A stretch of DNA of 64,000 nucleotides from Mya arenaria (taxonomy: Eukaryota), in the NCBI RefSeq assembly GCF_026914265.1, contig NC_069127.1, positions 1,617,682-1,681,681 on the forward strand. The letters are read 5' to 3'. Below the pieces are notes generated by a model that saw nothing but the letters and a program-made list of their open reading frames with translations, searched no databases and was not told the DNA's origin. The position numbers were made by a program, and so were the translations under genes. This document shows positions 1-64,000 of this stretch, in pieces. How positions within the stretch are numbered: position 1 is the stretch's first letter; each line of letters opens with the position of its first letter.

Positions 1-127
1 AGTAGACCATTTATTTACATATTATATATCCTGACCAACCTACCCTATATTGTTATTCCCCGGCAGTGATATCAGAAACAGCAATTAATTAATTAATTAA
101 AAAAAAATAAAAAAATAAAAAAAAATT

Positions 128-146
128 GGGGGGGGGGGGGGGGGGG
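128..146. repeat. homopolymer G19 preceded by an A-rich (TTAA/A)n tract (61-127)
   Basis: The sequence is ...ttaattaattaattaaaaaaaaataaaaaaataaaaaaaaattgggggggggggggggggggaaac. Confidence 0.9.
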
Positions 147-210
147 AAACAGAAGGTGATTGATGAAGGAATTATTTCATTATATAATAAACATATGGTT
201 GCACTCCTAC

Positions 211-345
211 CTGGCAGGCATGACAATGAACGTCCTTGGCTTGCTGGTCCACGATCATGCCCGCCCCACAGCCCACATTGGGACAGAAGACGCCCCCCGC
301 CTGTATCACACACTCCTCCGCTCCAAAGTCCTTGTAACGCTCATA
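211..345 (-). CDS. PRKN: parkin IBR exon
   Basis: Acceptor ccttgccttcag|TAT, donor CCAG|gtagga. The peptide YERYKDFGAEECVIQAGGVFCPNVGCGAGMIVDQQAKDVHCHACQ matches human [44 protein letters not shown]. Downstream exons (RING2) lie beyond the window start. Confidence 0.85.
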
Positions 346-3179
346 CTGAAGGCAAGGAAGGATAAATGTTTAAATGTTATGTTTAAATGTATGATAATTA
401 GCTTTGTAACAACTATACTTGTACATGGCAGACTGCCTTGATTTCATATTAAGGGTAATATTTTCGCTAGTAGAGTATTTACTGAGCTATTGACTTAAAT
501 ATGCTTACATGCAAATACTTAACCAAAGGGTGACATTGATACTAGGGTGAGTACCGGGTAGTATAGCTCTCCTTATTGCTAAAAATCATCAAAAAGGGAA
601 CTTACATATTTAAAACAATCTACAGCATTTCCCACAAATAAAGGCTTTAGAAAACAACTCTATAACCTTAATTTGTCATTTTCTAAATTACATTTCCCAT
701 TATTTGTGGATTTGAAAGATATGAAAGTCAAACCTGTACTTTTCCCAGCAGTTGAAAATGATGAATGTCTCGAATGAGGGAGTTGTCACAACCCACTGAA
801 ATTTTCCACGTATGTAAATATATTAATGACTTAACCAGCTTATATATATTTCATACTAACATTCACATACATCTTATAAAGGAGACATATGTATGTTTAT
901 CAGAAAAGGTACATGACTTTGTATATACATGTAGCTTATTGTCCACTGAAACAAACAGAAATGACATCATGAATACTTTTTAATGTGCATGACTATGTCT
1001 TCACAATAGTGAGTACAGACACAGAGTGATGGCAGAAGGAAACGTCTTCTGACATAATTTCCCTTAAAACTTGATCGCTTTAAGTACTAAATAGTAAGTT
1101 CATGAAATCTAGGTCAAGGTCACAGTGGTACCTGGACAGGGAAGAGAGTAGCCGATGTCAGGGTCAGCCACAAATGAGCGCCGGTCAAGGTTGGTCTGAG
1201 CGTATGTGGTGAAGCAGTCAACACACACTACATGTTTATCCCCACATGGGTACACCAGGATAGGACTCCTGAAACAGGAACATATCCCAGTGCAAATATC
1301 TACATCAATGTATCAATATGTATTCTGATTTCAACTACAAAATGTAGAAAATGAGGCATACAGAAATGCTTATCAAAATAATAGTTGTGCCATAAGGATT
1401 TAGCGTCCTTTATAGATGTATGCATGATGTATCAATCAACTAAACTAAAAATATATTTAATTTAATTGGTCACACAGTCATGCTCTTAAAAGGTGTTCCA
1501 GAGTATTGATTAAATCAAACAGATCCAAAATGATAAGAATTTCTTCCTTAGACAGGATTTGCCATGTACAGGAAGCAAGCTTATGTTCATCTCTAAGTGA
1601 ATGACTGTCTTAAAAACATAATGTACCTAAATGATACAATTACCTGATATCGGTACATATGACACACTCGATGTCCCGTGTGTTTGGTTTCACATGTCGG
1701 AGCGGGGCACACTCTTCATCACCATCATGACTACCACACTTGAAGTAAAATTGCTGAAACATTTATAAATATAGAATTGTATAGAAGTATAAATATTGAC
1801 AAACACATTATGGATTCTCATCATATACTCATAGACAACAGCAACAAACATGAGCGCCAAATGTAACAAAATACAGCCATTACATTTTTTATGACACCAA
1901 GTTTGGTGATAACTGGCATATAAGGCGTATTTAGAGAGCAGACACTGTAAATTACAGTTTTTGCCAATTTAAAGGTCATACCTCTTGAGGGAATGACAGA
2001 GACATTGTGCCAAACCACATTCTGACCGCATTTGGTGATATTTAACAAATGCTTCTGAAGTAATTGATCAGACAACATACTTGACCCCGCCAGACTTACA
2101 TAATTGAAAACTATAATAGGTCCTGTTCTATGCCCAGGCATTAAGAAAGCTAAATGAATGAAACAATCAATATAATGACAATTTAGTTGTTGATTGATTA
2201 CTTTGCATAATACATATTGCGTACATGTACAAATATAAATGTTATATTTGCATTTAGATTTTCATATAGGATATGAATACTTTAAGAGAATGAATATATT
2301 GACATGATTAAAGAACACATTAGCACCATGAACCTACAGCAGGTTGGTTACTATCACAGTCCTTGCAGAGTCCCTGGAGACGGCCAGCAGTTAACACATC
2401 AGCCCAGCTTCCAGGCTCCTATAATAAAATATGTTTTATATTACGGGTTGAAACACTGTTTTCACTGCTCTAAAATGCAATGATGTCACAATAAATAAAT
2501 ACTGAATATTATGGAAACATGCACAAATTGATAATTATGTACATATAGAATATTATGGTAGCACACACAAGTTTATAATTATGTACAATGAGGAATTTGA
2601 TGGTAGCATGCACAAGTTTTTAATTTTGGGCTTACATCATTTTATGATTAAAGCATGCAAAAGTTTATAGTTACTTACATATGGAATTTTATAAAATGTA
2701 CATGTATATAATTACATGCAATATTGAATATTATGATAATAAACAAAAGTTCATAAATACAACTAAGACCTCTTGCTTACATAAGAAAGATCTTTATCAT
2801 TCTTTCTTTTATCAATATTTAGTTACAGACTTGCTTACCTGACACATAAGTATAGCACCTTGTTTGCAAGTTTGGCATCTCATCCTTAGTTTGCCAGGGT
2901 AAAGTCCTCCACAAACCTTGCAATACACAAAGTACTGCTTGAGAAAAGAGTCCTCTGTAAAAAGGGTAAAATACTATAAGTACTTAATCATGAACAGTGT
3001 ACAAGAGATTACTTCACTTTATAATATGATGAGTACATTACATTAATAATATTGTGGGCAGTCTTTGTAACATGGACAATGGAAATTAAAAAATCATTTT
3101 AAAAGGTTTCACAAATAACAAAATCTAATGTACATGTATTCAACCAACAGACTAAGTACTTTAGATATATATATATATC

Positions 3180-3223
<44 letters not shown>

Positions 3224-4388
3224 GAGTCCCTTAATAGACAATAAAACAGAGCTGTACTAACTTTGACCACTCTTTACAGTTCTTGGTTCTACATCCAGAG
3301 AAACAGGTGAACAGCCAGACTTTTTCTTTTCAAACACATGCAAAACACTGCCTGCACAAAGGTTCAAGTCCTAAAATGGCAGAAAAGTGAAAAAAGTGTA
3401 ACAATGCTAAATGTATTTAAAAAAAAATGAAACATTGAATATGAAAGTTGACACACAACAATTAAGAGCATATAATGCCACTGAATGAACTGGAATTTGC
3501 TGCTAGCTGTACAGTAATTTGCATGGCTATGGATAGCTGTTTGACCATCATAGGTGATATTAAAAATGAAGTCAAAGGGCAACATTCAAATGCACATTTT
3601 CTGTCATTACATATGAATATTTATAAATGTACAGTCGAAACCCCTTGGCTTGATATTCTAGGGACCAGCCAAAATACTTTGAGCCTTGCGAATATCAAGC
3701 CAAGCGGGATTCTTCATCAGCCTTCTAAATATGTATTTATCTTTGCTATGTTATATAAAGTCATGTTTACCTTGTTTCCTACGTTATGTCCGCTGATTAA
3801 GAGTATTTATTGAATAACATGTTTTTTTCCTAATTTATGTATGCTAACAAATAAAAATAAAAACACATATACATGAAAACAATTAACATAGCTCATAAAT
3901 ATAAACATAGTTTAAACATATAGACAGCATAAATACATAATTCTGGCCACCTGGCTTGCACTCTGACTCTTTGTCACCAGCAATGGATCTGGCCCATATG
4001 TGTTCTTTTATTTTTCAACCAAATAAAGTAAAATAAATATTCTGTGGAATTCTAAAGTCATCCGTAATTTAATATTTAGATTTATATCCACTCTCAACAG
4101 TCTCTTCAAAGTTACACTAAGGGTATTACACATACATGTGTCAGTACATGTGTACATGTACATTCTACACCATGTTTAACAAAAAGTTTATATAAAATAT
4201 TCACTTGCCTGTATGTTTATATCATTCTCCAGTATTTTACCACAAAATAATAAATTAAAGTCTGAAGGACTTCTGGAAAGAGTACAAGACACAATCTTTT
4301 TTATATCAGCTACATTTTCAGCTCCTGAAATGTCAATCACTTTTGAATTCTCCTTCGAAAACCTCACATTAATGAAGTGTGCCATCAT
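211..4388 (-). CDS. PRKN: parkin-like RBR E3 ubiquitin-protein ligase gene (multi-exon; 3' exons lie beyond window start)
   Basis: Minus-strand exons encode peptides that align with human parkin. UBL: HFINVRFSKENSKVIDISGAENVADIKKIVSCTLSRSPSDFNLLFCGKILENDINIQ. RING0: DSFLKQYFVYCKVCGGLYPGKLRMRCQTCKQGAILMCQ and EPGSWADVLTAGRLQGLCKDCDSNQPA. Then QFYFKCGSHDGDEECAPLRHVKPNTRDIECVICTDIR, followed by RING1: SPILVYPCGDKHVVCVDCFTTYAQTNLDRRSFVADPDIGYSLPCP. Then VGCDNSLIRDIHHFQLLGKVQ, followed by IBR: YERYKDFGAEECVIQAGGVFCPNVGCGAGMIVDQQAKDVHCHACQ. Splice phases are consistent across the exons called below. The linker between UBL and RING0 is unresolved. Confidence 0.8.
734..795 (-). CDS. PRKN: parkin RING1-IBR linker exon
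   Basis: Acceptor aaaatttcag|TG, donor GTACAG|gtttga. The peptide VGCDNSLIRDIHHFQLLGKVQ matches human [22 protein letters not shown]. Confidence 0.75.
1132..1268 (-). CDS. PRKN: parkin RING1 exon
   Basis: Acceptor gtttcag|G, donor CCAG|gtacca. The peptide RSPILVYPCGDKHVVCVDCFTTYAQTNLDRRSFVADPDIGYSLPCP matches human [46 protein letters not shown]. Confidence 0.85.
1644..1753 (-). CDS. PRKN: parkin RING0 C-terminal / RING1 N-terminal exon
   Basis: Acceptor tgtttcag|CAA, donor ATATCAG|gtaatt (phase 2). The peptide QFYFKCGSHDGDEECAPLRHVKPNTRDIECVICTDI matches human [38 protein letters not shown]. Confidence 0.8.
2338..2418 (-). CDS. PRKN: parkin RING0 exon (part 2)
   Basis: Acceptor ttattatag|GAG, donor GCT|gtaggt. 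The peptide EPGSWADVLTAGRLQGLCKDCDSNQPA matches human [28 protein letters not shown]. Confidence 0.7.
2839..2954 (-). CDS. PRKN: parkin RING0 exon (part 1)
   Basis: Acceptor ttttttacag|AG, donor TGTCAG|gtaagc. The peptide DSFLKQYFVYCKVCGGLYPGKLRMRCQTCKQGAILMCQ matches human [35 protein letters not shown]. Confidence 0.8.
3181..3226. repeat. (GA)n microsatellite, about 23 units, in a parkin intron
   Basis: The sequence is agagagagagagagagagagagagagagagagggagagagagagag. Confidence 0.95.
3278..3351 (-). CDS. PRKN: candidate parkin linker exon (low confidence)
   Basis: Acceptor tttgtgcag|GC, donor ACT|gtaaag. The only open frame gives (x)SVLHVFEKKKSGCSPVSLDVEPRT, which would join the RING0 exon in frame through a NAGNAG acceptor. 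The linker is not conserved, so there is no similarity anchor. Confidence 0.3.
3634..3715. mobile_element. tiny MITE (about 82 bp) of a dispersed family; second copy at 53083-53250
   Basis: Terminal inverted repeat ccccttggcttgatattc ... gaatatcaagccaagcggg. The internal sequence is about 80 percent identical to 53085-53170 (cagtcgaaccccgttggctcgaattcctagggactggc...). Confidence 0.6.
4209..4388 (-). CDS. PRKN: parkin exon encoding the ubiquitin-like (UBL) domain N-terminus; start codon at 4388
   Basis: The ATGATGGCACACTTC... ORF gives MMAHFINVRFSKENSKVIDISGAENVADIKKIVSCTLSRSPSDFNLLFCGKILENDINIQ, which matches human [57 protein letters not shown]. The exon ends at CAG|GCAAGT, a consensus GC-AG donor. 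An alternative GT donor 4 nt downstream (A|GTGAAT) cannot be excluded. Confidence 0.7.
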
Positions 4389-4702
4389 CTCATGGATAAA
4401 GTTTGAACTACTAAAAGTACTATTTATATTAAATACTGTAACACTAACAGTGGCTGACAGTCATGTATCATTGTATGTCCATGTTGTTTCAGGGTATCAC
4501 TGAGTAAATTATGATGTGTTTTTTCGGTTTTTACAAATATTCTTATACAATACTGCATTATGCGAATCAAGCAATGATAAATCGATAAAGATCAGTGAAG
4601 TAGCCCTTTAACTGTTCAATTAAGTCTATTCGACATTCTGTCATTGAGTAAGAAAATGACAAATTTAAATGTAAGGGGGGCAACTGTGTTGAGTGAGTTA
4701 GT

Positions 4703-4712
4703 GTCACGTGAC
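4703..4712. promoter_or_regulatory. palindromic E-box GTCACGTGAC in the PRKN/TRPA1 head-to-head intergenic region
   Basis: A perfect 10-bp palindrome containing CACGTG. It lies 315 bp upstream of the parkin ATG (4388, minus strand) and about 100 bp upstream of the candidate TRPA1 5'UTR exon donor (4811). Confidence 0.35.
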
Positions 4713-5098
4713 CCTACATGGAGAAATTGTGAACAGTTGTCGGTGAATTTCGCAAGAAATAACATTGCGATATTTTAAAATCATTTCATGTATATGAAGG
4801 CATTATCAAGGTAAGAGGAAATAAAAATAATTTCATAATTTGCCAAATATTGGCATTTATATGATAAAGAAATCTTGATGAGTATTACTCAGTAAAAAAA
4901 ATGCTTATTAAATTAGCGTTGTCAACACAGCTGTAAAATAAGGTAAAATAACACTGATTTAACTTTATAAAAAGTTGTCAGTTTCGTTGAAAACAGGAAG
5001 ATTATATGCGCTGTAATATTTGATTATTTTTTTCAGTATAAAGCTCTGATAAACTTTCGAAGACGACTTCTGTTGCGCCCCACCCACTCTCTCCTACA

Positions 5099-5113
5099 AT
5101 GGATGAGTTTCAG
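5099..5113 (+). CDS. TRPA1: TRPA1-like exon 1 (ATGGATGAGTTTCAG, MDEFQ), donor gtgagt
   Basis: Kozak-like context (cctacaATGG) and the perfect donor GTGAGT at 5114. An acceptor tttttttcag at 5036 implies a non-coding exon further upstream, with a candidate donor CAAG|gtaaga at 4811. Confidence 0.6.
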
Positions 5114-8100
5114 GTGAGTGCACACAGAACAGGTGCTAAATATAGACCACACTAGTACTAGTTTCAGACCCAACCCAGGGGTATGATAATAATGACATTT
5201 GATAGTATCTATATGAATATGTCATTGAAGATGAATCTCTCGGCTGATTGCTCCTTATGGAGATCAGACTTCCCATGCAATTTTAAACAACTTGGTAATC
5301 ACACACCTTATATGATTTAAATACCTTGAAATTACTAGGCCATTTTAATGCTGTCAAAGATTTCATATAAAATATACTTTGTTACATTTTCCCTGTAAAA
5401 CTCAACAAATTCATAACAAGAAGTGAATGTGATCTGTGATCGAAATATGTTTAATATATGACAAATAAACTAATTTATTAGAGGTTATTAAAATTTATTG
5501 ATATATGAAATTTAGATACAGATAATAAGATATATAACATTTTCTGTTGAGGATTCAACGTTAACCTTCTTAGAAATGACTGTTGTTTGTACGACTTCTC
5601 AAGATAATGTTTATCATGTGGTACACATAGCAGAATTCATCAACATAGTTGATAATCACTTATTAAATAAAATGTCTATACATTAATTAGTCAAGTTGTT
5701 ATTTAAAAATATAAGAAGTACATTTATTATTTTGATTTCTTAGTTTAAACAAATGAACAGATTAAAGAGAATTGTTCATGGTTTGTATAATTAACTTCTT
5801 ACGAAAAAGAAATGTTACATAATAAAGTGAAGCAAATAATTAGTGTTAAAACTAAGATACTGACAGCTGGAATCCTTCAACAAATGCTGATATTTGCTCA
5901 AATATTTGAACACCACAATTTTGAAAAACATTAGCAGTGTGATTCCCCAAAGTGTTGCTGTGTGATTAGTTGATCACTTTATTAAATGTGATGTTAACAA
6001 TGTCTTTGATAAAGGTTAAAATATCAATCTTGTGTTGTCTTTGTGACTGAGAGGTTAAAGCTTCATTTTTCTAATTTTTTCCTGACTGTACAGTGTACTA
6101 GCATGGGTTCGCTCCCCACGAAAACCAGAATATTTTTTAATACTCTTATTGGTTTTTTTTCTACAATTTCGGTATCAAAGAGTGAAATAATAATAAAATA
6201 AGTGTTTTCAGATGCATTTTGGGAAAACTAGTTTTGGTCCAAAAACATAAGCGAGTCCCTTTAAAATGATAATAATAATGAAATTATAAAGTTTAAAAGT
6301 TGAAATTCTTGAAAAAAAATGCATATTTATAATCAAATAACAGAATATAAATGAGATCATATTTATTTTGTGTATAAATATAACAAAAACAACTGATTTG
6401 TAATCTAATGAATCAAAGAATCAGACTTTTGCATGTAGAGGCATTCTTTTTTGGGGGGACTTATTCTAATGATGTCTGCTTTGACTACAGGACATGAAGC
6501 TGCCTCAGGGCAACTACCGGTCCACTATAAATGTTGGGTCAGATTCCGGCCGACCCCAGGTAGAGATGACGGACCTGCCAACAGAGAAGCCTAGGGCCCC
6601 AGTGGACGAGCCATTTCCACTACCAGAGATCCCTCACCTTCCCAGGGTTGAAACAGGTCATGATGTCATGAACCTTACACTGCATCAGGTATGTCACTAT
6701 CTGTACTGTGCATTAAACAAAATAGCAAGGCAGTATCTATTAGTGCTGCAAGATAGCCATCTATATGAATGGAATATCCACTATACTCCCTGCAATTTTG
6801 AAATTCATCCTCAAATTTAGACTAAAGTCAACTTGTTTTACTTTGAGTCAAATTTATGTGCAACTCAAGTTACCTGTGTTGGGGGAAAATGGAACTAACT
6901 GCAAATTGCTATGTTGTTACCATGAAAATCAAACCCTCACTCTGCAGACAAAAACACTTCCATATTGCTATAAAAGCTGGCTTAATCATCGGTCAGTTAG
7001 AATGTGGGGCTCTTTATAAATATTAAAAATGAAGTCAAAGTTTATTTGGAATATTTTTTTTACCCCAGTGTGCAAGAAATGGGGATGTAAAGAGCTGCAA
7101 GATCTTGTTGAGCAACATGGGCGGGAATGTGAAGAAAAAGATAAATGTTCGAGATGAAGATAACCTCACCCCGCTCCACTACGCTGCACGATACAACCAG
7201 CTCAACGTCCTCAAACTACTCATTGATAACCATGCAGGTTTATTATTTTTAAAAATCTTATAAAACTAAAATGTAACACAACATAGTTTAGTAGAGGATG
7301 TGCCCATTTCTAAACATTATATTAATTTTAAAGAAGGCAATGAGTATTACATATTAATGTTGATGGATTATTTTGGAGACTGATGATTTATCGGGAACAT
7401 AAATAAAGACTTGATATTCATGATTGTTTTTTTATGTCATTGTTTTGAAAATCAGATGACCATCTAGATGAACACAGTTTGTGCTTGGATATATTTTATT
7501 GAAAAAGACTATAAACTAGTGTAAATAAGTGGTGTCTTCTGCAGATTTGAATGCACGTGATGATGAGGACCTGACAGCCCTGCACTATGCTGCCCGATTT
7601 AAGAGGGAAACCAAGAACAGACGAGTGGATGGAGATGAAGACCAACCACAGGTATGTACTGTCAGGCAGGGCAGGAGTGTCCTGTCAGGTAGGGCAGGTA
7701 TATACTGGGGAGGTATGTACCGTCAGGTAGGGCAGGTATGTTCAAGGAAGAAGGATGGGTATGTACTGTAAGGTAGAGCAGGTATGTACTGCCAGGTAGG
7801 GCAGGTATGAACTGCCAGGTAGGGCAGGTATGTACTGCCAGGAAGGGCAGGTATGTACCGTCAGGTGGGCAGGTATGTACTGTCAGGTGGAGCAGGTATG
7901 TACTGTCAGGTAGGGCAGGTATGTACTGCCAGGAAGGGCAGATATGTGCTGTCAGGAAGAGCAGGTATTTTCTGCCAGGTAGGGCAGGTATGTACTGTCA
8001 TGTGGAGCAGGTATGTACTGTCATATGGAGCAGGTATGTACTATCAGGTAGGGCAGGTATGTACTGTCAGGTGGAGCAGGTATGTACTGTCAGGTAGGGC

Positions 8101-11100
8101 AGGTATGTACTGCCAGGAAGGGCAGGTATGTACTGTCAGGTAGGGCAGGTATTTTCTGCCAGGTAGGGATGGTATGTAGTCAGGAAGGGCAGGTATGTAC
8201 TGTCAGGTGGAATATGTATGTGCTGTCAGGTAGGGCAGGTATGTACTGCCTGGTTGAGCAAGTATGTACTGTCAGGTCATGTTTGGGTGGTAGTCGGTGT
8301 TTACAAATGACCATAGGGTATAAAAGGTCATGTGGGGGTGGTAGACTGTTTTGACACATGGCTGTCAGATAAAAGAGGTCATGTAGGTTGTTATACATGA
8401 CTATCAGGTTCAAGAGGTCATGAATGTGTGGTAGTCACTTGTTACACATGGCTGTCACATATAAGAGGTCATGAAGGAGTGGTAGTCACTTGTTACACAT
8501 GGCTGTCACATACAAGAGGGCGTGAAGGGGTGGTAGTCAGTTATCACACATGGCTGTCAGCTACAAGAGGTCATGAAGGGGTGGTAGTAAGTTATCACAC
8601 ATGGCTGTCAGCTACAAGAGGTCATGAATGGGTGGTAGTCAGTTATCACACATGTCTGTCAGCTACAAGAGGGCATGAATGGGTGGTAGTCACTTGTTAC
8701 ACATGGCTGTCACATATAAGAGGCCATGAAGGGGTGGTAGACAGTTATCACACATGGCTGTCACATACAAGAGGCCATGAAGGGGTGGTAGTCACTTGTT
8801 ACACATGGCTGTCACATACAAGAGGGCATGAAGGGGTGGTAGTCAGTTATCACACATGGCTGTCACATACAAGAGGCCATGAAGGGGTGGTATTCACTTG
8901 TTACACATGGCTGTCAGCTACAAGAGGTCATGAAGGGGCAGAAGTCAGTTATCACACATGGCTGTCACATACAAGAGGCCATGAAGTGGTGGTATTCACT
9001 TGTTACACATGGGTGTCAGCTACAAGAGGTCATGAAGGGGCAGAAGTCAGTTATCACACATGGCTGTCACATACAAGAGGTCATGAAGGGGTGGTAGGCA
9101 GTTATCACACATGACTGTCACATACAAGAGGCCATGAAGGGGTGGTAGTCAGTTATCACACATGGCTGTCACATACAAGAGGTCATGAAGGGGTGGTAGT
9201 CAGTTATCACACATGACTGTCACATACAAGAGGTCATTAAGGGGTGGTAGTCAGTTATCACACATGGCTGTCACATACAAGAGAGTAAAGCCCATAACTC
9301 TAATAATTGTAAACTTTTTTCACCTTTTTTGATTGAACCCCACCCCCAGTCAATTGTTGATGTTTGCTCATATTTCTGGGTTATTTCCTACTTTGAGTAG
9401 CAGTTATATAAGTATACAGTTATATAAGTACTCTCCTATTCCTTGTCAGGAGAATGGCGGTATGCCCCACAGTGACACAGCTGAGGACCTGGAGTCCCAG
9501 ACAAGCGTAATATCGTACCTTGTGACAAAAGGCTCAGATGTGAACGTGCGTGACCTTTATGGACAGACACCGCTACACTATGCCTGCATGAGAGCCAACG
9601 AGGTCGCCTGTCGTGAGCTGCTGAAGTACAGACAAGTCAACATTGAGGTGTGTCAATCTAGACTTCTGAGTTCCTAGAAAACAAGTTTTCTTAAAGCATA
9701 CAAAATTCAAATGAGATTCATCAATATCAATTTAAAAATAATTGCTCTTATACACAGCTTTTGTTTTTTAATTCAGTAGCTGTCAGGTGTGTTAAAGATA
9801 TAAGTGTACATAATATAAAATGAAAAATCATCGTTAATTGACAATTAAAAGCCCATTAGCTGCCACTTTAATGTAATCAAATGTAAATCATACATTTCAA
9901 AATATATAAATGGGATATGTTGTAATATGAGATTATTTCATAAAAGTATTCTTAGAAAGAAAAATTCACAGTTAAACTGTAAAAAAAAATGCTTTGATGG
10001 CTGCAGGGATCGAACCCTGGTCCTTTCGTTCAGCAGGTGGGAAATAATAAAATGCTTGTTTATTAAAATGTCATCCCTTCCAATTAATGGCCAGACTGCT
10101 GGCCTTTATAGACATCTTGATTGATGAACATCTTTGCTTCCTACCCCTTTCCTATATGCCTGGCGCCTGGCATGAAAGCAATTAGTACCCATTATTCAAT
10201 AGCTGCTGCATCACAGCAACTGGCCAAATCAGAACAAGACCCTTGTGAGACTTGAAACGTCATCAGGTGGATGGCTTTACCAACATGCAACAGTGACAGA
10301 TGACTGCATAATGTTTTATGGAACTTATTAATACAAATTATAGTTTTGCGAGAATTTAAAATATTAGAGAAATAGTTGCTGTATTCAAACTTTTATGTTA
10401 CTGTGAGTTACTTGAACATACTTTTGTCAACTAATTTCTCTAGTCAGCAGGTCAATAAGAGGTGTTTAAATGGCCTAATGCAATCAGTAATTCATTTATT
10501 TATTGGTAAATATAAACAAATACACAGGTTATACAAGAGTGTACCGCTTAAATGTATTGCATTATAATTGTCAATACTGTGGCAATTATGAAATGTTATT
10601 GTACACCAACAAGTGGCTGTATTCCTTCTTTATGAGATAATAACCAGAATGAACCTTGTTCACTAGGCAGCAGACAAGCAGGGTATGACACCCCTACACA
10701 TGGCCTCCTCCCACCATCAGACACTCATCGTGAAGATGTTGATCCGATCAGGGGCTAATCTGCGATGTAAAGATGACGAGGACACGACTCCCCTACATGC
10801 TGCGTGTACGGAGGGCAGCATCGAGATTGTGCGCAAGCTGTTCAATGCAGGTGCTAAATTGGATGGATGGGTGACAATCCAAAGTGTAAGAGTCATTTTA
10901 TATTATTTAGATAACAGGAAAGTATTATACCACGTGTTTGCTTTTTTACTTTTTTAACCTAGTTTTTTTTTGTGTCATTTCAATTTTGCAGATTTTGCTA
11001 TCCAGTATGGTCTGACAACTGATAGCTTTTGAGGATTGGTTAATCTCCGAACTATTTTGATTTCATTAAGAACATCCTTGTGATTTGATATATCATGTTT

Positions 11101-14100
11101 GTAATAAATGTTCACATATTTCTTTGGTACTTATAAATAATTTGTTAAATAATGATGCATTTAATTAAACAAATGTTCATTAGATTTTCCAGTTCCTTCT
11201 TATGTTAGTGAATGTTGTAGGAATTGTTCTTCTTTGTTTACAGATGGTAACAGACAAGGACATTGATGGGAACACATGTCTGAGTCTGGCAGTGGAGAAC
11301 GGCCATTATGAGGTGGTCAAACTGTGTCTTGAGAAACGTAAGTAGCTGTGTGCTACATTATAATCTGAATCACATTTGTTGCATTTTATGTAACCATATG
11401 TATCTTCACCAAAAGAAATAGAAATGATAAAATATATATTTTAATATTAAGTAAGCTTATCAACTAATCTGAGTGTCAGCTTGTCAATTGTGTTTAAGGT
11501 CATTCAAGTGTAAAAGGTTCAGATATAGCATGTATGAGATATACCCAAATAAGAGGCAATTCTGTGTAGTTAGCTCACTACTACCACTGACAATCCTAAC
11601 ATGCTATTTGTCATTCAGGAGCTGATGTGAACACCCCTAACACTATCTACATGTATCCGCTGCACCTTGCCGCGGTGAACGGGGACCTACGTATTGTACG
11701 CCTGCTCATAGAGCACAATGCTCGTATTGACGCCCTCAACAACGAGCAGGCTACGCCACTGCACAAGGCCGCTCAGTACAACCACATACAGGTGGTCGAG
11801 TTTCTTGTGGACAGGTGAGCAGGTCATTATTAAACAGGCCAAGGTTGAATTTCTTTCAACTTTTTTGGCAGAATTTTATCTTTTTAACTTTTGGTATTTT
11901 TCAGCATAGAATTATTTTGTGTATTGTTTACTATTTGTATGATTAGTATTGTCATAATTATCATTTCAATTTCATTCTTACAAAAAATGGGAAACAAATG
12001 TGACAGTAGTGAGATAAGTGTTAAACTCCAGTCAAAGTTGTCATAGCAATAATACTTAAATCAACAGCACAAACTCATCCATTGTGAGGGGGAGATTGAT
12101 CTAGTTGTAAGTTGTCTGACTCGATTCCACAGGAGAAAGTTCTCGTGGCCTCTAAAAAAAGGCACCAGCTATAGTCAATCTAAAATAATGTAAACTAACT
12201 AAGCTCTGCACCACAGGGAAGCTGACATTGAGCGTCGCGATGAGGAGAACTACACGCCATTGTTACTGGCTAGCGTGTACGGACGTGCACCCACTGTTGA
12301 CCTTCTCATCCAGAAGGAGGCTGATATCTCTGCTGTCGACAAGAATGACAAGACAGCCATTTTTCTAGCAGCTGAGGAGAACCAGCTGTCTGCGCTGGAG
12401 GTTTGAATAAAATTGATGTAAATTAGTGTTTACCATTCACAAGTATTGAACAAGGGGAAGATTTTGTTTTCATTTCTTCAAAGTGTTATCTTCTGCAAGT
12501 ATCATATTTCATTATTAAATTTTATAAAATGAAGATAATTTGTATTGGTCTTTAGCAAGATAGATACTGGTGAATGTGTTGAATATACAATGTATGTTGT
12601 ATATGTGTACATTCATGTATTTCAGGCTTTGTTGAAGTATGACCCAGTGAAGAATCTCATTAACACCAGTGATCGCTATGACAACGATCCTCTCCACATT
12701 GCTGCCATGAAGGGTTATCTGCATATTGTCAGGGTGTGTGGCAAATGATGTTATGTCTTAATATTCAAGATTTATAAGATCTACATGAACACTGTCATCA
12801 TAATGTATTTGTATTCTGTTAACAATCAGCAAATGACTGTTTACAATCTAACCACAAATTGATCTTACAAAGTGGAATTTTGGAGTATGATATATAAAGT
12901 GCATACCCTACGGTACCTTGTTGGTGCCTGATTGTATTGTGGGACATGCTGTACATGTTTTTAAGAACTCTTCCATATTACAGTGCCTGTTGAAGAATGG
13001 TGCCGATCTGGACAGTAAGAACGAGGAGGAGCAAACCCCGCTTCACCTGGCTGCTAAGTTTGGGAGAACCAAGTATGCTATTACTTTTATTATTACATCA
13101 TAAATGAACATGCCATCATAAAATAACATCATTATATATATATGATCTGAGAGTAAAATAGAAATTTGTTACTGCTGCTGTTTCTTTCATGCACAGTTGG
13201 TGCATTTTTCTTAAGTTAAATATTATTTGTTCACTGAACTATCTGTTTTTTTGGAGTAAAAGTTTTACCAAACAATCAGTTAATTTTTGTTTCTTGCACT
13301 GTTTGAATTAGGATGTTGATACATAGAAGTACGTGTTTCCTATCTACCCTTTAGCATAGTACGTGAGCTGGTGACACAGGATAAGAACTCTGTAAATGAC
13401 GAAGATGAGAGTTCCAACACGGCCCTTCATCTTGCGGCACTTGCAGGTCACGCCAAAGTCGCGGAGGTCCTGCTGGAGTTCGGAGCTGATGTTGCTGCAA
13501 GGTATGTAGACATGCTCAAACAGTGACTAGAAAAACACATTCAAATTGTCTCTCTCCCTGTTCAAATGAGACTGGAAGCCAGTTGCATAGAGGTAGCACT
13601 TTTTAAAGTACCACATATGAGCCCCATTTACCTAAAGCAATACCCAGATCATAAAAGGGCTTATAGAACAATTTAATTAATAAAAAAGAGTTTTACGGCT
13701 CATTTCAAATGCAAATTTTCTATGCGACGCTATTCACATGGCAGCACAATTGTAGCCATGGGAACCTATGATTATGAGCAGTTTTGAGAAAATTATAAAA
13801 TATAACACTGGTGTGTGTTTTAGGAATGTGAGTATGTGGACCCCACTGGACTGTGCGGCAGCCAAGGGTTGGATGAAGACGGCAAAGGTTCTCCTGGAAG
13901 CTGACTCCCCTATTGACCCTATGGACAAGGCAAAGGTATGATGGCTTAACTAGGGTTGGGATGGACAAGGCAATGGTATGATGGCTTAACTAGGGTTGGG
14001 ATGGACAAGGCATAGGTATGATGGCTTAACTAGGGTTGGGATGGACAAGGTAAAGGTATGATGGCTTAACTAGGGTTGGGATGGACAAGGCAAAGGTATG

Positions 14101-17100
14101 ATGGCTTAACTAAGGTTGGGATGGACAAAGGAAAGGTATGATGGCTTAACTAGGGTTGGGATGGACAAGGCAAAGGTATGATGGCTTAACTAAGGCTGGG
14201 ATGGACAAGGTAAAGGTATGATGGCTTAACTAGGGTTGGGATGGACAAGGCAAAGGTATGATGGCTTAACTAGGGTTGGGATGGACAAGGCAATGGTATG
14301 ATGGCTTAACTAGGGTTGGGATGGATAAGGCAATGGTATGATGGCTTAACTAGGGTTGGGATGGACAAGGCAATGGTATGATGGCTTAACTAGGGTTGGG
14401 ATGGACAAGGCAAAGGTATGATGGCTTAACTAGGGTTGGGTTGGACAAGGCAAAGGTATGATGGCTTAACTAGGGTTGGGATGGACAAGGCAAAGGTATG
14501 ATGGCTTAACTAGGGTTGGGATGGACAAGGCAAAGGTATGATGGCTTAACTAGGGTTGGGATGGACAAGGTAAAGGTTTGATGGCTTAACTAGGGTTGGG
14601 ATGGACAAGGCAAAGGTATGATGGCTTAACTAAGGTTGGGATGGACAAGGCAAAGGTATGATGGCTTGACTAGGATTGGCATGGACAAGGCAAAGGTATG
14701 ATGGCTTGACTAGGGTTGGGATGGACAAGGCAAAGGTATGATGGCTTAACTAGGGTTGGGATGGACAAGGCAAAGGTATGATGGCTTAACTAAGATTGGG
14801 ATGGACAAGACAAAGGTATGATGGCTTAACTAGGGTTGGGACGAAAAAGGCAATGATATGATGGCTTAACTAGGGTTGGGATGGACAAGGCAAAGGTATG
14901 ATGGCTTACCTAAGGTTGGGATGGATAAGGCAATGGTATGATGGCTCAACCAGGGTTGGGATGGACTGAGGTTTTCTTTTAAACTATAAGAGTGAGATTG
15001 AGCTGAATTATCCTGGTTTCATTTAAGTGAAACATACCACAAGTGTCATCCTTTTTACGATGTCACACTGAGAGCAAAAGTATGAAATTAAATGAAAAGT
15101 AAATAAAACTTACCTTCACATATATGCATGTAGCACATAACATATAAGTGTTTCTTCTTATTTGTAGACAACACCCCTTCACTTAGCTGCCAGATATGGT
15201 CACGTCGAGGTTATCAACCTTCTCCTTGACTGGGACGCCGATGTGGAACAACGAGACTCCGATGGCAACAACTGCCTTGATCTTGCAATCGACCATAACA
15301 ACTCGTATGATATTTGCTTTGTTTTCTTTGTGTAAAACTCATCTAGGCCATATAAAATTGTTTTTATGTTTAGGGTCAATCCTTATTATGAAAACTTATA
15401 TAGCTTTCCTGAAAAATCAGACAAACCCCCCCAAAAAACATTACTAAATGAGTGACATCCTATGTAGATTCTCAATTGTCAGATTGTATTTCCACTGCAA
15501 AATGGGTTCAAATTAAACTTGTAATTAAGTGTGTTGATCATGGGAGTCAAACAGAATGCTTCTTTTTCTGATATCAAACGCCAAGAATATTAGAACAAAC
15601 TATGAAGCATGTGGTTTACACTTGTGTTCTATAGTTGGAATAATAGACAAAGGTGATTAAAAATCTTCAGCAACATTGATGATCATATAAAATGTTTTTC
15701 AATCGTGAAGACACTAAACATAGAAACGATTGGGTATGGGTCTCTGTGTTTACCCCGGTACTTAAAGTTTTCTTTCACTTTTACACTGATGTTATTGCAT
15801 TATTGTATATAACCACTCAACTAACATTAAGGATCCATAACTGGGCATAAACAATCTTTGATGTTGAAATTGCATACTAACATATTTTGATGCAGAACAC
15901 CTGATTTCTAACAATTATCTGTTTCGTAGATTGTCAACAAACATGTAGAGTGACATGTTCTCTAATGTAACAATTTAATCAACAACTACAATGAAATTCA
16001 TAAACAAGTTCATTTTATAAATGACCAGTTGTTTATTTTGAAGAATAAATAAAATACAAGATTGCACTAGTTCAAAATGACTGCCATTCCAGGAATGTAG
16101 CGACCGCGATCATCAAGTCTGACTACTGGCATGAGGCCCTACGCAACCACACCCTGGACCTCATTACCAACAGACATGACACGCCCATGAGGAAACTCAT
16201 CAGGAAAATGCCAGGCAAGACAAATGTCTTATACATGTATATGCCAGGATTGCTTATAAGGACTTTTATTTAAAGTATCAGGGTTCGAATTTAACTTTGA
16301 GGAGCACTCGCAAAATTTAGCGAGTGCATTTTGAGGCAACTCGCAAAATGACAAATCAACTTGCAATTTCATTATTTGCTTTATTCCCTTATAATATTGT
16401 CTTATTAAAGTAGGAATTAACACCTAAGACATATTATGAATATTAAAAAGTATCAATCTTGAGTGACTCGACTACTAGAACTTGTTGATGGCTTATTCTA
16501 TTTGGGGGTTATGGAAAGACTCGTCTGATGCTAGCAGCTTTTTGATAACAAAGCTGTCCAATAATTTGACATTGTTCACTTTGTATATTTACCCTCGCCA
16601 TCGGTTAATTTAAGACCCATTCGACAAGCACGCTACATATTTCATTAAGTCTATAAGTATTAAAAACAATAAAATAATAAATTTAAAATAAAAAAGCAAC
16701 AGTAAATGTAGCGTTGATACTTTGGACCATGAAATATATCGATCAACGAAGTCTATTCATTTTGACAGGATGATGGGGTTTACATATAGTGCGCAAAAGC
16801 GCTAAATTTAGCCAATGATTGAGCTAGGTGATTACGTCATTCGTATTTACTTTGTATTATGCACACCTCGGAGCATCCCGGAAAGATTCGAGATAAAACT
16901 TGGCCTTTTCCGTATTTGTTCTATTTTTGTAAACCTACTTGAGCGTGACTCCGTACTGTCTTCTTTATACCGGTAGTGTAAACATGCCACTTATAGGCTG
17001 TTTACACTCGACTACATATCGGAATTAAGTTCATGTTTATTCTACTTTCCTTTTAACATTTTGTGGTCTAGAAAAGCCACTCGCAGAATTTTGCGAGCTT

Positions 17101-20100
17101 GAATAAAAGTCACTCGCAATTTCCAAATGTCGCTCACATTTTGTGAGTATGCGAGTCTAAATTCGAACCCTGAGTATTACAGAACCATCTTCAGTTAAAA
17201 TTGTACCATTCCCTGCATTTCAACAATTTCCTTAACTGTTTTTTTTTCCACTGGAAGAATCAGTTATGGTTAATTTATATTCTGCTTTTAAAATATCATA
17301 TTATTATACATAAATTTAAGTTTTTAAGTACCGGTAAATGATTTCTCATCACCCTGTCTAAAATATGGAAAAATCTATGACCTTTAATAAATTATGAATA
17401 ACTGTTAATGTTGATCATTTCTGGAACTTGTTTTGAAAGAGTTTGTCAACATTTGAACTGCTGTTTAGTCATCTGATATTCATGCATGGATGCTTCCTTT
17501 CAGTCTAAACTGTACTATACTATAACATACATATGTTATTTATTAAATAAGGCTCATGAATAATTGTATGTGTATATCAGACGTAGCTGAGGAGGCTTTC
17601 AATCGGTGTATGGAGGGTAACAAAGAGAATATGGAGAGTCCCAACTACTCAATCACCTTCAACTACGAGTTCCTTGATGACCTTTACTCCATGCTCAGTT
17701 GGAGCGAGAAGGGAACCAGCGACTCAGGATCCTCAGATGGTAACATACTAGGAGATATCAAAATTTACATGAGCTCTTATGTTCTGGTTAATACGATTAC
17801 AGTTACTAAATTATAATTGTCATGTTGGAGTTAATATTCCCATATTTTATGAAATCTACAATGGTACAGAACTGGAACACAAAGTTCATGAACAAAATAT
17901 TTCCTGAGATTAGAATTCTGTGAATCAGATGCATCACTTGTTGGGAGAGGCCATCATTTTTCTAGGAAAGGTTACTATGAGTTTGACCTTTAAACTATTG
18001 ACCCTAATAATCAAAAGAGTTATTGACTAACCATGACAAATTTGCATACCAAATGACTGTACTAGTCGTTCAAAAGTTACCAAGAGGAAATGAGTGTGAC
18101 AAGAACGTCAACACCAGACAAAGTAGTCCCCCTGTGTCTGCAATGCTTCGCAGGTGACAGAGACATGCTGAACATGAAGCTCTCTCAGTACTTGCCTCTA
18201 GTTTACTCAGTAAGATTTGTTTCTCCAGGGAGTCTGTATGATGATGAAGATCACCTGACAAAGAAGGCACTGCCCTACACCACAGACTCCGGAACATTCA
18301 AGAAGAACCATCCTCTCATGATCATGGTAAATGTTTTGTATGTTGGATTTAGTCTGCTAAAATTTATAATTAAAAAGACCATAAATTTTCATTGACTCCA
18401 TTTTTAGTTCTTGTAACATTATATTTTTTTACTTTTTTAGAGTCTACCTCTCCTTGAAGTTATTCTCTCACAGTTGCCAATGTCAACATTGATAAACATA
18501 CCACATACAGCAAACTCATGGGCCTTAATAGTATGAAAAAGAAATTTGTCAAATATTTACTATTATGAAAAAGTGGAAGTTAATATAACGTCTGAATTAT
18601 AAAGAATACTTCAGCTTTTGAATACAATTAATGAAAATAAAAGAAACATTGAAGAACTATTTTAGTCAGTACCTTCTCTTGTTACCAGGTGAACACAAAG
18701 CGGGAAGACTTGCTAGCTCATCCCCTTGTTACCGCTCTGCTGCGCTACAAGTGGACCAAGTTTGGACGCACATTCTACTACATCAACTTCTTTGTTTATG
18801 CCATCTTTCTCACCTTCCTGACCGGATACGTGGTCTCCACAGATGCTCCCTACATGATCAAGTGAGTGGTCGGTGCTAAAGTGTAAAATTGACCATTACT
18901 CTGTTTCTAAATGTTGCTGACTGTTAGATATATCATTGCCATCCAGTATTGTTATAGTAAAATACATCTACAAAAAGTCCGTACTTCCAGAAAACATAAC
19001 CAAAGAATATAATGAATCAGGGTCCACATGCATTTGTTTGTACAGGGTAAGCATATTACGGAATTAGTAAACCTCTCCATTGGTTTAACAGTTATGAATA
19101 TTTATATCAGGTTGATTCATGGTAATGTCAATTGCTTAGGGAAAAATTGTTTGGTTTATTTTAATGAACTATTTCTATGGTACGGACAGTTGAAAATACT
19201 GCTTTTAGCCGATATCGCAAGCTGTGCAATAATTTGTACATCAAAATTACGATAACACAAGAGTTAAACACTAGTTTTTACAGTGATTCATGCATGTTTC
19301 ACCATCCATAAACTTAAAGCAGGGGAATGGTTGAGTAGGCTGTCTCTGTGACAGCTGATAATATTGAAAAGAAATCAGTTTTTAAATCTTCTGCTATATA
19401 TAATATTTGATTGTGCGCGGAAAAATTGTTTATTTTTGCTAAATAATCTTAATTTCAATATAGATATAAAAACTCTTAGTTAATCAGATGGGTGATCCCA
19501 AAATATATATTTCCTAAAAAAATCATTGGAATATGTTGCAAAAATCTTGGTTCTACAGTATGTGGGGCATGTAGTTGTCTTATATCTCATCAACTAAATA
19601 ATCATGCCGTTTCAGTGTTTCTGAAATTACTGGAACTACATCAGGAGGCAGCGACTGCCAGCGACTGTCTGACAGTGGTAAATACAAGCAGGACTGGTTT
19701 TCAAAGATAGGGAAATATGCAATCATCGTTCTAGCTGCATGGAACGTGTTACGAGAGGTATTCATTTGAGTCTTTGAGATTTTGCTTGATGTTTCTTTTA
19801 ATTGCAACATAAGAAAACATGTAGTCAAATCCTTATCATACATGTTCCAGTTAATCAAAAACAGCTTTTATAACAGGAAGTAATTGCTTCAAAGTTGCAT
19901 AGTAACAACAACTTATTTTGATTAAAAGATTGATAAAGAGCAATGCATAACAGTCATAGAGATTTTTATAAATTTTACTGAATTAAGAATTAACCACAAA
20001 ATTATTTCTCCCCATTTGACACCAGAAAGCTAAAAATTGTTTGTTGGTCAGGACAGTCGTTGCCTGCATATTCCAAAAACTTCACACCATTGTTAATTTT

Positions 20101-23100
20101 AATAATTTGTGTTTGCAGTTACTCCAAATCTACCAGGCAAAGCTGAACTACGTGAGCTGGGAAAACCTGATTGAGTGGGTCACCTACGTCACCTCGCTGT
20201 TGTTTGTGATCGACTTCGAGGCATGTCAACAGTCTACAGGATATAGAACTGTAAGACAAATAACTGTTTAATGGCTGAAGAATATAATTTGAATGTATCA
20301 CTTTACATGATGGCGTTATTTTTAATAAAATAATCTATGTTCTATAAATAGGTATTTTAACTATGAGCTGTTTGTATTTTGCTGTAGAGGTGGCAGTGGA
20401 ACATTGGCACGGCAGCCATATTCCTGGCATGGATCAACCTCGTGCTGTTCGCTCAGAAGTTCCCACGGTTCGGAATCTACGTTGTCATGTTCAAGGACAT
20501 TCTGAAGACTTTCATCCAGTTCTTCGTAGTCTTCTTTCTCTTCATTATAGCCTTTGCCCTCGCGTTCTACTGTCTGCTACAGAATCAGGTCAGCTGACAA
20601 TATACATACAGATAATTGATGTCAATTCCCCAATGCAACACTTATTGACAACGTTAATAAGCTTGTCTGTTTTTCAAAGTAAAATGTCAAGTTATTGTCA
20701 AAGCCTTGGTGCTTTAGTTAGCGTAAACAAGTTAAATCTTGTCCATAACTCAAAAAACAGTCAGGATATTTACATGAAACAAAGCAGACATGTTTCCAGT
20801 GGCAATACGCTGATATGGATCAAGGGCCATAACTCTAGCCTAATAAACATCATGTAATGCCCCTTATCGACTGAAAGAAACAGACATGCATAGGCACCGC
20901 TTCCGACACTCTTGCCTGCTGTTTTCTGGTGTCCTTTGGACTCCACATCTGAGTTTTATGGGAAACATGGAATGTTAAAAGTAGTTAGAAAGTTTACTCT
21001 TTTAGAATTTTAGGCGTCTGATGTAGAGACCCCATATGATTTCAATATATGATTTGAAAGTTTTTTTTCTGTGCAGAAAAAGAATATGTAGAATTATAAT
21101 AACAATATTATCCCAAGCAAGCTTTGTTCTGCTTTAAAATGTCCAATTGCCATTGAAATAATGAGCAAAATTACAAACTGTTATACCTTAGGAATTATAT
21201 ATAACGCTGTTTTCGTCATTTATTTGAAAATGTATCACCAAGAATCAAAATTTAACATTATGATTAAGAAGCTATCAGAGAACTAGCTTATTAACTTTTG
21301 TGAGTCTTCCTCTTTCTTTTAACAGCCAGCCTTTGGAAGTGTGTGGAAGTCGTTGATTAAGACGTCAGTGATGATGATCGGAGAATTTGAGTATGATGGT
21401 ATCTATGTGGAAGGGGAAGTGTTCTACAAAGTGCTGGCATACATACTGTTTGTTGTATTCATGGTTGTCATGTCCATCATCATCATGAACTTACTGGTAA
21501 GAATACAATTAGTGTTGATGTTTAACTGTCTTGAGCAGTAAGAAATTTAATTTTACCAGAAACATAACATACTTATATGAAGGTTGCGACTAGTCTTGTG
21601 ATGTAGGGGTCCCACACCAGAGGTTGTCAGTTTGTTCCTCACCAGGGGAACCTTCTCTTGGTGGCTCAAAAAGGACATCAGAACTTGCCTCAATTTCTCG
21701 CAATATCTTAAGTGTAACAGATTTAAGTATCATATTTCATAATGCCGAACTATTGTCTGAAACTTAATTTTATAAACAAAAGAAAAGTTATCGTGAATAA
21801 GTAAAGTAATATACTCTAAAAGTCTCAAAAGAGAACTTCAAAAGCAGAAACTTACACAATTCATACCAAATCAAAAATAGTGAGCTCAGCTTCATCATGT
21901 TATACAAGACTTAGGATTGGTTGAGAAAGTGGGGCCTGGTTTCTACCTAGGGAGATTCATGTCAGCTTATACCTGTGTTCTTGATCAAGCTTAAACAAAA
22001 TATTATAAACTAACATACTAAAATAAGATCATGGTTAAAGTTTTGACAATCATATTACAGAAGTTAACTGTACAGCTATTTGATGTATCATTACCTTATC
22101 ATGATGGTTTTTTCGATTTCTAAAGAATGTTTATTCTACAATTATAAAATTAATTTCTTCTCAGTTTTATTTGAGTATTTTCATTGAACAGTATTTTCAT
22201 TGAACAGTTGGAATCGAAAGTCATATTTCACTTTAATGACTGACTGTATAGAATGTACAAATGCAACAAGAATTGAGTACAATGTGTGTCAGAGAGAAAT
22301 GTCAGATTAACCAATAATGAATGTTTCAAATATCCCACAAATGACTGGCCACTAATCACGCCCCCTGTTTTTGTGGTGTACAGGTGGGTCTGGCCGTAGA
22401 CAACATCAAGGAGGTGCAGGAGCAGGCTGAGCTGACCAGGAAGGGCATGCAGGTACGGTATACAACTCACATCACTCTGGCTAAAGTTTATATTGTGGTG
22501 ATAGTGACAGAGAAGGATGCGCTTTTTTATCTTCATAATCTATATTATATACTATCTTAAACAATATACTGACTTGCATTTGCAATTTTAGGTGCAAAAG
22601 TGCTTTCATAATTATAATGGTAATCTATCATTAGTTATAAATTTATAATGGTCGAGCACAGCAATAAAAGTTTGACTCCTATGAGCAGTTTTGCATATTC
22701 ATTATTTTACGTTTGACTCCTATTACATATTTTGCATATCAACTGTTAATTAATGTAGCCACTTTAAGACAACTGTTTCTCCTATGCAACATTTACCTTT
22801 AAATCTGCAATAGGTCGAACTGGCGTTGGATGTGGAACGAATGGTGCCAGACTTTTTCCGCCGTAAGTTTGTTGTGCGGAAGGACACACTGCGACCTAAC
22901 GAAGGAATCAGCTTCTTCTTTAACAAGGCATTCGGTCTCGCAAGCTACGGACTCACAGCACAGACCATCTATAAGGCACTCAATCCCGAACTCGTAAGTT
23001 GGTAGTTGTTATGAATGTGCTTGTAGAATGGAGCCTCTGGATTATTTCGTGTTTCTGTTTATCAACTTCATGAGCTAAACTACATGTACTTAATGGTGTG

Positions 23101-23778
23101 GATGTGCCAAATGCATCCCTGTATTGTCTTCCAACTATGTTTTGTTGGGGTTTTTGAGGTGAAAAGATCAAATATGTAACTATCAATTAAACAACCATTT
23201 ACTATTAATTTAGTCAATTAAACAATCAGCTGGATACTGTTTTGTTTGTAAATGACAGAACAACATTATTGAATGACCCAATGAATTCCCTGAAGAACCT
23301 CGCCAACATGTTGGGTTGCCCCAGTTTTTTCAATGGTGACAAATTGTTTTATTTCAGGAAGTAATTTTTTTATTTTTTGTTTTTGCACATTTTTCGAAGG
23401 TTTAATATTGTAATGCCATTATTAATTTAATCATTGGCACACATCAGCATTATATTAGCATTCTGATTGATAAGCAAATGTTAAATCTTTTCAAAATGTA
23501 ATGAATTTTTCAGTATAGTGCCTTTTACCTATTGATTTAATGATTATATCTAAAACATGAACACCTGCATGCAGGATGAGCTAGAGGCAGTGAAGGAGAG
23601 CCAGGAGAAGCTACAGAACACCATAAACAAGATGCGCTACAACAACAAGGAGATGAAGGGCCAACTCAACAATCTCGAGGGGATGATGAAGGCTCTCATG
23701 TCTGCGCAAGGCGTCACATGGCATGATGAAGATTTCCAGGAGTCAGAGGAGATCAGCCCCATGGGAGCCTACTCATAG
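5099..23778 (+). CDS. TRPA1: TRPA1-like transient receptor potential ankyrin cation channel gene, 25 coding exons, about 1227 aa
   Basis: Exons 3-14 encode ankyrin repeats ([256 protein letters not shown]). Exons 16-24 align colinearly with the human TRPA1 pre-S1 to TRP-helix region (DVAEEAFNRCMEGNKENMESPNYSITFNYEFL; VNTKREDLLAHPLVTALLRYKWTKFGRTFYYINFFVYAIFLTF; RWQWNIGTAAIFLAWINLVLFAQKFPRFGIYVVMFKDILKTFIQFFVVFFLFIIAFALAFYCLLQNQ; PAFGSVWKSLIKTSVMMIGEFEYDG...FMVVMSIIIMNLL; VGLAVDNIKEVQEQAELTRKGMQ; VELALDVERMVPDFFRRKFVVRKDTL). The C-terminal exon is coiled-coil-like. Summed exon length is 3684 nt (divisible by 3), with consistent phases at every junction. Confidence 0.85.
6491..6688 (+). CDS. 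TRPA1: TRPA1-like exon 2 (DMKLPQGNYRSTINVGSDSGRPQVEMTDLPTEKPRAPVDEPFPLPEIPHLPRVETGHDVMNLTLHQ)
   Basis: Acceptor tgactacag|, donor CAG|gtatgt. The length is 198 nt and it is phase 0. Confidence 0.7.
7069..7237 (+). CDS. TRPA1: TRPA1-like exon 3 (ankyrin repeats)
   Basis: Acceptor ttaccccag|, donor GCAG|gtttat. Peptide [56 protein letters not shown]. Confidence 0.8.
7545..7651 (+). CDS. TRPA1: TRPA1-like exon 4 (ankyrin)
   Basis: Acceptor tcttctgcag|, donor CACAG|gtatgt. Peptide [36 protein letters not shown]. The donor is the first unit of a 23-bp minisatellite. Confidence 0.8.
7652..8276 (+). repeat. 23-bp minisatellite (about 27 units, caggtatgtactgtcaggtagggca) that starts exactly at the exon 4 donor of TRPA1
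   Basis: The real donor CACAG|gtatgtactgtcagg is followed by tandem copies that each contain CAGGTATGT. Confidence 0.95.
8327..9276 (+). repeat. 51-bp minisatellite (about 19 units) in the same TRPA1 intron
   Basis: The unit is acacatggctgtcacatacaagaggtcatgaaggggtggtagtcagttatc. The ORFs at 8428..9114 and 8879..9097 are translation artefacts. Confidence 0.95.
9448..9645 (+). CDS. TRPA1: TRPA1-like exon 5 (ankyrin)
   Basis: Acceptor ttccttgtcag|, donor ATTGAG|gtgtgt. Peptide [66 protein letters not shown]. Confidence 0.8.
9985..10035 (-). other. tRNA-related SINE-like 3' end (T-arm CAGGGTTCGATCCCTG followed by a T9 pol-III terminator)
   Basis: The minus strand reads ...cctgctgaacgaaaggaccagggttcgatccctgcagccatcaaagcattttttttt. 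No complete cloverleaf could be found upstream. Confidence 0.3.
10667..10870 (+). CDS. TRPA1: TRPA1-like exon 6 (ankyrin)
   Basis: Acceptor gttcactag|, donor GATGG|gtgaca. The donor was chosen because exon 7 must start in phase 0. Peptide [68 protein letters not shown]. Confidence 0.7.
11244..11337 (+). CDS. TRPA1: TRPA1-like exon 7 (ankyrin)
   Basis: Acceptor tttgtttacag|, donor GAGAAAC|gtaagt. Peptide MVTDKDIDGNTCLSLAVENGHYEVVKLCLEK. Confidence 0.75.
11619..11814 (+). CDS. TRPA1: TRPA1-like exon 8 (ankyrin)
   Basis: Acceptor ttgtcattcag|, donor GACAG|gtgagc. Peptide (R)[64 protein letters not shown]. Confidence 0.85.
12217..12400 (+). CDS. TRPA1: TRPA1-like exon 9 (ankyrin)
   Basis: Acceptor ctgcaccacag|, donor CTGGAG|gtttga. 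Peptide (R)[61 protein letters not shown]. Confidence 0.85.
12626..12733 (+). CDS. TRPA1: TRPA1-like exon 10 (ankyrin)
   Basis: Acceptor tgtatttcag|, donor GTCAGG|gtgtgt. Peptide [36 protein letters not shown]. Confidence 0.85.
12984..13072 (+). CDS. TRPA1: TRPA1-like exon 11 (ankyrin)
   Basis: Acceptor ccatattacag|, donor ACCAA|gtatgc. Peptide [29 protein letters not shown]. Confidence 0.8.
13355..13501 (+). CDS. TRPA1: TRPA1-like exon 12 (ankyrin)
   Basis: Acceptor ctaccctttag|, donor GCAAG|gtatgt. Peptide (N)[48 protein letters not shown]. Confidence 0.8.
13824..13935 (+). CDS. TRPA1: TRPA1-like exon 13 (ankyrin)
   Basis: Acceptor gtgtgttttag|, donor GGCAAAG|gtatga. Peptide (R)NVSMWTPLDCAAAKGWMKTAKVLLEADSPIDPMDKAK. 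The exon end and donor are re-copied about 26 times in the downstream 40-bp array. Confidence 0.8.
13936..14962 (+). repeat. 40-bp minisatellite (about 26 units) that re-copies the last 15 nt of TRPA1 exon 13 plus its donor
   Basis: The unit is ATGGACAAGGCAAAG|gtatgatggcttaactagggttggg, and the first unit is the genuine exon-intron junction. Confidence 0.95.
15168..15304 (+). CDS. TRPA1: TRPA1-like exon 14 (ankyrin)
   Basis: Acceptor cttatttgtag|, donor AACTC|gtatga. Peptide [45 protein letters not shown]. Confidence 0.8.
16093..16214 (+). CDS. TRPA1: TRPA1-like exon 15; ends at a GC-AG donor (CCAG|gcaaga)
   Basis: Acceptor tgccattccag|. Peptide (S)NVATAIIKSDYWHEALRNHTLDLITNRHDTPMRKLIRKMP. 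The only donor that keeps the frame into exon 16 (DVAEEAFNRCME, matching human VAKVVLDRCMK) is AG|GCAAGA, a GC-AG consensus. No in-frame GT alternative exists. Confidence 0.7.
16278..17173. mobile_element. MITE-like non-autonomous DNA transposon (896 bp) in TRPA1 intron 15
   Basis: Terminal inverted repeats tcagggttcgaatttaa... and ...ctaaattcgaaccctga. There are subterminal reiterated motifs (actcgcaaaat, cactcgcaatttcc, gcgagtgc). The element is flanked by GTA on both sides, a possible 3-bp target-site duplication. It has no coding capacity. Confidence 0.7.
17581..17739 (+). CDS. TRPA1: TRPA1-like exon 16 (pre-S1 linker)
   Basis: Acceptor gtgtatatcag|, donor GATG|gtaaca. The peptide (D)VAEEAFNRCMEGNKENMESPNYSITFNYEFLDDLYSMLSWSEKGTSDSGSSD matches human LDRCMKKSNEDPKSPDYFVEMDFKYLQ. 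Confidence 0.85.
18154..18326 (+). CDS. TRPA1: TRPA1-like exon 17
   Basis: Acceptor tgcttcgcag|, donor ATCATG|gtaaat. Peptide (G)DRDMLNMKLSQYLPLVYSVRFVSPGSLYDDEDHLTKKALPYTTDSGTFKKNHPLMIM. Confidence 0.75.
18689..18861 (+). CDS. TRPA1: TRPA1-like exon 18 (pre-S1/S1)
   Basis: Acceptor ttgttaccag|, donor ATCAA|gtgagt. The peptide VNTKREDLLAHPLVTALLRYKWTKFGRTFYYINFFVYAIFLTFLTGYVVSTDAPYMI matches human VQNNRIELLNHPVCKEYLLMKWLAYGFRAHMMNLGSYCLGLIPMTILVV. Confidence 0.85.
19616..19757 (+). CDS. TRPA1: TRPA1-like exon 19 (S1-S2 loop/S2)
   Basis: Acceptor gccgtttcag|, donor CGAGAG|gtattc. Peptide (N)VSEITGTTSGGSDCQRLSDSGKYKQDWFSKIGKYAIIVLAAWNVLRE. Confidence 0.8.
20119..20250 (+). CDS. TRPA1: TRPA1-like exon 20 (S3)
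   Basis: Acceptor gtgtttgcag|, donor AGAACT|gtaaga. The peptide LLQIYQAKLNYVSWENLIEWVTYVTSLLFVIDFEACQQSTGYRT matches human AGQIFQQKRNYFMDISNVLEWIIYTTGIIFVLPLF. Confidence 0.8.
20388..20588 (+). CDS. TRPA1: TRPA1-like exon 21 (S4-S5)
   Basis: Acceptor ttttgctgtag|, donor AATCAG|gtcagc. The peptide RWQWNIGTAAIFLAWINLVLFAQKFPRFGIYVVMFKDILKTFIQFFVVFFLFIIAFALAFYCLLQNQ matches human QWQCGAIAVYFYWMNFLLYLQRFENCGIFIVMLEVILKTLLRSTVVFIFLLLAFGLSFYILLNLQ. Confidence 0.9.
21326..21496 (+). CDS. TRPA1: TRPA1-like exon 22 (pore helix/S6)
   Basis: Acceptor ctttcttttaacag|, donor TTACTG|gtaaga. The peptide PAFGSVWKSLIKTSVMMIGEFEYDGIYVEGEVFYKVLAYILFVVFMVVMSIIIMNLL matches human DPFSSPLLSIIQTFSMMLGDINYRESF...FVPIVLMNLL. 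Confidence 0.9.
21685..21945. mobile_element. MITE family copy A (about 260 bp) in TRPA1 intron 22
   Basis: Ends cctcaatttctcgcaa... and ...gagaaagtggggcctgg. The interior (aaaaatagtgagctcagcttcatcatgttatacaagacttagg...) is homologous to 29090-29160. Confidence 0.55.
22384..22452 (+). CDS. TRPA1: TRPA1-like exon 23 (S6 end/TRP-like helix)
   Basis: Acceptor tggtgtacag|, donor ATGCAG|gtacgg. The peptide VGLAVDNIKEVQEQAELTRKGMQ matches human IGLAVGDIAEVQKHASLKRIAMQ. Confidence 0.9.
22814..22993 (+). CDS. TRPA1: TRPA1-like exon 24
   Basis: Acceptor atctgcaatag|, donor GAACTC|gtaagt. The peptide VELALDVERMVPDFFRRKFVVRKDTLRPNEGISFFFNKAFGLASYGLTAQTIYKALNPEL matches human VELHTSLEKKLPLWFLRKVDQKSTIVYPNKPRSGGMLFHIF. 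Confidence 0.85.
23575..23778 (+). CDS. TRPA1: TRPA1-like terminal exon (C-terminal coiled coil), stop TAG at 23776-23778
   Basis: Acceptor cacctgcatgcag|. Peptide DELEAVKESQEKLQNTINKMRYNNKEMKGQLNNLEGMMKALMSAQGVTWHDEDFQESEEISPMGAYS*. A candidate AATAAA lies at 24327-24332. Confidence 0.8.
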   Translation, partial: DELEAVKESQEKLQNTINKMRYNNKEMKGQLNNLEGMMKALMSAQGVTWHDEDFQESEEISPMGAYS

Positions 23779-24326
23779 TGTGGAAAATCTCCTAGTGGAG
23801 AGTATTCCTAGTGATAAGTACTCAAGGTCACAACAAATACTGGCAGGCAAGGGTAGTCACTCTTACAGACTGGTAGTGATTGCACAATACCGGTAATGTT
23901 GATTTGATTGTGATTTGGTGAATTTTCTGCAATTAATTTTATACACAGGAATGTCTTTTTTATTTTCTCCCATTTCGATTAGTATCGAGGTATGCTGTAT
24001 GTTTAAACCTAGGACTAGGAGTTTAGTGCTCAGGTACTGAAGTGATAACTTGTTGTGCCTGAAGTGTTGTGTGGGTATATTTAAGTGCCAATACTGAACA
24101 ATTACAAGGTTGGGGTGGTCTAAACCTTTTTTGTTTTTCTGTGCTATGATATTTTAAGCACTATATATTATTTTTTGTTAAATAATTTTAACAATTATGA
24201 TTGCATTTTCTTTATTATTTTTGGGTCCATACATAACTATCTTGACTAACTTTTGTTTCAAGTTCGTACCAATTTTCGAAGTTATATTAGATTTACACCT
24301 GACAGTTTTATTTGCTTTTGATTTCT

Positions 24327-24332
24327 AATAAA
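24327..24332 (+). terminator. candidate polyadenylation signal AATAAA for the TRPA1-like gene
   Basis: This is the first canonical AATAAA in a plausible position, about 550 bp after the stop codon. No EST support is possible here. Confidence 0.3.
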
Positions 24333-27290
24333 TTGGAACAGTTTCAGTTTATGATTTGTGGCCCTTTCCCAGTTTTCTTACAGTTCTTGTCTGCTATTTG
24401 CTCATTGTTGTTTGCATTTTTCATTTTTATTTTTTTTACTTATTTTCCTTTTTTATTTATTGTTTATTTACAATGCAATCCTTGAAGTATAGAGAGGCAT
24501 GTTTATATATTAATATCAAAATTCATAAATGACATTGCCATCATGGCATAACTTTATATAACACCTAGGACCAATAACTTCAATCCTACTCCCAGATAAC
24601 AGTTACTTTGGTTCGAACTCCTGGTGTGGCATCATATATGAATAGCGTTGTAAAGTGACCTTGTTAAATAGCAAGGACTTCTGTATTTTAAGGTATTAAT
24701 ATTTTGATACATATTTATGATACAAATAAAATATCAAATTTTTGGTCATCCAATACAAAATCTATTAAACTCCTGTAGCATTGTCTTTGTACAAAATTGC
24801 CATGCTATATGTTATATAGTTTTTTAGATGATTGTTAGTGTTTGCTTGTATTGTATTGCATTAGAGATGAAAATTATTGTATTAGCACCTGTAAGTGACT
24901 GAATGTTAATTATTTGTTAAATCTAGCAACCAAATGTCTAGAGTCTCCACTGCTGATGTTGCCGTCTGGCCTTCTTGTGTTTTCTACAGCATTATCATGA
25001 TTCTGTTCATTTTTATAGATATTTATTGATTATGTTGTAAAGTATATGATATTATTTTTCTTAATATTTAACCAAATTATTAGGAAAATTACGTTTTCTT
25101 TTGATTTGATCATGTAAAATGTATTTTTGTACAAAAATGTAATAAGAAATCCTTTACGGTTGTTATGGTGATGTGGTCCTGGACAATCTATGTCTTAGAC
25201 TTTACCAGGAAATGAAATTGACAACAGTATGAATACCACTCATTTATATTCTGAAAAACTTCGGCTGTATTGAAACTTTCAAACGTACAACAGTTATGTA
25301 TGAATTGTCCAATTCAAAATACCCATTAAAACAGGGGCGCTGGAAGTAGAATGACATTGGGGTGGCAAAGGGGGGTGGGGGAGGTGCTGTCGCCCTTGAT
25401 TGTTTTAGATGGGGGTGGGATACCAATACAAAAAGGGTAATTTTTGGTTAACTCTAATAATCGAAATTCTGATTAAAAAAGGCTGTAATGGTACACATTT
25501 TATTTACATAAAATGATCATTGAATTCATGGATCAATAACACAGTTATCAATAGCATACATTCATGGATTCTTTTTACTGGAGGATCAGTTTGGAAATTT
25601 GAAACTGCTTGGTTGATTAAGTGTAGCCATATTAACATTATAAACAACTGTGAAGAATATAAATGAAATCATCTTTTTGATATATATTGCCTTTAGCAAG
25701 TTAAAGGAATTCAAGTTTGTATTTTCTTTTTCTTTTCTTTGATGTATTTTAAACTGAATATGTATAATATAACCATTGAATATGTTAAACAACCAATCAT
25801 AATTCATGTTACATGTAATCTGTCATATAACTGGGTCAGTACATATATCTGTTTGGTAATTTCCTAGGGGTATATTCCATAGATTGTTATTTGTGTACAT
25901 GTAGTATAACTGTATATGACCTTGTATTTGAACATTGATGAACACGTTTATCAGAACCTGCAATAGCACCCAACCCACATATTCACAGTATGGTTGGGGA
26001 ATTTTCGACCAGGTAGGATATATAGGGGACTTTTCATCAAGAATCTAAGAAACTATTTAATATTGTACCTACGAAGGATTTCAAACAGTGCAGAACTAGT
26101 CTTGAAAAAATCTCTTATAAGGTATGAATATGCTTGGGCGGTTTTTGATGAAATGGCCCCATCATCTTCATCAGCTACAGGTGTGTAAATGAAAAAGAAA
26201 TCATAATTTCAAACATCATTTTTCAAATACATTGAACTTTTTCTGTGTTCATGTTCCATTTAGATTGTTGCTTAGGAGTGAATATTTTAGATAAATGGAT
26301 TATAAATATATGAATAGATATTTGGATTTGTTTAAGTTTGAAAATCTGTTGTATAAGTCTGCGCATTATGTGTAAGTTATTATTGCTGACAAATAAAGAT
26401 GCACTCTTACTCCCAAATAAGATTTACTTCAATCAAAAATATTGTTTTAATATTCCAAAAAGGATGAATAAATGTCAAAAACAACTGTTCTTATGAAGGA
26501 TGTGGAGTTTAATTTGAAAGAAATTTGCATAGAACACGGTATTTCTACCTTATGAGACTATAGTAGACCTAGTTAATCTTTTAGCATTTACCAATCATTT
26601 AATATTTTTGGGCTTCCTGCTGTTAAATCCACGGTTACAATCTTGTTATCAGTAATTAATATTTTCCATAAATGCATTATTTAGTAAAAAGTTAAAGGTT
26701 TATCAGTCAAAATTTATATTTGTTATACATGTGTATGTATTGATTTTGAATAAGAGTGTCACTTTAATGATATCAAATACACCTTGCATAATTGTTTTCA
26801 CACATCTTCAATCTTCATCTTCTGTGATATTTCCTCAATGGCCTGTAAGGGTTAGTGATCTGACTTATGTGTATGTTTTTCTTAACTTCTGTACATGTAT
26901 TCATGTATTTGCTCAGTGAAACAGTTTAGAAATCTTTGCAATGAATTCATAGAATTGTTTACTCAGTATGTTGACTATACATGTACCATTCAGGAATCAG
27001 TGCTGTTAACTTAATGAATAACTTACATACTTTCATTCAACTGTTCTTGATATCTTTGTTAAACCATATATACTTTACACAGTATATTTAATTTTCTTTT
27101 TTTTCTGTATATAACATACTGATTGTCTTGTTAAAACCAAACTATTTTGGTGCATTTAAATGGTTTACATTTTTACCAATATACCATTTCTGTCTGTGCT
27201 TAGAAACTAAGGTATATACACCCGTCTTCTGTCCATGAACAGGTTCTGCATAAAATGTGTCAGCTTTTATTTTTGGTTTTGCCAAAGCCT

Positions 27291-27318
27291 TGGTGTTGTT
27301 GTTGCTGTTGTTGTTGGT
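27291..27318. repeat. (GTT)n microsatellite
   Basis: The sequence is tggtgttgttgttgctgttgttgttggtg. Confidence 0.8.
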
Positions 27319-27399
27319 GACGGCATAGTGTCGTTGCGCAAAAACATTAACGTTGGGCATATCTGGGCACACCTGTTGCCAGAAATGATACACTCACAG

Positions 27400-27866
27400 A
27401 AATGTCCATAACTCTGACTTGGACACACATTTTCAGTAAGGTCCATAACTCTGACTTGGACACACATTTTCATCAAGGTCCATAACTCTGACTTGGACAC
27501 ACATTTACAGTAAGGTCCATAACTCTGACTTGGACACACATTTACAGTAAGGTCCATAACTCTGACTTGGACACACATTTACAGTAAGGTCCATAACTCT
27601 GACTTGAACACACATTTTCATCAATGTCCATAACTCTGACATGGACACACATTTTCAGTAAGGTCCATAACTCTGACTTGGACACACATTTACAGTAAGG
27701 TCCATAACTCTGACATGGACACACATTTACAGTAAGGTCCATAACTCTGACTTGGACACACATTTACAGTAAGGTCCATAACTCTGACTTGGACACACAT
27801 TTTAAGCAAGGTCCATAACTCTGACTTGGACACACATTTTCAGCAAGGTCCATAACTCTGACTTAG
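27400..27866. repeat. 37-bp minisatellite (about 13 units; ggtccataactctgacttggacacacattttcagtaa)
   Basis: The repeat lies in the intergenic region. The ORFs at 27267..27578, 27542..27763 and 27802..28026 are repeat artefacts. Confidence 0.95.
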
Positions 27867-28900
27867 TAACTGTTGAATTATGTCCCTTTTTCGACTGAAA
27901 TAAAGAACAGATGAGTGATTGCATTTCTGTGTTGCTGCTCTTGTTAATATGATATCCATAATTAATATTGAAAGGCAGGGATGCCATTGCAAAATGTAAG
28001 AAAGTAACACAGTATGTGGTAAACATTGATTGAACAATTGTTCAATCATCATGATTTCTACCTCAAACTTGAATATGCAAAGATAATGTGTATATAATTA
28101 TGTTCAACAAGATCAAGAGCAACATTTAGTCTTATGTTAATTATATGAATGATATAATAGAATAATTGTGTACCAAAACTTTTTATTATAATCACATTAT
28201 CATTTATTTAATGGTGGAAAATGCCCCAGTTCGGCGAAACATGACTTTTACACATAACACACCAGAGTATCATTACCACTAATATTAACATGAATATAAG
28301 CAGCAATTAACAGGCAAAATAAACAGTTCCCATCAATTACAAATGGCGATTTTTCAGTATAGAGGCGTTTCTTCCCCCATTAAATTGATGTAATGTTTGG
28401 AGCCCACAGATGCACAGAGATCTGCATTATAAACCTGTTGTTAATACAGTCATTGTCTTGTAGTATGTACAACGTGTTCAGCGTTCTATGGGTTTGTATA
28501 TTTACGCTGTGTTTTATGGCAGTTAATGTTTCTCACCATAGTAATTTGATTTACTCAAATACGAGGGTATTTTATTCTTATAGAATACTTGTGTTAGTTT
28601 TGAGGTCTTTGATAGACAATATAGCAGCTCCACGTTTCTACTATTATATTTTGTTTTTATCGAGACCATGTACCTTGAACAAGTCTTTATAAACTATTGT
28701 TGTATTTTCCATATCATGTTTACTACATATTTGTCCCTTTGTATGATGCATATACGAGATGTAGTAGTTTGTAGTTTTCATATTTTCAGGTATATATATT
28801 TCTTTATTTACATGTAGTAAGTTATATTGTACAGATATTCTAAATAAAATTTAACAAAACGCGAGTTTATCCTCATATTAAGTGTGTGTCTGTGAACACC

Positions 28901-29157
28901 CAGGCCCCAATTTCTCAAACCTTCTTAAGCTTAACAGTCTTAAGTAGCTTATTTCAATTAGCTAAAATACATACTTAAATTGGATTTTGATAAATGAAAA
29001 ATAACTTGTGATTATCATAAAGATAGTTCCTATCTAGAGTATAAAAAACTCTTAAAGAAATAAACATTACGCAAATTAATGAAAAACAAAAATAGTGAGC
29101 TTAGCTTAATCCTGTTATGGGGGACTTAAAAAGTTTCGAGAAATTGGGGCCAGGTTC
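28901..29157. mobile_element. MITE family copy B (about 257 bp)
   Basis: A perfect 14-bp terminal inverted repeat ggccccaatttctc ... gagaaattggggcc. The interior is homologous to copy A at 21685-21945. Confidence 0.6.
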
Positions 29158-29701
29158 TAAACATCAGGATTAATCCTAAAATCAGGATTTAGGGCTTTTA
29201 ACTTCAGGCTATTGTACTGTTGTAAAGATTATTCTTATGCTCGGGTATCTGCATCAAAAACGGAAGGAAGTATCTTGAAACGACTATAATGACATTTTGA
29301 AAAGCCCCGTAACTCTGCTTATGGCATGAATCCCTCGTACTCAAACAGACCCCGTACATGTTTCAGGGTTTACCATTATCTGCTGTTAGACCCCCCACCC
29401 ACCTAATACAGGTTTTGGCGGAGACAATACGCCCATGCTATGATGTGTAGCAAGTTTCGTAACTCTGGTTTTAATATTTGTTGAGTGTTTGCCCTTTGCA
29501 TACATGTAGTTAACCGTTAAAGTAGCCGCGATGGCGTCCACTTACGGGACTATTGGTTGATCCTTCCTTGCATTATGGATCATTCAGAAGCTACTTGGTG
29601 TAAAAATAGTCCAAAATAAACAAACGTCGCATGAATCTGTATTTATGCATGTAATTTGCAAAAATCGCCAACAAGATAACAGTCAGACATAAACGAGCCC
29701 G

Positions 29702-29923
29702 CTATCCGACTAGCTGTGAGTTCGAGGGCGTCATGGTATCCGTGGTGATTTTAAAGTTCCGGAAATACGTGTACGTGTCGTGTGGGCTGGCCCAAGAGCT
29801 GTCGCCGCCCCCGAAGAACGTGGAGAAGAAGAGCCCGTCTATGTCGAAGCCCGTGTTGTCCCGCATTATGATGTCAGTCACATGCACCTCCGCGTGCCCG
29901 TCCACCCACAGCTTGATGTAGCC
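29702..29923 (-). CDS. lyase-like gene exon 6 (terminal), stop at 29702-29704
   Basis: Acceptor tttctccacag|GGC. Peptide GYIKLWVDGHAEVHVTDIIMRDNTGFDIDGLFFSTFFGGGDSSWASPHDTYTYFRNFKITTDTMTPSNSQLVG*. Confidence 0.7.
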   Translation of the reverse strand, partial: GYIKLWVDGHAEVHVTDIIMRDNTGFDIDGLFFSTFFGGGDSSWASPHDTYTYFRNFKITTDTMTPSNSQLVG

Positions 29924-32900
29924 CTGTGGAGAAATGTAGTAGTTACATGGTTAAATACATTTTAACACAAACATCGTTACGCTATTAACACATCTATGGT
30001 TTTAGTAGTATATCTCGTAGTTTGTATCCAAAACTTCATAATATATATCAAATGTGTCGAGTGCTTTACATGTACACTCAAAGTATAAGGTTTTCATGAA
30101 TACTGTTATAGAGAGGTTGGCAAAACTCGAACAAGTTCATCACTACTCTCATATACGGAGCTACTGAATTAGAAAGTACTTGACAATGGCACCTTTTGTC
30201 CCGAGTGTGCATTAAGGTGGACCTCTTGGCGGATGTGATGCCATTTGTGGTGGTGGAAGCGCCAGGCACCCCGCCCAAGCTCGATGCCCGTGGAGGGCGT
30301 GCAGTGCACGTGCATGTAGGAGGCAGTGCTTGAGTGGTCGTACTTGCCGCACCATGTGTCGAAGGACGGTTCTTGGTTATGGGTCACGTACGTGTACACC
30401 TGAAAAGTTGGAACGCGCCATGTTTTAGGTCCTGTGTTTCTGGGACCGGGGCCTTTCTGGATGGTAAGAATGCGTCTTTTTGACTTAATTGGACATTCAA
30501 AATTTGCGTATAAATTAAAAAAATGACTTATAAAGTAGACAGAAAAAAAACCAGGTGGGATAGCCTTTGTTTCTTAAAGAGAACAACAACTCTTCAATTA
30601 CATATAAAAAGAGAATTGGTTGGCCAACTTTTATTCGTCGGTTTCTTTTTTCAAACTTAAGATTGGGAAATTTATTTTTACAGTTGATTTTTTATATATA
30701 TATATTGGCATTAGGAATTCTGCCCCAAATTGCTCAGAACAAGATTGACGTCTTATTCAAATGACAGTTCATCGAAGGACAAGGCTAGTAGCAAACACAA
30801 CCATTTAGTCATTCATGCTGTTCCATGTTCCATCACCTAATATAACATATCACCTCGCCATCCCCTAGCGGCCGCCACATGAGCCGTGTTGAGAAGCAGG
30901 TGTCCTTTATCCGACCGCCTGAGCAGTCACGGGTGCCGCCCCACAGTCCGGGCAGCTTGCCCCCACGATTCCAGCTAAACGAGTCTGGGAAATACACCTG
31001 CAATTGTGAACATATTTATTTACTGGTGGAATGCTTTGATTTACTTTTAAATACATGTACGCTGTTCATGTACATTGATTTTGTTCGAGTCTTTGTTTCA
31101 CAAACCTAAGACCTAAATTGGTAGGATGGAAGAGCCTTGTGTTCGATTAGCGCTTGTTTGAATAACGGTCGATGCGTTCTTGTATATACTTCAGAAAAGC
31201 ATGATAAGTCAGAAGTCACTGGAATACTCGAGTAACAACTAATGTAGTTAATTCTCGTGGATAGCGTTGATAAATACGGTATGTCGTGGTTGGTCGTGTC
31301 GTGGTTGGTCGCGTACTCTTCCCGTTCTCAAGTGTGTGGATGGTGTGGGTATGTCGTGGTTGGTCGCGTACACTTTCCGTACTCGAGTGTGTGGATGGTG
31401 TGGGTATGTCGTGGTTGGTCGCGTACTCTTCCCGTTCTTGAGTGTGTGGATGGTGTGGGTATGTCGTGGTTGGTCGCGTACTCTTCCCGTTCTTGAGTGT
31501 GTGGATGGTGTGGGTATGTCGTTGTTGGTCGCGTACACTTCCCGTTCTTGAGTGTGTGGATGGTGTGGGTATGTCGTGGTTGGTCGCGTACACTTCCCGT
31601 TCTCGAGTGTGTGGATGGTGTGGGTATGTCGTGGTTGGTCGCGTACACTTCCCGTTCTCCAGTGTGTGGATTGTGTGGGTATGTGGTGGTTGGTCGCGTA
31701 CTCTTCCCGTTCTCGAGTGTGTGGATGGTGTGGGTATGTCGTGGTTGGTCGCGTACACTTCCCCTACTCGAGTGTGTGGATGCTGTGGGTTTGTGGTGGT
31801 TGGTCGCGTTCTCTTCACGTAGTCGAGTGTGTGGATTGAGTGGGTATGTCGTGGTTGGTCGCGTACTCTTCCCATTCTCGAGTATGTGGATGGTGTGGGT
31901 ATGTGGTGGTTGGTCGCGTACACTTCCCGTACTCGAGTGTGTGGATGGTGTGGGTATGTCGTGGTTGGTCGCGTACACTTCCCGTACTCGAGTGTGTGGA
32001 TGGTGTGGGTATGTCGTGGTTGGTCGCGTACACTTCCCGTTCTCGAGTGTGTGGATGGTGTGGGTATGTCGTGGTTGGTCGCGTACTCTTCCCGTTCATG
32101 AGTGTGTGGATGGTTCTCGAGTGTGTGTATGGTGTGGGTATGTGGTGGTTGGTCGCGTACACTTCCCGTTCTCGAGTGTGTGGATGGTGTGGGTATGTCG
32201 TGGTTGGTCGCGTACTCTTCCCGTTCTTGAGTGTGTAGATGGTTCTCGAGTGTGTGGATGGTGTGGGTATGTCGAGGTCGGTCGCGTACTCTTCCCGTTC
32301 TCGAGTGTGTGGATGGTGTGGGTATGTCGAGGTCGGTCGCGTACACTTCCCATTCTCGAGTATGTGGATGGTGTGGGTATGTGGTGGTTGGTCGCGTACT
32401 CTTCCCGTTCTTGAGTGTGTGGATGGTTCTCTAGTGTGTGGATGGTGTGGGTATGCCGAGGTCGGTCGCGTACTCTTCCCGTACTCGAGAATGTGGATGG
32501 TGTGGGTATGTCGTGGTTGGTCGCGAACTCTTCCTTTTCTTGAGTGTGTGGATGGTTCTCGAGTGTGTGGATGGTGTGGGTATGTCGAGGTCGGTCGCGT
32601 ACTCTTCCCGTACTCGAGTGTGTGGATGCTGTGTGTATGTCGAGGTCAGTCGCGTACACTTCCCATTCTCGAGTATGTGGATGGTGTGGGTATGTGGTGG
32701 TTGGTCGCGTACCCTTCCCGTTCTTGAGTGTGTGGATGGTTCTCGAGTGTGTGGATGGTGTGGGTATGTCGAGGTCGGTCGCGTACTCTTCCCGTACTCG
32801 AGTGTGTGGATGGTGTGGGTTTGTGGTGGTTGGTCGCGTACACTTCCCGTTTTCGAGTGTGTGGATGGTGTGGGTATGTCGAGGTCGGTCGCGTACTCTT

Positions 32901-34410
32901 CCCGTTCTCGAGTGTGTGGATGGTGTCGGTATGTCGTGGTTGGTCGCGTACACTTCCCGTACTCGAGTGTGTGGATGGTGTGGGTATGTCGTGGTTGGTC
33001 GCGTACTCTTCCCGTTCTCGAGTATGTGGATGGTGTGGGTATGTGGTGGTTGGTCGCGTACACTTCCCGTTCTCGAGTGTGTGGATGGTGTGGGTATGTC
33101 GTGGTTGGTCGCGTACACTTCCCGTACTCGAGTGAGTGGATGGTGTGGGTATGTCGTGGTTGGTCGCGTACTCTTCCCGTTCTCGAGTGTGTTGATGGTG
33201 TGGGTTTGTGGTGGTTGGTCGCGTTCTCTTCACGTAGTCGAGTGTGTGGATGGTGTGGGTTTGTCGTGGTTGGTCGCGTACACTTCCCGTACTCGAGTGT
33301 GTGGATGGTGTGGGTATGTCGTGGTTGGTCGCGTACTCACCTCGTACTTATGCAACTCGTACACGAATGTGAGGAGGGTGTGTCTATATGGTGGTTTGTC
33401 GTATACTTTCTCCGTTATTGTACAGATGGTGTTGTTATGACGTGGTTGGTCGGTTACTCACCTCGTACTCGAGTGTTAGTGTAGTGTAGGTATGTGAAGC
33501 CACGGAACTCGGCGTGCCGTAGAACTGGGCGCCCCTGTGGCGACCGCTCCCGGAGTAACTACCTGAAACATGTGTTATAAGTATTCATTTGTCAAGGAAA
33601 ATATGACTGTTCGTGACCGAGCTGGGTACTTAAAAGTTACTCAACGATACTGATAGCTAAATAGTAACTCTACGAGACAGGCATAACGACGTTGGACATG
33701 TCTCACGTTACATTAACTTTAAGGTGCATTAATTACTTCCATGAATATACCAGTTGCACCGTACCTTTTGCATAAAAGACCCTGAGGACGTACTGTCCGG
33801 AGTGCTCGGGGTCCTCTGCAAGTGTGAGCGAGTCGTCCGCGCCTATGCCAAACTTCCCCTGGGTGTCCGTCATGTGGAAGCCCTGCTGCAGTACGTCTGT
33901 GATGTCTTTGTTCGACGTCTCGTGGCTCCAGCTCCACAGCGTCGTGCCTTGAATGGTGCAGACAGTTGCCGTCAAAACTGGCTAACGTCGATACCCAAAG
34001 CACATGCATTTACGTTTAACATATCGCTTTAAAGTGATAATCGATTAGTGAGTTGTATTGTGGGTTCCCACGATGAAATGTAATCCTTATTGATACCCAT
34101 TCCAAAAAAAAAATACATCATAAAGGCCTCTCGGGTTCGATATGATGCAAACCTCGGCCGAGTGGTCCCAGGTTCGATACATTGCGGACCTCGGTCTACA
34201 AGTCGGACTTGTTTACCAACATCATAGAAACGATGGATACTGGGACAAAACTTCGTTCCACCGCTTGTAATAAACTTCAAACTAAACCACTATTGAATCG
34301 AATAAGTTAAATGCCACCAACACTGCTGGTTGTAACGCCAATAAGACTAGAAACTTACCATGCCCTCCACGCACCAATACAAACAACAGTATAAATTGAA
34401 ACTGCATCAT
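29702..34410 (-). CDS. secreted polysaccharide-lyase-like protein (resembles the PL14 / heparin-lyase-I-like Polysacc_lyase family; tentative), 6 exons, 312 aa
   Basis: The six exon models below sum to 939 nt with every junction in phase. The deduced protein is MMQFQFILLFVLVRGGH|VLTATVCTIQGTTLWSWSHETSNKDITDVLQQGFHMTDTQGKFGIGADDSLTLAEDPEHSGQYVLRVFYAKG|GSYSGSGRHRGAQFYGTPSSVASHTYTTLTLEYE|VYFPDSFSWNRGGKLPGLWGGTRDCSGGRIKDTCFSTRLMWRPLGDGE|VYTYVTHNQEPSFDTWCGKYDHSSTASYMHVHCTPSTGIELGRGAWRFHHHKWHHIRQEVHLNAHSGQK|GYIKLWVDGHAEVHVTDIIMRDNTGFDIDGLFFSTFFGGGDSSWASPHDTYTYFRNFKITTDTMTPSNSQLVG*. It has an N-terminal signal peptide and a C-terminal FFGG motif. The W/G/H-rich core recalls mollusc PL14 alginate lyases and fungal/bacterial heparin-lyase-like proteins. 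The family call is made from memory, not from a search. Confidence 0.6.
30193..30399 (-). CDS. lyase-like gene exon 5
   Basis: Acceptor aacttttcag|GTG, donor CAAAAG|gtgcca. Peptide VYTYVTHNQEPSFDTWCGKYDHSSTASYMHVHCTPSTGIELGRGAWRFHHHKWHHIRQEVHLNAHSGQK. Confidence 0.7.
30854..30997 (-). CDS. lyase-like gene exon 4
   Basis: Acceptor ttcacaattgcag|GTG, donor GGCGAG|gtgata. Peptide VYFPDSFSWNRGGKLPGLWGGTRDCSGGRIKDTCFSTRLMWRPLGDGE. Confidence 0.7.
31280..33470. repeat. 2.2 kb satellite, 55-bp unit (about 40 units), inside intron 3 of the lyase-like gene
   Basis: The unit is ctcgagtgtgtggatggtgtgggtatgtcgtggttggtcgcgtacacttcccgtt. Two subfamilies are present (gtcgtggttggtcgcg versus gtcgaggtcggtcgcg), and some units carry a 22-bp internal duplication. 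It decays towards exon 3 (33462). All ORFs at 31216..33484 on both strands are artefacts. Confidence 0.95.
33462..33562 (-). CDS. lyase-like gene exon 3
   Basis: Acceptor tgtttcag|GT, perfect donor GAG|gtgagt. Peptide GSYSGSGRHRGAQFYGTPSSVASHTYTTLTLEYE. The downstream intron holds the 2.2 kb 55-bp satellite. Confidence 0.65.
33765..33977 (-). CDS. lyase-like gene exon 2
   Basis: Acceptor ttagccag|TT, donor AAAG|gtacgg. Peptide VLTATVCTIQGTTLWSWSHETSNKDITDVLQQGFHMTDTQGKFGIGADDSLTLAEDPEHSGQYVLRVFYAK. Confidence 0.65.
34359..34410 (-). CDS. lyase-like gene exon 1 (signal peptide MMQFQFILLFVLVRGGH)
   Basis: ATGATG start codons at 34410 and 34407, then a hydrophobic core, then a perfect donor G|gtaagt. 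A TATAAAT motif lies about 45 bp upstream on the minus strand at 34455-34461. Confidence 0.65.
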
Positions 34411-34930
34411 CGACAGATGACTTTAATTATGATTCGCCGCTGCAAAATGCTTTAATTTATATCTGAAGGAAAACTAGGCCAGAGAATAGGTGAGAAGTTC
34501 ATACGTAGAAGTACACCGTCTACGGCCCTATGGAAATAGATACGACACTACACTTATAGAATTTCTGAATGCTTAATATATCGCGTCCCTTTCGTCGTAC
34601 ATGTTCATTATTAATAAGTTAGTACCAACAGCCACTAGTTTTTTCTCCTTTAGATTGCGTATAGCAATCATTGGATTAACCAATCAATAATCATTTTTAC
34701 TAACTTTAACCAAACCAAAGAATTAGTCAGTTTTACTCAATTGTGGGTTATGTTATTGAAACAGTTATCAATGGCGGCCCAGAAAAGTGGCGCTTTTATT
34801 GGGACATTCCCTCCCCCTCGATATCCGAAACAAATATCCGGTGCTTTACTTGATACAGTGGTTCGGATCATGGTTCTAGAAAGAACAAGTAATACCAAGA
34901 TACATTGTGTTTGTATCAACAGGTTCTTGT

Positions 34931-35090
34931 GGATGTCTAGAAGTTTGTTAAAGGCCTTCCACAATGCAAAAGTTGTTTGGAGGACCAAAGCAAAAAATGT
35001 CTAAAAATGTGGATGTCTAGAAGTTTTGTAAAGGGTCATCCACAATGCAAAATTTGTTTGGAGGACAAAGCAGAAAAATGTTTAAAAATG
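34931..35090. repeat. roughly 80-bp tandem duplication (2 copies)
   Basis: The copy ggatgtctagaagtttgttaaaggccttccacaatgcaaaagttgtttggaggaccaaagcaaaaaatgtctaaaaatgt is repeated with about 90 percent identity. Confidence 0.85.
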
Positions 35091-36259
35091 TAAAAAAAAA
35101 ATAATAATAATAATTTCGAGGTTCAGTACAAGCCAAACCTATAACCGTTGCAACATGTGTAGCTGTAAAAGAAGTTTAGCAAAATTTACGAAAGATTTCA
35201 TTAGATTTCCAACAATAAAGCCTTTGCAATTTTTAAGAAATGTCTTTATACAAAATGAATGTTTTTGTGTCCAAATAGTCAGTTCTACCCAATCACCAAT
35301 GTTTTGAGGCTTCGCTACTTGGTAGAGAGCTATTTGCATTATTTAACCAGAAAATGATCTTAATCCACTTTTTTACATTATTTTATTGAAAATCTTTCAG
35401 GTTTGGAAAATAATATCAAGAACCTTCAAGACATTCTTGGGTAGGGAGTCTTGGACATTGTGACACAAAACAGTTATTTTGTCGACAGACTTTCCCTAGA
35501 AATTGCAAAATTAATGCTTTTTGTTCCTAGATCTGATCAAATATTCTTACGTAAAACTTGGTCAACCCCTTATTAGCCCAAAATATTTCGCAATTGATGT
35601 TTGGTTTAATGACGAAAAAAATTGTTCATCAAACCATACAAGACATGAATATTTAATACGTTTTAATGTTGGTCTCGCCGACCTACTTTTGCACTATGGA
35701 AAGCCATTAGATATAATATACACATGTATAAAGGACCTATCTCACGAGTGCACGTTAAAACTCAATAAACATTGCATGGCTCTTTGAAATATTTACAGCT
35801 CTATTTATAATGCTGTGAGAGAAAGAAACTGTATATCGAGGCCATTTTTCTCATTGATCAGTAGAACAATTGAATGATAACATGATACATTGTTAACGAT
35901 TGACGGTGTTCTTTGTAGTGCGCATTTAATACATAATAATTTGTAAACACGGAAAAATGGTTAAATTTCAGAATCATTCATGCCATGCTATAATACGCTT
36001 ATCAAGTTTAATAGAAGGATCTCTTAAGTTATATTTGGTGTTCGCACTTATTTGTGGGACAATGAAAATCGTGGAATTACTCCATTTACTATAGCTCCAT
36101 ATTATGTAGAAAAAATGTGACGGTGAATACAATATTTATTTTCATAGAGCATATTTTGTCAGTGTATGTGACTCGGTACAGTCGTTTTTTCATAGATCAC
36201 CCTGCCCTGTTCGCATGTGCGAAAAAACTACGATTGGCAGTTAAGGTCCCGTTTTTCTC

Positions 36260-39200
36260 AATAAGCACCGTTTCCCTTTTCTCCGTTAGCATCGTGTCTC
36301 TATTCTCCGTTAGCACCGTGTCCATTCTCCGTTAGCATCGCGTACCTATTGTCCGTTAGCACAGCACCGTGTCCCTATTGTCCGTAATCACCGTGTCCCT
36401 TTTCTCTGTTAGCACCGTGTCCCTATTGTCCTTAGCAACGTGTCCCTATTGTCCGTTGGCACCGTGCCCCTTTCTCCGTTAGCACCGTGTCCTTATTGTC
36501 CGTTGGCACCGTGACACTATTGTCCGTTAGCACCGTGTTCCTATTGTATGTAGGCACAGTGTCTCTATTGTCCGTTAGCACCATGTCCCTTTCTCTGTTA
36601 GCACCGTGTCCCTATTGTCGGTTGGCACCGTATCTCCATTGTCCGTTAGCACCGTGTTCCTATTGTCCGTAGGCATAGTGTCCCTATTGTCCGTTAGCAC
36701 CGTGTTCCTTTCTCTGTTAGCAACGTGCCCCTATTATCCGTTGGCACAGTGTCTCTATTGTCCGTTGGCACTGGTACCTATTGTCCGTTAGCACGGTGTC
36801 CCTGTTGTCCGATAGCACCGTGTCCCATTCTCCGTCAGCACGGTGTCCCTGTTGTCCGTAAGCACGGTGTCCCTTTCTCCGTTAGTACCGTGTCCCTGTT
36901 GTCCGTTAGCACCGTGTCCCTATTGTCCGTTGGCACCGTGCTGCTATTATCCATTGGAACCGTGCCCCCTATTGTTCGTTGGCACCGTGCCCCCTGTTTT
37001 CCGTTGGCACCGAGCCCCTATTGTACGTAAGAACCGTGTCCCTATTGTCCGTTGGCACTGTTTCCCTATTGTCCTTTAGCACCGTGCCCCTATTGTCCAT
37101 TAGCACCGTGTCCCAATTGTACGTTAGCACCGTGTCTCTATTCTCCGTTAGCACCGTGTTCCTCTTGTACGTTAGCACCGTGTCCCTGTTGTCCGTTAGC
37201 ACCGTGTCCCTGTGTTTCCGTTGGCACCGAGCCCCTATTATCCGTTAACACCGTGTCCCTATTGTCCGTTGGCACCGTGCCGCTATTATCCGTTGGCACC
37301 GAGCCGCTATTATCCGTTTGTACCGTGCCCCTATTGTACGTAAGCACCGTGTCCCTATTGTCCTTTGGCACCGTGACGCTATTATCCGTTGGCGCCGTGC
37401 CCCCTGTTTTCCGTTGGCACCGAGCCCCTATTGTCCGTTGGCTCCGAGACCCTATTGTCCGTTGGCACCGTGCCACTATTATCCGTTGGCACCGAGCCGC
37501 TATTATCCGTTGTCACCGTGCCCCTATTGTCCGTTAGCACCGTGTCCCTATTGTCTTTTGGCACCGTGCCGCTATTATCCGTTGGCACCGTGCCCCCTGT
37601 TTTCCGTTGGCACCGAGCCCCTATTGTCCGTTAGCACCGTGCCGCTATTGTCCGTTGGCACCGTGCCGCTATTGTCCGTTGGCACCGAGCCGCTATTATC
37701 CGTTGGCACCGAGCCGCTATTATCCGTTGTCACCGTGCCCATATTGTCCGTTAGCACCGTGTCCCTATTGTCCTTTGGCACCGTGCCGCTATTATCCGTT
37801 GGCACCGTGTCCCCTGTTTTCCGTTGGCACCGAGCCCCTGTTGTCCGTTAGCACCGTGTCCCTATTGTCCGTTGGCACCATGCCGCTATTATCCGTTGTC
37901 ACCGTGCCCATATTGTCCGTTAGCACCGTGTCCCTATTGTCCTTTGGCACCGTGCCGCTATTATCCCTTGGCACCGTGTCCCCTGTTTTCCGTTGGCACC
38001 GAGCCCCTGTTGTCCGTTAGCACCGTGTCCCTATTGTCCGTTGGCACCATGCCGCTATTATCCGTTGGCACCGAGCCGCTATTATCCGTTGTCACCGTGC
38101 CCCTATTGTACGTTAGCACCGTGTCCCTATTGTCCTTTGGCACCGTGCCGCTATTATCCCTTGGCACCGTGTCCCCTGTTTTCCGTTGGCACCGAGCCCC
38201 TGTTGTCCGTTAGCACCGTGTCCCTATTGTCCGTTGGCACCATGCCGCTATTATCCGTTGGCACCGAGCCGCTATTATCCGTTGTCACCGTGCCCCTATT
38301 GTACGTTAGCACCGTGTCCCTATTGTCCTTTGGCACCGTGCCGTTATTATCCGTTGGCACCGTGCCCCCTGTTTTCCGTTGGCACCGAGCCCCTATTGTC
38401 CGTTAGCACCGTGTCCCTATTGTCCGTTGGCACCGTGCCGCTATTGTCCGTAGGCACCGAGCCGCTATTATCCGTTGGCACCGAGCCGCTATTATCCGTT
38501 GTCACCGTGCCCATATTGTCCGTTAGCACCGTGTCCCTATTGTCCTTTGGCACCGTAACGCTATTATCCGTTGGCACCGTGTCCCCTGTTTTCCGTTGGC
38601 ACCGAGCCCCTGTTGTCCGTTAACACCGTGTCCCTATTGTCCGTTGGCACCGTGCCGCTATTATCCGTTGGCATCGAGCCGCTATTATCCGTCGGCACCG
38701 AGCCGCTATTGTCCGTTGGCAACGTGCCCCCTATTGTCCGTTTGCACCGTGTCCCTATTGTCCTTTGGCACCGTGCCCCCTATTGTCCGTTAGCACCGTG
38801 TCCCTGTTGTCAGTTGGCACTTAGCCCCTATTGTCCGTTAGCATGATGTCCGTTTCTCCGTTAGCACCGTGTCCGTTTCTCCGTTAGCACCGTGCCCCTT
38901 TCTCCGTTGGCACCGTGCCCCTATTGTTCGTTAGCACCGTGTCCCTATTGTCCGTTAGCACCGTGTCCCTATTGTCCGTCGGCACCGTGCCCACTATTGT
39001 TCGTTGGCACCGTGCCCCCTGTTTTCCGTTGGCACCGAGCCCCTGTTGTCCGTTAGAACCGTGTCCCTATTGTCCGTTGGCACTGTGTCCCTATTGTCCT
39101 TTAGCACCGTGCCCTTATTGTCCATTAGTACCGTGTCCCAATTGTCCGTTAGCACCGTGTCTCTATTCTCCGTTAGCACCGTGTTCCTCTTGTCCGTTAG

Positions 39201-40315
39201 CACCGTGTCTCTATTGTCCGTTAGCACCGTGTCCCTATTCTCTGTTAGCACTGTATCCCTATTGTCCGTTGGCACTGTGTCCCTATTGTCCGTTAGCACC
39301 GTGTCCCTATTCTCTGTTAGCACTGTATCCCTATTGTCCGTTGGCACTGTGTCCCTATTGTCCGTTAGCACCGTGTCCCTATTCTCTGTTAGCACCGAAA
39401 GTCTATGTTCGTACGCACCGTGTTCCTATTGTCGGTATGCACAATGTCTCTTTTGTCCGTTAGCACTGTGTCCCTATTTCCGTTAGTACCGTGTCCCTAT
39501 TCCCTGTTAGCACCATGACTCTATTGTCCGTAAGCACCGTGTTCCTATTGTCCGTAGGCACAGTGTCTCTATTGTCCGTTAGCACTGTGTCCCTATTGTT
39601 TGTTAGCACCATTTCCCTATTCTGCGTAAGCACCATGCCCCTCTTATTGGTAAGCACCGTATCCCTATTCTCCGTTAGCACCCTGTCCCTTTTTTCCGTT
39701 CGCACCATATCCCTTTTTCTGTTAGCACCCTGTCCCTTTTTCCGCTAGCACCCTGTCCCTTTTTTCCGTTAGCACCCTGTCACTTTTTTCCGTTAGCACC
39801 CTGTCCCTTTTTTCCGTTAGCACCCTGTCGCTTTTTTCCGTTAGCACCCTGTCCCTTTTTTCTGTTAGCACCCTGTCCCTTTTTTCTGTTAGCACCCTGT
39901 TCCTTTTTTCCATTAGCACCCTGTCCCTTTTATCGTTAGCACCGTGTCGCTTTTTCCATTAGCACTGTGTCTCTTCTCTGTTAGCACCGTGTCCCTATTG
40001 TCTGTTAGCACTGTGTTCCTATTATCCGTTAGCACCGCGTCCCTATTGTCCTTTAGCACCGTTTCCCTATTCTCCGTTAGCACCGTGCCCCTCTTGTTTG
40101 TTAGCACTGTATCCCTATTCTCCGTTACACCCTGTCCCTTTTTTCTGTTCGCACCATATCCCCTTTTCCGTTAGCACCCTGTCACTTTTTTCTGTTAGCA
40201 CCCTGTCCCTTTTTTCCGTTAGCACCGTGTCCCTTTTTTCCGTTAGCACCGTGTCCCTTTTTTCGTTAGCACAATGTCTCTTCTCTGTTAGCACCGTTTC
40301 CCTATTCTGCAGCAC
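36260..40315. repeat. roughly 4 kb satellite of 24-bp units (ccgttagcaccgtgtccctattgt) with a 193-bp (8-unit) higher-order repeat in its centre
   Basis: There are more than 160 units. In the central block (37300-38650) the units alternate among ccgttggcaccgtgccgctattat, ccgttggcaccgagcccctgttgt and ccgttagcaccgtgtccctattgt, giving a 193-bp periodicity that is visible in the ORF-track spacing. The distal part (39700-40310) shifts to 25-bp ccgttagcaccctgtcccttttttc units. All ORFs inside are artefacts. Confidence 0.95.
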
Positions 40316-40844
40316 CCCATCCATTATGAAACCTGTTTTAAACCCTAAACATGTACTTTCATTGGCTATCCTAGATGGCATGATTAGAATTTCATACATT
40401 ACACACAAACATACAGGAAATACATATACACGCCCGCAAATATGCACACAAACACGCACACACACGCGTATTTGTCTAGTTAATCTCACATCAAAACAGA
40501 GCCATGACAAAGTTTAGATTTGCAAGTAAAAATATTGTTTGTTTTAGCATTTTTTATTTTCTAGGCATTAAATAAACATTCCTACAATATATAAATAAAC
40601 ATAAATGTGGGGTACATGAGCTTTTTCTATTGTTTGTAAATGAAAGCATGTATATGGAGCATAGCACAATTATTGTATGTGTATAACATTTCAAACCTAA
40701 AGCAGAGTTCAACAGGGAAACTACATATAAAAAAATACAAGAAAACTTGGTACCAACATGTTCCATGTACAAGAAAACCGTGTAACTAATACTCGAAACA
40801 TGTACGTACATCTATAATTAACTAGAGACTGCTTTTTTGAAAAA

Positions 40845-42105
40845 GCGCATGTCTCCCCCATTGTGTGGTCGTAGGTGAGAAATAATCAATGATGGACATG
40901 AAATTTGTACTTCCTCCCTACCAAGTTTGGTGAACCTAGGTCAAACCATTCTCAAGATATTGAGCGGAAATGTTTTTTACATTGGGGGTCGCCGCGACCT
41001 TGACCTTTGACCTAGTGACCCCAAAAACAATAGGGATCTTCTACACCTCATGACCAACCTCCCTACCAAGTTTGGTGAACCTAGGTCAAACCGTTCTCAA
41101 GATTTTGAGCAGAAATGTTTTTTATATTGGTGGTCGCCGCGACCTTGACCTTTGACCTAGTGACCCCAAAAACAATAGGGATCCTCTACACCTCATGACC
41201 AACCTCCCTACCAAGTTTGGTGAACCTAGGTCAAACCGTTCTCAAGATTTTGAGCAGAAATGTTTTTTATATTGGGGGTCGCCGCGACCTTGACCTTTGA
41301 CCTAGTGACCCAAAAAACAATAGGGATCCTCTACACCTCACGACCAACCTCCCTATCAAGTTTGGTGATCCTAGGTCATGCGGTTTTCCAGTTATCGATC
41401 GGAAACGAACAAAGCATTCTCCTGATATTGCACGGAAATATTTTTTTACATTAGAGGTCACAGCGACGTTGACCTTTGACCTTGTGACCCCCCAAAATAT
41501 AGGAGTTTTCTAAACCTCATGATCAACCTCCCTACCAAGTTTGGTGAACCGAGGTCAAACCATTCTCAAGATATTGAGCGGAAATGTTTTTTACATTGGG
41601 GGTCGCCGCGACCTTGACCTTTGACCTAGTGACCCCAAAAACAATAGGGATCTTCTACACCTCATGACCAACCTCCCTACCACCAAGTTTGGTGAACCTA
41701 GGTCAAACCGTTCTCAAGATATTGAGCGGAAATGTTTTTTACATTGGGGGTCGCCGCGACCTTGACCTTTGACCTAGTGACCCCAAAAACAATAGGGATC
41801 TTCTACACCTCATGACCAACCTCCCTACCAAGTTTGGTGAACCTAGGTCAAACCGTTCTCAAGATTTTGAGCAGAAATGTTTTTATATTGGGGGTCGCCG
41901 CGACCTTGACCTTTGACCTAGTGACCCCAAAAACAATAGGGATCCTCTACACATCACGACCAACCTCCCTACCAAGTTTGGTGATCCTAGGTCATGCGGT
42001 TTTCCAGTTATCGATCGGAAACGAAGTGTGACGTACGGACTGACGGACTACCGGACTGACGGACAGGGCAAAAACAATATGTCTCCCCCAGAGAGGGGGA
42101 GACAT
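40845..42105. mobile_element. composite non-autonomous element: roughly 145-bp satellite-like array (8 units) + ACGG-like microsatellite + G5/C5 palindromic end (Helentron-associated, pearl/MgE/DTC84-like)
   Basis: The left boundary is gcgcatgtctccccca (40845). The array runs 40914-42030 with unit ctccctaccaagtttggtgaacctaggtcaaaccgttctcaagatattgagcggaaatgttttttacattgggggtcgccgcgaccttgacctttgacctagtgaccccaaaaacaatagggatcttctacacctcatgaccaac and is organised as [A A A B]x2. The microsatellite tacggactgacggactaccggactgacggac lies at 42032-42065. The right end is the perfect palindrome atgtctcccccagagagggggagacat (42079-42105). Confidence 0.65.
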
Positions 42106-42509
42106 AATTATGTAGGTAACTTAAATACCATAGTTATACTATCTATGCACGTCATTTGAAAGTTTCATTAGGAACTCTGATTATCCGCAATACTCCTGTG
42201 TTCCTGTTCTATCCTCGGGATTCTACTCATCACATTCCTAATGTCCTGCGTGTAAATAAAGCAGAATTGTGTACAAAAATGCTACCAGGAACAATCACAA
42301 TTTGGCAACCAGTATACATCAGTCCACCTTACATCGAGACTTACAGTATACATCAGTCCACCTTACATCGAGACTTAAACGTTTCTAGGGAAATCCTTAA
42401 ACCCAACAACCTCTTGCATGACATGTACTTTCATATTCGATTGAAGCGTCCAATAATATCACAATATGCTGTTAATAAATTAACCATCTATATATATAAT
42501 GCCACACTG

Positions 42510-42785
42510 CTATGAGACGGCCGTGGATGTGACGGGAATGACAACACCCTGTTTTTGTAGGACCCGTAAAACTTCAAGGATAGAATCCAGTTCCACGCGA
42601 AACCGCTGTATCTCGTTGTTCTTTGTCTCCACGATGTCCCGCCATTTGTCCACCTCACGTTCAGTTTCTATAGACGCTGCCTGTCGAGAGTTGAGTATAA
42701 TGTCCTGCAGCTCTTTCTCACGTTGTGCATGCTTAGTTTCTATCTGCACTATTTTCTCTTGTAAAGACTCAAAATGCCGCATTTC
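42510..42785 (-). CDS. coiled-coil gene terminal exon: EMRHFESLQEKIVQIETKHAQREKELQDIILNSRQAASIETEREVDKWRDIVETKNNEIQRFRVELDSILEVLRVLQKQGVVIPVTSTAVS*
   Basis: Acceptor tctctttgtgtttcgcag|GAA. The stop codon TAG lies at 42510-42512 on the minus strand. Confidence 0.8.
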   Translation of the reverse strand, partial: EMRHFESLQEKIVQIETKHAQREKELQDIILNSRQAASIETEREVDKWRDIVETKNNEIQRFRVELDSILEVLRVLQKQGVVIPVTSTAVS

Positions 42786-45700
42786 CTGCGAAACACAAAG
42801 AGAAAAATATGAATTTGTTACTTGGCTACATACTTTATAATTATGTGCACTTAAGAGGCCAGAATGTGAGATTGTGAGCATCTTCTTAAATATTGTAACC
42901 AATATGTGTCTATAAAAATCATGGTATAGGCTGGATCCTGAGCTATTGGAATGGAACATGCACATGTGTTACTTACTAAACAGAGGACTGTGAAGCCAAC
43001 ACAAATGCTCGTCTGTGGTTTTCAGTTGCGAGGGCATAACTGAACAATGATTAAAGACAGAGTGATGGCCCTTGCTATACATGTGTGTACTGTCTTTCTC
43101 ATGTTGACAGCAATGTTAGCAATATGTCTAGCAAACTCCAGTTGAATAATTCAAACAATTTTTATTGATGGCCATAGTTAAAGTGTTTGCACAACAACCT
43201 CAACAATAGACAGACATGACAATATCGCCAACTTTTAAAAAACAGACAAGATAAACATAGCAATATTTAAAACATGAAATTGATATTGTTTGACATATTT
43301 TTCATTATTTTATTTTTTTTATGTATTTTATACATACACTTACTGGAGCTATGAATAAATAAACACTATAAAGTCTTACCGGAGTGTGAGATTTCTTTGC
43401 CTCTTTGAGGTCCCTGTGTAATGATTTGAGTGTTTCCTCAAGACGTGTCTGTTTGATGCGCAACATAGACGCTGCCTCTGCCTCAACCTCGAGTCGAGCT
43501 TGCTGCTCTCTCAGGTGTTTGATCATCACCTAGACGACAAAGAGGGTAAAAAATGTATGAAATATCCTAATGAACTACTGAAGATATGAATCTAATGCTA
43601 GGAGTATCTGAGGAGCTAGAGTTCTACTTTTATCCAGCTGAGGTAGATCAAGAAATCAGTTAATAAAACCAGGGCAGTAGTATCATCACAATTTACATAA
43701 CAGTCGAAAGAGGATGACCTTCATGAGAATGACTTTACAAATTTCTAGACAAAGAAATAAAAAAAGTTAAAAGAGTATTAGACAAAAAGAATACTTTTAA
43801 CTGACAAACGCTATGCACAAATATGAAACTAATTCTTAAACCACAACCTACCTCCTGAGTATCAACCTTGCTCTGCAATTCCGCCATCCTTGACGTTGAG
43901 TGTTCCAGGGCGTTCTGGGCAAGGAGACGCTTCACTTCCTGTTGGTGGGAGTCTCGCTGCTGTTCAAGACGTTCCTCGTATGCCTCCTGTGTACGGCGGA
44001 GTGCAGCCTCCCCCTCTGCCACAGCACGCTGGATGTCCACCCGACACTGACTAACTTCCAACTGTACCCGCTCCACCTGACAAATCACAAGCATAGTTTG
44101 TATGAACAATGATATCCAATAGTGCCCAGTTTACAATTTGCCCCAATATATTATTTTTTTCATTATATCAAGTATGCAATAAAAACAAAGAAATAAAGCA
44201 TTAATGTCACAATATCAAATGTGTTGATCGAAAGTTCTTAATTCATAATCCTAACTGTTCCCTCAGGCTATTGCTATATAAACACTATGTCTATAAACAC
44301 ACTATGGCTATATACAGGCATACATATCATAGACACTCATAACATATTTTTTGCACAGAATTTCATGTCCTTTCCATTGATATTTTACATCATAATAACA
44401 TTCATACCTTCATTTTGAGGTTATCATTTTCCTGGATGACCTCAGATATGTGTGTGTCCTGGAAGACCTTGGCGTCATATGTCTTCCCCTGTAGTTCAGA
44501 CGCCGAGGGAAGGGACGTAAACTCAGCTGCATCATCTCCCTTGTTACCTCCCCTGGCACCCAGCTTCCCGCGCTTGCCTGACAAATACACAGATAAAGTG
44601 TTATGATCATGCAACAACAAGGTTAGTAATGAATAACCAGCATGGTTGTTAAGAAAACAACTTCTGTAGTAAACAAAATTGACCAATTCAATAAGTACAT
44701 ACAGAAAGCTCACACCAGTGTCTGTTGGATTGTTTTTAGAACTTTAGAACTTAGAATCATTATTCCTTATCGCTCATTTATAAAGTAAATCATCTTTAAA
44801 ATTGGTAAAATCTATAATCTATATACCGGTCATCCGAATTAACCAAACTTTCTGTCATGTTTACCATTATCGCCAGTGATCGCGAGTTGTCTGTCCTTGC
44901 GTAGGCGATCTAGAGATTTCTGAAGGACCTGAATGTCATGGTCCTTACCCTCCACCTCCAACTGGAGAGTCTTAACAAGGGCACGCAACTCTGCCTCCGT
45001 CTCCTTTGTCTGAGACTCTGCTTTAGCTGCAAAGAAAGCCAAATAAACTGAAAATATTTTAACAACAGCAGTCATAGACTGTCATATCCCCAGCAGAATG
45101 AAGGATAGGATCCAGTTCACCTTTTGTTAAAGGATACCAATGAACAATAACAAAGCGCAATTACTCACAAAAAATGCATGCAGCAAAAGTTATGGTTCCT
45201 GTGCACTGCACTTCTCCTCAATTTGATCTATCTGTATGTGAAGTCAATTTCTTGAAGGCTATGTATGAAATTTAACAAAGCCCAATAACTAAAAACTAGA
45301 GCTGTCACAGGAGTGACGAATACCCCCAAATGCCGCCTGGACACATGAATGGCAAACCATTCCTTTGAAAAGAGGCCATAACTCCAAGGTTACTGCACAC
45401 TGCATCTTCTTTTATCATGCATGTCTTGTTTTATTTAAATCTGTTGAGTAATTTAGAAGTTACACTGCTGACAAGAAAAACTCTCCTTTCATGAGTTATC
45501 GTCCGGAAACCGTTTTTCTATTTTTAGTAACAGTGACCTTGACCTTGGCCCCACCAGCCCCAACATCGAACTTGACCTGTACATGTATCTTCTGATGTTA
45601 CACCTGTGTACCAAAAATTGTTCAAATCTGTCTAGCCTTTCATGAGTTATCGTCCGGAAACCGTTTTTCTATTTTTAGTAACAGTGACCTTGACCTTGGC

Positions 45701-48700
45701 CCCACCAGCCCCAATATCAAACTTGACCTGTATCTTCTGATGTTACACCTGTGCACCAAAAATTAATCAAATCTGTCTAGCCTTTCATGAGTTATCGTCT
45801 GGAAACCATGAAAACCGACAGACCGACCGACCGACAGACCGACCGACAAGCTCACTCCTATATACCCCCTCAAACTTCGTTTGTGGGGGTATAAAAATGC
45901 AGCTAGAGTTGGAGTTTTTGTGCACTGCACTTTTCTTCAAAGAAATATACCTGAATATAAAGTTTGAAGTCAATTCCTCAAAGACTTTTCGAGTTATGCT
46001 CCAGACAAAAAAATAAGTATGAAAATTAACAAAGGGCAATAATTTTAAAACAAATGCCAGCAGAATTATGTTTTTTGTGCACTGGACTTATCCTTTATGA
46101 GATCTCTCTCCATATGGAGTTTGAAGTCAATACCTGAAACACTTTTCAAGTTATTCTCCAGACAAGATTGCCTGGATGACTCACTTACCTACCATTACTA
46201 TATCCCCTTTGCCCTTGGCAGGGGATAAAAATATTTATCAGTACCATTATTCAATACATTCATTTGCTTTAGGAATCCCACCCAAGACAGATTCATGCAT
46301 ATCTCCCTAAAATACATAAACATGAGTGGCAATGTTATACAATCTCAAACTCTAAAATGCATATTATGAGAGTCAGTTTTGTCAAACAACAATAAAAACT
46401 AGTTACACATATGGCTAGTCAGACTACAAAAACAGCTAACTTTAGCAAAGCCATGAAATTACCATCAGATTTCTTGGCCTTAGATGCCTCTGCAATGAGC
46501 CTGTCAACCTCAGTCTGAAGGTCGCGGATCTGCTGCTTGTATCTTTCCCGCACGCTCTCCAGCTCACGCTCCAGAGCCACAGAGTGGGTGTGCGGGTGAA
46601 CATGGTCGGCTTGGCCCTGGTAGATGGATAGCTGAATCTCAAGCTCCTTGATACGCTCCTCATACTGCACCTGGAATGTAAGACCCTGGGTTGAATACAT
46701 GGAGATATACAGATACAGGTCACCAAGCAAGATTTCATACTAACTCACATATCGCAGTCCATGGATGAACCCTTTTGCTTTTAGGAATACTCATTAAGCA
46801 AGGAAGAATCAACTGTACTATTTCTGAAAACATACCATTCAGACACGCACTATTCAGATGCAAGCTTGAATACCATGTTATCATATTGGGAAATTTTGCA
46901 TGAGCACAACACCCAGACACACTAAAATTTAACACTGAAATAAAGCTGAATTTAGTTATACATGTGATAAAACAGTACCATTACATTGTTTTATATAACT
47001 ATTATCTAGCCAAGATACCAACATTCCACTCTGACAGGTGGTATCTTTGCTTGACTCTGCCATGCAGTGTCTTCATCTCCTGGGGTTGTATTCAACATTG
47101 TTCTTGTCCTTGTTCTTTGACACGCCTCAGTAATTCCACTCAGTCCATTGGCCAGTTATTTTTACAATCCAATCAAAACACTTGGATTCTAATCCTAAAG
47201 CTGCACGCTCACAGATTGAACGTTTAGACAACTTTTTTACTTTTTGTCTTGGAATGAGCCAATTTTTGCGAAAATCCATGGAAACCAGTTACATAAGACT
47301 GCTGACAAAAAATTAGTTCGCAGATTTTTATATTAAAGTTCAAAAATTGATGTTTTATGCATTTTCCTTAAACTGTTAGTAAAGGTTTAAGCAATAAAAC
47401 ATAATTTTCGAACGGAAATATGAAAATCTAGGATCTGATTTTTTGTCAGCAATTTTATATCATTGGTTTGAAGATATTTACGCAAAAATTTGCTTTTTCC
47501 CAGACAAAAAATAAAAAAAATGTAAAAATGGAATATCTGTGAGAGGCAGCTTTAACATCAAATAAAAATCTAAGGTAGTTATTGAATATAGCCCCAGATC
47601 TAATTGTTAATTTCCATAGTGAAATAAGCTGGCGATCACATACCTTGACACTATGGTACTTCTGTTCCACTCCACGGAGCAAGGTGTTTGTCTCTGTGTC
47701 TTTGCCCTCCAACTCCTTTTCTAGCTTGCTAACCCTGCTCTCCAGTACCTCTGTGTATGCTGTCCGCTGGTTGGCCTGCACATAGTTATTACATGTATTG
47801 GGTTACTATAGATTTGAATGGATAAAGGGGTGGTTTAATGTTTGGTTTTAGGCTTTGTGACTCAAGAAAATTTGTTTTTTTTGTAGGGTAGGCATAAACT
47901 GTAATTATTTACAGTAGCATATAATAATATCCAGAAATTGTTGCAATAATCAGATAGATCTTTGATTTGCGTACAAAATGCAACAATCAACTACATGTTC
48001 AACATGGACGATCAAATTTGCCAAATGGAAGTATGCCCAATGGTATAGTACATCCTCTATCTCTGTTACCCCACACAGCCATGTGGGGACAAAAGGTATG
48101 GCATACCTGGTTGTTGGTGTCGCCTGCAGCTGCCGCAGTCATCATAAGTGATTGGAGGGAGTTTGGATTGCGACGCTTCAGGATTGCCTCCATCTCCTTC
48201 ACCTATACACAAGGACAACAAACAATTAACAAAAATTTTGTGCTAAAATCACAAAGGTACATTTCAGGCTTTTTCTCTCCAATATACTATCATACAGGCC
48301 AATGAAACTTTTATAAATTAATCTTAATGTTGTCCATTAAGTTATAAATTATAATACGTATTTTGAAGACTGTTTAAACCTGTGTTAAACGTTCAGCAAA
48401 TAACACCCTGTGGAAACATTTAGGGTTACCTGTCTCTGAAGGTCCTGTATTTTCTTGGTGTCTCCTGCTCTCTCCCGCGCCCGCACCTTGCTATCCTCCA
48501 CACGCTTACCAGACTGGTAATAGAATAAACATGTTAACACATGAACCCATCTCAATAACATGTGTTTGAACAAATCAAGAATTTCAGTTAAATGTGAAAT
48601 GTCAAAAACTAAATTGAAAGTCTAACATCCAAAATAAATATTGCATAAACTGATTTTTAAAATTGATTTTCTTACTACTCAGAAATATAATATCAATTAT

Positions 48701-51700
48701 TGGATCATACAATATGTGTGTTGATTTAATGTGTGGCACCTCTAGCCCTGACTTTATTCTTATTTATCTGTTCACACATCAGCTTAAAAGTCATGCTCTG
48801 ATTGTCAAGAATGTCACAATAATTTTTTTTGAGGTATATTTGTATACACTATTATTCATGTGTACAATTATTAGTCAACATGATAAATAACTTCAATTTA
48901 TAAATCATACTACTATAAGAGTTTTTACTGTACTGACATCATGACATCATGTTATATAATAACTAATTGTAAAATCGACAAAAAAAAAAAAAGCCTTGTT
49001 TTGTTTTACATTGAAATAATCGCATGTTGAGAGTGTCAACAATTCGTTATACTGAAAACCACATCACACCACTCACCTCAGTTTGTAGTTCTTCCAACCT
49101 CATCTTGAGTCTGTGTATCTCGTCCTCGCGGGCCTTGACCTTGCGGGCCCCCTTGTCTAGTAACTCCTGGTTCTCTGCATACCACTTCAATTTCCCCTTC
49201 AACTTCTCCACCTCACCCTGGTACTGCCGCTCCAGTGCCTGATGTAGGAAAATAAATGATGAGCACGTATAAACTTGTATGTCAAATAGTTAACTTTAAA
49301 GGTATATTTGAAGGAGATTATTACTTGTTGTGTGGTGTTAACCATAATGGTCCAAGGTTGCTAATGTTAATTTAATGGTTGAAACAACTTGAATATTTAA
49401 AATTCATTTTTCTTTTCTGATCTAACATTATCACAGGTTTCAAAAAAACTAGCCCTGTTATTGAAGTGATAATCAACTTCATCTTTAGACCTCAGACACA
49501 AACGAAACCCTACATATCATGTAGATAGACCTCCCACACAAACCAACTGCACATACCATGGCCTCCTCAGACTTGAGGGTCTTGTTCTGTTCTATTGTTT
49601 TCTGCAGCTGTTCTCTCTCCAACACAAGTTTTTCAACATGTTTCTCAAGCTCAGTGCGCGAGTGCTGCAGGACGCCCATCTCCCGTGACAAGGCGTCACA
49701 TGTTTGCTACAAATTCATAGCAAAGTTATGATAAAGTTTTATAGGTTGAGGTGCCAAAATTATACTTCAAACAAAAAGCATATAAAACCATTCTGCAGTC
49801 ACAGTATTTTGTCTCGCACCCAGGATGTAAAGGGGGTAGGATGACATTGAACAATTGTTATGTGTTTCACTTCATGAAAGGGATCACATATGCAATATAA
49901 TATATATATATGTAGAATTTATCACTATTGCTATATTGAACTTTTAAAATTTGAATGTACAACAGCTAACATCCTATGAAAAGAATAATATTAATCAGCA
50001 TTATGACCAAATGATTGCCACCACAGCCAATTTGCCCCACCCTTGCCTATGTGCCCCACCCTAGCCTATGTAACCTACCCTAGCCTGTCCAAGCTCTCCC
50101 TCCAGGTGTGCTACGGCCTCGCCTGTATTCCCTGCAGCGAGCCTCTGCTGTGCAGCTGGCCCCGTTATCAGCCCCTTGTTCTGGTACTCAGCCTCCTTCT
50201 TTTCAAGCTGGGTCCTGGAACCGGTACATGAACATGTAATGCTTATTTAGGACAATGGTGAAACATGACATGATACTTGTACATCTGTCTCTGACTTTAA
50301 GCAATGTCAACTATCAAATAGGCATTTTTACTACAATTTTGTTCCACTCTATGAAACTACATTGTTCATGGATTGTAACATTCTGTATAGGAATATGGAA
50401 GTGTTGACTGCTGCAAACTAATGTTTTAATTTTAACTTGACAAAACTAATGCAATAAAACAAAATGAAAAAAAAATGTTCTAAAAGCAACAAACTTGGAG
50501 AGCTTAGCGTATACAGTAAAACAAGACAGGGTTAAAGGGTTATAGACAGGGGAAAATAAATGGGAAGCACAAATCAACTTTATATAAGTAATTAGACATT
50601 TCACTCAATTAATTACACTAATATATAAATTTGACTTAACATTAAGACATTTTTCTAGCCATTTAAGAAAATTTAGCATTGTTCTGATCAAATCACAGCA
50701 ACTCAAACCATACTTACAGCCTCTCTTTATCAATTTTTATTTTTCTACAAAATGAAAAGACACAATGGGCAACACAAACAGAACATTCTTAGGCCTACTG
50801 GTACCAGTACCACATATATCACATTGAAATCATACAACAAGTCTTATAGTAGTAATTAAACATCCATGTAGCTGAAAATGTCAGCACAGTTACTGTTAAT
50901 TATCACCAGGATTGCACTAGGTAATGCAACATGCAAGCAGTTTGCGTCACATGCTGCTTTACATGCTGTAAATGAATCCAAAGTACATGTGCAAGGACAC
51001 CCCTGAACTCCCTGAGGTTTTGTGCAGCTCGTGTGTGGAGTTACTATAACACTCCTTAAGCCCTTAATATCTGAGGTTTGGGGCCGCAATGAGGACATCC
51101 CTGCACCCTTGTACTGGATGATTTGAGGCCCCTGTAAGACTGGCTGGACGACTTCTGTACGTCAAGTACCTGAGGTTTGTTGAATCTGTGATGACACCCC
51201 TGCAAACCCCATACCATTGGCCACTGTGAGGACACACCTGTATCTCCCATACTAATGATTTGTGGCCTCTTTGAGGAGACCCCTGTATCTCCCATACCAA
51301 TGGTCTGTACAATACCCTGTACCTGAGGTTTGATGACTGCGACACTTTACTAGAGCATCCTGCACCCCTGTATCCAAGGTTTGTGGCCTTTTTGAGGAGT
51401 TACTTGAACACCCCTACATTCCATACATGAGGTCTGCAGTCTCTGTAAGGACACTCTTGCGCCCGATGTATGTGGCCTGTGTAAATACACCCCTGAACCT
51501 CTGCCCTTCATACCGGAAGTTTGCACCTGCCCTACCCCCTTTGTACCAGAGGTTAGCAGCCTTCTGTGAGCCCCCCCCCAACTTTTTAGCAGAGGTTTGC
51601 ATATACATCCTCCCCCTCATATCAGAGGTTTGCAGCCGTCTGTGAGGCCATACCTGCCACCCCCCTTTCGTACAAGAGGTTTGAGTCCATCCCTGCCCAC

Positions 51701-54700
51701 ATTCCTTTCATACTGGTGGTTCGCAGCCTTAGTGAGGCCATCCCTGTCCCTCCCCCACTCTTTATAACAGAGGTTAGTGGCCTCTGTGAGGTCAACCCTG
51801 CACCCCGCATACCTGAGGTTAGCTGCTTCTGTGAGGAGTTTCTGATTCTCCTGGAACATCTGGTCCTCCAGCTGCTTGCTCTGCTGACGGAGATTCTTCA
51901 TCTCATTGTACAGACGCTTGTTCTCCTATATACGAACAAGCATGGGAAAGTGAGGGAATATTTGGTAAAAATATCAATAGGGATTTCTTACTTCTGCAAC
52001 CTGTGTCTCTGTGTCAATGATTTTGGCCAAAACCCATTGTTTCTTTTTGTTTACAAAATGTTCATAAAAAACATTACTGTTAACACCAATTAGGACTGTT
52101 TTCATTATATCTACTAACAACTTTACAATGTGGTAAGTTTTCTTACACTGTAACCCTGCCCTGTGTGTTCATACCTGCTGGTACCCAGCTATGAGTGTTT
52201 CTTGCTCCTTGACTTCCTTCTGTAGTCCCTCAAGCTGGTCCTTATCGAGACCCTCCAAGGGTTCCCCTGCCAGCACTCGTCTCTTAACCACACCATCACC
52301 CTCACCAGATATCTGGACATGAGAAAAATCATGATATTTGTTAATGCAAGTTTAACTGATTTGGTAAACACTTTGAAAAACATATCATCAATGAAATTTG
52401 GCAATAGAAAATAAAGGTTGAACCTAAAAGAATATATGCATTTTTTATATGACTATATGTTTTCAAAGCTGTTAGTTAATAGGGGTAAGCAGTAAGTCCT
52501 AAACTTCAGAAAGGCTATGGCACAAATAAAACTTTTTAACCATTTCATGAAAAATGACATTAATATATGTATAGACAAATGCTACATGTATTCTACAGTA
52601 CTATGTTTACATTAAACTCAGTCAAGGTCTATGCCAAGCCATGCACCAACACATGCACTGACCTTGGCCTTGAACACAACCACACACACTGACCTTGAAC
52701 ACCCACACCCGCGCTGACCTTGGCCTTCAACAACCCCACATGAACACTGACCTTTGCCTTCAACAACCCACACACACACTGAACTTGGCCTTGAACACCC
52801 CCCCCCACACACACACACACCGACCTTGAGCACCCACACACACACACACACTGACCTTGGCCTTGAGCACAAAGTTCTCTTGTCTGAGTTCAGCCAACTG
52901 CTGTTCATACTCCAGTTTCTGTCCCTCCAGCTGCCGCTCATAGCTCCGTGCCTGGGATTCCAACTCGCCTAGGGAATGGGTACACAAAAAATAACAGTTG
53001 AAATGCAAATAATGACCATAGAGCAAATTTATCATGCAAAGAATAACAGTCATGCAGCAATGCAGCAAATAAATTACTACAGTCGAACCCCGTTGGCTCG
53101 AATTCCTAGGGACTGGCTACATAACCTCGAGCCTCGGAAATTTTGAGCCAAGAGGGAATGTTTACATTCAGTATATAGAAATAGGTCCCTTACATCCAGT
53201 TCGAGCCAACGAGGAATTCGAGCCAAGCGAGTTCGAGCCAACAGGGTTCAAATGTCCTCACATTATAACATTTTTGCAGCATATATCATTCATGCAGCAA
53301 AAAAATGCCACGCAGCAAATAATTATAATGAAACAAATTAAATAAAGAACTAAACATATACTTTGAGAATCTATAACTGACAGAAATTTTAATTAAATTG
53401 TTAGTCGTAAGGAACAAAAACAATTAACTAAATATTTAACAGTAACAAACAGAATGTGTGGCTCATGACTGAGTTTGTAATAAAATATTATTTGTCATGA
53501 ATAAGTACAACATATCTTCAAACACACAAAATAAATCACTTTAGAACAACCAAATACATTCCAGGACCTTTAAGGCTGGCTATAACCTGGTCCTTATCTT
53601 CCTCTGGCTGTTCCTTCTCCTTAAAACTGGCTGACACTGAGGGCTCATCCTCTGAATACTTCACCTGCACAAAATTTCAAGATATTGTATATGTTGGATA
53701 TTTTTTATGTTAAAATACTCTCTTTTATTGAAGATATCTATTATGGAAAGAAATGTATTGAACAAAACTGTGCAACATTTTCAATTAATTAAATATTCTT
53801 AATGATTACATCAAATACAGAATATTTTCAAACAAATACCATTTACATTCTTACATTATCTCTAATCACAAACAAAAGCTGATTTGGGTATAAATTCAAA
53901 GAAAACAAAAGTAACCAAACAAATGCTCCACCCGTCCACGGACAGTACCTGTGGTGCCGGCATGCCAGCAAAATGGTCTTTGATATACTTGGCAAAGGAC
54001 TCAACAGATGCATCCAGCTGAGTTGCTGCCATGGTCCCCAGCTTCACCTGCCGTGATGACTGGCTCCCTGCATGATGGAAACTTACTGTGATATTTGTTT
54101 TCAAGTACCAATATCAATGGCCCTTATTGATATGCCAATATACTCACACCAAGAGCTCCATTGAATAAAAATTCCAACACTTAATAATTTTTTTTTTTTT
54201 TTCTCACTTTCAGTGATTTGTGCATTCTCATAAAATGGAATATTTTGACAAAAAGCATGACTGGAGATGAATAACACTGAAATCTTCAACACAAGCTGAT
54301 ATTGTCTGACAATGCATTATTCTGTATATTAGTTAACATACCAATGATTTTGTTCTTGGCTATTTCTGCAGGGCTCCATAGCTTTTGAGACAGCCCCTTC
54401 TTGGTCTTTTTCCCCTCCACATCGGAAGGGCCAGCCCTGCCGACCTTGGCTGGGGACTGGGCTGGGGAGGCACTAGTGTCCTTATATCCTGAAGATTAAA
54501 ACATCAAGTATGGAATAACAGAAAATATTTACAAAACTGAATCAAATTATATTGCCTTAGAATGATAATCAAAGGTCAAGCGAAGAACTGATATAAGAAA
54601 ACTAATCATTCCTGTTTAAGTACTGATAAAATAAAGCAATTCTTTGTATGCTGTTGTATTACGGCCTCTGCACATTATCATAATAATATAACAGCCAGAG

Positions 54701-57700
54701 TATCAACCTTCCTGAGTGCCATGTGACCTGGAGTACCCAAGCAGTTCCTTCTCACGGTCCCTATTTTTGTCCCGTGGAGGTTTTGGGGGGCTGAATGGCT
54801 GACCGTATCCTGAACTCTTCACGGCCTTGTGCTTCCACTTCAGTGTTTCAGAATAGTCTGAAAACACAATTGGAACACGATCGTATTGCGTCTTTCAGAA
54901 AACATTTACATAATGTAGTATTGGCAATGCTAAGTTAGTGTAATTTTTTTTGTGTGTGTGTGTTTATGCTAAATGAGCGCAAGAGGGTAAATGAGCAAAT
55001 CTATGAAAATAATACTGAAAATCAGTTTAATTCTATACAAAAAGTCCCAAAATGTAAATATTTTAAAGTGGAATACTTAAGAGCTCTCACTCATTCAGTG
55101 TTTTCAAAAAAAGTGTGTAAGTAGAATCATGCATAATAAAGAAAATATCACAACAGAAAGTCAATAAAGGTAAAAAGGTCAAGAAAAATTAATTCAAGGG
55201 GCTATATTCACATAACATATTAGTGAAAAACCAGCAATGTTTCACAATAATTTCCAACAAAATGCTTTATGAATATTGCCCCAGAGGTACACTGAGGTAC
55301 CGTGGTAAATGTCATGTTGTATCTAACTAACACTTACCAATTTTCATGGGAGATGAGGACCGGGATCTGTCAAGTGTAGATCCAAGGCCCTTCTTTCTAC
55401 CATCTTTTGGTGATTTACCCTTGCCGGACCTCTTTTTCTCATCCTTCCCCACCTTCTTCTTACCCCTGCCCCTCTCTGTCACACTCTGCCAGCAGACAAC
55501 AATAACTTACAAGATACATTATACAGAATCCTTTATTTAATGTTTGATATATAATCATACACAAACAAATAACAACAGCTCTATTAGCTAATATCTGAAA
55601 GAAAGACTGACTAAACATATACTGTGTGCAACATGTAATTCAGTTGTAAAACAGTTATAACATGTGCTTTTAAAAAATAATGTTTAATGTTAAGGATGTT
55701 GCTTGGATTTAAAATTGTTCTATCAAACTGGAATTTCCCAATTCAATACCATTTTACACCCAGGAAAGGATGAACATGTTTTCTTGTAAGAACAGAATAT
55801 CCATTACTATGTTCATCACAAAAGAACCTTAAAACTTTTTATTAAATGGGATATGAAAATATGAAGGAAAAGTATGACAATGTTAAGTTAAGCATGAAGT
55901 TTAAGAAACAAAAATTGCATTGTATAAAAGTTTCAGAAAGAAAGTTTCAGAATCTCATCCAGCTTTTTTACACTTATGAAATGCATTTTTTTGGTCAAAA
56001 ATTAAATTGTTAAGGCCGAGTGATTCAGATAGGGATGAGATCTTAAAGCACATCTCGTCATATCCCTAGTAATGTGAACAAAACTATAGTTGGTTTATAC
56101 TAACTCGTTTTAGCTTGATTTTGCACAATTTTGAAAGATAATATTAATCATTCTAGTCCCTTTTCTAGGCAGAAAACAGTATCGTGTCCTTTTTGAGAGG
56201 TCATGGTTACGCCACTAGACCACTCTCACCCTGGTGAGGATCGAACCCATGACCTCTTGTGTGAGAGGCAGTCAGCTATACCACTAGACCACTCTCACCC
56301 TGGTGTGGATCGAACCCATGACCTCTTGTGTGAGAGGCAGTCACCTATACCACTAGACCACTCTCACCCTGGTGTGGATCGAACCCATGACCTCTTGTGT
56401 GAGAGGCAGTCACCACTCGACCACTCTCACCCTCAAACACTAGTTAGCCACACACTGTGCACAATATGATTCATTGTTGTTACGTAACTGTTAAATGTTT
56501 TGCATGCATGTACGATCAAAGAAATACTTACCACATTTACAATTAATCATCATCAACATGGGTTTTTAAATTTAAGTTAGGGACACACATGTCAGTAAAT
56601 AACATTGGTTACCAGACATCGAACACCATTAATATTTCACACACTGCATCAACTTGCATGGCAATAAACTTACATGTCTCGCTTGAAAAGCTGGGTCTTC
56701 CGACTAAATAAAACATTTATTTCTGCATAACACATGCAAATAAAATAACGTAAGATGCACTTTTACCAAAATGTATAAAATTCAAAATGAAAATAAAGAT
56801 TACTTTAGTATTTAGGTCACATATATGTATATAAGTCCAATGGAGGCCAGTATCCCACATAACTAAACATTCAATGTTGTTATGTCAAATGACCCAATAA
56901 AAAAATGAACTAATAATACACATTTAATTTACATTCAATTTACATAGTTTTTATGATAGTTTAAATTTTTTATAGAACCTCCAGTAAGAGTCACCCACCA
57001 CTTCAATAACAGGTTGGTACATCTCAGTATCCTCTGTGTGGGACGTGTCAAATCCCCCCCGGTACGAACTGTCGCCACGTTGTGAACTGTATGAATTCTC
57101 TCCTCCTCTGTACAAAAAACAACAGGTTAATTACAAGCACAATTGTCCCGTCCAGTCAAAGTATAAATATATGTCTGCTAGAAACTAAACACTTTTTCTT
57201 GTCACTTTGGATTTTTACTTGTGATATTGGAAACTTTCCTACAAAAAGACACCAAATGCTGTATAAATCAAAACGAGTTCATTTATGAAAGAATTTTTGT
57301 CACTTTTCAACACTTTCAACCATTTTTTCCCTGATCTTATGGAACAAAGTGCCAATGAAAGAAACAACAGGCATTTTTCGCATTCAAAAGATTACCATAT
57401 AACAGTAAGATATTGGGCCTAAGACAACGATGTATGTTGGGAGGCCTATTTCCGTGAGCACAGCAAAGTACAATGGCGCCCTACATGAAACAGAAAGGGC
57501 ACACCTTAACCACAGGCCAAGGAAGCCCGCTCCATTTCCTGTAGATTGTCAAAACTGGAGACTAACTTATTTGTGTTTGTTAGTGCGTTCACCAGAATTG
57601 ATATACATAAACTTATTGAACAACAACTTTTGAAAAATCCTCAACTGTCATTGGTGCCCTCGAAAACTGCAAACATAACGTATATGCTACCTTTTACTAC

Positions 57701-60700
57701 TGACACTAGCTTAACAAGGAAGCCATTGGTGGAAAAAAGACTGACTGAAATATACTCTATAAATAAAACTATTTTGGGTGCATTCGTGAGAACTGATCTA
57801 CGTTGAAAAAATGAACTGAAAATTTGAAAAATCCTGGACTGTCATTGGCCAACACTTAAACACAAACACCAAATTATATCAGTAATTACCAGTTTCTCAT
57901 GACAAAATATTACCTCTGTGAGTTTTCCCCCCTGTTGTTGTTGGAGTAGTCGATGTCGTGGGCAGGGTTGGCAGGTGACAGGTTAAACCCACGTGCTTCT
58001 TCTATCTCCATAGCAACATTCCTTTGACGCTCCAAACCTCCAGAAAAAAGTCAAGAAAACATGTACATATAACAAAGCAATTATTAACCTCTTGAGTGCA
58101 CCATTCTCAACAGATCTCTGCAGTTTACATTTTGCCATCAGTGTGTTTTGAAAAGGCTACAGACAACAATATGCAGGAAAGGTTACCCAGTTGTGCAATA
58201 CTCATCACATGTTTGTATAATTCTATATACTTTATATAAATCATATAACATATTTTACGAAATTTGTTGAGAATGTGACAAATGAATACAAAGGGTTCAA
58301 TTTGTATTTAACACAGGTTTAAAAGAAATTTAAAGTATTTCCAGAGATGCATGCTATTGTGTACTTACTTCCCCTGGGAGACTTGGGGCTGAGACTGCGG
58401 TCCGCTCCTGATTTACTCTCGAAATCTTCTAGTTCCTTCATGATCTCAGTCAGGTTACGTTGTTTTGCTGGGATAGGCAACAATGATCATGTTAGTGCTT
58501 TATTTGAACAATAAACTTTGATAAATGAGCATGCATGTATATCTAAAAGGCAATTAGTTTTGGGCATGACAATCATACTCTAGGGAGATTATGATTGGTG
58601 ATTAGTAAGTTCTTTCTTACTAAATGGAAGAACTTAGTGTAAAAAATACAGTTTTAGGGGTTCTAACAGCTTATAATTGTCAATCCTTAAAAAAGCCTGG
58701 GGTCAATTAGAGAACAACGGTTTCTAGCCCAAAGCAGGGTAAAGGGGCTTTGATCAGTTTTGAAATTGTTTCCAAAATCATTTATATTCATTTCAAGGTA
58801 CTTCCTTCCTTGATTCCTTCTGTTTTGATGCAACTCTTTGAGCAAAATACAATCATAACTACTACAATAGTCTTCAATAGTCATAACTGTATTCTGATGA
58901 TGTCAGGTGAGCAGTTTTAAATAACTGGCTGTTATACGCCAAAAACAAGGACTTATGAACAAGTGAACAAAGCCAACAAAGTGCTAAGTGTGTGGTACCT
59001 GAGTTAGACTTGAGAAGTTTTTTCACCAGGTCCTCAGTTCCCTTACCCCCACTGTGAAAGGAGAGCTCAAGCTGGCTGTCGTTGCCGAGGGTGGCCGATG
59101 CCCCCACACGCTCTAGAGCCTTTCGGAAATCCTCGATCTCCTGGCTTGTGTTGGTACCTATAAGACCTGTTGATGAATAGTTATATATCTTTTATGTTGA
59201 TTAACATGATAAATAGATGACACTTTAAATGAAAATTGGCAGTTCATATACGGTAATTGTTACGGTACATTCAATTTGATTCATTTTCTACATTACTTAT
59301 ATATTGTGATTTACATGTCATATATTCCATGATCCATGATTTTTAAATTAAATCTCTTTTTTTTTATAATGTCTTCTATAATCGGTAACAGCAACAAGGG
59401 AAAAACAATTCCAAAGGTGTATAGAGATCAATTAAGTAGCCATTATTTGATCTACACATGAAAAAGAGTCCTATTTTACCATACATCTATATTAAATAGG
59501 CTAAAAATAATCTCCTTAAGCTTTCAGAAACATACTGGTACTTTCAGTTTGGGTACTGAAGTAATAATAAAATAACCAAATTATACATGAACTCAAAATA
59601 TAGGCCATCCTGTTGCATCAAGATTCACAAGACGTTAGTTCACTACAAGAGCATCATAAGCGAGATGCCGATGCTTTTCTACCTTTCTGCCATTGCCTTT
59701 TTTAACATGTAGAACTAGGTTTTAAGGGAACTTCTTAAATGATTGATTAGTTATGCCAAGGCTATATGTTTAGAAAGACTATGACAGTGCTTACAATGAC
59801 ACAAGCTTTCATAATACCACAACTTCATCTCTTTAAAACAACAAACAAGTCAATAATATGAATGGGCCCATTATTTCTACCCAGCTTCTAAAAGTTTTAA
59901 AGACATCCTGGCATGTTCTGACATGAATACGAACCAGTGTCTACTTTGAGTGTATCAGGCCCACTGTTATACGCTGGGAACCGAGACCCCTGGCTGTCTG
60001 TCTCATCCAATGTGGCCTCACGGAGCGTGCTGCGGCCCACCTTGGGTGACGTTGTTGTGTTCATTGTAGACTCCAGCGAGTCCATCAGTGAAACTGGAAC
60101 AGAGAACCAGGTTTTATTCAGTCTTATGTAAAATCTTACAACTGATCTTACACCTGTTAAATTCAAATTGATTTAATTTACAAAATACTTACAAAACATT
60201 TTATACACTGTGTTTGGTTCCGACTATAAAGTAACATAGAACACAGGCGCAAAAATTCTCTAGAAATGAAAAAGAATACTTCAAAAAGTTAGAAAGAGAA
60301 GATAAACATTTTTTTTTTAAATCCCTTAAGAAAACACTTACTCTACCATAAAAAATTAGTTCGGGTCCAATTCTTTACTATTTTTATTTCTTTCAAAATT
60401 AAGAAAATATCATTTTTTGGAAAAAGGTATATGTTTTTCCTTCGGGAATATCCGAAAAACAGCACCTACACTGGAACATTTAAGTGCACTGTCTGCTCAA
60501 ACACTATCTTACCTTTAGACAGCATACTGGGCTTTTGTTCAGAGTGCTCCTGGAAAATAAAGCATTTTCTTTCATTTTCATTTGTTTAACTTTATAAAGC
60601 ATTGCTTCACCAAAAACCAGAACCAACTTAAGATTGTGAATCAGGAATGCAAAAGAAGATTAAAATGCAATTTTAGCCCAAACAATCTTATATAGGCCCA

Positions 60701-63700
60701 TCTTGTTTTCCGGCAACTATAAGAGCATGAAATCCACACCAGATATCTTGATTCATTGTAGCTGTTTTTATTTGTTGCTAATAACATAAGCACCTAGAAC
60801 AAATGCCAACACTTGTCTTTTCTTTTTAACTTCAACAATTATTTTAGACAGAGTTTTGAGCATTGCTATATATATGCATATTGTCTATAGATGTGTTCCA
60901 AGTTTTATTTCAGAATGTTTTATTGTTATAGCAAATAAAGTTTTTGCACAAGGATATTATTAAAGGGGCTTTTGTTTGATGGCTGGATAAAATATTTTAT
61001 TATTTAATTAATGCTGCTAATAAAAAAGAAGGCAAAAATCACAAGTGATATTTTTCCCATGAGGATGTACCTTCTCTGACTGTAGCTGTGTGTGCGGTCG
61101 CTCTGTCTCCTCCTCCTCGTCCTCTATATCCTTCAGTGCTGCGAGTGTAGCTGCGTTGCGTGCTGCTCCCTCAGGAGACAGCGTCTGGGCCGTGGCACTC
61201 AGCTCCTGGTTCAGTCGCCCATAGTCCACAGTCCCGTCAGCATTATTCTCTAAATCCTGCAAGATAGAGGACAGAACAGTGCAATGGGTTATATAGATCA
61301 CAGGATTTATCTTACTCAAAGAAAAGGTATCCCTACAACCTTAACTCTAACATTATTTTAACACAAACTGGTCTTACACTGTGCAGACTACTCATTGACT
61401 ACAATCTTCGACTTAGTTTCTCAAATCATCGCCAGTATTCAAGACTATATACTTCTGTCAAGGAACTGGTACATCCTGCTTTGAGTTCTAACATATTTAG
61501 CCATTTCCTTCAGTTCACTCTGTATATAGTTGGCACCAAGGTCACAACTGACTGCAGAAGTTTCAGCAAATTCTAATAAAATGTTAAAAATGCAGTGGAT
61601 TGTTTTTTACATTCCCTCTTAACTAAGTATTTCCATAATACAATAATCAGGTAAACGTCTGAAAAATCACTGTCTTTATTTTGTTACAGTAACACAGACA
61701 TGGCCGGCAGGATGTAGCTTATTCATAATCCCAGAACATCCTTCGACTAGTCCTTACCCTGAAAAACTTTTCCTTGTCAGCCAGTTCATCGAGTGTGTCC
61801 ATCCCCAACTTTCCTTGGTGGCCTTTCTCCTCAAGTAAATCTTCTACAATAGGGAACATACATTGTTTGCCCACAGCAAAAATTGCTTTTGAATCTGGTG
61901 AAGATCATATTTTAAGAGGCATTGAGAAATATGCCCTGGTGGAGATTGAATCTGTAACCTCTTTGTTCAAACAAACAAGTTCTTGGATGAGAGACTGGTT
62001 TACCACTACACCACCTTCACAGGGGAGGAGATCCAAACTGCAACCTCTTGGGTTGAAGATGGACATCTATACCACTAGACCATTCTCAGACAAACATTGT
62101 ATACTTTGTTATATGTATATATAGAAGATATTTGTTAACTTCAGTGTAAGATCTTATATTATTTCACAAGTGTCATAGTAAAACATTATTTCAAGAGTGG
62201 CGAAGCCAGGAGTGAAAATATATTTCTATGAACAGCAAGTAAAATGATATACGATTTTACGCTGTAATCAACAAATTCTCCGTTTTTTTAATGCTAATAT
62301 TTGGAGTTTAATTTGTATTTTAATTTATTAAAAAAATAGTGTTTCTACGCTGCTACGTGTAAGATGCCCCTCATGTCAAGTTTTGATAGCTAATGAGGAA
62401 GCTGCCATTTTTAAGTTATATTTAATTTCTTTTATTGTATGGTTTATGAAAAGCACATTTTGCCATTTCAATGAGGCGAAATCAAGTATACAAGACCCTT
62501 GATTAAAACTGAAAATAAATAATCAGAAAAAGCAATTTTAGAGGAACTATTTGACGTCAATAGTGATTTAAAACTACTGCGCTTTATTATGTCAGTAAAC
62601 AAAGTCTCACGGACTTGGCGGTGAAATGTACAAAACTGCGTTTTCTATGGCAATTTTCCACAAATTGATAATTTTAGATATGCAAGAAAAAATATCAATC
62701 TTATTTTTCCGGTCCGGATAAAAAAATCCGACCCCCGATCCTGGCACACTGCATGGCCGGTAACTCGGTTGGATTTTTCAATCTGTACTGAAAACACATG
62801 ATCGATATTTAAAAGCTGCGTGTGTTACCTGTGTTGAAACTGTCCATGCTGTCTGCAGGTAGATGAACGCGAGGCCTGGAACATTAAAACATGCATAGAT
62901 ACAGTTACAGTCACAGGGGGCTATTCCTCAATTGTACAGTCAGTTAATAAATTATCAGTCAGCATATCTTCAAGATAATTGAATAAAACTGGTCAATTTA
63001 ACACAAATTGGTAGATTTAATACAAGTTGCTCTACGTATAATCTGATTTTTACGTTTAAAAATGTCAAATAAGGTCATCTAGAAATTTATACAAGGACGT
63101 TGTTGATCATAAGAAGGAAACTCCACAAACCTGTCTCCCTGCCCATGGTTATTATGGTGATGGTGATCTTCTTCCGACTTCTCTGAGACTGAAAAAATGG
63201 AAAAAGGTTAAACAATAAACAGATGGTAGGAAAGAGAATCTCAACAAAAGACCTTGCCAGAATTACTCACCACAGTGATATTTTGTACATATGAATGTTT
63301 TTATGCTATGGTACACTGTACCTCTTTCCCTGTTCTGTCCAATGTATAAGAACTGGAGAGGTGGATAATCAGACAAAAATTGTTATCGATAACTGAAGTG
63401 AAATGGGTTTTAGCCAGGTTTTCAAAAGGACAGGGTGCTAACAGATAAAGGGGCATTTGTATCAGACTGTGAAGAACTTGAAAATTATGACTTGGAAATG
63501 TTAGGAATTGTGTTTAGTTGAAGTCATATTCCGTTTCAATAACCAAACATGTAAAATTTGTATGTATTTATAACCACACTATAAGTTTAATCAGAACAAA
63601 AGAAAGGCAGAAGGGTGCTACCAAGAGAGGACAAGGTATAGCACTCTTCCACAACTCTTGTGTTAAAACCGTATTTTAAATACCAATGTTTTATTTATTT

Positions 63701-64000
63701 TAAAATTAGCCCAACATTTATTACGACTGAAGTATAAATTCAAAACATTTACAGCGTACATGGGTATTTATGCATTTTTTAGTAAAATTATTATGTTTGA
63801 TCAACCAATTATGGATGATCATCGCACCATCACTACTAGACAAAAGTAATTATGCTTTATAACACCAGGTGTATTACATTCATTCACCAGTTCACCATTA
63901 CTGTTATGAATATCAATTAAGAGTATTCTTTTATTTATATCACAAGCGTATATCGGAGTAAACTGAATAGTAGATACTCACTGTCATCTAAGGAGTCCTT
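42510..64000 (-). CDS. long coiled-coil protein gene (32 or more exons, more than 1360 aa; 5' end beyond window end); centrosomal-type architecture, identity unresolved
   Basis: Thirty-two minus-strand exons have canonical GT-AG sites and fully consistent phases (listed below). The N-terminal roughly 500 aa is Ser/Pro/Lys-rich and low-complexity with a His run (SEKSEEDHHHHNNHGQGDRPRVHLPADSMDSFNTEDLLEEKGHQGKLGMDTLDELADKEKFFRDLENNADGTVDYGRLNQELSATAQTLSPEGAARNAATLAALKDIEDEEEETERPHTQLQSEK). The C-terminal roughly 850 aa is continuous heptad-rich coiled coil (for example GELESQARSYERQLEGQKLEYEQQLAELRQENFVLKAK; ENKRLYNEMKNLRQQSKQLEDQMFQENQKLLTEAANLR; ALERQYQGEVEKLKGKLKWYAENQELLDKGARKVKAREDEIHRLKMRLEELQTE; VERVQLEVSQCRVDIQRAVAEGEAALRRTQEAYEERLEQQRDSHQQEVKRLLAQNALEHSTSRMAELQSKVDTQE). 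It ends ...ILEVLRVLQKQGVVIPVTSTAVS*. A CEP131/AZI1-like identity is possible but unverified. Confidence 0.75.
43380..43529 (-). CDS. coiled-coil gene exon 31: VMIKHLREQQARLEVEAEAASMLRIKQTRLEETLKSLHRDLKEAKKSHTP
   Basis: Acceptor tctttgtcgtctag|GTG, donor ACTCCG|gtaaga. Confidence 0.8.
43852..44076 (-). CDS. coiled-coil gene exon 30: VERVQLEVSQCRVDIQRAVAEGEAALRRTQEAYEERLEQQRDSHQQEVKRLLAQNALEHSTSRMAELQSKVDTQE
   Basis: Acceptor tgatttgtcag|GTG, donor CAGGAG|gtaggt. Confidence 0.8.
44408..44577 (-). CDS. coiled-coil gene exon 29: (G)KRGKLGARGGNKGDDAAEFTSLPSASELQGKTYDAKVFQDTHISEVIQENDNLKMK
   Basis: Acceptor gtgtatttgtcag|GC, donor ATGAAG|gtatga. Confidence 0.75.
44865..45026 (-). CDS. coiled-coil gene exon 28: (A)KAESQTKETEAELRALVKTLQLEVEGKDHDIQVLQKSLDRLRKDRQLAITGDN
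   Basis: Acceptor ctttctttgcag|CT, donor GATAATG|gtaaac. The upstream intron (45027-46462) carries a Helentron-like composite element. Confidence 0.8.
45480..45895. mobile_element. second composite element of the same architecture (2 units of about 148 bp + (GACC)n microsatellite + G5/C5 hairpin), in intron 27 of the coiled-coil gene
   Basis: Units start at 45487 and 45637 (cctttcatgagttatcgtccggaaaccgtttttctatttttagtaacagtgaccttgaccttggccccaccagcccc...). The microsatellite gaccgaccgaccgacagaccgaccgac lies at 45815-45848. The hairpin is tataccccctcaaacttcgtttgtgggggtata (45860-45892). It shares the gaccttgacctt core and the gttatcg..cggaaac motif with the element at 40845-42105. Confidence 0.6.
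46463..46670 (-). CDS. coiled-coil gene exon 27: VQYEERIKELEIQLSIYQGQADHVHPHTHSVALERELESVRERYKQQIRDLQTEVDRLIAEASKAKKSD
   Basis: Acceptor ttacattccag|GTG, donor TCTGATG|gtaatt. Confidence 0.8.
47644..47775 (-). CDS. coiled-coil gene exon 26: ANQRTAYTEVLESRVSKLEKELEGKDTETNTLLRGVEQKYHSVK
   Basis: Acceptor aactatgtgcag|GCC, donor GTCAAG|gtatgt. Confidence 0.8.
48107..48202 (-). CDS. coiled-coil gene exon 25: VKEMEAILKRRNPNSLQSLMMTAAAAGDTNNQ
   Basis: Acceptor ccttgtgtatag|GTG, donor AACCAG|gtatgc. Confidence 0.75.
48430..48513 (-). CDS. coiled-coil gene exon 24: SGKRVEDSKVRARERAGDTKKIQDLQRQ
   Basis: Acceptor ttattctattaccag|TCT, donor GACAG|gtaacc. Confidence 0.75.
49077..49238 (-). CDS. coiled-coil gene exon 23: ALERQYQGEVEKLKGKLKWYAENQELLDKGARKVKAREDEIHRLKMRLEELQTE
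   Basis: Acceptor ttcctacatcag|GCA, perfect donor ACTGAG|gtgagt. Confidence 0.8.
49557..49706 (-). CDS. coiled-coil gene exon 22: QTCDALSREMGVLQHSRTELEKHVEKLVLEREQLQKTIEQNKTLKSEEAM
   Basis: Acceptor tgaatttgtag|CAA, donor GCCATG|gtatgt. Confidence 0.75.
50079..50214 (-). CDS. coiled-coil gene exon 21: (R)TQLEKKEAEYQNKGLITGPAAQQRLAAGNTGEAVAHLEGELGQAR
   Basis: Acceptor ccggttccag|G, donor GCTAGG|gtaggt. Confidence 0.7.
51060..51812 (-). repeat. degenerate 40-60-bp tandem array (about 14 units) that re-copies the tail and donor of coiled-coil gene exon 20
   Basis: The genuine junction CTCACAGAAGCAGCTAACCTCAG|gtatgcggggtgcagggttgacc is followed on the minus strand by successive decaying copies (ctcacagaNgctgcNaacctcNggta...gcagggatg), each keeping an AACCTCAGGTA-like pseudo-donor. 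The ORFs at 51056..51901 are artefacts. Confidence 0.8.
51813..51925 (-). CDS. coiled-coil gene exon 20: ENKRLYNEMKNLRQQSKQLEDQMFQENQKLLTEAANL(R)
   Basis: Acceptor cttgttcgtatatag|GAG, donor CCTCAG|gtatgc. The exon tail and donor are the founder of the roughly 750-bp degenerate array at 51060-51812. Confidence 0.75.
52175..52312 (-). CDS. coiled-coil gene exon 19: ISGEGDGVVKRRVLAGEPLEGLDKDQLEGLQKEVKEQETLIAGYQQ
   Basis: Acceptor tttctcatgtccag|ATA, donor CAGCAG|gtatga. Confidence 0.75.
52620..52855 (-). repeat. GT-rich roughly 25-40-bp tandem array that re-copies the exon 18 tail (CAAGGCCAAG|gtcagtgtgtgtg) of the coiled-coil gene
   Basis: There are at least six copies of (t)tcaaggccaaggtcagtg(tg)n on the minus strand, directly abutting the real donor at 52855. 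Confidence 0.8.
52856..52968 (-). CDS. coiled-coil gene exon 18 (start of coiled coil): (G)ELESQARSYERQLEGQKLEYEQQLAELRQENFVLKAK
   Basis: Acceptor cccattccctag|GC, donor GCCAAG|gtcagt. The donor sequence is re-copied in the downstream GT-rich array. Confidence 0.75.
53083..53250. mobile_element. MITE (about 168 bp) of the family seen at 3634-3715, in intron 17 of the coiled-coil gene
   Basis: Terminal inverted repeat tcgaaccccgttggctcgaattc ... gagttcgagccaacagggttcaa. It has internal ttcgagccaa reiterations. Confidence 0.6.
53568..53664 (-). CDS. coiled-coil gene exon 17: VKYSEDEPSVSASFKEKEQPEEDKDQVIASLK
   Basis: Acceptor gaaattttgtgcag|GTG, donor TTAAAG|gtcctg. Confidence 0.65.
53949..54085 (-). 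CDS. coiled-coil gene exon 16: (V)SFHHAGSQSSRQVKLGTMAATQLDASVESFAKYIKDHFAGMPAPQ
   Basis: Acceptor aaatatcacag|TA, donor CACAG|gtactg. Confidence 0.7.
54342..54488 (-). CDS. coiled-coil gene exon 15: (G)YKDTSASPAQSPAKVGRAGPSDVEGKKTKKGLSQKLWSPAEIAKNKII
   Basis: Acceptor tgttttaatcttcag|GA, donor TCATTG|gtatgt. Confidence 0.7.
54708..54857 (-). CDS. coiled-coil gene exon 14: (D)YSETLKWKHKAVKSSGYGQPFSPPKPPRDKNRDREKELLGYSRSHGTQE
   Basis: Acceptor tgtgttttcag|AC, donor GGAAG|gttgat. Confidence 0.65.
55338..55485 (-). CDS. coiled-coil gene exon 13: SVTERGRGKKKVGKDEKKRSGKGKSPKDGRKKGLGSTLDRSRSSSPMKI
   Basis: Acceptor ttgtctgctggcag|AGT, donor AAATTG|gtaagt. Confidence 0.7.
56207..56440. repeat. 69-bp tandem repeat (3.4 units) with tRNA-like motifs, in intron 12 of the coiled-coil gene
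   Basis: The plus-strand unit is ccactagaccactctcaccctggtgtggatcgaacccatgacctcttgtgtgagaggcagtcacctata. Its reverse complement contains GGTTCGATCC (T-loop-like) and TCTAGTGGTATAG (D-loop-like) but does not fold into a full cloverleaf. The ORF at 56203..56469 is an artefact. Confidence 0.7.
56674..56703 (-). CDS. coiled-coil gene micro-exon 12: SEDPAFQARH
   Basis: Acceptor tgttttatttag|TCG, perfect donor GACAT|gtaagt. The length is 30 nt and it is phase 0. Confidence 0.5.
56999..57107 (-). CDS. coiled-coil gene exon 11: (R)GGENSYSSQRGDSSYRGGFDTSHTEDTEMYQPVIEV
   Basis: Acceptor ttttttgtacag|A, donor GAAGTG|gtgggt. The donor was chosen to match the phase of the next exon. Confidence 0.55.
57914..58037 (-). 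CDS. coiled-coil gene exon 10: (S)LERQRNVAMEIEEARGFNLSPANPAHDIDYSNNNRGENSQ
   Basis: Acceptor tttttctggag|GT, donor ACAGAG|gtaata. Confidence 0.65.
58369..58467 (-). CDS. coiled-coil gene exon 9: (A)KQRNLTEIMKELEDFESKSGADRSLSPKSPRG
   Basis: Acceptor cctatcccag|CA, donor GGGGAA|gtaagt. Confidence 0.7.
58999..59157 (-). CDS. coiled-coil gene exon 8: (G)TNTSQEIEDFRKALERVGASATLGNDSQLELSFHSGGKGTEDLVKKLLKSNS
   Basis: Acceptor cttatag|GT, donor AACTCAG|gtacca. Confidence 0.65.
59935..60093 (-). CDS. coiled-coil gene exon 7: (V)SLMDSLESTMNTTTSPKVGRSTLREATLDETDSQGSRFPAYNSGPDTLKVDT
   Basis: Acceptor ctctgttccag|TT, donor GACACTG|gttcgt. Confidence 0.65.
60513..60549 (-). CDS. coiled-coil gene exon 6: EHSEQKPSMLSK
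   Basis: Acceptor ttattttccag|GAG, donor CTAAAG|gtaaga. Confidence 0.6.
61071..61256 (-). CDS. coiled-coil gene exon 5: DLENNADGTVDYGRLNQELSATAQTLSPEGAARNAATLAALKDIEDEEEETERPHTQLQSEK
   Basis: Acceptor ctctatcttgcag|GAT, donor GAGAAG|gtacat. Confidence 0.7.
61758..61843 (-). CDS. coiled-coil gene exon 4: (E)DLLEEKGHQGKLGMDTLDELADKEKFFR
   Basis: Acceptor ccctattgtag|AA, donor TTCAGG|gtaagg. Confidence 0.65.
62829..62875 (-). CDS. coiled-coil gene exon 3: PRVHLPADSMDSFNT
   Basis: Acceptor ttaatgttccag|G, donor ACACAG|gtaaca. Confidence 0.6.
63131..63188 (-). CDS. coiled-coil gene exon 2: (I)SEKSEEDHHHHNNHGQGD(R)
   Basis: Acceptor ccattttttcag|TC, donor GACAG|gtttgt. Confidence 0.6.
63982..64000 (-). 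CDS. coiled-coil gene exon (partial, runs off window end): KDSLDD, donor A|gtgagt
   Basis: The donor GTGAGT sits at 63976-63981. Its phase-1 end joins the next exon in frame. Confidence 0.5.

Follow-up and report, generated by a model that had tools for sequence, protein, structure and literature searches.

The intron that follows a coding exon of the minus-strand gene CEP162 in Mya arenaria begins with an array of seven tandem units, the first of which lies over the exon-intron junction, so that the exon end and its 5' splice site are copied together. This array is very probably a minisatellite of the 'mirage' type, in which the first monomer covers the boundary of an old intron; it would have been born by tandem duplication at the DNA level and would be tolerated since the upstream donor is used, with no function needed. 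It was found in a stretch of 64,000 nucleotides of contig NC_069127.1, the whole of which is called the window below. The initial annotation had placed an array copying the exon end and donor at 52620-52968, which is confirmed here on the minus strand, and had not known it to be a described, named phenomenon. The implied novelty does not hold, because such arrays are known in human F7, CBS, IFI6, LMNB2 and PDGFA (PMC1557585) and have been named 'mirages' in amphioxus (PMC3087553, PMC3902484). The clam array is a new example of a described kind of repeat, not a new phenomenon, and all that is unusual is how closely such arrays lie together here, five of them within 64 kb.

The minus-strand gene was identified as CEP162 from its top homologs, the CEP162 proteins of Saccoglossus and fish (E = 3e-74 and weaker), and the alignments track its exon chain. 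No bivalve CEP162 was present among the results of the protein search for CEP162 homologs. Frame-consistent gene models were built for CEP162 and for a TRPA1-like gene, the 5' part of CEP162 being just partly modelled. The window is very repeat-rich, with ~19% of it in arrays. Besides CEP162, the following genes were placed in it:

0.2-4.4 kb, minus strand: parkin gene, exons 100% identical to 'parkin-like [Mya arenaria]', which marks the window as DNA of the soft-shell clam
~6.5-23.8 kb, plus strand: TRPA1-like gene, frame-consistent model

The CEP162 exon at 52968..52856 ends in ...AACTTTGTGCTCAAGGCCAAG, coding ...ENFVLKAK (translation given as ...LGELESQARSYERQLEGQKLEYEQQLAELRQENFVLKAK), and is directly followed on the minus strand by GTCAGTGTGTG.... 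The boundary at 52856/52855 reads CTCAAGGCCAAG/GTCAGTGTG (the slash marks the exon-intron border here and in the splice sites below), and in the gene model the donor G at 52855 is joined to the next exon, from 52312, across an intron of 543 nt. Seven head-to-tail units of 37, 35, 32, 33, 31, 25 and ~31 nt run from 52867 down to ~52644, their borders being set by cutting the minus strand at every [CT][CT]CAAGG or TTGAAGG. The first unit, with the pattern CTCAAGGCCAAG/GTCAG(TG)nGGGTG, crosses the authentic boundary, and the seventh fades into unique intron sequence. The features of this region are as follows:

52968..52856, minus strand: CEP162 coding exon of 113 nt, open frame, AG at 52970-52969, GT after 52856
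52854..52855, minus strand: authentic 5' splice site GT (AAG/GTCAGT), joined in frame to the following exon at 52312 by the gene model, score 4.5 in a simple donor matrix
52831..52867, minus strand: unit 1, 37 nt, CTCAAGGCCAAG/GTCAGTGTGTGTGTGTGTGTGGGTG, with 12 nt of exon and 25 nt of intron
52796..52830, minus strand: unit 2, 35 nt, 6 nt deleted, G9 run present; pseudo-donor CAAG/GTCGGT, G at 52824, the use of which would add 31 nt and a stop
52764..52795, minus strand: unit 3, 32 nt, CCAAG/TTCAGT, donor GT changed to TT at 52783-52782; use would add 72 nt
52731..52763, minus strand: unit 4, 33 nt; pseudo-donor CAAAG/GTCAGT, G at 52751; use would add 104 nt with a premature stop
52700..52730, minus strand: unit 5, 31 nt; pseudo-donor CCAAG/GTCAGC, G at 52718; use would add 137 nt with a premature stop
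52675..52699, minus strand: unit 6, 25 nt, 6 nt deleted; pseudo-donor TCAAG/GTCAGT, G at 52693; use would add 162 nt, with an in-frame stop upstream
52644..52674, minus strand: unit 7 (last), exact 18-nt junction copy at 52656-52673; pseudo-donor G at 52662; use would add 193 nt with a premature stop
52313..52643, minus strand: remaining intron, AT-rich and non-repetitive, up to the acceptor TTTTCTCATGTCCAG/ATATCTGG; total intron length 543 nt
52175..52312, minus strand: following CEP162 exon (ISGEGDGVVKRR...IAGYQQ), from the gene model and homolog alignment

The (TG)n endings reported for these units by the initial annotation are borne out, the units closing with (TG)2-8 and then G runs. The units differ from one another in (TG)2-8 length, in the G9 run, in the 6-nt indel and in point changes, with a mean pairwise identity of 0.71. 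Two of them hold the junction with a 6-nt deletion (CAAG/GTC), located inside a small CAAGG-CCAAGG sub-repeat. The array was also picked up independently by TRF, as a period of 25/32 and two (CA)n runs. The 18-mer TCAAGGCCAAGGTCAGTG, which spans the junction, is present exactly at the true site (52849-52866) and at 52656-52673, and three further copies carry 1-2 mismatches, giving 5 in total at <=2 mismatches. By chance, 0.05 matches would be expected in the whole window, and 7 were reached in 0/100 shuffles. Outside the array, just two matches were found in this window, at 3 mismatches, and both lie within an unrelated 151-bp repeat; a dispersed repeat or mobile-element satellite was rejected as the source, the unit being without recurrence at unrelated sites within the window. 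A 12-nt inverted repeat around the array (52615-52626 / 52879-52890) was likewise dismissed as chance level, with ~0.5 such pairs expected per 700 nt.

Arrays that copy a splice junction were identified at five donors of the window, two in the TRPA1-like gene (7652 and 13936) and three in CEP162 (52855, 51812 and 50078). The initial annotation had counted the CEP162 array as the fourth case in 64 kb and in two genes; the occurrence of several independent cases is upheld, while the number has to be raised from four to five. The four sister arrays are:

7649..8277, plus strand: donor G 7652, TRPA1-like; 23-mer in ~26 copies, starting at -3 (CAG/GTATGTACTGTCAGG...GGG), 3 nt of exon; from TRF and the gene model
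13921..14966, plus strand: donor G 13936, TRPA1-like; 40-mer in 26 copies, ATGGACAAGGCAAAG/GTATGATGGCTTAACTAGGGTTGGG, 15 nt of exon and 25 nt of intron; from TRF and junction scan
51000..51836, minus strand: donor G 51812, CEP162; old, degenerate units of ~50 nt, CCTCACAGAAGCAGCTAACCTCAG/GTATGCGGGG, ~24 nt of exon, at least 13 copies; from junction scan
50020..50088, minus strand: donor G 50078, CEP162; 19-mer in ~4 copies, ACAGGCTAGG/GTAGGTT, 10 nt of exon and 9 nt of intron; from TRF

At 7652, the GT is kept in 23/25 intronic copies, mostly at full score, and at 13936 in 24/25, with an in-frame TGA right after the donor; the exon end of the latter (PIDPMDKAK/TTPLH) is backed by the Dreissena and Mytilus orthologs. 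The array at 51812, which was undetected by TRF, keeps GT in 8/13 recognisable copies, and Saccoglossus has an intron at the same position and phase as its host intron. On the sense strand, G accounts for 30-43% of all five arrays vs 20% of introns overall, and GC skew ranges from +0.16 to +0.57 vs +0.12. An exon-junction origin was also looked for in the large intergenic arrays at 27396-27864, 31297-33338 and 36253-40308, and none was evident.

Across the window, 5/50 donors are copied and 0/50 acceptors. In an unbiased scan, where each junction 20-mer was compared with its own intron at <=4 mismatches, 3/40 donors and 0/40 acceptors were positive, the other two cases needing a looser criterion. 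Junction-spanning arrays make up 5 of the 11 intronic arrays, compared with ~0.63 expected under uniform placement, an ~8-fold excess (Poisson p ~7e-4, a post hoc value from one window); this expectation is analytic, calculated from the total of the unit lengths, the 50 donors and an intron length of 32.6 kb. For comparison, the TRPA1 loci of Mytilus coruscus, Dreissena, Ruditapes (two), Mercenaria, Lymnaea and Capitella were examined, Capitella being without usable donors. At exactly defined junctions of the other six lophotrochozoan loci, 1 of ~49 donors and 0 of ~49 acceptors are copied. The single case, in Mytilus coruscus, is a 43-mer in 3 copies that joins 26 nt of exon end (ISKALNPEL) to GTAAGATATATTTATTG (L001 21941-22069). 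Two other arrays were considered and set aside: in Dreissena, the array at L002 13226-13364 ends 7 nt before the acceptor and holds no copy of the exon start, and in Mercenaria, a 26-mer with 122 copies begins 250 nt after the donor and is not a junction copy. With uniform placement, roughly 0.6-0.7 cases would be expected among these donors, and the one observed in ~49 comes close to that in a sample of low power, so the excess seen in the window is not confirmed elsewhere.

The CEP162 array would have originated by a DNA-level tandem duplication with one breakpoint in the exon, ~12-14 nt before the junction, and the other in the intron, ~25 nt past it, probably through slipped-strand mispairing or unequal exchange between the exon TTGTG and the TG/G-rich tract after the donor. 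The unit border GTG/CTCAAGG equals the exon sequence TTTGTG/CTCAAGG, and this sharing between exon and border fits an initial mispairing of the exon TTGTG with the TG-rich tract. Later, the array may have grown to seven units and then decayed, and smaller slippage events may have produced the changes in the (TG)n tracts, the G run and the CAAGG-CCAAGG sub-repeat. The idea of the initial annotation that (TG)n slippage may be the engine is thus partly supported: the variation of 2-8 TG repeats between units and the GTG/CTCAAGG border point to a contribution. On a donor-specific engine such as R-loops or slippage primed at donors, the data speak neither for nor against. Microhomology at the 52855 array is 3-5 nt, and none is evident at the other four arrays. 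In the six cases known here, including the one from Mytilus coruscus, the exon contributes 3, 10, 12, 15, 24 or 26 nt to the unit; such variation suggests random DNA breakpoints and speaks against a mechanism coupled to the site of splice cleavage, including a lariat or reverse-splicing process, which would start units exactly at GT. Once formed, the copies would be tolerated because the most upstream donor is used and the extra copies are simply intron, where first-donor use in Mya is our assumption, following the human F7 and amphioxus reports. The restriction of splice-site arrays to donors may be explained by the greater harm of exon-internal or acceptor duplications, which would alter the mRNA, and the counts of copied donors and acceptors over all loci (6 vs 0) fit tolerance. 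Simple tolerance does not explain why 5/11 intronic arrays span a donor vs 0.63 expected.

Before such an origin is accepted, the array has to be set against other readings of the same letters. A chance likeness of a GT microsatellite to a donor, or an assembly artefact, might be suspected in a low-complexity region with ~19% of the window in arrays, but the exact 18-nt junction copy and the further close copies vs 0.05 expected argue against chance, and the substitutions and indels that separate the units indicate that they do not come from collapsed or duplicated assembly, so that this explanation is highly improbable. Intron gain by tandem duplication of AGGT is an established model for other genes (PMC2891723; PMC3087553), and the AG/GT present in the units would suit a Rogers-type gain from an AGGT proto-splice site, or a shift in the position of the intron. 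However, the exon end ENFVLKAK aligns with ENYILQAK/L of a vertebrate-like CEP162 (P0002); the exon end is thus ancestral coding sequence, and the repeat came from the exon and not the reverse. The Rogers model expects the intron to be absent at the position in relatives, whereas Saccoglossus CEP162 (L008) has an intron directly 5' of the homologous next exon, its position matching by alignment, and the neighbouring introns (GYHQ/ENKRLY; ...NLR phase 2; ...AQ/gt) agree exactly between Mya and Saccoglossus in position and phase. Since the host intron is old, the array was derived from an existing junction and did not create the intron, and the probability left to a gain or displacement is close to negligible.

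Two further readings concern why such arrays persist or arise at donors. Selection may maintain the array as a splicing element, whether as clustered U1 snRNP sites or UG-rich or G-run protein sites aiding recognition of the upstream exon, or as alternative donors feeding regulated nonsense-mediated decay. Vertebrate splicing can be influenced by U1 bound in the intron beyond a donor, by G triplets and by UG repeats. AAG/GT is kept in 5/6 intronic copies, at the five G positions listed above, with scores of 1.9-4.5 vs 4.5 for the real site in the simple donor matrix, three of them equal to it. Each of these five copies, if used, would insert 31-193 nt and bring in a premature stop, while the sole in-frame, stop-free copy (+72 nt, a 24-residue insert) is the one disabled by GT -> TT, which is a single observation. 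The kept GT sites and the disabled in-frame copy would suit selection, but the units are decaying (the low mean identity given above, indels and one GT lost), the old 51812 array is without GT in 5/13 intronic copies, as neutral sequence would be, and the RNA fold does not exceed that of shuffled sequences in stability (z = +1.3), leaving no structural signal. Moreover, the pseudo-sites of F7 do not compete with the real site (PMC1557585). Selection is therefore an improbable account, and by analogy with F7 the five GT-bearing copies are presumably silent pseudo-donors in an array that needs no function of its own. As an addition to tolerated tandem duplication, donor junctions could be genuine mutational hot spots at which minisatellites are born in the Mya genome, where a G/GT-rich non-template strand after donors may favour slippage, or breakage and repair may be linked to R-loops or G-quadruplexes. 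The 5 junction-spanning among 11 intronic arrays, the G-richness of all five on the sense strand and the independent case at a different junction in Mytilus coruscus favour this addition. Against it, the statistic is post hoc and from a single window, ~49 donors in six other loci gave just one case, the opening 60 nt of the remaining introns show no G-richness (G 20%), and the exon share of 3-26 nt indicates no anchoring at the splice site; a hot spot is accordingly rather unlikely. It can be put forward tentatively, and with more doubt than confidence, that in Mya, and perhaps likewise in marine invertebrates that are rich in minisatellites and highly polymorphic, amphioxus among them, 5' splice junctions are hot spots for the birth or retention of minisatellites, ~8-fold above random positions in introns, via a G-rich mutational bias or selection for repeated U1-binding sites.

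The arrays described here extend boundary-spanning minisatellites from humans and amphioxus to bivalve molluscs, five of them lying within 64 kb of clam DNA and one more coming from a mussel. The arrays are natural tests of spliceosome choice, in which one donor stands among up to 26 near-identical ones, and they can mislead gene predictors, which may settle on the wrong copy. If the donor excess holds genome-wide, it would indicate a mutational or selective link, so far unquantified, between splice donors and minisatellite formation.

Several known systems resemble the clam arrays in part. Rogers-type intron gain has the same raw event, a short tandem duplication with AG/GT (PMC2891723, PMC3265369). 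Unlike in that process, the clam intron was pre-existing, its position is unchanged and only pseudo-sites were added. In teleosts, pairing of (GT)n...(AC)n at the two intron ends reportedly aids splicing. Both settings have (GU)n just downstream of the 5' splice site, whereas the TG tracts of the clam lie inside a longer repeated unit. No (AC)n complement was found near the 3' end of the intron, in 52313-52643, and together with the fold z-score of +1.3 this led us to reject a (GT)n/(AC)n intron-bridging structure.

The closest human counterpart is the 37-bp minisatellite of F7 intron 7, the first element of which comprises 4 nt of exon and 33 nt of intron (PMC1557585). All of its 5-9 identical donors are functional, yet Borensztajn et al. 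show that splicing takes the most upstream one alone (PMC1557585). As in the clam, the first monomer lies over the boundary, pseudo-sites (in F7, identical '5' pseudo-sites') come after the real donor, and the units are G-rich (TGG/GTGGGT in F7). The same report lists similar arrays in CBS intron 13, IFI6 (6-16) intron 2, LMNB2 and PDGFA intron 4, and describes two pseudo-sites used besides the real donor in IFI6 and CBS (PMC1557585). The human arrays are polymorphic and experimentally tested, whereas the clam array, known from the DNA of one haplotype, shows more degeneration and carries (TG)n tracts within its units.

In amphioxus, mirages are described in Adh3, the globins BflGb6 and BflGb9, troponin C and PGBD5, with units of 10-160 bp (PMC3087553, PMC3902484). 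There, splicing is reported to be undisturbed and the length unstable, and the reports call the way in which mirages arise unclear (PMC3087553, PMC3902484). Like the clam arrays, mirages are tandem repeats over an exon-intron boundary with a repeated splice signal. Duplication affects the 5' as well as the 3' boundaries of exons in amphioxus, but only donors in the clam, and length and somatic instability is a demonstrated feature of mirages, while the clam array was read as a single haplotype. The CEP162 array shares with boundary minisatellites tandem units within ~10-160 bp, a first monomer over the authentic boundary and a splice site repeated as pseudo-sites. Mirages had been proposed as a peculiarity of cephalochordates, whereas the present cases are from a mollusc.

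The sense strand is G-rich in all five of the junction-copying arrays in the window, i.e., the intronic tandem repeats in which the first unit spans an exon end and its splice donor:

7649-8277, plus strand, TRPA1-like gene
13921-14966, plus strand, TRPA1-like gene
50020-50088, minus strand, CEP162
51000-51836, minus strand, CEP162
52640-52867, minus strand, CEP162 (main array)

The G content of these arrays is 30-43%, compared with 20% across introns overall, and their sense-strand GC skew reaches +0.57. Among the non-junction intronic arrays of the window, G content is mixed.

Repeats were also found at the TRPA1 loci of other bivalves (positions within the fetched loci L001 and L002):

L001 21941-22069, Mytilus coruscus: 43-mer, 3 copies, beginning 26 nt within an exon (ISKALNPEL)
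L002 13226-13364, Dreissena polymorpha: 21-mer, about 7 copies, ending 7 nt upstream of a 3' splice site

The 43-mer repeats the donor GTAAGATATATTTATTG and is an independent junction-copying array in a second bivalve, in the orthologous gene but at a different junction. The Dreissena polymorpha 21-mer was checked as a possible acceptor copy, and the exon start is not copied. In Ruditapes philippinarum (L003 17244-26847), a TRPA1-like gene carries a tandem duplication of large period, in which exon and intron are repeated together: four small, near-identical exons recur with similar flanks at a spacing of about 3 kb.

Tandem repeats of all kinds together make up about 19% of the window, including the following:

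31297-33338: 55-mer, about 35 copies, 2 kb, higher-order period 165 nt, intergenic
36253-40308: 24-mer, about 169 copies, 4 kb, intergenic
40913-41994 and 45485-45807: repeats of about 145-151 bp sharing GACCTTGACCTTTGACC-type motifs
56212-56414: 69-mer, 2.9 copies, 98% identity, CEP162 intron, with tRNA-like segment GGATCGAACCCATGACC

No exon-junction origin was seen for the two intergenic minisatellites, both very large. The 145-151 bp repeats, of which one block is intergenic and the other lies within a CEP162 intron, are probably a mobile element-associated satellite, and the 69-mer probably arose by tandem amplification of part of a SINE.

The entire main CEP162 array is flanked by an inverted repeat:

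52615-52626 and 52879-52890: 12 nt, 11/12 complementary

Exon and intron RNA could pair through these arms; about 0.5 such 12-nt inverted pairs are expected by chance per 700 nt, and the RNA fold has no extra stability. As for annotation, the Mya parkin protein is present in the protein collection, and for the TRPA1-like and CEP162 genes of the window (6566-23775 and 42537-61262) protein searches returned no corresponding Mya protein; the repeated donors might have upset automatic annotation.

Finally, the 23-mer unit of the array at 7649-8277 contains GGGCAGG, a sequence that belongs to the core motif of classical human minisatellites.
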